A DNA stretch of 40,273 nucleotides, taken from Pseudomonadota bacterium (lineage in GTDB: Bacteria > Pseudomonadota > Alphaproteobacteria > Rs-D84). Below, one piece after another: positions 1 through 40,273 of this stretch. The stretch is from the NCBI GenBank assembly GCA_009781955.1, contig WQUT01000074.1:1-40273 (forward strand), in the 5' to 3' direction. Numbering within the stretch: position 1 is the stretch's first letter; every line of letters starts with the position of its first letter. The position numbers were made by a program, and so were the translations under genes. Under the pieces are notes generated by a model. The model saw only the letters and a program-made list of their open reading frames with translations, was not told the origin of the DNA and made no database searches.

Positions 1-1360
1 CGCATTGGATGCAGATGTTCAGGTCCACGGACGCCACGCGTTCGGAAATCGCGCGCTTTTCATATTTGGACGTGCCGACGGGATATTCGCCGTATGCGAA
101 TGAGGGCTCCGTCGCGTGCCCCCCCTCTTGGGGGGGGCTATCACGCCGTAGCGATAGCGAAGGCGGACTGGGGGGGGCTACCTCCGAAAGACTATTTTTA
201 TTTGAAGAAGCCCCCCCTCGGCCACTACGTGGCCACTCCCCCCCTACGGGGGTGAGACGCGACGGAACAAATACCGACACAGGCAAGTCATCGCCGCGCA
301 TCGCCGCCATTTCGCCCAAAACCCCCGCAATCCGCGCCGGCGCGTCGGGCGTCATCGCCGGCGTCCAGTCGGGCGCAAAGCCCGATGGCGACGAAGGCAG
401 CGTGTATTCGTGCAGGAAATCCGCCGCGCGGTCAACCGCGGCCCAGTTTGCGGCGATAACCGCCTCGCCCTTTTTCTTGTACGTTTTTTCTATCGCCTCT
501 TTCGCCCGCGCCGCGACAATTTTCGGATCAATCACATGCGTCAGATTAAAGAAGTTCAGCATGATGAAAGTATTGATGCGACGCCCCAGGCCCAATTCTT
601 CCGCGCCGCGATTCGCATCCAGGAAAAAGACCCGCGCGCGCATACGTATCAAATGCTCTTGCACCGCGCGCGGCAGGTTGGAAAACGCGTCATTGGGACT
701 GCGCGATGTATTAATCATCACTGTCCCGCCGGGTTTGAGTCCCTTAAACACATCAAACCTTTGCGCGATCATAAAGGACGACACGCCGATAAAATCCGCG
801 TATTCCACCAGATATTGCGACCGTATTGGTTTCGGCGCAAAACGCAAATGCGACGCCGTCAAACCGCCGGATTTTTTAGAGTCATAGACCGCATAGCTTT
901 GCGGGTAAAGCTTGGAATTCTCGCCGACGATTTTCACGATGTTTTTCACCGCGCTGACCGTGCCGTCGGAACCGATGCCGTAAAGAATCGCGGATTTTCT
1001 TTGTTCCACCCCTGCCCTTGCGGCAGGGGTCGCCCGTGCGCTTTCTTGCGACGGGCGGGGGATGGGTTCATTGGTCAAATCATCTGAATCAATTTGATTA
1101 TTTTGACTGATTAAACCCACCCCCCGGCCCGCAAAATTGCGCGCCGCCCCCGCCGCAAGGGCGGGGGTAATATCCTCTATTCCAAACGCCGCGTCTGTCG
1201 GCAGCGATAGGCCCGTCACGTCGTCCGTAATGCCGACGGTAAAGTTATGGCGCAGGGTGCCGCGCATCATTCCTTCGGCAATCGCTTTCACATCGCGGGG
1301 CTTGAATTCCTTGCTGCCCAGTCCATACCGTCCGCCGAAAATATTTATCTTACTTGTCAT
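1..1360 (-). CDS. nifJ: pyruvate:ferredoxin/flavodoxin oxidoreductase (NifJ/YdbK type), C-terminal piece, runs off left edge
   Basis: Own minus-strand translation from ATG 1360 (gagg SD upstream): MTSKINIFGGRYGLGSKEF...ILYGIGSDGTVSAVKNIVKIVGE...YDSKKSGGLTASHLRF...GEYPVGTSKYEKRAISERVASVDLNICIQC. Open to position 1, which would explain its absence from the ORF track. GGRYGL, GxGSDGTV and CIQC are PFOR hallmarks. Confidence 0.85.
   Translation of the reverse strand, partial: MTSKINIFGGRYGLGSKEFKPRDVKAIAEGMMRGTLRHNFTVGITDDVTGLSLPTDAAFGIEDITPALAAGAARNFAGRGVGLISQNNQIDSDDLTNEPIPRPSQESARATPAARAGVEQRKSAILYGIGSDGTVSAVKNIVKIVGENSKLYPQSYAVYDSKKSGGLTASHLRFAPKPIRSQYLVEYADFIGVSSFMIAQRFDVFKGLKPGGTVMINTSRSPNDAFSNLPRAVQEHLIRMRARVFFLDANRGAEELGLGRRINTFIMLNFFNLTHVIDPKIVAARAKEAIEKTYKKKGEAVIAANWAAVDRAADFLHEYTLPSSPSGFAPDWTPAMTPDAPARIAGVLGEMAAMRGDDLPVSVFVPSRLTPVGGEWPRSGRGGASSNKNSLSEVAPPSPPSLSLRRDSPPQEGGHATEPSFAYGEYPVGTSKYEKRAISERVASVDLNICIQC
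119..256. repeat. C-run/G-run multi-hairpin palindromic element inserted in frame in PFOR
   Basis: ccccccctcttggggggggctatcacgc...ctcccccctacgggggtgag. Its 5' ~25 nt nearly match the polA insert at 24511. Translates without stops as RLTPVGGEWPRSGRGGASSNKNSLSEVAPPSPPSLSLRRDSPPPRGGH between the PFOR motifs PVSVF and GEYPVGT. 138 bp by my boundaries. Confidence 0.75.
1009..1167. repeat. second in-frame palindromic element in PFOR (domain II/III linker)
   Basis: Ends are hairpins cccctgcccttgcggcagggg and cccccgccgcaagggcggggg, with an AT-rich palindromic centre. Encodes ~53 extra residues (PALAAGAARNFAGRGVGLISQNNQIDSDDLTNEPIPRPSQESARATPAARAG) just before the ILYGIGSDGTV motif. 159 bp. Confidence 0.6.
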
Positions 1361-1433
1361 TTTATAACCTCTAATAATTCTGGTTGTTCATATCCCGTGT
1401 TACTTGTTTTTCATTTTAATATTCTCTTTCTCA

Positions 1434-1596
1434 GGACTACCCCGGATTTCCATCGGCAACAAGTTGCCGGGAAATCCGACCCTTCTGAGAAGGGTAATTG
1501 CGCGCTCATTTTGTTAAATTTTATGAGCGTTAAATTGCCCTTCTCAGAAGGGCCGGAAAGCTTAGCAACTTGTTGCTATAGCTTTCCGGGGTAGTC
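1434..1596. repeat. 163-bp nested palindrome, gactaccccgg family
   Basis: Termini ggactaccccgga / tccggggtagtc. Internal hairpins acccttctgagaagggt, gcccttctcagaagggc and an AT-rich centre. Related copies at 29300-29465 and 11048-11136. Confidence 0.85.
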
Positions 1597-1610
1597 GTAT
1601 TTTATTTCCT

Positions 1611-2441
1611 TTACTTATCCACATGAACGTCCAATTGCGGGAAGGGAAAGTGCAGTCCGCGTTTTGGAAACTCGTTATAAATTTTCTCCATGATGTCCGC
1701 CTGGCTGGATGCGTAATCGCCGAATCCCGTCCAATAGCGCAAAACGATATCCACCGAATTGGGCGAAAGATTTTTTACGAACACGACCGGCGCGGCAGGC
1801 TTGCTCAGCACGCGCTTGTCCGCGCCCAGGATTTCCAGCGACACCGCGCGCGCGGCGTTTATATCGTCGCCGTATCCGATATTGATGACCATGTCAACCC
1901 GGCGTTCCGGCTGGCGCGACAGGTTTATGATTTCCCCATTGGACAACGGGCCGTTCGGCAGGAATGCAATCTGTTCATCCCCCGTATGCAGCTCTGTCGT
2001 AAAAATCATAATCTTTGCGACTGTGCCCGTTTTGCCGCTTGCCGTCTGAATCGTATCGCCGACGACAAATGGCTTGAACAATAAGATGACGATGCCGCCG
2101 GCAAAATTCTGCAGCGTTCCCGACAAGGCCATGCCGACCGCCAATGACGCCGCGCCCAGAATCGCGACGATGGACGTCATCTGGATGCCGACGGTGGTCA
2201 GCACGATAATCACCACCATGATTTTCAGCGCGACGGAAACGAACGATGTAAAGAACGAGGTCAGCGACGGGTCAAGCCGGCGCGCGTCCATAATTTTCTT
2301 GAACGATTGGGCCAGGCGGTTCGCAATCCATATTCCGATCGCCAGAATCACGACGGCGGTCAGCAGCTTGATACCGTATTGCACCGCAATATCGGTCAGT
2401 GTTGTCAGTGTTCCGCCAAAATTAGAAACAGGTTCGTTCAT
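1611..2441 (-). CDS. mscS: small-conductance mechanosensitive channel MscS
   Basis: 276-aa ORF. Three N-terminal TM helices, then GTLQNFAGGIVILLFKPFVVGDTI and a beta-domain typical of the MscS family. Confidence 0.85.
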   Translation of the reverse strand: MNEPVSNFGGTLTTLTDIAVQYGIKLLTAVVILAIGIWIANRLAQSFKKIMDARRLDPSLTSFFTSFVSVALKIMVVIIVLTTVGIQMTSIVAILGAASLAVGMALSGTLQNFAGGIVILLFKPFVVGDTIQTASGKTGTVAKIMIFTTELHTGDEQIAFLPNGPLSNGEIINLSRQPERRVDMVINIGYGDDINAARAVSLEILGADKRVLSKPAAPVVFVKNLSPNSVDIVLRYWTGFGDYASSQADIMEKIYNEFPKRGLHFPFPQLDVHVDK

Positions 2442-2454
2442 GTGTTATCCTTTT

Positions 2455-4005
<1,551 letters not shown>

Positions 4006-4132
4006 TTAAACTTTTATTTTTATACATCAATCGCGCTGGATGCTTTGCGATTGATGCTATCCCAAAATTTCGGGGATAAGCGTCGCAAATTATACCCCAT
4101 CCGCCACAGGCGCGCAAGTTTGAAATATCTTC

Positions 4133-4160
4133 TTGACAAACAGTGATAAAAGGTTATAAA
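4133..4160 (+). promoter_or_regulatory. sigma70-like promoter TTGACA-16-TATAAA
   Basis: ttgacaaacagtgataaaaggttataaa, ~65 nt upstream of ORF 4225. The same TTGACAAAC context occurs at 5788 and 32403. Confidence 0.5.
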
Positions 4161-4224
4161 ATGTCAGTCTTCCCCCTCTTGTTTTGCAAGCGGGCAATAA
4201 TAGAATTATACAAAGGAATATATT

Positions 4225-4494
4225 ATGAAAAAAGCCTATCTGACCCCTGAACAGAAGGATATAATTAACATTGCTAGATACATGCAGAGTATGTTTTCAT
4301 CTATGACCGAATTATTGTCAAATATAGACCCTACGAAAATAAAACATTTTATTGAAATCGTTCAAAGGGGAAAAATCGGAAAACGTCCGGCAACCGAAGC
4401 AGAAAAAGAAAATGCTTGGGCGGAATTAGGAGATATAACCAAATCTTTCAGCTCTATGCGGGTAAATTGCGCAAAAGAACAAAAAAAGAAGTAA
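4225..4494 (+). CDS. hypothetical protein (89 aa, AT-rich)
   Basis: ORF behind a strong promoter. Its stop overlaps the next start (TAATG). No family recognised. Confidence 0.5.
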   Translation: MKKAYLTPEQKDIINIARYMQSMFSSMTELLSNIDPTKIKHFIEIVQRGKIGKRPATEAEKENAWAELGDITKSFSSMRVNCAKEQKKK

Positions 4495-5120
4495 TGAAAA
4501 ACCAAATCTCGCGTTTTGATATTGACATTGACCTGGTGCCGGTGTCGGTATCGCCCAAAAACATGGTCGTCTTGATGGCGGCCTTGGGCGCGGAACAAAA
4601 ACGGCTGGCGCCTTGGCTTTACTGGGCCGCGACGCCAAAGACCAGTGCCGCGCGAAAGCCGTCCGAACATTCAAATTTATTCTTGTCGCGCCTGAACGAT
4701 GCGGGCAAAACCGCGCGCGCGGCGGCAAAGATATTTTGGATGTTGTTTTCCCGAACAAAGCTGTTGGCCTGGAAATATAAATACTACCAGATTATGAAAG
4801 ATGGAGAATTGGCGGGAATGATCGGGCTGGACGACATAAACACGCGGGATAAAAATGCCGTGCTGTGGTATTGCGTGCGCGAAAAGCACGAAGGAACTGG
4901 CCTGATTGACAGCGCGATCAAATTGATAGAAGGCCACTTTCTGCGTCATGGCCCCGACGGGATGGCGCGGCTGTATGCAAAGATAGAGCCAGACAATGAA
5001 AAGTCGCTCCGCGCGATCAAGCGCGCCGGTTGGAAATACGAAGGCACCTTGAAAGACGACCACTTCAATCCGCACAAAGGCGAAATTGTAGACAGAATGC
5101 TTTTTGCGATAACCCGGTGA
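4494..5120 (+). CDS. GNAT N-acetyltransferase, RimJ/RimL-like
   Basis: Start MKNQISRF chosen within ORF 4416..5120. C-terminal PDNEKSLRAIKRAGWKYEGTLKDDHF...DRMLFAI is typical of RimJ/L-type GNATs. Confidence 0.7.
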   Translation: MKNQISRFDIDIDLVPVSVSPKNMVVLMAALGAEQKRLAPWLYWAATPKTSAARKPSEHSNLFLSRLNDAGKTARAAAKIFWMLFSRTKLLAWKYKYYQIMKDGELAGMIGLDDINTRDKNAVLWYCVREKHEGTGLIDSAIKLIEGHFLRHGPDGMARLYAKIEPDNEKSLRAIKRAGWKYEGTLKDDHFNPHKGEIVDRMLFAITR

Positions 5121-5123
5121 AAT

Positions 5124-5705
5124 CTAAAACAATCTTAAATCATAATCCGGCATGTCGTAACTCCACAGGCCCTGATACCCGCGGGTTGGAATCGGATCCG
5201 GCAGCACCCGCACATTCCCCAGTTTCCACGCATACCGCCCCGGTCGCCAATCGCCGAATGCGCGCTCTGTTTCCGTTTGCGCCGCGATGAATTCCGGCGT
5301 CATAAAAATGCAATCTTGCAGCTCGCAGACGCAGATTATTTTTCCATAGGTTTCAAAGAAATTCCCCTTCGCTTTAGCGAAGGGGTGGCAGTTTTGCGCC
5401 AGCAAAACTGACGGGGTAGTTGTTTTAATAATTCCGCGCGCTTTGCGCGCGGCTACTACCCCGCCCTCGCCATGTCCACCCCGCGCAATCTGCGATTGCG
5501 TGGGGGCCCCGGGCTCGGGCACCCCTTCACTAAAGTGAAGGGGAATTAATGTCTTTCCGCCGGCATCCATCGGGCGCAGGGACGCATGAATCGCCAGCAA
5601 TCCGCGGTGTTTGGTCGGCCAGCCGCGCGTCTCGTATTTTTTCAGCCCCGCGGCGATCGCGCCCGCCCACGGTTGCCACAATGTTAAAGTTTTCATTTCC
5701 ATCAA
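5124..5705 (-). CDS. ASCH domain protein carrying an in-frame palindromic insert
   Basis: N-terminus TLTLWQPWAGAIAAGLKKYETRGWPTKHRGLLAIHAS matches the ASCH signature. ~60 low-complexity residues in the middle come from the repeat at 5361-5546. Confidence 0.65.
   Translation of the reverse strand: MMEMKTLTLWQPWAGAIAAGLKKYETRGWPTKHRGLLAIHASLRPMDAGGKTLIPLHFSEGVPEPGAPTQSQIARGGHGEGGVVAARKARGIIKTTTPSVLLAQNCHPFAKAKGNFFETYGKIICVCELQDCIFMTPEFIAAQTETERAFGDWRPGRYAWKLGNVRVLPDPIPTRGYQGLWSYDMPDYDLRLF
5361..5546. repeat. AATTCCCC-ended nested palindromic element, in frame in the ASCH gene
   Basis: Ends attccccttcgctttagcgaagggg / ccccttcactaaagtgaaggggaat. Inner pair ggggtagt...actacccc flanks the hairpin cgcgcgctttgcgcgcg. 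Confidence 0.7.
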
Positions 5706-5787
5706 ACCATATTTCTGGGGTTTCGCAAATTATATCCCCCGGTCGTGGCCCGTGCAAGCAAAGCGATAAAAAGCCTTAAAATAATTA

Positions 5788-5815
5788 TTGACAAACAGGC
5801 AAAAAGTGATACAAT
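5788..5815 (+). promoter_or_regulatory. sigma70-like promoter TTGACA-16-TACAAT
   Basis: ttgacaaacaggcaaaaagtgatacaat upstream of ORF 5840. Confidence 0.5.
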
Positions 5816-5839
5816 GCTAAAACTTCATAATATTTAATT

Positions 5840-6322
5840 ATGAAAAGAATCATGCAATCCAACAAAAAATGGAGAATTAAAATGAGTCGCAAGATGTCCA
5901 GAGTCAAAAAAACATTCTATAACGAATTCCTGCCGCAACTGTATCAAGGATTGACGCAGTTTTACACAGGAATGATTGATCCCAGAAAGCCGCGGGATAA
6001 TTGGTCAAAAGAAATTCCGGCAAACCCAGAGGTTGCAAAGTTCCTGATAGACTTTGCGAGAGATTTCGGCCACACATGCGACTGTCAGCAAATTTCGTTT
6101 CTGGAAACACTGTTCAAGATGATTTCGGAAAGCTATTCCGAATGGTTCGCGAAATATTTAAAGAAAAACCCCGCGGAAATACCTGCATTGTTATTTAAGC
6201 AAATGGATTTCTGGACCAATAGGCAATGCACCCGCCATACCAAGTATGAAGAATATACGCGAATCAAAATAAATATCCATGCGTATGTCGTGGGCAGTTT
6301 TACTCATGGCCAGAGAATATAA
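5840..6322 (+). CDS. hypothetical protein (160 aa, AT-rich)
   Basis: Long ORF with its own promoter and terminator. No recognisable family. Confidence 0.5.
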   Translation: MKRIMQSNKKWRIKMSRKMSRVKKTFYNEFLPQLYQGLTQFYTGMIDPRKPRDNWSKEIPANPEVAKFLIDFARDFGHTCDCQQISFLETLFKMISESYSEWFAKYLKKNPAEIPALLFKQMDFWTNRQCTRHTKYEEYTRIKINIHAYVVGSFTHGQRI

Positions 6323-6332
6323 AACCAAACAA

Positions 6333-6357
6333 AAACGGGGCGTCGCCCCGTTTTTTA
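6333..6357. terminator. bidirectional rho-independent terminator
   Basis: aaacggggcgtcgccccgtttttt between convergent genes 5840..6322 (+) and 6368..6784 (-). Confidence 0.75.
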
Positions 6358-6367
6358 ATATCACATT

Positions 6368-6784
6368 TCAGAATTCTTTAAATATTTCTAAATATTCCCC
6401 GCCGATAAACGCGCCACGCTTTTTATGAAAATTTGCAACTTTCGGCTTTGCATACGATATCATCCACTTAGTATTCTGGTCGCGTAATATTTGTTCAAAA
6501 TAATCCGACAGCATTGTTCCCAGGCCAAGGCCGCGGAGCGAGGGTTCTATTATGCGCAGCCATATCATGGTTCCGCCACCTAGCAATTTTTCCCCCGCTA
6601 TAAATCCTGCTACCCTGCCGTCCATTTCCGCGACGAGCACAATTCCGTTGGCAACTATGCCCTCAGTATAGCCCACGCTCCATGGATCATTGTCCGGAAA
6701 TAAATCTTTTTCTTTCTCCATCAGCTTTCGCATTGTCGCGATATCTTTGCGCGATGCCGGACGAAGAACGATATTTTCGGGCAT
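6368..6784 (-). CDS. GNAT family acetyltransferase
   Basis: Start MPENIVLRP has an aaggag SD. RGLGLGTMLSDYF matches the acetyl-CoA-binding motif of GNATs. Confidence 0.7.
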   Translation of the reverse strand: MPENIVLRPASRKDIATMRKLMEKEKDLFPDNDPWSVGYTEGIVANGIVLVAEMDGRVAGFIAGEKLLGGGTMIWLRIIEPSLRGLGLGTMLSDYFEQILRDQNTKWMISYAKPKVANFHKKRGAFIGGEYLEIFKEF

Positions 6785-6860
6785 TATTTTTCTCCTTATG
6801 ATCCCCGCCTTCCCCACCCGCCGAAATCGGTGATTTCGGCGGGGCCCGGGTCACGTGGAT

Positions 6861-6900
6861 GACGGAACTAGTTTTATTTGGACGGAGCTAGTTTTATTTG
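6861..6900. repeat. 20-bp tandem duplication across the ctpA stop codon
   Basis: gacggaactagttttatttg / gacggagctagttttatttg. Confidence 0.8.
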
Positions 6901-8285
6901 TCGGTTTTGTTATCGTCCGAAGTGCGCGCGCCCAGTTTTCCCATCGCGCGGACCATGTCAATCGCGCGGGACAGCTGATAGTCATCACGGCCGCCGTCTT
7001 CGGGCCAGGCATCGTTATCCGTTGATTTCGCGGGGTCCTTGTTCGGTGATTTATCAGCGTTTTTATCATCGGCCTTTGGTTTTCGGCTTTCGGTTTTCGC
7101 GTCGTCGTTTTTCAGCGCGTTTATCAATGTCGCTTCGGAAAATATGTCGCGGCTTTTTTCCAGAACCTGCACCCTGCTCTGCAATACTTCCACATCCGGG
7201 GTGATTCCCTCGCCCTGGATTGATCGGCCGCTGGGCGTGTAATACCGCGCGACGGTGATATGAATCGCGGTGCCGTCGCCCAATGGTTTTTGCTGCTGCA
7301 CGCTGCCCTTGCCAAAGGTCTGCGTCCCCATGATGATCGCGCGGTTGTTGTCCTGCAGCGCGCCGGCCACGATTTCGGCCGCGGACGCGCTGCCGTGATT
7401 TACCAGCACCACTATCGGCTTTCCGTTCGTAAAATCGCCGGGCTTTGCGCTGGCGCGGTCAATTTCTTCAGAGAGGCGTCCGCGCGTAGACACTATATCG
7501 CCGCCGGACAGAAAAGCGTCCGAAACATCAATCGCCGCGGCCAGATATCCGCCCGGATTGTTCCGCATGTCCAAAACGTAACCCTTTACTTTCTTTTTTT
7601 CCAGCGATTCTATCGCGGCGCGCAGATCCCGCGCGGTTGTCGCGCCAAAGTCCGAAACGCGGATGTATCCGATGTCTTTATCGTCGCCCTTGGCCTCGTA
7701 TTTTATAGATTTGACCTTGATTATCGCGCGCGTCATGGTGATGGTGCGCGGGTCCTTGTTAGGCTGGACGATTGTTAATTTTACTTTCGTTCCCGGGCGG
7801 CCCTTCATCTTTTTCACCGCTTGGTTCAGGGTCAGGCCGCCGACCTGCTCGCCGTCTATGTGCGTGATGTAATCGCCGGCCTTGATCCCCGCCCCGAATG
7901 CCGGGGTATCGTCAATCGGCGAGATGACGCGTATCATGCCCTTGTCCGCGGTGATTTGAATGCCCAGCCCCCCAAATTCGCCGGTCGCCTTGTCGTTAAA
8001 ATCCTTGAACTCGTCCGCCGACAGATACGAAGAATGCGGATCCAGACTGGCCAGCATGCCGTTCATCGCGGCTTCCAGCAATTTTTTCTCGTCCACTTCC
8101 TCTACATAATTATCGCGCGCGGATTCAAACACCAGCGCGAATTTCTTCATCATTTCGTAGATCTGCGGATCGGTCAGATGCTTTACCGGATCTTTCTTTT
8201 CCGCGGCATTCGCGGACAGGACGATCATCAGTCCGCACCCGGCAACCATCAATGTATGTAAAATTTTCTTCAGCATGTTTCTCAC
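6894..8285 (-). CDS. ctpA: carboxy-terminal processing (S41) peptidase
   Basis: Signal peptide, PDZ segment (GIKAGDYITHIDGE), catalytic Ser context NHGSASAAEIVAGALQD and Lys context TFGKGSVQ. Confidence 0.9.
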   Translation of the reverse strand: MRNMLKKILHTLMVAGCGLMIVLSANAAEKKDPVKHLTDPQIYEMMKKFALVFESARDNYVEEVDEKKLLEAAMNGMLASLDPHSSYLSADEFKDFNDKATGEFGGLGIQITADKGMIRVISPIDDTPAFGAGIKAGDYITHIDGEQVGGLTLNQAVKKMKGRPGTKVKLTIVQPNKDPRTITMTRAIIKVKSIKYEAKGDDKDIGYIRVSDFGATTARDLRAAIESLEKKKVKGYVLDMRNNPGGYLAAAIDVSDAFLSGGDIVSTRGRLSEEIDRASAKPGDFTNGKPIVVLVNHGSASAAEIVAGALQDNNRAIIMGTQTFGKGSVQQQKPLGDGTAIHITVARYYTPSGRSIQGEGITPDVEVLQSRVQVLEKSRDIFSEATLINALKNDDAKTESRKPKADDKNADKSPNKDPAKSTDNDAWPEDGGRDDYQLSRAIDMVRAMGKLGARTSDDNKTDK

Positions 8286-8374
8286 CTTGGCAATGCGCGA
8301 ATCTTAGCACGGGACGCGCCGCGGGGCAAGTGGAAATTCCCCCCCATAGGAGGAAGGCCACATTTGAACGGCCT

Positions 8375-8578
8375 AATTCCCCTCCCCAGGAGGGGTAGAT
8401 TTTATTAGCGGCGGCAGCCGCTTAGAAAATCTGGGGTGGGTTAGTTAAACAGAGAATAATGTTTATAAGTAGACACTATCAAAATTCCATGCGCCCACCC
8501 CGGAAAGCTAGGTCGTCCGTCTTTGCTTTGCAAAGCCGAGACTCCCGGCTTTCCTCCCCTCCTGCGGAGGGGAATTAC
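8375..8578. repeat. 204-bp composite palindromic element with AATTCCCCTCC hairpin ends
   Basis: aattcccctccccaggagggg ... cccctcctgcggaggggaatt. Inner modules agattttattagcggcggcagccgcttagaaaatct and cccacccc. The right end overlaps the envC-like stop codon. Confidence 0.75.
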
Positions 8579-9726
8579 GATGGTTCGCTGAACAGGCGCG
8601 CAGGATCAACGGCGTTCGCGCCGCGGCGGATTTCCAGATACATTTCCGGTTTCGGACCGGAACTGAACCAACCGGTATTCTGATCGGCGGCCGCCGTGCG
8701 TATCGCGTTGCTGTCGGGCATCCTGGCGACCGGTTCGCCCGCCAATACCTCTTGCCCCAGCAACACGTCAATGCTGCCCAGGCCCGTCATCACGGAATTA
8801 TACCCGTTTTTATGCGACAGTATCAGGACGCGGCCGAATCCCTTGAAGTTGTCCGCGAATTTCACAATGCCGTCCGCCGGCGCGGACACCAGCGCGCCGC
8901 CGCTGGCCCGTATGCGCCAGCCGTCGGATATCAGGCCCAATGCCGATTTTTCGCCGAACAGCGCGACCAGTTTTCCAGAAACCGGCGCGCGCAATTTTTT
9001 AGTGCTGAACGAAGTATCCGCGGACAGCGCGGATGACCCGACGCCGGACATCAGTTCGGCCAGATTTTTCGCCCGCGCGGACAAGGCGCGCAGCTTCGCC
9101 TGCAACTCCGTCTGTTGGTCGCGCAGTTTCTGATTCTGCGCGGTGCGCGTCTTCAACAGCTTGTCCAATTCGCTGCGCTCTGTCTTGTATTTCTTTGCAG
9201 AGGCAACCAGCTTTTCCTGTTGCGCCCGCTTGTTCTCTTGCACCGTTTCCAGTTCCGCAATCTGCGCGGCCGCGGCCCGCATATCCGCGTCAATCTGGCC
9301 GGACACGCCGGTCAGCAGCGCGGATGTCAGAACATATTCTCGCGCGTTGTCCGCATCAAAAGACACGCCGCGCGATATTGCCAGCAATCCCGCCGCCGCG
9401 TCGCCCAGGCGGCCGCGGTTTTCTTCGGTCTCCTTTTGCAGGATGGCCGATCGCGCGCCCAGGTCGGCGATATTTTTGGCGATGGCGGTCCGCTCTGACT
9501 CCAGCCTGGTCACCCGATCCGCGGCCGACACCAGCTGGGTCTTGGTCTTTTCAACGGTTTTGTCGGATTCTTTCACCGCCGCGTCCAGCTTCTTATTCTG
9601 CTTTTCTGCCGTGGCCAGCTGGGCCTGGACCGCCGCCAGTTCCGACGGCGCGGCCCGCGTCAATGTAGGGGCGCATATTTGCGCCCCAATTAACACCGCA
9701 AAAAATAAGTGGCCTGTTTTTTTCAT
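8575..9726 (-). CDS. EnvC-like murein hydrolase activator (coiled coil plus degenerate LytM/M23 domain)
   Basis: Signal peptide, ~230-aa coiled coil, and a C-terminal M23 fold ending EMYLEIRRGANAVDP (LYxEIR in place of HxH, as in EnvC). Start MKKTGHLFF preferred over 9762. Confidence 0.75.
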   Translation of the reverse strand: MKKTGHLFFAVLIGAQICAPTLTRAAPSELAAVQAQLATAEKQNKKLDAAVKESDKTVEKTKTQLVSAADRVTRLESERTAIAKNIADLGARSAILQKETEENRGRLGDAAAGLLAISRGVSFDADNAREYVLTSALLTGVSGQIDADMRAAAAQIAELETVQENKRAQQEKLVASAKKYKTERSELDKLLKTRTAQNQKLRDQQTELQAKLRALSARAKNLAELMSGVGSSALSADTSFSTKKLRAPVSGKLVALFGEKSALGLISDGWRIRASGGALVSAPADGIVKFADNFKGFGRVLILSHKNGYNSVMTGLGSIDVLLGQEVLAGEPVARMPDSNAIRTAAADQNTGWFSSGPKPEMYLEIRRGANAVDPARLFSEPS

Positions 9727-9761
9727 TTCAATCATAGGGCGCAATAACCCGGGCCCATACA

Positions 9762-10991
9762 TTATTTCACAACGACTTTCAAAAACGTTTTCTTTCCCTT
9801 TTGCAACAGGATTGATTTGCCGGGTTTTAATTCTACCTCTTCCAAAGAATTCAAAACTACTCTTCCATCTATTTTCAATCCACCTTGCTTTATAATTCTA
9901 CATATTTCGGAATTAGACGGAAACAGCCCAGAAAACATTGCAAAATCTATTATGCTGACCGGTTCTCGGTTGGCTTTCATTTCTATTGTTGGAATCGCCG
10001 CATCGTTTGCATGCGCGCCGCCGAACATTGATAATGCCGCGGTCGCCGCGCTTTCCGCCGCAGTCACGCCATGCGCGATTTTGGTCGCCTCAAAAGCCAA
10101 AATCTTTTTGGCTTCATTAATTTCAGAGTCGCGCAATTTGCCGAGCTTTGCGATTTCCGGCAAAGGCAATTCGGTATATATTTTAAGGAACTTTTCCACG
10201 TCGGCGTCCATCACGTTCCTGAAATACTGATAGTAATCAAACGGACTGGTCCGGTCGGCGCGAACCCACACCGCATTGCCCGCGGATTTCCCGATTTTCG
10301 CGCCATTTGAATCCGTAATCAGCGGACATGACAATACGTGCGCCTCTTTCTGCCGCTTGCGGCGGATCAGACTGGCGCCCGCGACGGAATTTCCCCATTG
10401 ATCCGCGCCGCACAGCTGCAAAGTGCAGCCATAGTTATCAAACAAATGCAGAAAATCCACGGCTTGCAGCGGCATGTAATTGAATTCCAAAAATGACATC
10501 TCGCCCGTATTCAGGCGTTTCTTTACGCTTTCCATTGCCAGCATCTGCGGCACGGTAAAGCTGGTCCCGAACTCGCGGAGAAAGTCAATATGGCTGAATT
10601 TTTTATGCCAGTCATAGTTATCAACCATAATGGCATCCGTCGCGCCGTCGCCGAACTTTATAAACTGTTCATAGCATTTGCGCAATCCGGCCGAGTTCGC
10701 GGCAATCTGCTTATCGTCCAGCATCGGCCGGTCCGAATTGCGATCCGACGGGTCGCCAATGCGCCCCGTCGCGCCGCCGACCAGCATTATCGGTTTGTTC
10801 CCGTATTTCTGGAACCAGCGTATTATCATCGCCGGGACCAAGTGTCCGACGTGCATGGAATCCATCGTCGGGTCCACGCCAAGGTAGGCCGTCACGGGCC
10901 CCGCAGAGAACGCGGCGCCAAGGGCGTCCCGATCGGTCGTTTGATAAATCAGTCCGCGGCTTTCCAATTCATGTAGAAAATCGTTTTTCAT
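9762..10991 (-). CDS. tyrS: tyrosine--tRNA ligase
   Basis: Class I motifs SMHVGHLV (HIGH) and KIGKSAG (KMSKS), with a C-terminal S4 domain. Confidence 0.9.
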   Translation of the reverse strand: MKNDFLHELESRGLIYQTTDRDALGAAFSAGPVTAYLGVDPTMDSMHVGHLVPAMIIRWFQKYGNKPIMLVGGATGRIGDPSDRNSDRPMLDDKQIAANSAGLRKCYEQFIKFGDGATDAIMVDNYDWHKKFSHIDFLREFGTSFTVPQMLAMESVKKRLNTGEMSFLEFNYMPLQAVDFLHLFDNYGCTLQLCGADQWGNSVAGASLIRRKRQKEAHVLSCPLITDSNGAKIGKSAGNAVWVRADRTSPFDYYQYFRNVMDADVEKFLKIYTELPLPEIAKLGKLRDSEINEAKKILAFEATKIAHGVTAAESAATAALSMFGGAHANDAAIPTIEMKANREPVSIIDFAMFSGLFPSNSEICRIIKQGGLKIDGRVVLNSLEEVELKPGKSILLQKGKKTFLKVVVK

Positions 10992-11047
10992 AGTTTATTC
11001 CTTTTGCGTTTATTATAGCGAAAAATTTAGGGATTATCAAATATTAT

Positions 11048-11136
11048 GACTACCCCGAAAAGCTAGGGCAACACCCACCCGACGAAATCACAGATTTCGT
11101 TGGGTGGTTTGCTGCTGTTGAAAATCCGGGGTAGTC
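11048..11136. repeat. short member of the gactaccccg palindrome family
   Basis: gactaccccgaaaagc...ccggggtagtc enclosing the hairpin cacccacccgacgaaatcacagatttcgttgggtgg. Confidence 0.75.
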
Positions 11137-11323
11137 GTTTATAAAAATTGTTGCCCGTGCGGGCGTGCGGATTCCCGGATATTTCCTGGACACGCGTTCC
11201 GCGTGCTGCGGAAATTCCGAGAATGACATTTAATGATGATTTGACTATTCAAAGTATTACGGCCGGTGGCCGTAGCAAGAATAATAAAAGAATCCGAATG
11301 GTTTCAACATGACTTTACCATAA

Positions 11324-11554
11324 TCAATATGTCCTGTATCTGCCAACGAATCTGGCGACCGCATTGTCTGGGCAAACATTCAGACATTTGTTGCATCCGT
11401 TGCATTTGTCATTGTTTATTACTGGAACAAGACGTATACCTATAAATTTGTGCTCTATTGCATTTTCAGGACAAATCTCCTGAACCGCGCAAGAATCGCA
11501 AGCCCATATGCATCCGGATGCATTCGTCCATATTTTATAACTGACCTTTTGCAT
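11324..11554 (-). CDS. small 4Fe-4S dicluster ferredoxin-like protein
   Basis: CNGCNKCLNVCP plus an atypical first cluster CIWACDSCAVQEICP. Sits in an AT-rich island. Confidence 0.55.
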   Translation of the reverse strand: MQKVSYKIWTNASGCIWACDSCAVQEICPENAIEHKFIGIRLVPVINNDKCNGCNKCLNVCPDNAVARFVGRYRTY

Positions 11555-11642
11555 CTTGCAATCCTTTATGCAATCAGAATAATATCAAAAACATCCGTTG
11601 TTAATGATAATCGGGCTAAAAATCCCGCGTTCGCGGGATTTT

Positions 11643-12566
11643 TCAGTTGCCGAGCATTTTATTTACTTCGTCGGCCAGATTATCCTCGCGCTTTTGGATG
11701 CCTTCGCCCAACAGGAAATATGCGAATCCCGCAAGCGTCGTATTCGCCTCGGCCAGCACCGCCTTTACGGTCTTGTTCGGATCCATAACGAACGGCTGCT
11801 CGGTCAGGACCGATTCTCCATAGTATTTCTGGATGCGGCCCGCGACCATCTTTTCCACAACCGCGTCGGGCTTGCCCGCCGTCGCGCCGGATTCGGTAAA
11901 TATTTTCTTTTCGCGTTCCACGGCCGCGGGGTCCACCTGGTCAACCGTCGCGAATTCAGGCTTGTTCGCCGCGATGTGCATCGCGATTTTGGGGCCGATT
12001 TCCGCCGCGCCCGCCGTATCGCCGTTCAGCGCGACAATAACCGCAATCTGGCCCATATCGGTGCAGAGGCAGTTATGGACATACTTGAACACGCTGTCGC
12101 CGCCGACGGCCGCTATGCGGCGGATTTGCATGTTTTCGCCAATCGTCGCGATAAGATTTCCGACTTCGTCGGACATCGCGTCAACAACCCGGGCAAAGCA
12201 TTTTTGATCGCAATCGCACGGTCCGTCGCACTTGCAGCCGCAGTCGCCGTATACTTCCAAAGATTTCTGGACAACGTCGGCGACCAGTTTTTGGAATTTT
12301 TCATTCTTTGCGACAAAGTCCGTTTCGGCGTTCACCTCTGCAATCACGCCGAATGTGCCGTCTTTGCTCTTCGCCGCCGCGACCAAGCCCGCCGCCGCGA
12401 CGCGGTCGGCTTTTTTCGCCGCTTTCACGATTCCTTTTTGACGCAGCCAGTCGGACGCCGCCTGGATATCGCCGTTATTTTCGGTCAATGCCGCCTTGCA
12501 ATCCATCATGCCCGCGGATGTTTTTTCGCGCAGTTCCTGGATCAATGCCGCTGTAATATTTGCCAT
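11643..12566 (-). CDS. tsf: elongation factor Ts (with an unusual Cys-rich insert)
   Basis: MANITAALIQELREKTSAGMMDCKAAL..., AEVNAETDFVAKNEKF, IGENMQIRR. Immediately downstream of rpsB. Confidence 0.9.
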   Translation of the reverse strand: MANITAALIQELREKTSAGMMDCKAALTENNGDIQAASDWLRQKGIVKAAKKADRVAAAGLVAAAKSKDGTFGVIAEVNAETDFVAKNEKFQKLVADVVQKSLEVYGDCGCKCDGPCDCDQKCFARVVDAMSDEVGNLIATIGENMQIRRIAAVGGDSVFKYVHNCLCTDMGQIAVIVALNGDTAGAAEIGPKIAMHIAANKPEFATVDQVDPAAVEREKKIFTESGATAGKPDAVVEKMVAGRIQKYYGESVLTEQPFVMDPNKTVKAVLAEANTTLAGFAYFLLGEGIQKREDNLADEVNKMLGN

Positions 12567-12593
12567 TTTTTGCTCCGTTGGTTTAATTTTGTG

Positions 12594-13454
12594 TTACTCT
12601 GCCTTTTCTTCCAGCTTTTCCACCAGTTTCTCGCGGCGTTCGGCCCTCGCCTCGGACTTTTTTGATTTTTCCCGCGCTTCTTTTTCTATGTGCTCTTCTT
12701 CCAGCTTGTCCGCGTCAACGCCGGTCATATCGCTGGCGACCTTCTTTCCCGCCGCGCCGCCCAAGCGTTTTTCAATGCCGGACAGAATCGCATCCACGAA
12801 CAGGTCGCAATACAGTTGTATCGCGCGCGCCGCGTCGTCGTTGCCGGGAATCGGATAGTCAATCAGTTCCGGATTCGCGTTGGTGTCGCAGATCGCGACA
12901 ATCGGCATGTCCAGGTTTTTCGCCTCGCGCACCGCATTGTATTCTTTCGGAACGTCAATGATGATCGCCGCCTGGGGCACGCCGTGCATGTCCAGAATTC
13001 CGCCGAAAACATCGCGCAGCTTTGCGATTTCTTTTTCCATCACGCCGACCTCTTTCTTGGTCAGGCCCAGTTTCTCGGCGTTCTCGCAATCCGCCTCCAT
13101 CTTTTTCAGACGGCGGATGGATTGCGACACGGTCGTCCAGTTGGTCATCATTCCGCCCAGCCAGCGGTTGCTGACATAATGCTGGCCGCAGCGTTCCGCA
13201 GCGTCTTTGATAATATCTTTCGCCTGGTGCTTTGTAGATATGAACAATACTTTGCCGCCGGCGGCCGCGATGGCCTCCAACGCCACCAGGGCGCGATGCA
13301 ACAACGGCGCGGTTTTGTTCAAATTGATTATGTGGATCTTGTCCTTGATGCCATAGACATACGGCGTCATTTGCGGGTTCCAGCGACGGGTGTGGTGTCC
13401 GAAATGAACGCCGGCCTCCATCAGCTGCTTCATAGAGAATTTAGGCAGTGCCAT
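12594..13454 (-). CDS. rpsB: 30S ribosomal protein S2
   Basis: MALPKFSMKQLMEAGVHFGHHTRRWNPQM with aaggag SD. Acidic and basic C-terminal tail. Confidence 0.9.
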   Translation of the reverse strand: MALPKFSMKQLMEAGVHFGHHTRRWNPQMTPYVYGIKDKIHIINLNKTAPLLHRALVALEAIAAAGGKVLFISTKHQAKDIIKDAAERCGQHYVSNRWLGGMMTNWTTVSQSIRRLKKMEADCENAEKLGLTKKEVGVMEKEIAKLRDVFGGILDMHGVPQAAIIIDVPKEYNAVREAKNLDMPIVAICDTNANPELIDYPIPGNDDAARAIQLYCDLFVDAILSGIEKRLGGAAGKKVASDMTGVDADKLEEEHIEKEAREKSKKSEARAERREKLVEKLEEKAE

Positions 13455-13478
13455 GATTTTGCTCCTTCGTCGCAAAAA

Positions 13479-13501
13479 GGGACTAGGGACTAGGGACTAG
13501 T
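13479..13501. repeat. heptamer array (GGGACTA)x3 in the rpsB 5' leader
   Basis: gggactagggactagggactag, 25 nt upstream of the rpsB ATG. Confidence 0.85.
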
Positions 13502-13618
13502 TGCTAGAATTTTTTGCGTTTCTGTTAATCCTCGCCATTCGCCAAACAAACCCTTGCGGGACAGAAACTTGGCAAATAGCTGTGTTCTTCACACGGGCCC
13601 AGGCCCGCGCGTAGCGCG

Positions 13619-13647
13619 ATTATAGAATATAAAATTTCAGAAATCAA
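13619..13647 (-). promoter_or_regulatory. candidate rpsB promoter TTGATT-17-TATAAT
   Basis: Minus strand reads ttgatttctgaaattttatattctataat, giving a ~155-nt leader. Confidence 0.5.
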
Positions 13648-13696
13648 GGGAAATAGAAACTTGCCATGGACTTTTTGAAAATTTGATTATATAATG

Positions 13697-13891
13697 CATC
13701 CGGCGGCGCATTGACCGGCGTTGTTGAAGAGTAACTACTTCTCAGGGTCGTTTTGGTTGGCAACAAAACGTAAAGACGCCTCCAACTTTTGGTTGGAGGG
13801 CGGCCCAATAAGGCGGCTCGCCGCCAAATAAGCCCGCTATCCCTGATAGTAGTTAACCTCCAACCGCCTCTGGTCACGGGCGGTATTTTTT
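13697..13891 (+). ncRNA. candidate structured RNA or cis-leader with terminator
   Basis: Long-range pairing gagtaactacttctcaggg / ccctgatagtagttaac. Hairpins cgcctccaac-tttt-ggttggagggcg and ggcgg-ctcg-ccgcc. A third cctccaacc copy, then ccgcc..ggcgg tatttttt. Confidence 0.3.
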
Positions 13892-13903
13892 ACGGGGGGA
13901 ATC

Positions 13904-14098
13904 ATGGAAAACCAAAGTTATGGCAATTCAGTGGCGAAAAAATTAAAACGGATATGCGAATTCTTTTGCCTTTCCAAGACGGAAATTGCAAAGAGCCTGG
14001 GCGTTTCGCCGGGAACATACAAGGAATGGGAATTGGGGGAACGCCTGCCAAAAGATTTGCCGGGCGAGATCGCAATGCTGTTTTATGTTGATTTATAA
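13904..14098 (+). CDS. small XRE-type HTH protein
   Basis: 64 aa. LSKTEIAKSLGVSPGTYKEWELGERLP is a typical HTH_XRE segment. G-rich SD. Confidence 0.55.
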   Translation: MENQSYGNSVAKKLKRICEFFCLSKTEIAKSLGVSPGTYKEWELGERLPKDLPGEIAMLFYVDL

Positions 14099-14208
14099 TT
14101 TCCCGCCCCGATTTTGTAAGCGGCGATAAAAGCCGCTAGCAAAATCTACCCCGACCCCGGGGCCCCCGCGCGAACTTGTTCGCGTGGGGTGGGCCCAGGA
14201 GGGGAATC
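14097..14208. repeat. composite palindromic element
   Basis: gattttgtaagcggcgataaaagccgctagcaaaatc module, then ccccgaccccggggcccccgcgcgaacttgttcgcgtggggtggg, then ccaggaggggaatcc. Confidence 0.7.
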
Positions 14209-14227
14209 CGTGCTTGCTTAAATTGGA

Positions 14228-15136
14228 TTATTTCTTTTTCGGAATACAGCTGACGACGTATGTGGAGTCTTCTTTCTTATGATTCACGGTGAAGACTTTC
14301 TGCTGTTTGTCCGCCTTGATAAATCCCTCCTTGCAGAACTGATTCACCGTGCAGTTGCCCCAGAATCCGTTCTGGCACGCCTGTTGCGCTTTGCCGTTTG
14401 GGAACGCGCACACGCTGATTTCGCCGTCTTTCTTGCACGCGCCGCTCTTTGTTCCGTTCGGCACGCAGTGGTTGTATTTCATCTCGCTGGCCGACGTTTG
14501 CTCGTTGGTCTTGTTGAATCCGTTGGCGCATTCGGTGAATTCGCCCGAACCGCATACGTCAAAGTTATCCGTTTCGCTGACCCACGCGCGGGACGCGATG
14601 CCGCCCCAGACCTCGCACTTTTGCAGGCATTTCGGCTGATCCGTGTCCGCGCCCGTCAATACATACGTGTCGTCCGCGCATTTTTCAATCAAGCAATCCT
14701 TGCCGGAATTTTTCCATATTACGCCCGGATTGTTTTTTTGCGCGCAACGCTGGCACGCGTTGCCCACCGGACGCTCACCAATCGCGCATTCCAAATTCGC
14801 ATTGGTTGTCGCAACCGCGCCGGTTGCGGCCACCGCCTGGACCGTCGCGGCGGATGCCGGCTGGGGCGGCTGGCTGGACGCGACGTTCATCATGTTGAAT
14901 CCGACGCGCGTGGCTTCATAGTTCGCGGACACGGACGGACGTTCCGGCCCGGATGTCTTTGCCGCCGCGCGTTTGGCGACGGCCGCGCTGTCCACCACTA
15001 TCACCTGGACAACCGGGGTTTCATCCGCGGTTGCGGCGGCACCCGCCGCTACTTCGGGCGCCGCATCATCCGCGGACGCCGCGCCAAATGCGACTGTTAC
15101 AAGCAAAGCCGCAAACAATATAGCTTTATTTTTCAT
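14228..15136 (-). CDS. secreted cysteine-rich protein
   Basis: Start MKNKAILFAALLVTVAFGAASA (aagagga SD), an Ala-rich linker, then ~200 aa with many Cys (ECAIGERPVGNACQRCAQ...CLQKCEVWGG...). Confidence 0.7.
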   Translation of the reverse strand: MKNKAILFAALLVTVAFGAASADDAAPEVAAGAAATADETPVVQVIVVDSAAVAKRAAAKTSGPERPSVSANYEATRVGFNMMNVASSQPPQPASAATVQAVAATGAVATTNANLECAIGERPVGNACQRCAQKNNPGVIWKNSGKDCLIEKCADDTYVLTGADTDQPKCLQKCEVWGGIASRAWVSETDNFDVCGSGEFTECANGFNKTNEQTSASEMKYNHCVPNGTKSGACKKDGEISVCAFPNGKAQQACQNGFWGNCTVNQFCKEGFIKADKQQKVFTVNHKKEDSTYVVSCIPKKK

Positions 15137-15159
15137 TTTTATTCCTCTTAGCCTATACC

Positions 15160-15262
15160 TCCACCCAAGATTTTGTAAGCACACAAAAAAAGTGCCGCTA
15201 ACAAAATCTGGTTTGTCATTCCCGCGCAGGCGGGAACCGCCCCACAAGGGGGCAGGAAAATA
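15160..15262. repeat. composite palindromic element
   Basis: agattttgtaagc...gctaacaaaatct module followed by gtcattcccgcgcaggcgggaac. Confidence 0.65.
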
Positions 15263-15266
15263 GTGC

Positions 15267-15902
15267 TCACCGCGTCGCGCGCAGGATTCCGTTGTCGTCC
15301 GTAACGGTCCAGCCCAAAGAGCGCAATGCGTTCACAAAGCCTTCGCGCCGCGCGGACGGTATTGTCGCGGAAATATTCCGGCCCTGCATGGTTTTCAGCT
15401 CCAGTTCGCTGTCCATGTCTGAATCGCGCAGTTTCTGCTTCAGGCCGGCCCATTGTTTCAGCCCGCCGATATTAAAGAATATTATGGCGCGGTCGCCTGA
15501 ATTGTCCGCCGCCGACATATAGTTCGGAACATTGTTGTCGCGCAGCCATTTCGCCGTCGCGTCCGGATCCAGTGTCATGGTGAAGTTCGCGGAATACGCG
15601 GTCGCGCTGGTCTTTTCATTATCTATGCCGGATGACGCGATCAGGCCGGTCATATCCGAATCGGACGCATTCTTTATCAGCATGGAAATTGTTTTCGGAT
15701 CGGAATACCGCGATAAGACCGCTATCGCAATCTGGCGGCGCGCATCGTCCGTCGCCAACGATTTCGCCGCCGCCGCGGTGCTTGCCGTCTTTTCAACCGA
15801 CGCGGTTCCCGTCAGATTCACCGCGGCATGCGCGTCGGCGAAAAGTGACAGAGTGACAAAGTGACAAAGTGACAAAATTATAAAAAATTTTCCGAATGTC
15901 AT
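15267..15902 (-). CDS. secreted protein of unknown function
   Basis: 211-aa ORF with signal peptide MTFGKFFIILSLCHFVTLSLFADAHAA. The hydrophobic core is encoded by the octamer array. Confidence 0.6.
   Translation of the reverse strand: MTFGKFFIILSLCHFVTLSLFADAHAAVNLTGTASVEKTASTAAAAKSLATDDARRQIAIAVLSRYSDPKTISMLIKNASDSDMTGLIASSGIDNEKTSATAYSANFTMTLDPDATAKWLRDNNVPNYMSAADNSGDRAIIFFNIGGLKQWAGLKQKLRDSDMDSELELKTMQGRNISATIPSARREGFVNALRSLGWTVTDDNGILRATR
15845..15877. repeat. octamer array (GTGACAAA)x4
   Basis: gtgacagagtgacaaagtgacaaagtgacaaa. The inverted partner lies at 16293-16324. Confidence 0.85.
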
Positions 15903-16002
15903 TTCAAAATACCAATTAGTTATTCATATTATTTTTTACAGTTTTTATTGATGAACACAAAATCCTGTTGATCTCTTGCCAGTCTTTATACATTGAATCA
16001 TA

Positions 16003-16274
16003 CTAAACCTGTGTTATAAAGCCAGCATTTTTTAACCTATCCAACCAATATTTTGTCTCTGCCAATTCTTTTTCAGAAATTTTAATTTCTGCATAAAGTC
16101 TCTGCCTGACGAGGCAAAATTTGCCTCTGACACATTTGCGCCGATGCTCATCCCCGAACGCAGAATCTGCTTGGAAATAATAAATTCTTTCTTTTGGGCG
16201 CGCAAGTAACTATATAACTTAACAACCCGGTCCGCAAACTTTTCGCTTTTATTTTTCAGCGGACTATCTTTCAT
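16003..16274 (-). pseudogene. four-helix-bundle protein (23S rRNA IVS / Avd-like family), frameshifted
   Basis: KFADRVVKLYSYLRAQKKEFIISKQILRSGMSIGANVSEANFASSGRDFMQKLK in one frame. The family-typical continuation ISEKELAETKYWLDRLKNAGFI is in the -1 frame, across a T4/A4 run at 16080-16083. Confidence 0.6.
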
Positions 16275-16292
16275 CTTGCCCCCCGTATATTC

Positions 16293-16324
16293 TGTCACTC
16301 TGTCACTTTGTAACTATGTCACTA
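16293..16324. repeat. octamer array, inverted partner of 15845-15877
   Basis: tgtcactctgtcactttgtaactatgtcacta. Confidence 0.8.
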
Positions 16325-16356
16325 AAATTCTGATTCTTTGCGCAAAGCGCAAAGAA

Positions 16357-17850
16357 TCAGAATTTTCCCATGATTCCCAATCTGATTCCCATAGAGCTGT
16401 AAATAGAGTTCACCTCGCTATTCGTGGCGCAGACCCAGCCCGGGCAGGATGCTTTCAGGTCTTGGATGGACGTCGCGATTTCCGCCGCCTGGGCCGCGGT
16501 GTATCCCATGTAATTGCCGTTCGCTATGTCGTTCAGGATTTGATCGTATAGCGTCCCATTGGGCCAGCCCGCGCCGTTTATGCTGTTCAGCCCGAATGAT
16601 TTCCCATTCAGGAATGTTTTGGCATTCGCGCCCGATACCGTATAGTAATCATACGTCAGCCCCATCTGCAACGAAACGCTGTTCGTAAGCGCCGTTGACC
16701 ACAGGGCCGCCAGCCCCAGGTGATACGCGCTGCCTAAACTTGCCGAGTCTTCCACGCTTTTCGGATGTTTCCAGTCCGGACGATATGGCTGGTCGCCGGC
16801 AGATGTATAGGACGGCAGCCCCAATTCCACGCGGCCGGACATCGCATTATTCTCGTTAATCGGATATTCCGCGTCCATCGCCAGATACGGGCCGCTCCAC
16901 GAAACGTCGTATTTGTGGCTGGTTCCCGGCTGCTGGTAATAATATGTGCCGCCGGTGTCAACTATGCCGCCGGTCGTAGAATACGGGGGGCCCCAAATCA
17001 CCTGGGGCGTTCCGCCCGGATTTTGAATGACTACGAACGGATCGCATTGAACCTCGTCGCTGCCGGGAACAGTTATGCAGTATCCGGTATCCAGCGACAT
17101 TCCGTAATTCTGGTTGACGGTCAGCGTATAGCTCAGCATGCGGTAACCCACGCTGGGCGTCAATTTAATCTTTCCAATCGCCAGCTTGTCCGTCAGCCCC
17201 AGCCCCGCGTTGAACCCCAGCATGTTGCCGCCCGAACTGGTCCCGACCGACAGCGCGTGCCCGTAAACATTCCCGATTGTCGCGCCGGTCGTGGAATCCA
17301 CATAGGTCGTTATCAAATACCCGCCGGCGGTGATGTCGTCGTCAACCATCCTGCTCTCGCCGGACTGCATCCCGTATTTGAATCCCGCGTCAATCTTTAG
17401 CCCGAACGCGGCGTTGCCGAACGCGTATCCGCCGTTCAGATCCAAAACATTCCAAGCCAGGTTGTCAAAGCCCAGCTTGCTGCCCGCGGTTTTTAGCGAA
17501 AATTCCCAATTGGCGAATTCGTGCGTAATCCCGCCGCCCAGATAAAATCCGGTCGTCTGATTCGGTCCCTTTGCACTTGGACGCGGCGCGGACGCGGCAT
17601 TTCCGGAATAATTATTCTGTCCGCCGACGGCGGCATACGGAACCTGGGCCGTTGTCGGACGCTGATACTGGCCGTAAGGATTGTAAGTATATGCGCCCGG
17701 GTTATAAGCGGTTGGCGACGCGCCGGTGTTGGAATACCGGACTTGGGGCGATTGATAGCCCCCGCCGGTATAGTATGTTCCGGCAGAAAAAGCCGGAACA
17801 GGCAGCAGGCAACAGGCAGCAGGCAGCAGGCATATTAGATATTTCTTCAT
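16357..17850 (-). CDS. outer-membrane beta-barrel protein (family not recognised)
   Basis: Signal peptide MKKYLICLLPAACCLLPVPAFSA, a Tyr/Gly/Pro-rich linker, alternating beta-strand pattern, and terminal ...GIRLGIMGKF. Confidence 0.7.
   Translation of the reverse strand: MKKYLICLLPAACCLLPVPAFSAGTYYTGGGYQSPQVRYSNTGASPTAYNPGAYTYNPYGQYQRPTTAQVPYAAVGGQNNYSGNAASAPRPSAKGPNQTTGFYLGGGITHEFANWEFSLKTAGSKLGFDNLAWNVLDLNGGYAFGNAAFGLKIDAGFKYGMQSGESRMVDDDITAGGYLITTYVDSTTGATIGNVYGHALSVGTSSGGNMLGFNAGLGLTDKLAIGKIKLTPSVGYRMLSYTLTVNQNYGMSLDTGYCITVPGSDEVQCDPFVVIQNPGGTPQVIWGPPYSTTGGIVDTGGTYYYQQPGTSHKYDVSWSGPYLAMDAEYPINENNAMSGRVELGLPSYTSAGDQPYRPDWKHPKSVEDSASLGSAYHLGLAALWSTALTNSVSLQMGLTYDYYTVSGANAKTFLNGKSFGLNSINGAGWPNGTLYDQILNDIANGNYMGYTAAQAAEIATSIQDLKASCPGWVCATNSEVNSIYSSMGIRLGIMGKF
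17801..17831. repeat. heptamer array (GGCAGCA)x4.5 inside the OMP signal-peptide codons
   Basis: ggcagcaggcaacaggcagcaggcagcaggc encodes LLPAACCLLP on the minus strand. Confidence 0.85.
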
Positions 17851-17931
17851 TATCTCCCTCTTGATTAATCGGATTATATCACAAAAACGACTTGAAAAAA
17901 AATGATTTGTAGTGTATAAAATCCGAACATC

Positions 17932-18016
17932 GGGGCTATGGCGAAACTGGTAGACGCGCTACCTTGAGGTGGTAGTGGAGCAATCCATAGGAGTTCAAAT
18001 CTCCTTAGCCCCACCA
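17932..18016 (+). tRNA. tRNA-Leu(GAG)
   Basis: Hand-folded cloverleaf: acceptor ggggcta/tagcccc, anticodon arm ctacc-ttGAGgt-ggtag, long variable arm, T arm aggag-ttcaaat-ctcct, encoded CCA. Confidence 0.9.
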
Positions 18017-18115
18017 AGTTGTTTTTGAGAACATGGCGCATACAAGCCCGTGGAGCCGCAAAGCGGCGACGTGGGCGCAGTGGTGAGCCGGCATTGCGAA
18101 GCAATGTCGTGCGAA

Positions 18116-18189
18116 CAAACTGGTAGACGCGCTACCTTGAGGTGGTAGTGGAGAAATCCATAGGAGTTCAAATCTCCTTAGCCCCACCA
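18116..18189 (+). pseudogene. duplicated 3' three-quarters of tRNA-Leu lacking the 5' acceptor strand
   Basis: aaactggtagacgcgctaccttgaggtggtagtggagaaatccataggagttcaaatctccttagccccacca, 1 mismatch to the gene 100 bp upstream. No ggggcta 5' strand. Confidence 0.8.
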
Positions 18190-18313
18190 CCGTTTTTGTC
18201 CGAACGAAGTGAGGAATACAAAAACGAGTGTCTCGCCGTAGTCCGAAGGACGGAGGCGGACAAGTAAAGTTCGTAAAGCATCCACCAGGGCGCGGCGCCA
18301 TAATTAAAACTTA

Positions 18314-18919
18314 TTACAACTCTCCCGTCTTGAACTCGTCATAACCCTCGTAATAATAGCTGACATCTATTCCTTTCATAAACACTCCGCGGTCATTGAT
18401 TTTGCCGGTCAGCGCATTTTTTAACAAATGCTTTATTTCCGTATCTTTCACGGGACTGCGCGCCATCGCGGAAAGATAATCGTTTTTATCAACCCGATTC
18501 CAATCCACGACTTTTTTCAACTCTTTTTTCAAAATCAAGTCCAGCCAGATTCGCATCGCGCGGCCGTTGCCTTCGCGGAATGGATGCGCGATGTTCATTT
18601 CAATATACTTTTCAATAATTTCATCAAAAGTATTCTGGGGCATTTTATCAATATGCTTCAGCGATTGCGGCAGATACATCAACGGCGCGAAACGAAATCC
18701 TCCCTTTGCGATATTCACATCGCGAATCTTGCCGGCGAAATCATAAATATCGCCGAAAAGAAATCCGTGTATCCGGGCAAGGCCCGAAAATGTTCCAACC
18801 CGCAGCTTATCAATATGGCCGCTATCAAAAAGCAACTGCGCTTGCTTTTTGCTGATTTGTTCTTCCGCGCGGTTCAATTCAACCTGGCCGGTGATCCCAA
18901 GCTTGTTTTTCAAAACCAT
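18314..18919 (-). CDS. fic: Fic family AMPylase, class III (C-terminal inhibitory helix)
   Basis: Fic motif HPFREGNGRAMR. C-terminal SYYYEG fits the (S/T)xxxE(G/N) alpha-inh motif. 201 aa. Confidence 0.85.
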   Translation of the reverse strand: MVLKNKLGITGQVELNRAEEQISKKQAQLLFDSGHIDKLRVGTFSGLARIHGFLFGDIYDFAGKIRDVNIAKGGFRFAPLMYLPQSLKHIDKMPQNTFDEIIEKYIEMNIAHPFREGNGRAMRIWLDLILKKELKKVVDWNRVDKNDYLSAMARSPVKDTEIKHLLKNALTGKINDRGVFMKGIDVSYYYEGYDEFKTGEL

Positions 18920-18977
18920 TTAGCACCCTTTTAGTCTAATAAATTATACCAAGCTTATTGTAAAAGTCCAGTTATTA

Positions 18978-19010
18978 CCAGCCACCAGCACTAGCCACCA
19001 GCCACCAGCA
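18978..19010. repeat. heptamer array (CCAGCCA)-type
   Basis: ccagccaccagcactagccaccagccaccagca, between fic and the giant ORF. The same unit occurs inside polA at 24101. Confidence 0.8.
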
Positions 19011-19069
19011 AACAATCACTCTTTTTCCTCTTGCCCCGGGCCGCCTATTTTTGCTTTAATTGTTAAAGC

Positions 19070-22000
19070 ATGAGGAAACTCTTTTCCATTTTTGCCGCCG
19101 TTGTCATCGCGTGCGCTTGCCCGCGCGCGCATGCGGACGATTCGGAGACAGAGGTAGCGCGCGCCGGCCGGCCCGGCGTTGCGGCGCCAATATCGGCGGC
19201 CCCGGCGCAATCCGCCGCAACCGCAGCGCAGCAACGCGGCCCGGCGCCCGCATCCAACCGCGCAACGCCCGCCGGCGCGGTCGTCGCGCCGACGGCGCCA
19301 AGCGCGCGGGGGGCCGCCACGCGCGAACCAACGCCAGAGGCGACGCGCACGGCGGCGCCGGGCCAATCGCAAATCTCGCCGGGGGCCGGGCCCGCGCCGA
19401 ACGTCCGCGCCGCCGCCACCCCGCGAGAGGTCGCGGCCCGCGCGGCCCCTGAATCCGCGCGAACCGCCGTCGCGCGCCCATCCGTCGCCGGCAATCAATT
19501 GCCAAATGCCCCAGTCAGAAACCAAGACGAAGGCTGGCTCGCCGCCCATGGCCCCGGCGAACGGTGGTCGCAGATTTCCCGCGCGGGCATAGCCCCACAA
19601 ATAGACACTAATCGCCAGTCGCCGGCCGCCAGCCGCCAGTCGCCAATCGCCCGTTCCGTAATGCGCGCGGCCGCGGCGCCGGGCATCGCGCCAAAGTCTG
19701 TCCGCGCGGCGATAACCCAGATCACCGGCGGCGACGGAAATCTGAACGATTACCAGCTGTGCCGCGATACTTACTTTCAATGCATGGACGAATTCTGCGC
19801 GAACAAGGACAGCCAGCTGCGCCGCTGCGCATGTTCAAAACGCATGCATGATTTTGACAAGGCGCAAAAAAACATGGATAAATTCCAAAACAAAATGCTG
19901 GATTTTAACCAAAGGCTGCTGACCGTCAGCATGGACAAGGAAGACGCGACCGCATCCATCAAGGCGACCGAGGGCGAGACGGCATTCCAGGCCGGCGATA
20001 CGTCGCCTTCGCAGCAAATCCTGGATACCATAATGGGCAAGCTGAAGTCCACCAACGCCGACAACAAGGATACTCATTCCCTGGCCATGATAACCTTGTC
20101 GCTGGACACCAGCACCGTGTTTGACACCATTGACTATACGTTGGGCGCGACGACCGCGACCAAGGAAGGCGACGCCCTGTTCCGCGCCGCGCTGCCCGTA
20201 TGCAAGGAAATAGCGGCCGAGATATGCGCCCCGGACGATATTTCCATCGCGCAGTCCGCATACGAAATGGCGATAGAGCAAGACTGCAACACCGCGCAAA
20301 AGGCGTATGAAAGCCTGCAGGATTCCGCGCTGCAGAAAGTGCGCGAGGGCAACGCCCTGCTGGACATGTCGCGGCTGCAGAATTACCAGGACCGCAATGC
20401 GGACGATACGTTGACCTGCAAGAAAAAGATGCTGGACATGCTGGCCAACGACGCGGTGTGCGGCGCCGATTTGGGCAAATGTCTGGACTGGTCCGGAAAA
20501 TACATTGATCCGTCAACCGGCACGGCCATACTCACCAGCAACCTTTCCAATCTGGCCAACATGCTGGTGCCGCCCAACAACGACCCCGCCGGCGCGAACA
20601 AATGGGTCAAGGTCAAGGAAAACTCCGGATTCGTAAAATTCCTGAACGCAAAGAAAAAATACATCTCGCCCGCGATGGACAGCTGCGAGAAAATTTCCGA
20701 CATGGTCTGGAACGGGTTTATGGAAGACGCGCTGGCCCAGATAAAAATCGCCCAAACCAGAAAGCTGGAGGATATGCGGCAAAGCTGCACCACCATCACC
20801 ACGACATGCCTGGCCGGAATGGCGCAGTCTTTGACCGATTTTGACACGCGCGCGCTGTCGGTGTTCGGCGTGAACGCCGATCGCACGGTGAACCAGATGT
20901 GCGCCCAGGTCAGGACCGCGTGCGACGGACTGATGGCGGCCACCGGCGGCGCGGGGGGGACCGACTGGCAGACCGGCATGACCGAAATCGCCCGCGACAA
21001 GACGTTTGACCAGATCATAAAGACCTGCATCCAGGTCGGGCAAAACTGCATCGTTCAGAACTGCACGTCCGCGGCCGGAAATTTCGGGCTGTGCAATTTC
21101 ATACAAGATTATCCGACGTCCATCAACAGAAACAAAGTGCTGACCGGAACCATATGCTTTAACGACGTGGTGTCGTGCGTGAATGACGCGAATCTTGCCG
21201 ACGACGTTCTGAACGCTATGCGCGGCGCGTGGTATGGGGCCGCGGCATTCGCCACGCCGGGCGGCAGCAATCTGTGCACCGCGGGCGTGGCAAACATGAA
21301 CACCTGCCTGCTGGCGCAATACATCTGGGGCGGATGCAACAGCGCCCCCCAGAACGCGGGCGCGGAAATACTGGTCAACGCAATCATAACCGATTCCACC
21401 AGGGCCAAATACAGCACCATAATGGCATGGTTCGGGACAAACACCCACAAAGATTGCTATGCCGCGAATTGCCCAAAGGATTGGGGCGGCAGCGTAACCG
21501 GATGCGATCCGTCTTACAGCGGGCCGCCCAGCCCCGTAACGGAATGCCCGGCCAACAAGAAATTTGCGGTTGCATCCGGTTTGACCAACTGCTGCGATTC
21601 CGGCGCGTTTGACAGCTTTGGAAACTGCTGTCCCAGCGGCGGCGTGAAATACGTGCCGGTTGACGTCACCGATACCGGCGCGGCGGATTTCTTCCGCGTT
21701 CCCGGAACATCGCCGAATTATAACGCCAACACGCTGAGCTCTGGTTCCAAGGGTTCCGGATGGGGATTTGGGGCCAATCAAACCGCCTATTCTATCGTGT
21801 GCTCTGGCCCCAGCCTGCAATTCATCGCAAAGTTCACGTCCAGCGGCGGCAACAGCCCGATATACCTGTTCTGTTCCTCTAGCGGCGGCACCGGCAAGAT
21901 GAGCGGAACGTATGCGACCGGCGGGAACGCGACCTGCAGCGGGAGATTCCTGGCCATCAATGCGGCCCGGGGGACATATTCCGCGCCGGTGTATACCCCG

Positions 22001-22207
22001 AATACGCCGAACGGCCCGGTATCGCCCGCGATGTATTACACTTCCGCCAGCGGCCCGTGCACATACAGCTTTAATCCCGATACGGAAGACGGAACGTGGA
22101 GCGGCAGCAACTGCACCGCGTTGCCGAACGCCCTGAACGAAACGGGCGGATCATGGAACGGCGCAATAAGAAAAGACACTCCGCCGAATATGTTTATCAA
22201 TTTCTAA
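19070..22207 (+). CDS. giant secreted cysteine-rich protein (1045 aa), unknown family
   Basis: Signal peptide MRKLFSIFAAVVIACACPRAHA, a ~200-aa Ala/Pro/Arg low-complexity region, then a Cys-rich body (CRDTYFQCMDEFCANKDSQLRRCACSKRM..., NCCDSGAFDSFGNCCPSG...) ending MFINF. Confidence 0.75.
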   Translation: MRKLFSIFAAVVIACACPRAHADDSETEVARAGRPGVAAPISAAPAQSAATAAQQRGPAPASNRATPAGAVVAPTAPSARGAATREPTPEATRTAAPGQSQISPGAGPAPNVRAAATPREVAARAAPESARTAVARPSVAGNQLPNAPVRNQDEGWLAAHGPGERWSQISRAGIAPQIDTNRQSPAASRQSPIARSVMRAAAAPGIAPKSVRAAITQITGGDGNLNDYQLCRDTYFQCMDEFCANKDSQLRRCACSKRMHDFDKAQKNMDKFQNKMLDFNQRLLTVSMDKEDATASIKATEGETAFQAGDTSPSQQILDTIMGKLKSTNADNKDTHSLAMITLSLDTSTVFDTIDYTLGATTATKEGDALFRAALPVCKEIAAEICAPDDISIAQSAYEMAIEQDCNTAQKAYESLQDSALQKVREGNALLDMSRLQNYQDRNADDTLTCKKKMLDMLANDAVCGADLGKCLDWSGKYIDPSTGTAILTSNLSNLANMLVPPNNDPAGANKWVKVKENSGFVKFLNAKKKYISPAMDSCEKISDMVWNGFMEDALAQIKIAQTRKLEDMRQSCTTITTTCLAGMAQSLTDFDTRALSVFGVNADRTVNQMCAQVRTACDGLMAATGGAGGTDWQTGMTEIARDKTFDQIIKTCIQVGQNCIVQNCTSAAGNFGLCNFIQDYPTSINRNKVLTGTICFNDVVSCVNDANLADDVLNAMRGAWYGAAAFATPGGSNLCTAGVANMNTCLLAQYIWGGCNSAPQNAGAEILVNAIITDSTRAKYSTIMAWFGTNTHKDCYAANCPKDWGGSVTGCDPSYSGPPSPVTECPANKKFAVASGLTNCCDSGAFDSFGNCCPSGGVKYVPVDVTDTGAADFFRVPGTSPNYNANTLSSGSKGSGWGFGANQTAYSIVCSGPSLQFIAKFTSSGGNSPIYLFCSSSGGTGKMSGTYATGGNATCSGRFLAINAARGTYSAPVYTPNTPNGPVSPAMYYTSASGPCTYSFNPDTEDGTWSGSNCTALPNALNETGGSWNGAIRKDTPPNMFINF
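19611..19649. repeat. heptamer array (CGCCAGN)x5.5, in frame in the giant ORF
   Basis: cgccagtcgccggccgccagccgccagtcgccaatcgcc encodes RQSPAASRQSPIA. Confidence 0.8.
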
Positions 22208-22208
22208 A

Positions 22209-22814
22209 TCATAAGTTTATCGCGGCGATGGCCCCAAGAACCTTTTTCAATTCTTCGGGTGAAAATCGGCCCAAGACCCAGTCGGTGGGATCAATGGGCG
22301 ACCCGGCATCGCGCGGATGGCCGACGCCGATGCGAATGCGCCGGTAATCGGGGCCGACCGCGGCGTCTATGCTGCGAATTCCATTATGGCCCGCGCTGCC
22401 CCCGCCGGTTTTTTGCCGCATTTCGCCGACACGGATATCCATATCGTCGTGAATTACAATCAAATTTTCCAGCGGGATTTTATAGTATTTCATCAATGCC
22501 GCCACCGCCGCGCCGGAATTGTTCATAAATGTCAGCGGCTTTGCAAAAATCGTTGGCCGTTGGTCGTTGGTCGTTGGTCGGTGGTCGTTGGTCGGTGGTC
22601 GGTGGTCGGTGGTCGGTGGTCGGTGGTCGGTGGTCGGTGGTCGGTGGGTGATTTTTGTGACAATCGCATCCTTTTCTTTTTTCCAAACCGCGTCCGCGCC
22701 CGCCAGCACATCAACCGCGATAAAGCCGGCGTTATGCCGGGTAGTCGCGTATTCGGCCCCCGGATTCCCCAGGCCGACAACCAATAATGGAGGCGATGCA
22801 TTCATACCCGTCAT
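22209..22814 (-). CDS. pth: peptidyl-tRNA hydrolase carrying an in-frame heptamer-array insert
   Basis: LLVVGLGNPGAEYATTRHNAGF..., KPLTFMNNSG, GGGSAGHNGIRS, RIRIGVGHP. A 32-aa HRPPTTD repeat lies between them. Confidence 0.9.
   Translation of the reverse strand: MTGMNASPPLLVVGLGNPGAEYATTRHNAGFIAVDVLAGADAVWKKEKDAIVTKITHRPPTTDHRPPTTDHRPPTNDHRPTTNDQRPTIFAKPLTFMNNSGAAVAALMKYYKIPLENLIVIHDDMDIRVGEMRQKTGGGSAGHNGIRSIDAAVGPDYRRIRIGVGHPRDAGSPIDPTDWVLGRFSPEELKKVLGAIAAINL
22551..22648. repeat. heptamer array CG(G/T)TGGT x14
   Basis: cgttggccgttggtcgttggt...cggtggtcggtggtcggtggg. Read on the minus strand it gives 7-aa periodicity: THRPPTTDHRPPTTDHRPPTNDHRPTTNDQRPT. Confidence 0.9.
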
Positions 22815-22902
22815 TATATCCGAAAAATCGCAGAGTTCAAAGAAAAAGATTGGGGCCTATATTCTTCTTGGCTTATTGGATTTATTGGGCTATCATATAA
22901 TC

Positions 22903-25830
22903 ATGCCCCAGCATCTGACCCTTATTGACGGGAATTCCATTTTATTCCGCGCCTATTACGGCGTGCATTCGCACTTGACGCGAACCGACGGAACGCCGGT
23001 CAATGCGGTGTATGGATTCTGCAACATGATACTGCCGCTGGTCGCCGCCGCGAAGCCGCACGAAATTTTCATATGCGTGTTTGACGCAGGCAGGCGGACT
23101 TTCCGCAATGACATTTATCCGGAATACAAGGCCAACCGCGCGGAAACGCCCGCCGATCTGGCCGCGCAGTTTGAGCTTTCGCGCGAAGCGGTGCGCGCGT
23201 TCGGAATCCCCCTGCTGGTCATTGACGGCGTAGAGGCCGACGACGTCATCGCGACCCTTTGCAATCACGAATGCGCGCTGAACCGCCAGACGCGGGTGGT
23301 GACGGGCGACAAAGACCTTATGCAGTTGGTCTCGCATTGCGTATTTCTGTATGACGGGATGAAGGAAAAAGAAATCCGCGCGCCCGAGGTATTGGAAAAA
23401 TTCGGGGTCCGGCCCGACCAGGTTATTGACGTTCAATCCCTGATGGGCGACTCGTCCGACAATGTGCCGGGCGTTCCCGGAATCGGGCCAAAGACCGCGA
23501 CAGAATTGATTCAGGAATTCGGATCGTTGGACAACCTGTATAAAAATGTAAATGAGATAAGCAAAGAGCGCATCAGAAAACTATTAAACGAGAATCGGGA
23601 CAAGGCCGAAATCTCGCGAAAACTGGTGACGCTGAAATCCGATGTGAAATTGCCGAAATTTTCGGACGAGCCGATGAAATTTGACGCCGACGGCGCGCTG
23701 GCTTTTGCCCGCGATAAATTGGAATCGCCGGCGCTGGCGGCAAAGATACGGAAACTGTTCGGGAATGCGGGGACCAATCAAGATTCCGATGAGGTTCCAC
23801 ACCCGCGGGCAGAGCCCGCCCTGCGGGAAAACAAGGAAAGCGAATCGGCGGCGCATCAGTTATTGAAACATAATAGCTCGCATTCTTCGGTTATTACGGC
23901 AGAGAACGAGCTGGACGAGTTTCTGTCGCATGTTGACGACGTTCTGGCCATTGACACCGAAACAACCGGGCTGAATCAGATGACCGACAAACTCGTCGGA
24001 ATATCGCTGGCCGTCGCGCCCGATCGCGGCGTATACATTCCATTGCGGCACAAAGAACAAGAGGCCGCGACCGATTTATTCAGTGCGGAAAGTGCGACCA
24101 CCAGCCACCAGCCACCAGCCGCCAAGCTTTCGCTTGACGCGGTCAAGCGAAAGCTTTGGCCGATTTTCAAAAAGGCGCATGTCGTAAAGGTCGGGCACAA
24201 CCTGAAATACGATCTGCACATATTTGAAAACGAAGGCTGGGATACATCCGAAATCGCGCCGATTGACGATACCATGCTGTTATCCTATATCCTGTATGGC
24301 GCCGCGCATACTCATGGTTTGGACGAGCTGGCGCATCTGTATCTGGGGCACGAAAATATAAAGTTTGATTCGCTGTTCCCGCCCAAGACCAAGGATTCCG
24401 ACAAGCGCTTTGCCGAAATCGCGGTCGCGTCCGCGGCGCCATATGCGGCCGAAGACGCGTGGGTGACATACGCGCTGTATAAAATATTCCGGGAAACATT
24501 GGAAAATTTGCCCCCCCTCTTGGGGGGGGCTGTCACGCATAGCGTGACTGGGGGGGGCTCTGACAATGAAGTCAGCTCCCCCTCGTCGCCTTCGGCGACA
24601 CTCCCCCCCAAGAGGGGGGAGAAAGACCGCTCTCTGCTCGCTCTTTACGAAAACTGCGACCGGCCGCTGTTGCGGATACTGATGCAGATGGAGCGCGCGG
24701 GCGTTCTGATAGACCAATCAAGTTTGCGCGAACTGTCCGACGTCCTGCATAAAAAGTCCGACGAGATTCAGGAACAGATTTGGAAAGCCGCGCATTTCAA
24801 ATTTAATATCGGCAGCCCGAAGCAGCTGGCGGAAATACTGTATGAAAAACTGGGCGTTCCCGCGCCGAAAACTAATTCAACCGATGCGGCGACGTTGGGC
24901 GACCTGGCCGATGCGCATCCCATAATCAACATGATCCTGGAATGGCGGTCATTAACGAAACTGTCGGGAACTTACGCGGACGCATTGCCGCGTCAGATCG
25001 GCCGCGACGGACGAATCCACACCACGTTTTTGCAGACCAGCACCAATACCGGGCGGCTTTCTTCGCGCGATCCGAACCTGCAAAACATTCCGATAAAAAC
25101 CGATTTGGGCGCGCAGATCCGCAAATGCTTTGTCGCGCCGGACGGCCGCGTTTTAATCTCGGCGGATTACTCGCAAATACAGTTGCGGTTGATGGCGCAT
25201 ATCGCGGACGTAAAGATTCTGAAAGAAATCTTTACAAATGGAGAGGATATTCATTCCATGACCGCGCGGCGCATATTCGCGCTGGCCCCGCATGCGACCG
25301 TGACCAAGGACCAGCGGCATGCGGCCAAGACCGTGAACTTTTCCATCATTTACGGCATATCGCCGTTCGGGCTGGGCAACCAATTGGGCATTTCGCAATC
25401 GGATGCGAAAAAGCTGATAGACTCTTACATGGCCAATTTCCCGGAAATTGACGCATACATAGAAAAAACGAAAAAATTCGCGATTGCGAACGGATTCGTT
25501 TTGACGCCCTGGGGCCGGCGCATAGAATTGCCGGAAATACGAAATCCGCGGATGCGCGCCTATGCCCTCCGCGCCGCGATCAACGCGCCGATACAGGGTT
25601 TTGAGGCCGACCTGATGCGATTCGCGATGGTTAAAATCGGCGGGCAATTGGAACCGCATTCCGACCAGATAAAAATGCTGCTGCAGGTGCACGACGAACT
25701 GGTGTTTGAATGCGATGAAAAGCACGCGGAATATTGGGCGGAAAAGATAAAGCATGAAATGGAAAACGTGGCGAAGCTTTCCGTGCCCATCGCCGCGGAA
25801 ACCAAGATTGGAAAATCGTGGGACAAGTAA
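22903..25830 (+). CDS. polA: DNA polymerase I
   Basis: Start MPQHLTLIDGNSILFRAYYG (the track's 22519 start is an antisense-of-pth artefact). 5' nuclease, 3'-5' exo (AIDTETTGL), pol motifs ADYSQIQLRLMAH, RHAAKTVNFSIIYG, LLQVHDELVFE. Confidence 0.92.
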   Translation: MPQHLTLIDGNSILFRAYYGVHSHLTRTDGTPVNAVYGFCNMILPLVAAAKPHEIFICVFDAGRRTFRNDIYPEYKANRAETPADLAAQFELSREAVRAFGIPLLVIDGVEADDVIATLCNHECALNRQTRVVTGDKDLMQLVSHCVFLYDGMKEKEIRAPEVLEKFGVRPDQVIDVQSLMGDSSDNVPGVPGIGPKTATELIQEFGSLDNLYKNVNEISKERIRKLLNENRDKAEISRKLVTLKSDVKLPKFSDEPMKFDADGALAFARDKLESPALAAKIRKLFGNAGTNQDSDEVPHPRAEPALRENKESESAAHQLLKHNSSHSSVITAENELDEFLSHVDDVLAIDTETTGLNQMTDKLVGISLAVAPDRGVYIPLRHKEQEAATDLFSAESATTSHQPPAAKLSLDAVKRKLWPIFKKAHVVKVGHNLKYDLHIFENEGWDTSEIAPIDDTMLLSYILYGAAHTHGLDELAHLYLGHENIKFDSLFPPKTKDSDKRFAEIAVASAAPYAAEDAWVTYALYKIFRETLENLPPLLGGAVTHSVTGGGSDNEVSSPSSPSATLPPKRGEKDRSLLALYENCDRPLLRILMQMERAGVLIDQSSLRELSDVLHKKSDEIQEQIWKAAHFKFNIGSPKQLAEILYEKLGVPAPKTNSTDAATLGDLADAHPIINMILEWRSLTKLSGTYADALPRQIGRDGRIHTTFLQTSTNTGRLSSRDPNLQNIPIKTDLGAQIRKCFVAPDGRVLISADYSQIQLRLMAHIADVKILKEIFTNGEDIHSMTARRIFALAPHATVTKDQRHAAKTVNFSIIYGISPFGLGNQLGISQSDAKKLIDSYMANFPEIDAYIEKTKKFAIANGFVLTPWGRRIELPEIRNPRMRAYALRAAINAPIQGFEADLMRFAMVKIGGQLEPHSDQIKMLLQVHDELVFECDEKHAEYWAEKIKHEMENVAKLSVPIAAETKIGKSWDK
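24101..24123. repeat. heptamer array (CCAGCCA)x3, in frame in the polA exo domain
   Basis: ccagccaccagccaccagccgcc encodes SHQPPAA in a loop before LSLDAVKRKLWP. Confidence 0.8.
24511..24621. repeat. C-run/G-run multi-hairpin element, in frame in polA
   Basis: ccccccctcttggggggggctgtcacgcatagcgtgactggggggggc...ctcccccccaagaggggggag. 111 bp encoding PPLLGGAVTHSVTGGGSDNEVSSPSSPSATLPPKRGE at the exo/polymerase junction. Confidence 0.8.
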
Positions 25831-25832
25831 CT

Positions 25833-26036
25833 TTTCCCCCTTGTTAAAAGGGGAATCGCGCTTGACGAGCGCGAGCCTGGTTTTGGCGATGCGCGAGTTT
25901 AGCGCAATAGGGGGATTATTGGTTAAAGAACGAATACTTGTTCTTTAACCAATAATCCCCCTATTTTTGTAACGCAAATGCTTGTGCATTTGCTAACAAA
26001 AATTCCCCCTCTAACGAGGGGGAAAATTTTTATCTC
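25833..26036. repeat. ~200-bp composite palindromic element in the polA-dsbA spacer
   Basis: ttcccccttgttaaaaggggaat ... perfect 25-bp-arm palindrome at 25907-25964 ... aattccccctctaacgagggggaaaatt. Confidence 0.8.
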
Positions 26037-26860
26037 AGCGCGCTCACTATCTGGTCATACGGTATCGCGCCCGGAAAGGCTTGATCGCCGATGATCAGGA
26101 ACGGCGTTCCGCCGATTTGGAAACGAGACGCCAAATCGCGGACCTGGCCCAATTCTTCGCTGACGGTGGAGGAATTGACATCCTTTTCCAACCTGGCGGT
26201 GTCAATGCCAACCTTGTCGGCCATGGCCAAGACATTTTTCTTTATGGCCTTTTCCAAGTCGTCTTGACTCTTGCCCTGCAGGTCGGCGGGATAATACTCT
26301 TTGTCCATCAGCGCGGCATCCAATGCGGCGGCTTTGTCATTGCCTTGCATTTTCGCTGCGATCACGGCCTTGGCCGGAAAGTCGGACAGCACGCCGTGGA
26401 TAGAGAAGTTTTTCATAACCACGCGAACCTCTGGATGATCCGCAACCACGCGTTTCAGATCCGCATGAACGCGGCGGCAATACGGGCATGAATAGTCGGA
26501 AAATACAAAGATGGTATTTTTTGCCGAAGGATCGCCCATTATCGGCGCGTTTCTCGTCATTTCGTCCAAATGGCCCTTCATATACTTCTTGATTTCTGCG
26601 CTGGTGCCCTGGGTTCTTTGCGCCTGCATGGCGGTCGCCATTTCTTGCAATATGCCGGGATTGGCCTGGGTCAAGTAGTATGTCGTGCCGAGCCCGGTGC
26701 GGTTTACGCCCCAAATCAGCGCGACTGCGCCAACCAGCATAATGGCCGTCTTGGCGAGATTTTTGCCCATCGCAAAGTTTTTGCCTTCATGCCCGAACAG
26801 AATTCCGCCAAGCACAAAGAGCGCGACCGCAACGAGCAACAGTATTACTGTCAGTATCAT
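26030..26860 (-). CDS. DsbA-family thiol:disulfide oxidoreductase with N-terminal TM segments
   Basis: FSDYSCPYCRRVHADL (CPYC active site), thioredoxin fold, two N-terminal hydrophobic helices. Confidence 0.75.
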   Translation of the reverse strand: MILTVILLLVAVALFVLGGILFGHEGKNFAMGKNLAKTAIMLVGAVALIWGVNRTGLGTTYYLTQANPGILQEMATAMQAQRTQGTSAEIKKYMKGHLDEMTRNAPIMGDPSAKNTIFVFSDYSCPYCRRVHADLKRVVADHPEVRVVMKNFSIHGVLSDFPAKAVIAAKMQGNDKAAALDAALMDKEYYPADLQGKSQDDLEKAIKKNVLAMADKVGIDTARLEKDVNSSTVSEELGQVRDLASRFQIGGTPFLIIGDQAFPGAIPYDQIVSALR

Positions 26861-26952
26861 TAGGTTCTCCTTTCTTTGTTGAACAGGGCGAATTATAACG
26901 GATTTTTAATGCGATGCAAGGGAAAAAATCACTGGCACCGCCGGCGATTTTT

Positions 26953-27077
26953 ATGGCAAATGAAAAATGGTAAATTTATAGCATATTGCCCAAAATGCGC
27001 AGATATTTCACACTTTGTATCTCTTGCCCCTTCCATCTTCCATTTCCCATTTACCATTTACCATTTACCCTTTCACC
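26953..27077. repeat. inverted pair of heptamer arrays (ATTTACC-type) overlapping the recO stop codon
   Basis: Left atggcaaatgaaaaatggtaaat (26953-26975). Right ccatcttccatttcccatttaccatttaccatttaccctttcacc (27033-27077). Confidence 0.75.
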
Positions 27078-28333
27078 TGCTGCCGCGCATGGGGCAGCGC
27101 GCGGCCGCCCTGGTCCTGGGCTATCTTGTTCAAGAAATATTTTGTGGCGTCCAAATCAACGGGCAGTTCAAAAAGCCGCCCGTCATACGGCGCGGCGCAA
27201 GTTCTGCATACGGCGCGGCCGGTCCGCGGGGACAGATGGGTCAAATTATCCGTCCGACCGCAATTGCTGCACCGCGACAAATCCAGCGCATAGCCCAATT
27301 CCCGCAGCAGCCATATTTCCCAGTCAAGATATAACCGATGGATATCTTCTTTATAAAAGCCATCCTGTCCCCCCACCGGCCCGCAACCATGCGCGCCGAC
27401 TCCCCCCAAGGGGGGAGTAGTTAAATGCTCATTTAACTCGCTTGTTATGAGTGCTGAATTACTCCCCCCTTGGGGGGAGTCGCAGAGCGCAAGCGTTGTT
27501 TCCGCGCCGCGCGATGCGGTGGGGGGACAAAGATATTCGTGTATTACACGCAATACCCCGTCCATATCTTTGAAAACTTGCCTGTTATCAAATCTTATAA
27601 TTCTATACCCATCGCCATTTAATATTTTAGTCCTTTCTACATCATGCATACGGTTGCCTTCTTCGTAATGCTGTTCGCCATCCAATTCTATTATCAGCCT
27701 TTTTTCCAAGCATACAAAGTCTGCAATATATTTGTTTATCGGGCACTGTTTTCTAAAAGCATACCCCATCTTGTTATCTTTCAAATAATGCCAAAGTAAC
27801 TTCTCGGCCGATGTCATGTTCTTTCGCAAGTTCTGAGCCTGATGCAAAGCAAGTTCAGTGTTTCTTTTTTCGGGGTTATGTTGTCCCCCCACCGGCCCGC
27901 AACTACGCGCGCCTACTCCCCCCAAGGGGGGAGTAGTTGCCTCATTTCCAAATTTTAAAAAGTGATTTCCGATTTTGTCCAACAAATCAATCGTTCTGTC
28001 ATACAAAAATGTATACTTTTCCCGTTCCGGCAGCAGCGCGTGTATCAGCGCGAACGCCGAATTAACTATGGCGAGCGTCTCTGCGTCGTTCATCAGCGGC
28101 GCGGCCATGTTGCGCGACGATTCCCAATGAAACGCGCCCAGGGCGGAATCCAGCCGCGCATTCCAAGACGCCGCGCCAACCTGTCCGACCAATGGCCGGT
28201 TTTTCTTTGCGACCGCCGCGCCCTTCATCATGCCGGCGAGCATGCCGAATTCGCGCGTAAAGATATGCGCGACCATGTCGCGTTCCCCGAACGGGCGCAA
28301 TCCGATAATAATGCCGGCTGATTCCAGTTTCAT
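27065..28333 (-). CDS. recO: DNA repair protein RecO interrupted in frame by a 191-codon DUF559 element
   Basis: N part MKLESAGIIIGLRPFGERDMVAHIFT... (~135 aa). C part ...DIHRLYLDWEIWLLRELGYALDLSRCSNCGRTDNLTHLSPRTGRAVCRTC (Zn finger). Together they give normal RecO length. One continuous ORF. Confidence 0.85.
   Translation of the reverse strand: MKLESAGIIIGLRPFGERDMVAHIFTREFGMLAGMMKGAAVAKKNRPLVGQVGAASWNARLDSALGAFHWESSRNMAAPLMNDAETLAIVNSAFALIHALLPEREKYTFLYDRTIDLLDKIGNHFLKFGNEATTPPLGGVGARSCGPVGGQHNPEKRNTELALHQAQNLRKNMTSAEKLLWHYLKDNKMGYAFRKQCPINKYIADFVCLEKRLIIELDGEQHYEEGNRMHDVERTKILNGDGYRIIRFDNRQVFKDMDGVLRVIHEYLCPPTASRGAETTLALCDSPQGGSNSALITSELNEHLTTPPLGGVGAHGCGPVGGQDGFYKEDIHRLYLDWEIWLLRELGYALDLSRCSNCGRTDNLTHLSPRTGRAVCRTCAAPYDGRLFELPVDLDATKYFLNKIAQDQGGRALPHARQQVKG
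27365..27937 (-). mobile_element. DUF559-ORF element plus an extra hairpin unit, in frame within recO
   Basis: Inverted ends 27461-27530 and 27881-27937 share actccccccttggggggagt...ggtggggggacaa. A third 57-nt unit (27365-27421) is a direct repeat of 27881-27937. AT-rich core encodes LLWHYLKDNKMGYAFRKQCPINKYIADFVCLEKRLIIELDGEQH. Confidence 0.85.
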
Positions 28334-28389
28334 GGTTAAATTATAAAACATAAAGGATAAAGCATAAAGCAGAAATATCAGATGCAACA

Positions 28390-28548
28390 AAAAATCCGGC
28401 CCCCGGGCCCCGACAAAATCGCAGATTTTGGTGGGTGGCCCATGCCGGATTTTTTAACCTGTCCCGAAAATCTAAGGCAGCATCCGCCTTCGCCAAGGCT
28501 GCGGCGGACAAGAGCTGCCAAGATTTTTCCCTTCTGCGAAGGGGAATT
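28390..28548. repeat. composite palindromic element between recO and rplI
   Basis: aaaaatccggc...gccggatttttt enclosing ccccgacaaaatcgcagattttggtgggtgg. Ends cccttctgcgaaggggaatt. Confidence 0.7.
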
Positions 28549-29249
28549 TACTCTTCTGTTTCTGTCTTTTTCTTTGCGCGGGGTTTCTTTTCGGCCGCCG
28601 GCTCTTTTGCGGTTTCGTCGGATTCGGCAGCTTTCGCCGCTTTCTTTCTGGCCGGCTTTTTGTCTGTCCCGTCCGATTCGGCCGGCTGTTCCACCGCGGG
28701 TGCCGCGGTCTTGTCTTCGCCCTCTGCCTTTGGCTCGCCCTCTTCCTCAGCCTTTTTCGTGCCGAACGTCAGGATTTTTCCGGCGACCAGGGCGTCAATT
28801 TCGTCAGCCGTCTGGGCGACATAGACTTTAACCGGAACAATCACGTCGGGGTGCAGCGCGATTTTCGTGTCGAACGCGCCGATGGTCTTGATGGGATTGC
28901 CGAGCAATACCTGGTGCGATTCAACATGAATCCCCGCATCGGCCAGCAGGCGCGCGATGTCGCGGGACGACACGGAACCATACAGATGCCCGGTATCGCC
29001 GGCCTGGCGAATCATGTGGAATTTCACATTCTTGACGGCGTCAACCTGGGATTCCGCTTTGGATTTCGCCGCATCCTGGCGCGCGACCAATTCGGCCTTT
29101 TTAGATTCAAACACCGCGAGGTTTTCGCGGGACCAGCGCAGTGCCTTGCCCTTGGGCAGCAGATAGTTCCGCGCGTATCCGGTCGCAACCTCTACCGTGT
29201 CGCCGATGGTTCCAAGTTTAGCAATTTTTTCAGTAAGTATGATTTTCAT
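28548..29249 (-). CDS. rplI: 50S ribosomal protein L9 with a charged C-terminal extension
   Basis: MKIILTEKIAKLGTIGDTVEVATGYARNYLLPKGKA. Confidence 0.9.
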   Translation of the reverse strand: MKIILTEKIAKLGTIGDTVEVATGYARNYLLPKGKALRWSRENLAVFESKKAELVARQDAAKSKAESQVDAVKNVKFHMIRQAGDTGHLYGSVSSRDIARLLADAGIHVESHQVLLGNPIKTIGAFDTKIALHPDVIVPVKVYVAQTADEIDALVAGKILTFGTKKAEEEGEPKAEGEDKTAAPAVEQPAESDGTDKKPARKKAAKAAESDETAKEPAAEKKPRAKKKTETEE

Positions 29250-29299
29250 TTTATCTGTCCTCTTTTGAGTTAGGGATGATTCCCAAAATTTATATTTAT

Positions 29300-29465
29300 G
29301 ACTACCCCGGAATTCTTAAGCTCGCAATGCTCGCTAACGAATTCCGACCCTTCTGAGAAGGGTATCTAGCGCTCAATTTGTTTAAAACTTATGAGCACTA
29401 AGTTGCCCTTCCTAGAAGGGCCGGAAAGCTTGCCGACTTTGTCGGCCTAGCTTTCCTGGGTAGTA
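29300..29465. repeat. 166-bp nested palindrome, gactaccccgg family, inside the rpsR-rplI spacer
   Basis: gactaccccggaattc...acccttctgagaagggt...gcccttcctagaagggc...ctttcctgggtagta. Same module order as 1434-1596. Confidence 0.85.
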
Positions 29466-29469
29466 ACTA

Positions 29470-29697
29470 TTACCCCAGATTATTCCGCACAAACGGCATA
29501 AGGCCCAGGTGCCGGGCGCGTTTGATCGCGCGGGCGAGAGCCCTTTGGTCTTTCTGCGACACGCCGGTGATGCGGGACGGGTTGATTTTGCCGCGCTCTG
29601 AAATATAGTGCGACAACATTTTCACGTCTTTATAGTCAACGTCCTTGCCCTTTAAGGGATTTGATTTTTTGCGATAAATCGCTGCGCGAACTGCCAT
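29470..29697 (-). CDS. rpsR: 30S ribosomal protein S18
   Basis: 75 aa with [49 protein letters not shown]. Confidence 0.9.
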
Positions 29698-29699
29698 GA

Positions 29700-30038
29700 C
29701 TATTCCGCCTCCTCGGTATTTTTCTTCATCATTATGCTGGGTTTGTCCGACAATGCCTCTACACGCACGTTCAGAAAACGGATGATGTCTTCGTCAATGC
29801 GTTCGCGGCGTTCAAATTCGGCCAACTGCTCGCCCGGCAGCGACACGTTCAGCATGACATAGTGGGCCTTGCGGTTTTTGCGGATTATATATGCCAGATT
29901 CTTTAAGCCCCAGAATTCCGTGGCTTTGACGGAACCCTTCAGCTCTTTGATAATATCGGCGAATTTGGCGGCTTTGTCGCGCACCTGCGCGTCGGTCAAG
30001 TCCTGGCGAAACACCAGAACGCTTTCATAAAATGCCAT
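29700..30038 (-). CDS. rpsF: 30S ribosomal protein S6
   Basis: [19 protein letters not shown]...HYVMLNV. First gene of the rpsF-rpsR-rplI order. Confidence 0.9.
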
Positions 30039-30139
30039 AAAGTTCTCCTTTGGTCGTGTGGGTCACGGTGGGGCCGCAACCAGGAAAGCAGGCTTATTAT
30101 GAACATTTTTTCAGAAAAAGCAAGAAATAAAGTGAGCGC

Positions 30140-30264
30140 GTCATTCCGGCGGCGCGACGTAAGGAGCGAACGCCGAAATCCAGGTTGATTATGTGCGCGC
30201 AAAGCGCGCGGCTTTATTTACCTGGATTCCGTTGTTCTCGCCTGCGGCGAGCCAACGGAATGAC
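30140..30264. repeat. nested palindrome, gtcattcc...ggaatgac family
   Basis: gtcattccggcggcgcgacg...aaatccaggt...gcgcgcaaagcgcgc...acctggatt...ccaacggaatgac. Related ends at 15215, 36983 and 11170-11228. Confidence 0.7.
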
Positions 30265-30347
30265 GGGCCCATGTTTGGGGAACAAACGTTTCTTTCACAC
30301 AACTATTTCTTTCACATAAGGGCGCACAACCGAGCTGTAATTTCCAA

Positions 30348-30377
30348 TTGACACAAGTTTATCAAATTCGCTAACAT
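30348..30377 (+). promoter_or_regulatory. candidate promoter TTGACA-18-TAACAT
   Basis: ttgacacaagtttatcaaattcgctaacat, 40 nt upstream of ORF 30419. Confidence 0.35.
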
Positions 30378-30418
30378 GCCGGAAAGGGGAGAAATCTACC
30401 AACCACCAGACACCAAAT

Positions 30419-31108
30419 ATGACCAATCGTTTTCATATCAATCTTAACCGCATGGCGTTGTTTATAGTGCTGATTGTCACGGTGGTCGTCGCGTGGCGCG
30501 GGGATTTCCTGCGCCTTGCGCTCACCAACATCTGGCTGAACGGCGTTATTATCGGGACCACGATTTTCGGGGCCGGCCTCGCCTTTACCGACATGTTCCG
30601 GCTGGTTCCGGAATACGGCTGGCTGCGGCGGTTTTTCGGCGGCAAGGCCGGGCCGAACGACCTGCCCCCATTTCTGTTACGACCGGTCGCGATAATGATG
30701 ACGCGCGTGCAATTGCGCAAAATTCCGCCGATTTCGTCCCAGACGCTGACCAATTTTATGGACATGATTCAATCGCGGTTTGAAGACCAGCGCGAATCGG
30801 TGCGCTATATCACGAACACTTTGATTTTCATGGGGCTGCTGGGCACTTTCTGGGGGCTGATTCATACCGTCGGCGGATTCGCCACCCTGGTGGGCAGCCT
30901 GGATTTCACGGACGAGAATGTGATGGAGACTGTAAAAGCCGGACTGGCGACGCCTTTGGCGGGAATCGGCACGGCGTTTTCGGCGTCGTTGTTCGGATTG
31001 GCCGGGTCGCTGATCGTAGGGTTCCTGGGGCTGCAGGTGCAAATGGCCCAGAATGCGATTTTCAGGGAACTGGAAGAGAATTTGTCAGAGAGGACGGGAA
31101 TAGCGTGA
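30419..31108 (+). CDS. MotA/TolQ/ExbB-family proton-channel protein
   Basis: 229 aa with TM helices and FMGLLGTFWGLIHTVGG ... GLATPLAGIGTAFSASLFGLAGSLIV, typical of the family. Confidence 0.75.
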   Translation: MTNRFHINLNRMALFIVLIVTVVVAWRGDFLRLALTNIWLNGVIIGTTIFGAGLAFTDMFRLVPEYGWLRRFFGGKAGPNDLPPFLLRPVAIMMTRVQLRKIPPISSQTLTNFMDMIQSRFEDQRESVRYITNTLIFMGLLGTFWGLIHTVGGFATLVGSLDFTDENVMETVKAGLATPLAGIGTAFSASLFGLAGSLIVGFLGLQVQMAQNAIFRELEENLSERTGIA

Positions 31109-31172
31109 GCCGAAAACCGATAACCGCGAACCGATTTTTTTCGGTTTTCGGCTTTCGGCTTTCGGTTCACGG
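31109..31172. repeat. inverted heptamer arrays forming a hairpin between the motA-like and motB-like genes
   Basis: gccgaaaaccgataaccgcgaaccga tttttt tcggttttcggctttcggctttcggttcacgg. gccgaaaaccga and tcggttttcggc are exact complements. Confidence 0.75.
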
Positions 31173-31186
31173 TAACGGAGGGGAAA

Positions 31187-32350
31187 ATGTTAAAATTTCG
31201 TGAACGCACAAACAGCTGGCCGGGATTCGTGGACTTGTTTTCCAACCTGGTCATCATCTTGATTTTTTTGCTGATTGTGTTCGTGTTCCTGTGGACCACG
31301 ACCACCGTGTTCAATAACAAGGCCAGCATCAAAAGGGTCGCGGAGCTTTCGCGCGCAAACGCCGACCAGGCCCAGACCATTTCCAGCATGTCCGCCGACA
31401 GCGAAGAGGCGAAGCGCCTGTTGGTCTTGGCGCGCGCGGAACTGGAAAGCATGGGCGCGGCGAAATCCGCGCTGGAATCCCAGGTGGCGGCATTGACCGA
31501 CCAGCAGAGGGTTCTTATAGAACAAACGGACTCGCTGCTGGCCGCAAATACCGCGGATTTTGAAAAGCAACTGCGGGAAAAAGACGCCGATTTGGACCAG
31601 TTGACCGCGACGTTCAAACAGCAGCTGGACGAACTGAACGCGAATCGCGACCAGATGCAGGCAATGGTGCAAAACCTGACCGACCAGCTGAACGCCGCGC
31701 AAACCGCGGCCCAGGACAAGGCCGCGCTGACCGAGGAACAGGCGGCGCATCAGGCGGATCTGGCCGCGCAAATCGCCCGGCTGAACGCGGCGCTGGCGGA
31801 TTCCGAACAAAAAATCCAGGACCAGAAAGTCCAGTATATGGAAATGTCAAACCGCCTGAACAAAGCGCTGGCCGACAAAATCGCGCAAATGAATGAATAT
31901 CAATCGGCGTTTTATCGGGCCGTCAAGACCGCCCTGGCCAACGTTCCCGGCATTGAAATTGACGGCGACCGGTTCATTATCGCGTCCGACATACTGTTCG
32001 CGTCCGGCGCATACAGCCTGTCGGCGGACGGCAAGAACCAGATGCGCCTGATCGCGCGCGTTATCAAGGATTTGGAAAACCAAATTCCGACCGACGTGAA
32101 ATGGATTATCCGCGTTGACGGCCACACGGACAAGCGGCCCGTAATTCCGGGCACGCCGGGGTTCAGCAATAATATGCAACTCTCGCTGTTGCGCGCGACG
32201 GCGGTCAAGAACGAATTGATTGCCAACGGGGTGTCGCCGCGACGCCTGATCCCCAGCGGGTTCGGCGACTTGTATCCCTTGGAACTGGGCACCTCGCCCG
32301 CGGAAATGCAAAAGAACCGCCGGATAGAACTGCGCCTGACCAATCCGTAA
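31187..32350 (+). CDS. MotB-like protein: TM plug, ~250-aa coiled coil, OmpA_C peptidoglycan-binding domain
   Basis: WPGFVDLFSNLVIILIFLLIV (conserved Asp), a long heptad-rich Q/A/L segment, and C-terminal VDGHTDKRPV...NMQLSLLRATAV...NRRIELRL. ggagggg SD. Confidence 0.8.
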   Translation: MLKFRERTNSWPGFVDLFSNLVIILIFLLIVFVFLWTTTTVFNNKASIKRVAELSRANADQAQTISSMSADSEEAKRLLVLARAELESMGAAKSALESQVAALTDQQRVLIEQTDSLLAANTADFEKQLREKDADLDQLTATFKQQLDELNANRDQMQAMVQNLTDQLNAAQTAAQDKAALTEEQAAHQADLAAQIARLNAALADSEQKIQDQKVQYMEMSNRLNKALADKIAQMNEYQSAFYRAVKTALANVPGIEIDGDRFIIASDILFASGAYSLSADGKNQMRLIARVIKDLENQIPTDVKWIIRVDGHTDKRPVIPGTPGFSNNMQLSLLRATAVKNELIANGVSPRRLIPSGFGDLYPLELGTSPAEMQKNRRIELRLTNP

Positions 32351-32354
32351 AACT

Positions 32355-32377
32355 AAAGCCGCCATTGGCGGCTTTTA
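32355..32377 (+). terminator. rho-independent terminator
   Basis: aaagccgccattggcggctttt immediately after the stop at 32350. Confidence 0.75.
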
Positions 32378-32402
32378 TAATTCATTGGTGCCTTAAAAGC
32401 TG

Positions 32403-32430
32403 TTGACAAACCAAAATTGCCGTATATAAT
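32403..32430 (+). promoter_or_regulatory. sigma70-like promoter TTGACA-16-TATAAT
   Basis: ttgacaaaccaaaattgccgtatataat. Confidence 0.5.
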
Positions 32431-32465
32431 GATAGAGGCAATCAAAGCTTGTGAAAGGATTTATC

Positions 32466-32588
32466 ATGTCACTCAAAAACTTTTTTATAGGTTCAAACAA
32501 AGGCAACGGCAATACTGTTATACCTGATGCCATTATGGATACCGGCAGCGTGCCGATCGTAAAATTCGTTGTAAATTTTGATAATTAA
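32466..32588 (+). CDS. possible small protein (40 aa), not in the ORF track
   Basis: aaagga SD plus ATG. MSLKNFFIGSNKGNGNTVIPDAIMDTGSVPIVKFVVNFDN, double stop. Behind the strong promoter. Confidence 0.3.
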   Translation: MSLKNFFIGSNKGNGNTVIPDAIMDTGSVPIVKFVVNFDN

Positions 32589-32689
32589 TAACGACAGGCT
32601 ATACAATTGAATCGCCCGAGACAGTAAACGGCAAACCGGGCTATGACGGTCAAGAATTAGCGTTATATGAAGAGTATATAACACAGTTT

Positions 32690-33094
32690 GTGAATAATAG
32701 AAGCTTTCTTTTTTATAATAATCAAGAACGGTTAAAAGAGCTTCATTTTAGAACCGCGCCAAATTTTAATGGTGAGACATTACTTTTTGATCGCGTGCCT
32801 ATAGGCAACGGCGAAGCAATGTATTCCTCGGCCACTGTGTCAGAAAAATTGGAGAATATATGCGGCGGCAATGTTTGGGTCAAGGCGGTTACATGCACGC
32901 AAACAGGCCAATTTTTCATATTTAAAAAGTATATACTGGCGACCGAGAGATACAAATATAATCGCGAGCAAGCTGCTAAATTCTGCCTGACACGCGCGAT
33001 AAATCAGTTAAATTTACATGAGACCAGTTTTTGGGAAATATCGCGCAAGCTGCGCGTGCCTTACGACGGGCGCGGACAAGAGAGACAATCTTAG
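32690..33094 (+). CDS. hypothetical protein (AT-rich island); start uncertain (GTG)
   Basis: 134-aa ORF. The frame stays open 35 codons further upstream with no canonical start codon. Confidence 0.4.
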   Translation: MNNRSFLFYNNQERLKELHFRTAPNFNGETLLFDRVPIGNGEAMYSSATVSEKLENICGGNVWVKAVTCTQTGQFFIFKKYILATERYKYNREQAAKFCLTRAINQLNLHETSFWEISRKLRVPYDGRGQERQS

Positions 33095-33153
33095 AAATCA
33101 CGCGAACGCGCGTTTTCTCCAGCCTCTCTTTTCAAATGGCGATTTTTACCCTT

Positions 33154-33513
33154 TCAGAAATACGTCGGATCTTTCAATCTTTCGCCGGCAACCAAATGCA
33201 AATGGAAATGGGGCACCGATTGCTTTACAAACGGCGCGTCGCCCGCGCTGGCCCAAGTATTGAAATCGTCGCGAATGCCCAGCGCATCCGCCGTTTCTTT
33301 CACCACCGTCCAGAATCCGGCCTGTTCCGCCGCGGATGCGCGCGCCAGAAATTCATAGAAATTCACATATTCGCCGCGCGGAATGACCAGCGCATGTTGG
33401 CTGGCGCAGGGGGAAATATCGTGGAACGATACCCCGTATTCGTTCTCGCAAATCTTTTTGCACGGGATTTCCCCGCGCAGGATTTTCGCAAAAACATTGG
33501 ATTTGTCATACAT
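33154..33513 (-). CDS. HIT family (histidine triad) hydrolase
   Basis: MYDKSNVFAKILRGEIPCKK... and the triad motif VPHFHLHLV. Confidence 0.85.
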   Translation of the reverse strand: MYDKSNVFAKILRGEIPCKKICENEYGVSFHDISPCASQHALVIPRGEYVNFYEFLARASAAEQAGFWTVVKETADALGIRDDFNTWASAGDAPFVKQSVPHFHLHLVAGERLKDPTYF

Positions 33514-33580
33514 TTTTTCGCCCCCTTGAATTTTCAATTTATTCTATTATATTATAATCCGCATGAAAAGGAGAATCAAT

Positions 33581-33865
33581 ATGTTAAAACCTTTACACAA
33601 TTACGTGCTGCTGGAACGGCTGGACGAATCCGAAAAGACCGCCGGCGGAATAATCATCCCGGATAATGCCAAAGAAAAACCCGCGCGCGGGCGCGTTGTC
33701 GCCGTGGGCCCGGGCGCTTATGACGGCGATGAACTGACCCCCATGACTGTCAAGAAAAACGATACCGTCATGTTTGCAAAATGGGCCGCAAGCGCGAATG
33801 AAATAAAGCTGGATGGGAAAGACTATATCCTCATCAAGGAAACAGATATTTTGGGAATATTATAA
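33581..33865 (+). CDS. groES: co-chaperonin GroES
   Basis: MLKPLHNYVLLERLDESEKTAGGIIIPDNAKEKPARGRVVAVGPG with aaggag SD. Confidence 0.9.
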   Translation: MLKPLHNYVLLERLDESEKTAGGIIIPDNAKEKPARGRVVAVGPGAYDGDELTPMTVKKNDTVMFAKWAASANEIKLDGKDYILIKETDILGIL

Positions 33866-33866
33866 T

Positions 33867-33936
33867 CGTGCCGGTGGCTCGTGCTCGTGATTCGTATCGC
33901 GGGCATAACAAGAGCCACGAGCACGAATCACGAACA
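33867..33936. repeat. inverted CTCGTG/CACGAG-type short-unit arrays in the groES-groEL spacer
   Basis: cgtgccggtggctcgtgctcgtgattcgt ... agccacgagcacgaatcacgaacac. An 11-bp exact stem tcgtgctcgtg/cacgagcacga is possible. Confidence 0.7.
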
Positions 33937-33950
33937 CAAAAGGAAAACAA

Positions 33951-35603
33951 ATGGCAAAAGAAATTCTATTTTCAACCGAGGCCCTGAAACGCGGCGTGGA
34001 TAAATTGGCCGACGCGGTCAAAATCACCCTGGGGCCCAAGGGACGAACCGTTGTAATAGAGAAATCCTATGGCGCGCCGATCGCGACCAAGGACGGCGTA
34101 ACGGTGGCCAAGGCCGTGTCATTGAAAGATCCGGGCGAAAACATCGGCGCGCAAATGCTGAAAGAGGCCGCGGTCAAGGCCGGCGATATCGCCGGCGACG
34201 GCACGACCACCGCGACGGTTCTGGCCCAGAAAATGTTCGCGGAAGGATACAAGATGACGGCGGCCGGATCCAACCCCATGGACATACGCCGCGGGATTGA
34301 AATCGCCGTCGCCGCGGTTGTCGCCGACATAGAAAAACACGCGCGGCCGGTGAAGGATAATTCCGAAATAGCCCAGGTCGCGACCATTTCCGCCAACGGC
34401 GATTCGGACATCGGCCAGAAAATCGCGGGCGCCATGGAGCGCGTCGGCAAGGAAGGCGTGATAACGGTAGAGGAAGCCAAAGGACTGGATACGGAAATAG
34501 AGGTCGTGGAAGGCATGCAGTTTAACCACGGATTTATGTCGCCCTACTTCGTCACCAATGCCGAAAAAATGCTGTGCGAGCTGGAAGGCGCGCAAATCCT
34601 GGTGTCCGAAAAGAAAATCACGGGACTGCAAGCGTTGCTGCCTATCCTGGAGCCAATCGCGCAATCCGGCAAGCCTTTGCTGGTTATCGCGGACGATGTG
34701 GAATCCGAGGCGCTTGCGACGCTTGTCCTGAACCGTTTGCGCGGCGGACTGAAAGTATGCGCCGTAAAGGCCCCCGGATTCGGCGACCGGCGCAAGGAAA
34801 TGCTGAAAGACATCGCTATCTTAACCGGCGCGACCGTGATTTCCGACGATATGGGAATGACGTTTGAAAACCTGACGCCCGCGGTTTTGGGCGCGGCGAA
34901 AAAGGTTGTTGTCGGCAAAGACACCACGCTCATCGTTGACGGCGCGGGAAAATCCGCGGCGATAAAGTCGCGTGCGGACGAAATCCGCAAAACCTTGGAA
35001 ACAACCACGTCCGATTATGATCGCGAGAAACTGTCGGAACGCCTGGCGCGTTTGGTCGGCGGCGTCGCGGTTATCAAGGTCGGCGGCATGACCGAAGTGG
35101 AAGTGAAAGAAAAGAAAGACCGCGTTGACGACGCGCTGTCGGCCACGCGCGCCGCGGTTGCCGAGGGCATCGTTCCCGGCGGCGGCGTCGCACTGCTGCG
35201 CGCGCGACGGAATGCATTTACGGGGAAACTGACGGCGGACTTGAATGCCGACCAGCTGGTCGGATTGAATATCGTGTCGGCCGCGCTTTCCGCGCCGATT
35301 GAACAGATTGCGGCCAACGCCGGCATAAACGGCGAGGTCGTGGCGGACAAAGTTCAAAATACAATCGCCATAGATCTGAACAAAGGGGCCAAAGATGCCG
35401 GATACGGGTATGGCTATAACGCCCAGACCGGCAAATACGGCGATTTGCTGGAAATGGGAATCATTGATCCGGCCAAGGTTGTAAAGACCGCGCTCTTGGC
35501 CGCGGCGTCAACGGCCGGAATCATGCTGACCACCGGCGCGGTGATGCATGAAATTCCCGAAGAAAAGCCCGCCGCGCCCGCTGGAATGCCCGGTATGATG
35601 TAA
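33951..35603 (+). CDS. groEL: chaperonin GroEL
   Basis: 550 aa: [25 protein letters not shown]-terminal GMPGMM. Confidence 0.95.
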
Positions 35604-35667
35604 TGCGGAACTTGTCCCCCGAAGCCTTGGCGAAGGGGGATGGGCGGAATGATGTAGGATGAGTTCT

Positions 35668-35734
35668 GGTGGGGCGACTTTGTCCCAAAGTCGCCTTTTT
35701 ATATAGGCAGGTTTGAGGACAAACCTGCCCCACC
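35668..35734 (+). repeat. REP doublet (two hairpins within a ggtgg...ccacc clamp), upstream of the RAYT
   Basis: ggtggggcgactttgtcccaaagtcgcctttttatataggcaggtttgaggacaaacctgccccacc. Confidence 0.85.
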
Positions 35735-35765
35735 ATATCCAGCCTTTTGTAACTACCACAGTAAA

Positions 35766-36245
35766 ATGCAAACCAATAATCCTATTTTCACTCCAAGAAA
35801 AAAGTTAAGCCATGAAGTTCCCGATTGGATTAAAGACAATCCCACATTCTTCATAACTATCAATACATTACCTCGTGGTAAAAATAATCTGATCCATTCT
35901 AATATTATAGAGGCCATAAAAAACAGTTGGAAATTATATCAATCAAAAGACATGGTATATATTGAGCACTTGTTGCTCATGCCCGATCATTTGCATATAT
36001 TAATAACATTCAACAATGTTCCCATGATTAAAACCGTAAGGCAATGGAAACGATTTATAACCAGGAAGACAAAACTAGAATGGCAACCGGATTTTTTTGA
36101 TCATAGAATTAGGCATGATGAGTCATTGTCGGAAAAAGTAAGTTATATATTTAACAATCCTGTCAGAAAAGGATTTGTTAAAAATCCAACTGACTGGAAA
36201 TACCAGTGGATTAGAGGGATGCAGGAATTGAGTGAGTTTATATAA
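35766..36245 (+). CDS. REP-associated tyrosine transposase (RAYT, IS200/IS605 Y1 family)
   Basis: HUH motif in LLLMPDHLHILI and catalytic Tyr context KVSYIFNNPVRKG. AT-rich. Flanked by identical REP doublets. Confidence 0.8.
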   Translation: MQTNNPIFTPRKKLSHEVPDWIKDNPTFFITINTLPRGKNNLIHSNIIEAIKNSWKLYQSKDMVYIEHLLLMPDHLHILITFNNVPMIKTVRQWKRFITRKTKLEWQPDFFDHRIRHDESLSEKVSYIFNNPVRKGFVKNPTDWKYQWIRGMQELSEFI

Positions 36246-36254
36246 TTGGTGTGT

Positions 36255-36321
36255 GGTGGGGCGACTTTGTCCCAAAGTCGCCTTTTTATATAGGCAGGTT
36301 TGAGGACAAACCTGCCCCACC
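36255..36321 (+). repeat. REP doublet, direct copy downstream of the RAYT
   Basis: Same 67-nt sequence as 35668-35734, in the same orientation. Confidence 0.85.
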
Positions 36322-36371
36322 GCCCCGCTTTTTTTTATTGCAAAGCATTTTTATTACTTTATATATGAAGC

Positions 36372-36863
36372 ATGAAATTCAGACCGACTGTTTTATTGGC
36401 GGCAACGCTGTTTATGACCGCGCCCTATTCCGTCGCCCAAACCGACGCGGCGGCGCAAGACACGATTTGGACATACGGATATCCGTTGCTGCAAAAGCCA
36501 CTGATTGTAATAAACCAAGACGGCGCGCTGATCTGGTTTCAAGGCGGCGGCATACATTACACGCATTATGAATCCGATAACGGCGAACGCGGATTTTCAG
36601 AAAGCACCTACCTGAGCCTAAACGATACATTGTGGAAACCGGATTGGGAAAGGATACGCGCCGCATTCGGATGGACCCTGCGCGATGCCCAGGAAGCCAT
36701 CATTCGGACAATTGCCTACAATACTTTGGCGGAAAAGAAAAATAGCTCGCGGTCGGCCATGGCGCCCAAGGAAAACAAATTCATGGCCGAATATGAAAAC
36801 TGGCTGAAAACCAACAATCTGTTCCTGAACGCCGCCGGCCGGCTTTATAAAAAGCGGCGGTAA
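36372..36863 (+). CDS. secreted hypothetical protein
   Basis: Signal peptide MKFRPTVLLAATLFMTAPYSVAQ. No family recognised. Confidence 0.5.
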   Translation: MKFRPTVLLAATLFMTAPYSVAQTDAAAQDTIWTYGYPLLQKPLIVINQDGALIWFQGGGIHYTHYESDNGERGFSESTYLSLNDTLWKPDWERIRAAFGWTLRDAQEAIIRTIAYNTLAEKKNSSRSAMAPKENKFMAEYENWLKTNNLFLNAAGRLYKKRR

Positions 36864-36867
36864 ATTT

Positions 36868-36942
36868 TGGCAGTCCCAACGGGAATTGAACCCGTGTTTT
36901 CAGAATGAGAATCTGACGTCCTAACCGCTAGACGATGGGACC
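36868..36942 (-). tRNA. tRNA-Glu(CUC)
   Basis: Hand-folded: ggtccca/tgggact acceptor (G1-U72), D arm gtct-agcggtta-ggac, anticodon arm tcaga-ttCTCat-tctga, T arm acggg-ttcaatt-cccgt, GCCA end. Confidence 0.85.
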
Positions 36943-36982
36943 AAGAAAAAAAACCAAACTATCCCGTTGCAACATTGCTGTT

Positions 36983-37053
36983 GTCATTCCGGCGACCCGG
37001 GCCCCGCCGCAATCTTTTTTTGATTGCGGTGGGCGGGGATGGCCGGAACGATG
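36983..37053. repeat. gtcattcc-family palindromic element
   Basis: gtcattccggcgacccgggccccgccgcaatctttttttgattgcggtgggcggggatggccggaacgat. Confidence 0.6.
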
Positions 37054-37150
37054 GGACCAAATGTGCGCCCAATTATATCCGGCAAATTGCAAAAATCAAC
37101 CTAAATAATGGCTATGGCCATTCCGCATCCAGAAAATCTCCGGATTTGTT

Positions 37151-37591
37151 TTATGCCGATACCGCGCCCTTGTCCACAGAGAATTCATGGTAAAATTTAT
37201 ACGTTTCCGGAATGAATTCCAGGACTGAAAAATCCCCGCCGTCGCGGCCGGCCGGATAATACATCTTCCACGAATCGTCCCACAGGGCGTTTTTGGTCGC
37301 GGATTCCGTGACTTCGCGCACTTTGCCGGTCAGCAGCATGCCATCGTAACCGGCGGTATACGCATACAGCGACGCCGCGGAATGCGCGCGAATCTGCGCG
37401 ATTTTATCGGAATGGGTATTCGTTATCATCAAAATCCGGTTGTCTTTCTTAAAAAATCCAACCAGATGCGGCGCGATTTCCGGGTGCCGGATATTGATTA
37501 ACGCGCGCATCACCGGGACACCGTCCGCCAGCGTCGCCAGCGTGTAAATCTGTTGCGCATCCAAAAAGTTCAGTATTTCAGCTATGTTCAT
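37151..37591 (-). CDS. pyridoxamine 5'-phosphate oxidase-like (general stress protein 26-like) FMN-binding protein
   Basis: 146 aa. The pattern YTLATLADGVPVMRAL...ITNTHSDKIAQI...ASLY...LTGKV...W resembles the split-barrel PNPOx family. Confidence 0.6.
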   Translation of the reverse strand: MNIAEILNFLDAQQIYTLATLADGVPVMRALINIRHPEIAPHLVGFFKKDNRILMITNTHSDKIAQIRAHSAASLYAYTAGYDGMLLTGKVREVTESATKNALWDDSWKMYYPAGRDGGDFSVLEFIPETYKFYHEFSVDKGAVSA

Positions 37592-37713
37592 TTTCCATCC
37601 TTTGGGTTTGGTCCTAGCTTATCATTCCATTTGCAAAAATCAAGACGGCCGGGTAAAATAAAGCGAATCAAAGGCAAAACAATTAAACGCGATGTAACAT
37701 CAGGAAATAAAAG

Positions 37714-38376
37714 ATGAAAAAATTTCTGGTTTTATTTTTTCTGGTATTCTCTCTGCCCGCGCTGGCCTTTTCGCCGCCACCCGAAGGCGCACCGGCCAAT
37801 GATTTGTGGGGCATTTCCAAATACGCCGGATTTGATTTCGGAATCGGGTTGGCAAAATCTGACAAAGGATTCGCGAACACGGATAAAAGAATGAACGCGG
37901 TCGGCGGACGAATCGGCGCGTCTTATGGTTATAAATTCCCGTTCGTGCGGATCGGCGCAGAGGCCGGCGGCGCGGGGGCAAGCCAGGAATTTCAAACAGA
38001 TCTTTCCCGCCCGAATAATGATAAGTTCAGCTTCAAAGCGTTTTACTTGATGCCGCATATTTTTCTGGAAATGGACTGGCCCGGATACGTCGTGCCCTAT
38101 GTCGGATATGCAATCGGCATTGGTGCCCTCAGCACAAAGAATGAACATTATGTTATGACATCCGTGTGGCCCCCGGTAACGGAACAGATACGCGACAGTA
38201 AAATTGGCATAGGCAAAACCAGCGCGATTATGCTGGGCGCGCGGTTTTCATTAACCAGCTGGATGTATTGGAATGTATTCTGGCGGGAACAAAATTACGG
38301 CCGCATAAGGATTTCCAAGGACAACAGCAATCTGATCAGCCGCGAAATCGCGGCGGGGTTGGTGTTAAAGTTTTAA
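37714..38376 (+). CDS. small outer-membrane beta-barrel protein
   Basis: Signal peptide MKKFLVLFFLVFSLPALA, alternating aromatic/Gly strands, terminal ...AAGLVLKF. Confidence 0.65.
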   Translation: MKKFLVLFFLVFSLPALAFSPPPEGAPANDLWGISKYAGFDFGIGLAKSDKGFANTDKRMNAVGGRIGASYGYKFPFVRIGAEAGGAGASQEFQTDLSRPNNDKFSFKAFYLMPHIFLEMDWPGYVVPYVGYAIGIGALSTKNEHYVMTSVWPPVTEQIRDSKIGIGKTSAIMLGARFSLTSWMYWNVFWREQNYGRIRISKDNSNLISREIAAGLVLKF

Positions 38377-38446
38377 TTTTGGCGCATGCTATCGGCATTC
38401 GCATTCCTAAATAACCGCTTTTATTTCTTGCCGCCCGGATAAAATC

Positions 38447-38468
38447 AACCCGCCCATTTGGGCGGGTT
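38447..38468. terminator. bidirectional terminator hairpin
   Basis: aacccgcccatttgggcgggtt between convergent genes. Confidence 0.7.
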
Positions 38469-38493
38469 GTTTATGCAACGGGCAAATCCAAAA

Positions 38494-39165
38494 TTACTGC
38501 GCGTTGCCGATGATTTGGATTTCAACGCGGCGGTTCATCGCGCGGCCCGCAACGGTTGAGTTATCCGCGACCGGGCGGGAAGAGCCGTATCCATGGGTCA
38601 CAATGCGCGAACCGGAAACGCCGCTGGCGATCAGCTGGGTCGCGACGGCGGCCGCGCGGCTCTGCGACAGCTGGTTGTTCGCGGCAACGCCGCCCGTGCT
38701 GTCCGTGTGGCCGGACACCAGGATATTCGTGTCTTTATACTTTTTCAGAACAATCGCGACGGAATCCAAAACCGAATAGAAATTGGATGTAATCACCGCG
38801 CTGCCCGATGCGAACGTCACGTCGCCCGGCATATTCAGCGTGATGCTGTTGTCGGCGTTCTTTGTGACGGACACGCCCGTTCCCGCCAGCTGGTTGCGCA
38901 GTTCCGTGTTCTGGTTGTCCATATACAGCCCGATTCCGCCGCCGACCAACGCGCCGCTGCCGGCCCCGATTGCGGCGCCCTTTAACGCGCCCTTGCCGCC
39001 GCCGGTCAGCGCGCCGATTCCCGCGCCCACCGCCGCGCCGCCCAGTGCGCCGATGCCCGCGCCCTTGGCCGTGTCGGACGTGCGACGTTCACCGGTGTAT
39101 GCGTCGGTCACGCAACCGGATAATACGGATAAAGCCATTGCGCAAATTGCGAATTTTTTAATCAT
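38494..39165 (-). CDS. OmpA-family lipoprotein with a glycine-zipper region
   Basis: Start MIKKFAICAMALSVLSGC (lipobox; aaggaagg SD), Gly-zipper GAGIGALGGAAVGAGIGAL, OmpA_C with GHTDSTG...NNQLSQSRA...NRRVEIQI. Confidence 0.85.
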   Translation of the reverse strand: MIKKFAICAMALSVLSGCVTDAYTGERRTSDTAKGAGIGALGGAAVGAGIGALTGGGKGALKGAAIGAGSGALVGGGIGLYMDNQNTELRNQLAGTGVSVTKNADNSITLNMPGDVTFASGSAVITSNFYSVLDSVAIVLKKYKDTNILVSGHTDSTGGVAANNQLSQSRAAAVATQLIASGVSGSRIVTHGYGSSRPVADNSTVAGRAMNRRVEIQIIGNAQ

Positions 39166-39290
39166 GATTCCTTCCTTTTTTTGGAACTTGTTGAACACTG
39201 GACAGAATATCAAAAAATATGTTTTATGCAAGGGGAAAGTTGATCGGAGAGATGGTAAAAAGCCTAGGGTCAGGACACAATGAATTGACC

Positions 39291-40076
39291 CTAATAGTAT
39301 TTTACCCTCTTTCCATATAATTTATCAAAATTGTCGGCGATAAATCTGCACTGCGCCTCGTATTCGCGTTCAAACTTTTTCCTGCTTTCAGGCAGGTTCT
39401 TTTCGGCTAGTTTCAGTTTTTTGTAAACAGTATCATACTGTTCGGCCATATCATAGTCAACCGTCAGCGTTCCGTCAGGCGCGTGCGTCATTAAAGCGGC
39501 CACAGATTCCAAACCGCTGAAATAACGCCACATGCGTTTCCACGGTTTGTAATTTCGTCTGAAAAACGGCTCGCGACATATGTATTTATTTGCCTTGTTT
39601 CTGGGCAGCAAATCTGTAAACGTAAAAGTTTTTCGGTCGGGGCATGCAAACAAATTAGAACCGTCCGTATCAATTAACAACCCGAACCTATCGCGAATTT
39701 CCGTGCAGCTGTATACCAGCTTGTCAAACACGGGTTGTTCAAACTCTGAAATCGGGCCGATCGGCTGTTCGTCAACGGGCTTTCCGTATGCCAGGTCGTA
39801 TAAAGCATATCCGGAATTATCAGAATAATTAACAATTTCAAAGTCAATTAAACGCGCGACATCATGCCCGCGGTTATACGCGCCAAACGTCTGGGCGCTC
39901 AATATCCATAATTCGCTCTCGGTCAGGCACAGCAAGCCGCATAATAAAATTAAATCGGGTTTGATAGAGGGGTCTTGATACGCGATTTTCGTCGCCGCCA
40001 GTTGTTTTGCTAGTTGATCGGGCGTTACAGACTTTTCATAAGACTCAATAAAATCAGCGGTAATTTGGTATTTCAT
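39291..40076 (-). CDS. hypothetical protein (261 aa, AT-rich)
   Basis: Long uninterrupted ORF in a low-GC stretch. No family recognised. Confidence 0.5.
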   Translation of the reverse strand: MKYQITADFIESYEKSVTPDQLAKQLAATKIAYQDPSIKPDLILLCGLLCLTESELWILSAQTFGAYNRGHDVARLIDFEIVNYSDNSGYALYDLAYGKPVDEQPIGPISEFEQPVFDKLVYSCTEIRDRFGLLIDTDGSNLFACPDRKTFTFTDLLPRNKANKYICREPFFRRNYKPWKRMWRYFSGLESVAALMTHAPDGTLTVDYDMAEQYDTVYKKLKLAEKNLPESRKKFEREYEAQCRFIADNFDKLYGKRVKYY

Positions 40077-40273
40077 AATGGGATATTATAGCGCCTGGCA
40101 CTATTTTGTCAACATAAAACTGAGGTGGGCCCAGCCTTGTAAAATCCAATTAAAAGCTCGCGCTGCGCGCCTGCCATTCGTTATCGCACGCTTCGCGTGC
40201 TGCGCTCGTCCGCTCGCCCTGCTCGCGTCTCGCTTACTCATACGCGAACCGCGATCGCGGTTCAAATCTCGCA

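Follow-up and report, generated by a model that had tools for sequence, protein, structure and literature searches.

ORF-less palindromic elements and DUF559 nuclease genes share a structured end module

The ORF-less palindromic elements and the DUF559-carrying elements that we found in the window (the whole stretch of 40,273 nt that was analysed) form one modular family. This conclusion is strongly supported because a covariance model of the end modules matches both kinds of element, the modules are associated with DUF559 genes in other genomes, the sizes of module pairs are bimodal and a relative carries a solo hairpin. The initial annotation had proposed a single modular system for the window, and the class-specific end modules that the members share bear this out and extend the system beyond the window. 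We lean towards reading the element at 8375-8576 as a gene-free, MITE-like member of this DUF559 palindromic family, with the nuclease acting at the outer hairpin (hp1), and we infer that the DUF559 nuclease may mobilise the ORF-less copies. Full-text literature, subscription journals excepted, held no prior description of DUF559 or Vsr-like nucleases in connection with palindromes, MITEs or inverted repeats, and the family of small selfish DNA elements is apparently undescribed.

The terminal module and the ORF-less element

A module of ~45 nt, in two inverted copies, forms the ends of each family member; it consists of AATT, hp1, a T, a second hairpin (hp2) and a G-box (GGGGTGG). The first hairpin is an invariant 17-bp palindrome (CCCCTCC-N3-GGAGGGG). 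In hp2 the pairing is kept and the sequence is variable, usually with a GNA triloop (75/109 hp2 loops), and its covariation (62 double-change cells) was not reached in any of 500 shuffles.

The ORF-less element is intergenic, located between the genes for an M23 peptidase and ctpA, upstream of the latter, and measures 202 nt from AATT to AATT (8375-8576) or 204 nt if the palindrome is taken as TAATT...AATTA (8374-8577). The sequence of the 204-bp hairpin-bounded composite is thus as it had been described initially, with an end coordinate that was placed 1-2 nt too far. The M23 peptidase gene, on the minus strand, terminates in a TAA (8577-8575) that overlaps with the terminal TAATT. The left module (8374-8442, plus strand) comprises AATT (8375-78), hp1 (CCCCTCC-CCA-GGAGGGG, 8379-95), the T (8396), a 36-nt hp2 (AGATTTT..AGCGGC-GGCA-GCCGCT..AAAATCT, 8397-8432) and the G-box GGGGTGGG (8433-40). 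An AT-rich core of ~52 nt without an ORF follows (8441-8493, no strand assigned). The right module is inverted (8492-8577, minus strand) and comprises the box CCCACCCC (8494-8501), a 53-nt hp2' of nested hairpins with the stem GGAAAGC/GCTTTCC (8502-8554), the T (8555), hp1' (CCCCTCC-TGC-GGAGGGG, 8556-72) and AATT (8573-76). The full hp1-T-hp2-G-box order is therefore present at both ends, in inverted orientation, as in the other members.

A covariance model of 47 positions (R1), trained exclusively on 65 modules that flank DUF559 genes of other genomes, matched the left end over model positions 1-47 (38.9 bits, E 7.7e-10) and the right end over its full length (34.4 bits, E 2.1e-8). The hairpin CCCCTCC-N2-6-GGAGGGG occurs four times in the 40-kb window versus 0.01 times expected from dinucleotide shuffles, none of 100 of which reached four; two of the four exact copies bound the ORF-less element and the other two (3491-3507 and 3929-3945) end the DUF559 element in PFOR. 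The similarity of the ends noted initially hence exceeds that of generic G/C runs: it is a class-specific three-part module, matched over its full length by an externally trained model.

The two hp2 hairpins of the element (36 and 53 nt) are long compared to the usual 11-17 nt, and they have their stem in common with class-2 composites at other sites of the window, which suggests recombination among modules and not simple transposition. The core and both hp2 hairpins showed no similarity to the interiors of the DUF559 elements in the window beyond that of shuffled sequences, and no second copy of the core or of hp2 was found in the sequences compared, including 40 kb of this genome. A recent internal deletion from a DUF559 element of the window was considered as the origin of the core and is not supported, local alignment being no better than with shuffles.

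The flanks of the element established no target duplication of fixed length (TA, TAA or AATT). A possible TA dinucleotide (8373-74 and 8577-78) is indistinguishable from palindromic TAATT...AATTA ends, and the only other direct repeat is the palindromic AATT. Just outside the element lies a decayed third copy of hp1 (AAATT-CCCCCCC-ATA-GGAGGAAGG, 8334-8357, plus strand), which together with hp1' bounds a segment of ~217 nt (8339-8555) that is missing from the closest relative. In that relative, with an M23 ortholog that is 86% identical, a solo TAATT-hp1-AATTT with the same GCA loop follows the stop codon, and the window has ~217 extra nt at this site; the gene downstream of M23 is a different one and the site, with its single hairpin, is not cleanly empty. 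Relatives with flanking genes that are 62% identical showed no hairpin at the M23-ctpA junction, at a divergence too large to define boundaries.

DUF559 elements and further members in the window

The DUF559 element at the 5' end of the PFOR (POR_N) gene (3486-3950, minus strand) was identified by repeat analysis, a PF04480 match and R1. Its end modules (3486-3539 and 3897-3950) form a perfect inverted repeat of 51 nt, both matched by R1 (E 7e-13 and 5.7e-13), and enclose a DUF559 ORF (3541-3894) that continues in frame into PFOR. The protein matches PF04480 at 1.2e-25, and also PDB 3HRL, and has retained every residue that is invariant in the clade (D52, E63, D65 and H69 among others). Members that carry a gene encode this single protein, a DUF559 (Vsr-like PD-(D/E)XK) nuclease; the Vsr-type catalytic domain with its conserved acidic and His residues is thus found in the ORF-bearing members and not in the ORF-less element. 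A perfect direct repeat of 25 nt of host PFOR coding sequence (3462-3486 and 3953-3977) flanks the element. Such duplications of host sequence at DUF559 elements vary in length, from the 25 nt in PFOR to ~24-60 nt in five other loci (L006, L015, L016, L034 and L043).

A second DUF559 element is located in frame in recO (27366-27938, minus strand; recognised by its repeats and by PF04480 at 1.3e-33), and its protein shares 37% identity with that of the PFOR element. The modules of the recO element follow the common architecture with a different sequence (hp1 ACTCCCCCC-NN-GGGGGGAGT, box GGTGGGGGGAC; hairpins at 27399-27418, 27461-27480 and 27913-27936), and an extra solo left module creates a direct repeat of 57 nt (27366-27422 and 27882-27938). 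An ORF-less insert with the hp1-hp2-box architecture is found in frame in polA (24505-24624, plus strand), with a right hp1 of CTCCCCCC-CAAGA-GGGGGGAG, an hp2 of GTCGCC-GAA-GGCGAC and a weak match to R1, the class-1 model (E 0.34). The likeness between the recO and polA hairpins that was noted before is real, as those of recO have the 8-nt stem CTCCCCCC/GGGGGGAG in common with the polA hairpin at 24601-24621.

Another ORF-less member, of class 2, lies in frame in a gene with an ASCH domain (5359-5548, no strand assigned). Both ends of this insert (5360-5547), which had been described as related to those of the intergenic element, indeed match R1 (E 4e-9 and 6.7e-7); they consist of AATT-CCCCTTCGCT.../...GAAGGGG-AATT hairpins with the box GGGGTAGT. 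The ORFs of the ASCH-domain gene, polA and recO run continuously through the inserts. Two class-2-like modules face outwards (right then left) at 1434-1597 (no strand assigned; R1 E 6e-4 and 3.4e-5), and a similar outward-facing composite is present at 29299-29466 (R1 E 0.027 and 0.77). Other sites listed in the initial annotation as related ends did not hold up: those at 14193-14207, 25833-25856 and 26011-26036 gave no R1 match at E<=10, and that at 28528-28544 matched R1 in hp1 only (E 0.93). A scan of the window with Rfam returned tRNAs alone at the gathering score, and no features of introns or inteins were seen.

Association of the modules with DUF559 genes across genomes

In a sample chosen on DUF559 (70 loci of 20 kb with full flanks, from more than 10 phyla), hp1 was found on at least one side of the gene in 58 loci and on both sides in 42. 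Full modules occur at ~2.6 per kb in the DUF559 flanks versus 0.029 per kb at more than 1 kb distance (~90-fold), and of the exact hairpins counted in 1.24 Mb, 136 of 178 are at most 250 nt away from a DUF559 ORF. The objection raised initially, that repeat-rich genomes might lack DUF559 genes or the reverse, finds no support at the scale of these loci, where the hairpins are ~90-fold enriched beside DUF559 genes across phyla.

A second sample was chosen on the hairpin (120 metagenome stretches, 637 kb, short contigs). Here adjacent left-right pairs of modules fell into two size groups: ~20 pairs had cores of 12-121 nt without an ORF and six pairs enclosed 358-526 nt, in all six cases with DUF559 encoded; wider gaps corresponded to host genes. 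The ORF-less elements in metagenomes form subfamilies with similar cores (e.g. L127, L173, L180 and L204). Solo modules of 42 nt and tandem arrays are common, and modules were found in frame in coding regions, in arrays, in both orientations and in unrelated genes and phyla.

The module class is related to the phylogeny of the nuclease. The nearest neighbour was of class 2 for 8 of the 11 class-2 DUF559 proteins, with class 2 making up 17% of the set (permutation 72/2000); as judged from these protein comparisons, the DUF559 subclade tracks the module class. DUF559 elements also occupy the same site in orthologous genes, for instance in hsdR and at the 3' end of the gene flanking L034 and L043. 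No modules flank a GIY-YIG nuclease domain that is inserted in the same hsdR ORFs, which shows that in-frame nuclease inserts do not have modules as a rule. A search of plasmids with the DUF559 protein yielded only relatives of at most 45% identity. The module was found in just 12 stretches among 2.9 million viral contigs and is, given this rarity, not a phage feature.

A possible mechanism and its alternatives

If DUF559 is the mover, the target of its nuclease, which would probably act as a dimer, would be the invariant palindrome of hp1, where it would nick or cut the DNA; hp2 may be extruded as a hairpin during recognition. Repair of the break templated on another copy, or re-joining of the cut ends, would then copy the DNA between two hp1 sites, so that ORF-less elements, solo 42-nt modules and tandem arrays could spread in trans. 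We know of no strand transfer by PD-(D/E)XK nucleases. The wider proposal, that DUF559 is the engine of an unrecognised, cross-phylum class of nuclease-only mobile elements spread by break repair or re-joining, is tentative, and we hold it with clearly less than even confidence. If it is true, a dimeric Vsr-like nuclease would cut a conserved palindrome of 17-25 bp that its own gene retains at either end, many elements would land in frame in essential and restriction-modification genes, a Pfam family with very many members would gain a function and the mechanism of mobility would be unlike that of DDE, HUH and serine/tyrosine recombinase systems and unlike classical intron or intein homing.

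The direction of the relation could also be reversed, with the ORF-less palindromes being older and spread by other means, and DUF559 being a free-standing homing gene that invades them. DUF559 would in that case cut the pseudo-palindromic centre (GGGGTGGT-core-ACCACCCC) and be copied in by repair, and the element at 8375-8576 would be an unoccupied target and not a derivative. There is a precedent in I-Bth0305I, which acts as a homodimer on a 14-bp pseudopalindrome centred at the cut site (PMC3239194), and it would be in line with homing that DUF559 is always central, between the two boxes, that ORF-less cores hold no remnant of DUF559 and that orthologous genes of different genomes, like hsdR, are occupied at one and the same site. 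On this reading, however, no agent accounts for the spread of ORF-less elements, solo modules and arrays, and the modules persist on both sides after occupation by DUF559. Since the outer hp1 is the most conserved part, and not the central junction, and since the cores vary in length (12-121 nt), the fit to a fixed homing site is poor. We regard this reversal as unlikely, although it retains appreciable weight.

The window also contains a gene for a REP-associated tyrosine transposase (RAYT) that had been overlooked initially (35766-36245; NF047646, 86.5 bits versus a cut-off of 80). RAYTs are established mobilisers of hairpin repeats, and the modules might be REP/REPIN-like repeats moved by this RAYT or by another host enzyme, with DUF559 as a passenger; the two identical double-hairpin repeats of 68 nt that flank the RAYT gene and the presence of GTAG in class-2 boxes would be in line with this. 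The RAYT repeats (GGCGACTTTG-TCC-CAAAGTCGCC and GGCAGGTTTG-AGGA-CAAACCTGCC) occur beside RAYT only, however, and do not match the module model. Moreover, the class-2 GTAG lies 3' of the hairpin, in a polarity opposite to that of REPs, and class 1 lacks GTAG. A RAYT homolog was found in none of ~200 other module-bearing loci (~1.9 Mb), and the gene that co-localises with the modules across phyla is DUF559. With a different set of repeats of its own and no counterpart in the other module loci, RAYT was rejected as the main mobiliser, and we consider this explanation improbable.

Slightly less probable still is that the element is a regulatory or structural feature of the host, like a terminator, an mRNA stabiliser or a small RNA of the whalefall-1 kind. 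The single-strand fold of the region is very stable (-59.4 kcal/mol, z -9.65), the position is exactly at a gene end, the core holds one weak promoter-like site and there is a sub-threshold match to RF01762 (whalefall-1), with a similar layout of two hairpins and a G-rich tail. A terminator was rejected because the hairpin is not followed by a run of T on the coding (minus) strand. That modules lie in frame in coding regions, form arrays and take either orientation, across unrelated genes and phyla, argues against a host feature, as do the absence of the hairpin in the 62% identical relatives and the single hairpin in the 86% identical one. The element is probably without a host function. Finally, a chance resemblance of the ends, as might be expected from the abundance of G/C-rich palindromes (88 perfect hairpins with a stem of at least 7 bp in the window) and from AATTCCCC by itself not being significantly enriched (8 found versus 3.0 expected), is effectively refuted by the excess of the exact hairpin, the R1 E-values of 1e-8 to 1e-9 at both ends and the recurrence of the same architecture beside DUF559 in dozens of unrelated genomes.

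Relation to known systems

We compared the DUF559 family to other systems in which repeats and enzymes are connected. MITEs and their autonomous IS partners, e.g. Correia elements and Nezha, have been reviewed (PMC10969869). Like MITEs, the elements described here are short and ORF-less, have inverted-repeat ends in common with a scarcer ORF-bearing form and lie in or next to genes. Unlike in MITEs, the termini are structured and consist of three parts, there is no target duplication of fixed length and half-elements and arrays are common; the protein is a Vsr-like PD-(D/E)XK nuclease of ~120 aa and not a DDE, serine or HUH transposase. The REP/REPIN-RAYT systems are similar in that dispersed multicopy hairpins occur together with one small enzyme gene between inverted copies and that the repeat co-evolves with the enzyme clade, and by analogy the polar, GNA-looped hairpin hints at a single-stranded intermediate. 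The enzyme is different (Vsr-like versus HUH Y1), the 5' GTAG/CGTC tag is lacking and the DUF559 elements often lie in frame in genes.

VSR, DUF559 and DUF2726 are grouped together in Pfam/COG (PMC3424549), and the family shares its fold family, a selfish lifestyle and same-site occupation with the Vsr-like EDxHD homing endonucleases such as I-Bth0305I (PMC3239194, PMC2677866), whose dimer on a pseudo-palindrome offers a precedent for recognition of hp1. The known EDxHD members are found in group I introns or between split inteins and have extra DNA-binding domains (PMC3239194, PMC2677866). These members lack terminal inverted repeats and ORF-less derivatives, and insertion destroys their target; the palindrome of the DUF559 elements, by contrast, survives at both ends.

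In-frame insertion recalls other elements as well. The Rickettsia palindromic elements (RPE) were reportedly described by Ogata et al. in 2000 as translated insertions that lie in frame in protein-coding genes. The ASCH, polA and recO inserts are likewise in frame, and the intergenic element at 8375-8576 overlaps a stop codon only. RPE are not known to come with an associated enzyme gene, whereas the DUF559 family, compared here by description, has one and spans many phyla.

The RNA motif whalefall-1 (RF01762) is known from one metagenome only and was interpreted as a non-coding RNA without known function (Weinberg et al. 2010, PMC2864571), with no link drawn to DUF559 or to mobile DNA. Its layout, with a first hairpin (UCUCUCC..GGAGAGA), a short linker, a second hairpin and a G-rich tail (AGGGUGAGG), is shared with our modules. 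The match reached 20.4 bits versus a gathering score of 37 (E 0.0057 in 351 nt), and the whalefall-1 model gave no match to canonical modules (locus L012).

Implications

Most genomes annotate DUF559 only as 'endonuclease domain-containing protein', and we know of no role for this very large nuclease family (PF04480). The AATT-CCCCTCC-N3-GGAGGGG palindrome, together with the hairpin and G-box next to it, constitutes a testable candidate substrate, and the selfish element with its abundant gene-free derivatives offers a biological context for DUF559. For annotation, the fused ORFs (DUF559-PFOR and recO-DUF559) are insertions and not new domain architectures. DUF559 genes are enriched among predicted 'inversion' targets (PMC9881135). 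If the link between nuclease and modules is functional, it would account for the inverted repeats flanking DUF559 genes and for the G/P-rich tails and 14-residue repeats inside restriction-modification and housekeeping proteins, and it may point to the origin of a class of 'structured RNA' motifs in metagenomes.

The ORF-less element and its ends

The initial annotation placed the ORF-less element accurately within 1-2 nt, and its sequence was confirmed. The element (8375-8576, 202 nt) reads inward from the left as AATT (8375-8378), the palindrome hp1 (CCCCTCC-CCA-GGAGGGG, 8379-8395), a T, a second hairpin hp2 (8397-8432) and the box GGGGTGGG (8433-8440), a unit that we call a module. Inside the box follows an AT-rich core of about 52 nt, unrelated to the DUF559 element sequence with which it was compared, and then the mirror image: CCCACCCC (8494-8501), hp2' (8502-8554), a T, hp1' (CCCCTCC-TGC-GGAGGGG, 8556-8572) and AATT (8573-8576). 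The terminal TAATT overlaps the stop codon of the gene for an M23 peptidase (8577-8575), and the opposite end is upstream of ctpA. The calculated folding energy of the region as a single DNA strand is -59.4 kcal/mol (z = -9.65).

The element carrying the first DUF559 gene, in the PFOR gene (3486-3950), has its parts in the same order, ATT-hp1-T-hp2 (GTCGCGC-CGGTATC-GCGCGAC)-GGGGAGGGT, within a perfect 51-nt inverted repeat around the ORF. CCCCTCC-N2-6-GGAGGGG occurs at four sites in the 40-kb window against 0.01 expected from shuffles, two bounding the ORF-less element and two forming the tips of this inverted repeat; enrichment of the octamer AATTCCCC by itself was non-significant in the window.

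The proposal that the two kinds of element share their ends was borne out by a covariance model built from 65 DUF559-flanking modules, none taken from the window, with which the window was searched without filters. The model matched, full-length, both ends of the PFOR element (3897-3950, minus strand, E 5.7e-13; 3486-3539, plus, E 7.1e-13) and of the ORF-less element (8374-8442, plus, E 7.7e-10; 8492-8577, minus, E 2.1e-8). Also full-length were the matches to an ORF-less module-bounded insert in the ASCH gene (5359-5548; 5359-5422, plus, E 4e-9, and 5453-5548, minus, E 6.7e-7), to a similar one in polA (24505-24624; 24505-24559, plus, E 0.34) and to the composite 1434-1597 (1532-1597, plus, E 3.4e-5; 1434-1500, minus, E 6e-4), in which the modules face outwards, as they do in a weaker composite at 29299-29466. 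Other sites that had been thought related fell away: 14193, 25833 and 26011 gave no match to the model, and 28528-28544 matched in hp1 only (E 0.93).

DUF559 insertions and unrelated repeats in the window

The window belongs to a metagenome contig of alphaproteobacterial origin. The closest homologs are named 'MAG: Alphaproteobacteria', and the names on many related contigs are presumably those of termite-gut studies. The two DUF559 genes of the window are just 37% identical. The first is fused in frame with the 5' end of the PFOR gene, and 25 nt of host coding sequence are perfectly duplicated, one copy on each flank of its element. Host duplications around DUF559 elements elsewhere vary from about 24 to 60 nt (in the other-genome loci L006, L007, L015, L016, L034 and L043); a fixed target duplication was found neither for the ORF-less element nor for the DUF559 elements. 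The PFOR DUF559 ORF crosses its own inverted repeat and runs on into the POR_N coding sequence (2455-3977), the original PFOR start being severed by a TAA within the element end. The nifJ-type PFOR itself is apparently split (1-3894, minus strand; 15989-19843 in L001): POR_N and PFOR_II end at 2455, and POR, EKR and Fer4 are in a separate ORF that extends past the left end of the window. Between the parts lie an MscS channel gene (1611-2441) and a 158-aa ORF, beside the palindromic composites 1008-1170 and 1434-1597.

The second DUF559 gene (element 27366-27938) lies in frame within recO, and its ends keep the hp1-hp2-box order with different sequences (ACTCCCCCC-NN-GGGGGGAGT, box GGTGGGGGGAC). 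This recO (27065-28390, minus strand) is read without interruption over 441 aa; residues 183-286 form a complete DUF559 domain, inserted in frame so that it separates RecO_N from RecO_C. Hairpin modules in translation (TTPPLGGVGA...) stand on both sides of the insert, and an extra solo module comes after it.

Several repeats are of other types. A perfect palindrome between polA and dsbA (25906-25965, 26-bp stem, 8-nt loop) sits in a 200-nt run of unrelated hairpins, a run without a match to the module model. A 'four helix bundle' gene of the 23S rRNA intervening-sequence protein family (TIGR02436, 16032-16298) is bracketed by inverted AAAGTGAC/GTGACAA repeat arrays (15844-15888 and 16287-16323), right after which stands a perfect hairpin with a 20-bp stem (16324-16366); this region (15842-16366) looks like another small-gene repeat-bounded cassette of a different type. 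Five heptanucleotide tandem arrays of 4.9 to 14 copies (17799-17832, 18977-19009, 19612-19651, 22550-22647 and 27040-27073), the largest being (TCGTTGG)14 in the 5' extension of the polA ORF, lie in several cases at or within gene ends, and could be contingency loci because a change in 7-nt copy number shifts the reading frame. The 3' part and flank of tRNA-Leu(GAG) (17932-18016) recur with 91% identity at 18117-18205, a short way upstream of a Fic-family gene (18314-18919); the duplication looks like the scar of a tRNA-integrated element.

Modules beside DUF559 in other genomes

In L002, from a different organism, a DUF559 gene lies between ATTCCCCTCC-GTC-GGAGGGGT-GCCGCACGTAAGTGCGGT-GGGGAGGGT and its inverted copy, with an ORF-less solo module 1.3 kb away. 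A DUF559-first scan with one genome per species gave 80 loci from Alphaproteobacteria, Bacteroidota, Cyanobacteria, Desulfobacterota, Spirochaetota, Bacillota, candidate phyla and others (1.24 Mb), in which 136 of 178 exact hairpins lie within 250 nt of a DUF559 ORF. Among the 70 loci with complete flanks, hp1 is present on at least one side in 58 and on both in 42, and full modules reach about 2.6 per kb in DUF559 flanks vs 0.029 per kb elsewhere. The consensus is AAATT-CCCCTCC-NNN-GGAGGGG-TG[hp2]-GGGGTGGT on the left of DUF559 and ACCACCCC-[hp2']-CA-CCCCTCC-NNN-GGAGGGG-AATT on the right. Relatives of the PFOR-type protein (58-71% identity) frequently have C-terminal tails such as ...KPSPS..TPPxEGN, which are the hairpin in translation. 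Class-2 modules (CCCCTTC.../GGGGTAGT), to which the ASCH insert belongs, flank a separate DUF559 subclade.

The 42-nt left module, equal to 14 codons, occurs singly or in tandem arrays of 2-3 copies in Bacteroidota and other phyla. In L012 (5248-5480, 8579-8700, 9841-9967, 11135-11220 and 11861-11945) and L140 (2629-6666) every copy keeps the reading frame and the orientation of the type I (hsdR/hsdM) or type ISP restriction-modification gene in which it lies, reading out as peptide repeats such as NSPPLEGWLKAGVV. A Pseudomonadales hsdS (L037, 8060-9800), with a DUF559 element downstream, has right-module and left-module pairs at each boundary between its two target-recognition domains, which could promote specificity-domain shuffling. 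In HsdR ORFs with an in-frame DUF559 (L017, 8909-12670; L012, 8483-12889), a GIY-YIG nuclease domain, likewise in frame, separates HSDR_N from DUF559; no G/C-rich hairpin modules were found around these GIY-YIG inserts.

A hairpin-first survey for AATT-hp1-TG across metagenome contigs gave at least 120 stretches (637 kb); among viral contigs the module is rare (12 stretches). The matches listed hold 232 modules and only 14 loci with DUF559, and in them the spacing of adjacent left-right pairs is bimodal: about 20 pairs enclose 12-121 nt without an ORF, and six enclose 358-526 nt with DUF559 in all six, the few wider gaps being ordinary host genes with separate inserts. Such a distribution of sizes is what a family with autonomous and non-autonomous members should show, and 8375-8576 belongs to the short class.

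The M23 site is polymorphic. In the close relative L083 the M23 ortholog (86% identity) is followed after its stop codon by TAATT-CCCCTCC-GCA-GGAGGGG-AATTTCCACTTGCCCCGC; the window has the same hairpin, loop and AATTTCCACTTGCCCCGC, with about 217 nt (8339-8555) in between that end in a decayed third hp1. This segment is flanked by hp1 copies and the difference is therefore bounded by them; it could be due either to an insertion beside a hairpin that stood alone or to the loss of sequence between two hairpins. No hairpin was found at the M23 site of relatives at 62% identity.

Hairpin structure and covariation

The hp1 sequence is essentially invariant, and hp2 is free to vary with its pairing kept. 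Double changes were found at three of the four outer hp2 pairs (62 cells); none of 500 shuffles reached this number, and slid controls gave far lower ones. Of 109 unique hp2 copies from L002-L082, 75 have a GNA triloop (GAA 56, GCA 12, GTA 5, GGA 2), always on the G-rich strand, tip-inward; the common form GGCAGGC-GAA-GCCTGAC has a conserved G.A mismatch. Hirao, Yoshizawa and colleagues reportedly found in the 1990s that d(C-GNA-G) gives exceptionally stable DNA mini-hairpins, and for this reason a single-stranded DNA state would be favoured, an RNA state being a possible alternative. The hp2 hairpins of the ORF-less element are far longer than usual and share the stem GGAAAGC/GCTTTCC with the class-2 composites 1532-1597 and 29400-29466.

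In a neighbour-joining tree of DUF559 proteins, class-2 and 'CTCCCC' modules group with particular subclades. For eight of the 11 class-2 proteins the nearest neighbour is also of class 2, although this class makes up 17% of the set (label permutation, 72/2000). As the protein is short, this gives moderate support for a co-evolution of module class with DUF559 subclade.

Proposed mechanism and relation to known systems

The data establish the common architecture of the ends, their association with DUF559, the bimodal spacing, the hp2 covariation and the polymorphism; from these we infer that the DUF559 nuclease acts on the module ends. The window protein keeps all clade-invariant residues, and it matches PF04480 as well as 3HRL, an uncharacterised structure. 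I-Bth0305I, a related EDxHD homing enzyme, acts as a homodimer on a pseudo-palindromic site (PMC3239194), which makes hp1, an invariant 17-25-bp palindrome, the natural candidate recognition site. The nuclease would cut or nick at hp1, repair would be templated on another copy or the ends re-joined, and anything between two hp1 sites would move; solo modules, tandem 42-nt arrays and shuffled hp2 hairpins would be explained as well. We lean slightly towards this as the way in which the elements spread. The enrichment of DUF559 genes among predicted inversion targets in a survey (PMC9881135) fits their inverted-repeat flanks.

The main alternative, to which we give a rather low probability, makes DUF559 a homing gene that inserted itself into the middle of older palindromic elements. 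In its fold the protein groups with Vsr-like homing endonucleases, but none of the described homing elements resembles this family in its retained terminal modules and ORF-less derivatives. Spread by a REP-associated tyrosine transposase (RAYT) is very unlikely. The window does contain a genuine RAYT gene (35766-36245; NF047646, 86.5 bits), and the DUF559/module system works like REP/RAYT, but it has no GTAG tag. On either side of the RAYT stands a copy of a 68-nt double-hairpin repeat (35667-35734 and 36254-36321, 100% identical to each other), bounded by TGGTGGGG/CCCCACCA, and its hairpins have no further copy in the window; these repeats differ from the modules, and no RAYT was found among about 200 module-bearing loci. 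A host regulatory or RNA role is slightly less probable still, given the in-frame copies inside unrelated genes. Chance similarity of the ends has a negligible probability in view of the hp1 counts against shuffles, the external model matches and the module density at DUF559.

The two-hairpin layout with a G-rich tail is also that of Rfam whalefall-1 (RF01762), which at 8376-8442 scores 20.4 bits against a gathering score of 37, below threshold; instead of being a small RNA, whalefall-1 may represent a variant form of the DNA modules. Full-text literature searches turned up no paper that connects DUF559 with hairpin repeats or MITEs. The DUF559/module system works like a pair of MITE and autonomous element, but with no transposase family and no fixed duplication, and we tentatively suggest that DUF559 and its modules might form a new class of nuclease-only mobile element.

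Follow-up and report, generated by a model that had tools for sequence, protein, structure and literature searches.

What is a nuclease domain doing in the middle of RecO, how could it have come there, and does it stay in the protein? The question is raised by the recO gene on the minus strand of the window (the whole analyzed stretch of 40,273 nucleotides), whose product of 422 amino acids starts with MKLESAG (ORF 27065–28333). A DUF559 domain had been claimed to lie in frame in the middle of RecO by the sequence-only reading, and this is what we find: segment 27365–27937 comprises 573 nt, or 191 codons, with zero stops, and Pfam assigns residues 1–46 of the product to RecO_N, 164–267 to DUF559 (E-value 9.8e-34) and 334–387 to RecO_C. 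In the coding direction, the locus is organized as follows.

27065–28333, minus strand: recO, whole reading frame, 422 codons and stop; the insert is in frame and read through.
27938–28333, minus strand: RecO N-terminal part, residues 1–132, ending in ...NHFLKFGNEA (RecO_N match and orthologue alignment).
27881–27937, minus strand: end unit upstream of the nuclease, with the H hairpin ACTCCCCCCTTGGGGGGAGT, a middle hairpin and the G6 arm GGTGGGGGGACA (repeat search and unit anatomy).
27533–27844, minus strand: DUF559/Vsr-like PD-(D/E)XK nuclease domain, residues 164–267 (Pfam, PDB sequence match and predicted fold).
27457–27530, minus strand: end unit on the downstream side of the nuclease and inverted with respect to 27881–27937, with the C6 arm TTGTCCCCCCACCG, a longer middle hairpin and the H hairpin (inverted repeats and unit anatomy).
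27423–27456, minus strand: AT-rich spacer of 34 nt that separates the inverted unit from the extra one, the loop of a local palindrome 27397–27482 (inverted repeat).
27366–27422, minus strand: third end unit, 95% identical to 27882–27938 in direct orientation, encoding TTPPLGGVGAHGCGPVGGQ (direct repeat).
27065–27364, minus strand: RecO C-terminal part, residues 324–422 and stop, with the zinc finger (RecO_C match and orthologue alignment).

The host is a member of the RecO family, as RecO_N, RecO_C and the Cys4 zinc finger are all present, and the zinc-finger residues C355, C358, C376, and C379, together with the RecO core residues, are invariant in the alignment with 11 orthologues. Without the insert the protein has 231 amino acids, compared with about 207–235 in uninterrupted orthologues, so that its length is normal, as had been claimed. 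A phmmer search of PDB sequences with the insert-less RecO yielded nothing at E ≤ 0.01, and hence the insertion point was placed by orthologue alignment and not by a solved RecO structure. The core of the insert was rightly described as AT-rich (GC content 0.39–0.43 vs. 0.55–0.60 in the flanks). The last ~10 residues of the RecO N-terminal part are AT-rich as well and may belong to the insertion; a (F/Y)L(K/R)xxN motif near the end of this part is found only in insert-bearing alleles.

The match to DUF559 (PF04480) scores 115.9 bits (cut-off, 20.6) and covers profile positions 5–107 of 109. The nuclease domain matches PDB:3HRL by sequence (E-value 9e-18), and its fold is predicted with pLDDT of 80–97 over residues ~150–275; Foldseek TM-scores of the predicted nuclease are 0.80 to 3HRL, 0.77 to I-Bth0305I (3R3P), and 0.50 to Vsr (1VSR). 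The candidate catalytic residues D205, E216, D218, H222, D231, and R234 are invariant in nine copies of the domain, and the set D205/E216/D218/H222/D231 is taken by us to be equivalent to D51/H69/D97 of Vsr, by motif comparison and not by superposition. Judging from profile, sequence match and predicted fold, the recO insert encodes a Vsr-like (DUF559, EDxHD-type) nuclease domain. Its closest solved structure by both sequence and fold, the NGO0050-type DUF559 protein 3HRL, is a stand-alone protein of about 100 amino acids without an assigned function, whereas the recO domain is internal to RecO.

The nuclease ORF in recO lacks a stop codon of its own, and it has no plausible start codon accompanied by a ribosome-binding site: no ATG, GTG or TTG is close enough to the G-rich arm in the recO inserts of either the window or a second genome (locus L029). 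Other nuclease copies have a start of their own, a TTG behind GGAGG in the PFOR copy discussed below and an ATG behind GGGTGGG in locus L046. Besides DUF559, the recO insert contains no Pfam domain and no NUMOD/HTH region, its flanks being repeat-encoded and disordered. An intron was rejected, since at gathering thresholds Rfam yielded only two tRNAs across the whole window, and so was an intein, since there is no Hint domain and the junctions ...NEA/TTPP... and ...GGQ/DGFY... are off-pattern; thus, the earlier statement that intein splice residues are absent holds (the junctions are A/T and Q/D), with no intron signature either. As both the Hint domain and the splice-junction residues are absent, the nuclease should be retained in RecO as an additional domain, and the RecO–nuclease mosaic proposed from sequence is indeed the expected product. 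In the structure prediction, the RecO N-domain is followed by a disordered unit-encoded linker, the folded nuclease, a second disordered linker, and the RecO C-domain. The RecO parts of this model are low in confidence because the alignment is shallow. The alignment used was the one that places the DUF559 proteins correctly; a first combined alignment was dropped, as it put them against the RecO N-terminus.

The inverted ends reported earlier around the insert were recovered as arms 27457–27489/27906–27938 (33 nt, 85%), and there is a second arm pair at 27517–27530/27881–27894 (14 nt, 100%). The extra 57-nt direct copy of the end unit was located as well (27366–27422 vs. 27882–27938, 95% identity). 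Sequence ACTCCCCCCWWGGGGGGAGT occurs three times in the window, each time at the recO insert, with 0.00 occurrences expected from shuffled sequences. The inverted repeat around the spacer has 36-nt arms, 86% complementary and 14 nt apart. The upstream unit (27881–27937) encodes TTPPLGGVGARSCGPVGGQ, a peptide with pLDDT below 50 that is predicted to form a disordered linker; read from the unit sequence, five of the six reading frames of the end unit are open. Beyond the repeated units, no target duplication of host sequence is visible at the recO insert.

At the same linker of recO, the insertion is found in at least two other genomes (loci L029/L037 and L036), both with the layout X-Y-DUF559-X-Y, and the rpsR–rplI–recO synteny of the insert-bearing locus is conserved. 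The "Y after X" order of the third unit is also seen in L029 and L036; the "extra" 57-nt copy belongs to a multi-unit layout that recurs and is not peculiar to the copy in the window. Between the window and L029, the DUF559 core is 69% identical (pN 0.20, pS 0.73), while RecO_N and RecO_C are 63 and 56% identical, respectively. Comparison of the sequences indicates that the nuclease is under strong purifying selection and that the insertions in at least three genomes are orthologous, being neither private nor recent. The sequence-only reading had named an ancient fixed DUF559–RecO fusion without hairpin ends as the finding that would speak against it: the fusion does prove to be old and conserved, but the hairpin ends are still present. 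The end repeats are 95–100% identical within one genome and different between genomes, and from this pattern the end units appear to undergo concerted evolution.

At the same site, recO alleles with units but without the nuclease also exist (P0031/L003 and P0009/L002). Uninterrupted recO orthologues, the closest of which are only about 70–72% identical, are interspersed with insert-bearing ones on the neighbor-joining tree of trimmed RecO, which is poorly resolved, all sequences being about 60–74% identical. Since the tree is poorly resolved and a close empty allele is lacking, gain, loss and vertical descent cannot be separated at recO; both one ancient gain with losses and repeated gains are compatible with this tree. 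The closest relative of the recO gene, L041 (87% over residues 1–100), stops before the insertion site. Near-identical units may cause chimeric assemblies, of which P0194, joining LigA and RecO parts, may be an example.

The ends of the recO insert belong to a dispersed family of palindromic repeats, often found in frame in other genes, as judged from sequence comparison. A scan of the genome collection with the H motif retrieved 29 loci, of which only the alphaproteobacterial ones were used; the others (from Kiritimatiellae, Bacteroidales, Actinomycetota, and other groups) may be unrelated palindromes. In the related metagenome-assembled genome (MAG) Nt197P3bin78, the H motif occurs at eight loci, and the units are solo or doublet copies without the nuclease, mostly in frame inside housekeeping genes. 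Such in-frame copies are seen in Lnt, Xth, a methyltransferase, MnmE and LigA, and, in another MAG, in GatB. The doublets have the form Y-spacer-X, as expected from deletion of the nuclease. All 21 units compared contain CCCCCCACCG, a well-paired middle hairpin, and the H hairpin. The middle hairpin is 4–8 bp long, perfect in most of these units, and represented by at least ten different sequences; that is, it covaries, and the ends appear to be structurally constrained. Terminal inverted repeats and multiple dispersed copies, two of the features by which MITE/RPE-like repeats are recognized, are both present in the end units.

Elements with other end types are found in the same window.

3487–3952, minus strand: sister element with a second end type at the start of the PFOR gene (perfect 51-nt inverted repeats around a DUF559 ORF).
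3462–3486 and 3953–3977: the two copies of the 25-nt target duplication that brackets the PFOR element, the former lying downstream when read in the coding direction (perfect direct repeat).
8374–8577: nuclease-less 204-nt element with PFOR-type ends (TTCCCCTCCnnnGGAGGGG), intergenic (repeat and end sequence).
24508–24623, plus strand: nuclease-less doublet whose ends are of a third type (GCCCCCCCTCTTGGGGGGGGC), lying in frame in polA, between the 3'–5' exonuclease and polymerase domains.

The inverted repeats of the PFOR element (3488–3538 and 3898–3948) are 51 nt long and perfect, and its DUF559 ORF starts with TTG at 3894, the GGAGG in front of it lying in the inverted repeat. The recO and PFOR nucleases are 34% identical at the protein level, in agreement with the earlier view that they are different lineages with the same modular architecture. 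The description of the recO insert as in frame "as in PFOR" has to be corrected on the PFOR side, where the original 15-codon start meets a TAA at the edge of the element and the nuclease re-initiates; by its sequence, the PFOR copy is an N-terminal DUF559–PFOR fusion rather than an internal insert that is simply read through in frame. The reconstructed empty PFOR site, ATAGCCGATGGCGGCTGGGCGGCGGCGGATG, matches the N-termini of uninterrupted orthologues and is also seen in the DNA of a 90%-identical orthologue, indicating that the element inserted into plain host sequence with no earlier unit there. Thus, the perfect 51-nt inverted repeat, the 25-nt target duplication, and the empty site in an orthologue together argue for mobility of the PFOR element. 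No target duplication is present at L046. The nuclease-bearing PFOR element and the nuclease-less element at 8374–8577 have common ends in the same genome, and the end of the latter supplies the TAA stop codon of an M23 peptidase gene (8575–9762).

Among the best 150 DUF559 representatives, the domain is internal to other proteins in 36, N-terminal to them in 22, and C-terminal in 10. The hosts include a class I tRNA synthetase (PF00133, IleRS), NadE, LipB, QueH, and HolC, as well as RdgB, Sua5, a Mur ligase, HydF, PrmC, and HsdS, and in three unrelated loci inverted repeats flank DUF559.

On balance, we favor, with moderate confidence, the interpretation of the 573-nt segment as a long-resident, translated copy of a small palindrome-bounded selfish nuclease element, presumably mobile, that is situated in the variable linker joining the two RecO domains. 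The nuclease would nick or cut its own cognate palindromic units, whether these are present as duplex palindromes or extruded as hairpins or cruciforms, and the cut would drive copying of the units and the nuclease gene into new or unit-bearing sites via host repair, a homing- or transposition-like process. Doublets without the nuclease would be non-autonomous derivatives, comparable to REPINs in relation to a RAYT gene. Residence in frame could have two causes: GC-rich palindromes are nearly stop-free, and selection would retain only insertions that preserve the host protein, in permissive linkers. Translation with the host protein would then express the nuclease without a promoter of its own. 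The link between the nuclease and the units is suggested by their co-location and by the co-variation of their types.

Several known systems have features in common with the proposed element. Rickettsia palindromic elements (RPEs) are short palindromes dispersed in an alphaproteobacterial genome, often in frame in housekeeping genes and translated as an extra peptide (PMC10969869). The recO-type units are similar to RPEs and in-frame MITEs in dispersal, in-frame insertion into housekeeping genes, and translation. However, RPEs are about 150 bp long, whereas some recO-type copies have a nuclease gene between the palindromic ends, and the likeness described here is one of style; MITEs and RPEs by definition lack an enzyme of their own, whereas the recO copy carries an intact nuclease ORF, with nuclease-less copies elsewhere. 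In the REPIN–RAYT system, palindromes cognate to an enzyme gene lie on either side of it, inverted doublets serve as non-autonomous partners, and residence in a lineage is long and apparently vertical (bioRxiv 10.1101/2021.07.10.451892). The palindrome-flanked enzyme gene and the inverted doublets recur in the recO element; RAYT genes are single-copy and vertically inherited, and the orthology of the recO locus in three genomes may be compatible with vertical inheritance. The enzymes differ, RAYTs being Y1/HUH (IS200/IS605-like) transposases and the recO enzyme a predicted Vsr-like PD-(D/E)XK nuclease, and so does the location, as REPs are extragenic, whereas the recO gene and units lie inside coding sequence and are translated.

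EDxHD homing endonucleases reside in DNA-repair and replication genes (PMC3239194). One of them, I-Bth0305I, matches the recO nuclease in catalytic fold (the TM-score of 0.77 to 3R3P) and residue set (D, E, D, H, D), but has N-terminal NUMOD/HTH modules and is situated in a self-splicing group I intron, with relatives in inteins; such modules are missing from the recO insert, which is associated with neither an intron nor an intein, has palindromic inverted ends, and is predicted to stay in the protein. Inteins with homing endonucleases, too, place a nuclease in frame in an essential gene, co-translated and sporadic among related genomes, but they have the Hint splicing domain and junction residues that are absent from the recO insert.

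A rather unlikely alternative is that the nuclease is a domesticated, working part of RecO, engaged, e.g., in end or junction processing in RecFOR-type repair, and that the palindromes are remnants of its arrival. An insertion common to three genomes at a syntenic locus and a nuclease that is more conserved than RecO and retains its catalytic residues would fit such a host function, as would the many DUF559 or unit hosts that act on DNA (RecO, LigA, PolA, HolC, a PriA-like protein, Xth, and HsdS). However, the module is also found in proteins that do not act on DNA (the class I tRNA synthetase, NadE, LipB, QueH, PFOR, the Mur ligase, and HydF), uninterrupted and insert-bearing recO genes are interspersed, and unit-bearing alleles without the nuclease exist. 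Moreover, disorder is predicted for the linkers, and the repeats encoding them stay near-identical within a genome, which suggests continuing turnover at the DNA level rather than a settled domain boundary.

Also improbable is a scenario in which the units are spread by another enzyme or by repair, and DUF559 is a separate homing-type gene that targets them or is tolerated in them. Among the loci seen, solo units and doublets far outnumber nuclease-bearing copies, the layout X-Y-DUF559-X-Y is what insertion into the middle of an X-Y doublet would yield, and Vsr-like EDxHD enzymes are proven homing endonucleases (PMC3239194). Yet each nuclease lineage has its own end type, with matching nuclease-less elements in the same genome, the PFOR element entered plain host sequence that contained no unit, and no other candidate transposase was seen in the 40 kb of the window and the short loci.

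We consider it very unlikely that the insert is an invertible switch, in which the inverted ends recombine, the nuclease segment is flipped and recO is switched off, making repair phase-variable. Inversion of 27457–27938 would preserve the downstream frame and add a stop at residue 187, and among the programmed-inversion targets predicted in a bacteria-wide screen, "DUF559 domain-containing protein" is overrepresented with an odds ratio of 14 (PMC9881135); however, the orientation is the same, open one in all three genomes, there is no invertase gene near recO in the window, and a mere spacer would not need purifying selection on the nuclease ORF. Finally, the long inverted ends could join the flanks at the RNA level, and for RecO the insert is a large one, but removal of the insert before the protein matures (by an intron, intein or translational bypass), or a recO that is a pseudogene or assembly artefact, is scarcely credible given the Rfam and Hint/junction results above, all 191 codons open in three independent assemblies, and intact RecO core and zinc-finger residues.

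Database entries that look like "multi-domain" DUF559 fusions, which make up about 45% of the 150 closest relatives, probably represent in many cases host genes with a nuclease element of this kind. More tentatively, DUF559 elements may possibly constitute an undescribed autonomous mobile class, in which a nuclease gene of ~0.45–0.6 kb between palindromes is translated through essential genes as a harmless additional domain, without splicing, and which would also mobilize RPE-like repeats. In a literature search, with most subscription journals outside its reach, we found no paper in which DUF559 is presented as the gene that a palindrome-bounded or in-frame element carries.

In-frame palindromic repeats in genes have been known from Rickettsia for more than twenty years, and to our knowledge their spread has not been linked to any enzyme. 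Here, RPE-style repeats are physically paired with a conserved nuclease gene, and the pairing recurs across end types, host genes, and lineages. If the nuclease acts on the flanking units, this would provide a testable mechanism for in-frame palindromic repeats and, besides introns and inteins, a third way for a selfish nuclease to reside in essential genes, namely, by staying in the protein.

The recO gene of the window carries the Pfam domains RecO_N (residues 1–46), DUF559 (164–267) and RecO_C (334–387) in a single frame, and the DUF559 match is strong (E 9.8e-34, 115.9 bits versus the cut-off of 20.6). This agrees with the sequence-only reading, which had placed DUF559 in frame inside RecO as a stop-free insert of 573 nt, or 191 codons (27365–27937). 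Both sets of repeats claimed for the ends of the insert, inverted and direct, are found as well:

Repeats of the insert and its host gene
27065–28333, minus strand: recO, 422 aa, start MKLESAG
27366–27422 and 27882–27938: direct repeat of 57 nt, 95% identity
27457–27489 and 27906–27938: inverted arms
27517–27530 and 27881–27894: inverted arms

The core of the insert is AT-rich, as had been claimed, within a recO that is GC-rich, and the 20-nt palindrome ACTCCCCCCWWGGGGGGAGT occurs in three copies in 40 kb, all at the recO insert (zero by chance). Without the insert, RecO comprises 231 aa, a normal length as expected from the earlier reading (approximately 207–235 aa in uninterrupted orthologues). 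The suggested alignment, made with 11 orthologues from uncultured Alphaproteobacteria, some of them Rickettsiales by source label, places the insert in a short variable linker (4–13 aa in most of the orthologues aligned) between the conserved ...LPEREKY...LL helix and the YLxWEI motif. Since the four cysteines of the zinc finger and the RecO core residues do not vary in this alignment, recO with the insert looks like a functional gene rather than a pseudogene. An AT-rich (F/Y)L(K/R)xxN motif directly upstream of the first end unit (27938–27975 in the window; also in the recO loci L029, L036 and L003 of other genomes) is present in every insert-bearing recO allele and absent in uninterrupted orthologues, and therefore the true insertion may be slightly larger, with the boundary extending ~30 nt past 27937.

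In a scan of one genome per species, the palindrome forming the H hairpin of the end units was found at eight loci of MAG Alphaproteobacteria bacterium Nt197P3bin78; one of these, L029 (on a contig shared with L037), is recO with a DUF559 element in the same linker, and a metagenome scan yielded a third mosaic recO of 448 aa (L036). As rpsR and rplI adjoin recO in all three mosaics, the loci are orthologous, and the insertion, common to the three genomes, is likely old. If X denotes a unit consisting of the C6 arm, the middle hairpin and the H hairpin, and Y its inverse, the layout in the coding direction is X–Y–DUF559–X–Y in L029 and L036, and Y–DUF559–X–Y in the window. Thus, the 57-nt end copy that had been called additional does exist, as part of a conserved layout and not as a peculiarity of the window. 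The nuclease cores of the window and L029 share 69% of amino acids (pN 0.20; pS 0.73, saturated), compared to 63% for RecO_N and 56% for RecO_C, and the nuclease is under purifying selection, with constraint at least equal to that on the RecO host. The flanking repeats are 95–100% identical inside each genome and divergent between genomes; this pattern needs ongoing conversion or re-copying.

The same recO linker contains X and the H hairpin in L003 (protein P0031) and a decayed doublet of H-type units in L002 (P0009), in both cases without the nuclease. The fourth nuclease-bearing recO allele (L001, P0007) represents an independent insertion into this linker, because its ends are of a different type (77-nt inverted repeats, 94% complementary) and its nuclease is only 28% identical. 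Uninterrupted recO orthologues are at about 70–72% identity, the nearest insert-bearing relative, L036, is at 74%, and the RecO tree does not separate gain of the insert from its loss; the closest recO relative (L041, 87%) terminates short of the insertion site. A search of representative proteins also yielded a 390-aa protein (P0194) comprising a LigA OB-fold fragment, H-type units, DUF559, and the RecO C-terminal domain; given that LigA of the related MAG likewise carries H-type units (L030), it is either a genuine recombination between units of two genes or a chimeric assembly through near-identical repeats.

Comparison of 21 end units (from the window, L029, L036, L003, and the MAG loci) shows that part 1, CCCCCCACCG, and part 3, ACTCCCCCCnnGGGGGGAG, are common to all, and part 2 is a small hairpin with good pairing (perfect in the majority of units) and a sequence that varies between copies. 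At least 10 different stems of this middle hairpin are observed, with complementarity retained in all; that pairing persists despite sequence change speaks for selection on structure, at the DNA or RNA level. The H hairpin has CCWWGG at its centre, within CCCCCCWWGGGGGG (27399–27418, 27461–27480, and 27915–27934). The T:G mismatches on which E. coli Vsr acts lie in CCWGG contexts, a resemblance that is only a lead.

Elsewhere in the MAG, there are solo X units and Y–(AT-rich spacer)–X doublets, the latter being what deletion of the nuclease from Y–DUF559–X would leave. In-frame units of the MAG occur in Lnt, Xth, a methyltransferase, MnmE, and LigA, and GatB of another MAG holds an H palindrome. 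The window has roughly six palindromic elements in 40 kb, among them:

Palindromic elements without nuclease in the window
116–180: unit of the polA end type
~1005–1170: intergenic Y–spacer–X doublet, fourth end type
8374–8577: intergenic nuclease-less element, 204 nt, PFOR-type ends
24508–24623: in-frame doublet in polA (22519–25830), third end type (GCCCCCCCTCTTGGGGGGGGC), between the 3'-5' exonuclease and polymerase domains

The polA doublet encodes ...LPPLLGGAVTHSVTGGGSDNEVSSPSSPSATLPPKRGE..., and the terminal TAATT of the 8374–8577 element gives the M23 peptidase gene (8575–9762, minus strand) its TAA stop. These dispersed units are the same phenomenon as Rickettsia palindromic elements (RPEs), in another alphaproteobacterial lineage (PMC10969869). 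No Pfam family matches a 1045-aa plus-strand ORF at 19070–22207 (E ≤ 0.001); because several minus-strand ORFs overlap there, it may be a spurious gene call.

The sister element in PFOR (3487–3952, minus strand) has perfect 51-nt inverted repeats with a three-part design like that of the recO units (outer hairpin CCCCTCC/GGAGGGG, middle hairpin, inner G-rich arm) and is bracketed by host coding sequence that is directly repeated over 25 nt without a mismatch. This repeat is best read as a target duplication, since uninterrupted orthologues (P0350) have the N-terminus that the window's reconstructed empty site encodes, and the site was also read in the DNA of an uninterrupted orthologue with 90% identity (P0342, L047). 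The PFOR element would thus be a direct witness to mobility. Within 3462–3992, the TAA at the element edge ends the original PFOR start after 15 codons, the nuclease restarts at TTG 3894, five nucleotides past GGAGG of the inner arm, and reads through into PFOR, and the duplication restores IADGGWAA; hence PFOR is likely made as an N-terminal nuclease fusion. In an 80%-identical PFOR (P0352, L046), a related element is found at this position, has an ATG of its own and lacks the duplication. As a nuclease-less element with PFOR-type ends sits in the same window, 4.5 kb from the PFOR copy, end type and nuclease lineage go together.

The insert core is similar in sequence (E 9e-18) to PDB 3HRL, a DUF559 protein that stands alone and has no assigned function. 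In the AlphaFold2 model, built from a combined alignment of 54 DUF559 proteins, eight RecO proteins, and one other mosaic, pLDDT is 80–97 at residues ~150–275 and below 50 in the repeat-encoded segments 133–149 and 278–322; the RecO parts are modelled poorly because the alignment held few RecO sequences. Foldseek neighbours of the confident domain are 3HRL (TM 0.80), the I-Bth0305I homing-endonuclease catalytic domain (3R3P; 0.77), and E. coli Vsr (0.50), and D205, E216, D218, H222, D231, and R234 are invariant in nine nuclease copies from different hosts. The expected product is, according to the model, a folded nuclease held between the RecO domains by two disordered linkers.

The combination of nuclease and inverted repeats is general. 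At three unrelated loci (L033, L034, L035), DUF559 lies between 19–35-nt inverted repeats 330–400 nt apart. In L034 (1501–2013), the gene with its 19-nt repeats is located between fliQ and fliR, two genes of flagellar export, and the ORF called for it overlaps each of them. When 1.84 billion representative proteins were searched exhaustively with HMMER (E ≤ 0.001), 22,875 matches were obtained; among the best 150, DUF559 is free-standing in 82, N-terminal to another protein in 22, C-terminal in 10, and internal, with at least 80 aa on either side, in 36. The commonest host by Pfam among the closest relatives is HsdS, the type I restriction specificity subunit, with internal or terminal DUF559; others are class I tRNA synthetase (PF00133), NadE, LipB/LplA, QueH, an AP_endonuc_2-fold protein, HolC, Ham1/RdgB, Mrp-type ATPase, PriA-like helicase, YkuD, TsaD-family (PF00814), Sua5, Mur ligase, HydF, PrmC, and an Eco57I-type enzyme. 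The HsdS hosts (P0202–P0206, P0219, P0221, P0229, P0231, P0252, P0255, P0277, P0296, P0297, P0331) often carry an N-terminal nucleotidyltransferase domain. Several hosts have repeat-encoded PPxxGG-type peptides on either side of the nuclease, and in QueH a direct repeat flanks it. In a published screen for programmed inversions, "DUF559 domain-containing protein" ranks with the products showing the strongest enrichment in the predictions (PMC9881135), consistent with genes located between inverted repeats.

We propose that the nuclease nicks or cleaves its own cognate palindromes, and units together with the nuclease gene would then be copied by host repair, nuclease-less doublets being non-autonomous derivatives. 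In-frame survival could result from the stop-poor GC-rich ends (an end unit read directly is open in five of six frames) and from selection that favours insertion into permissive linkers. In recO, we found no plausible start belonging to the nuclease itself, and therefore its expression would ride on the host gene. Alternatively, the mosaic could be a domesticated RecO–nuclease, or the units could serve as landing pads only. The element could also be an invertible off-switch, as inversion of the segment yields a stop at residue 187. Removal of the insert before maturation is a further rival; the insert has no intein domain, its junction residues are un-intein-like, as the earlier reading had noted, and intron models give zero matches at it.

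For the proposed copying by a cognate nuclease, the closest working analogy is REPIN–RAYT, palindromic repeats with a cognate enzyme gene, from which the recO and PFOR elements differ by the enzyme class and by residing within genes. Enzymatically, the EDxHD homing endonucleases (PMC3239194) are closest, but the recO nuclease has neither intron, intein, nor NUMOD modules. The literature searched, which left most subscription journals outside its scope, contained no account of an in-frame or palindrome-bounded element that has DUF559 as its gene. We rate the element as combining known kinds, selfish nuclease genes and in-frame palindromic repeats, and there is a substantial chance that it constitutes a distinct class and provides the missing enzyme for RPE-like repeats.
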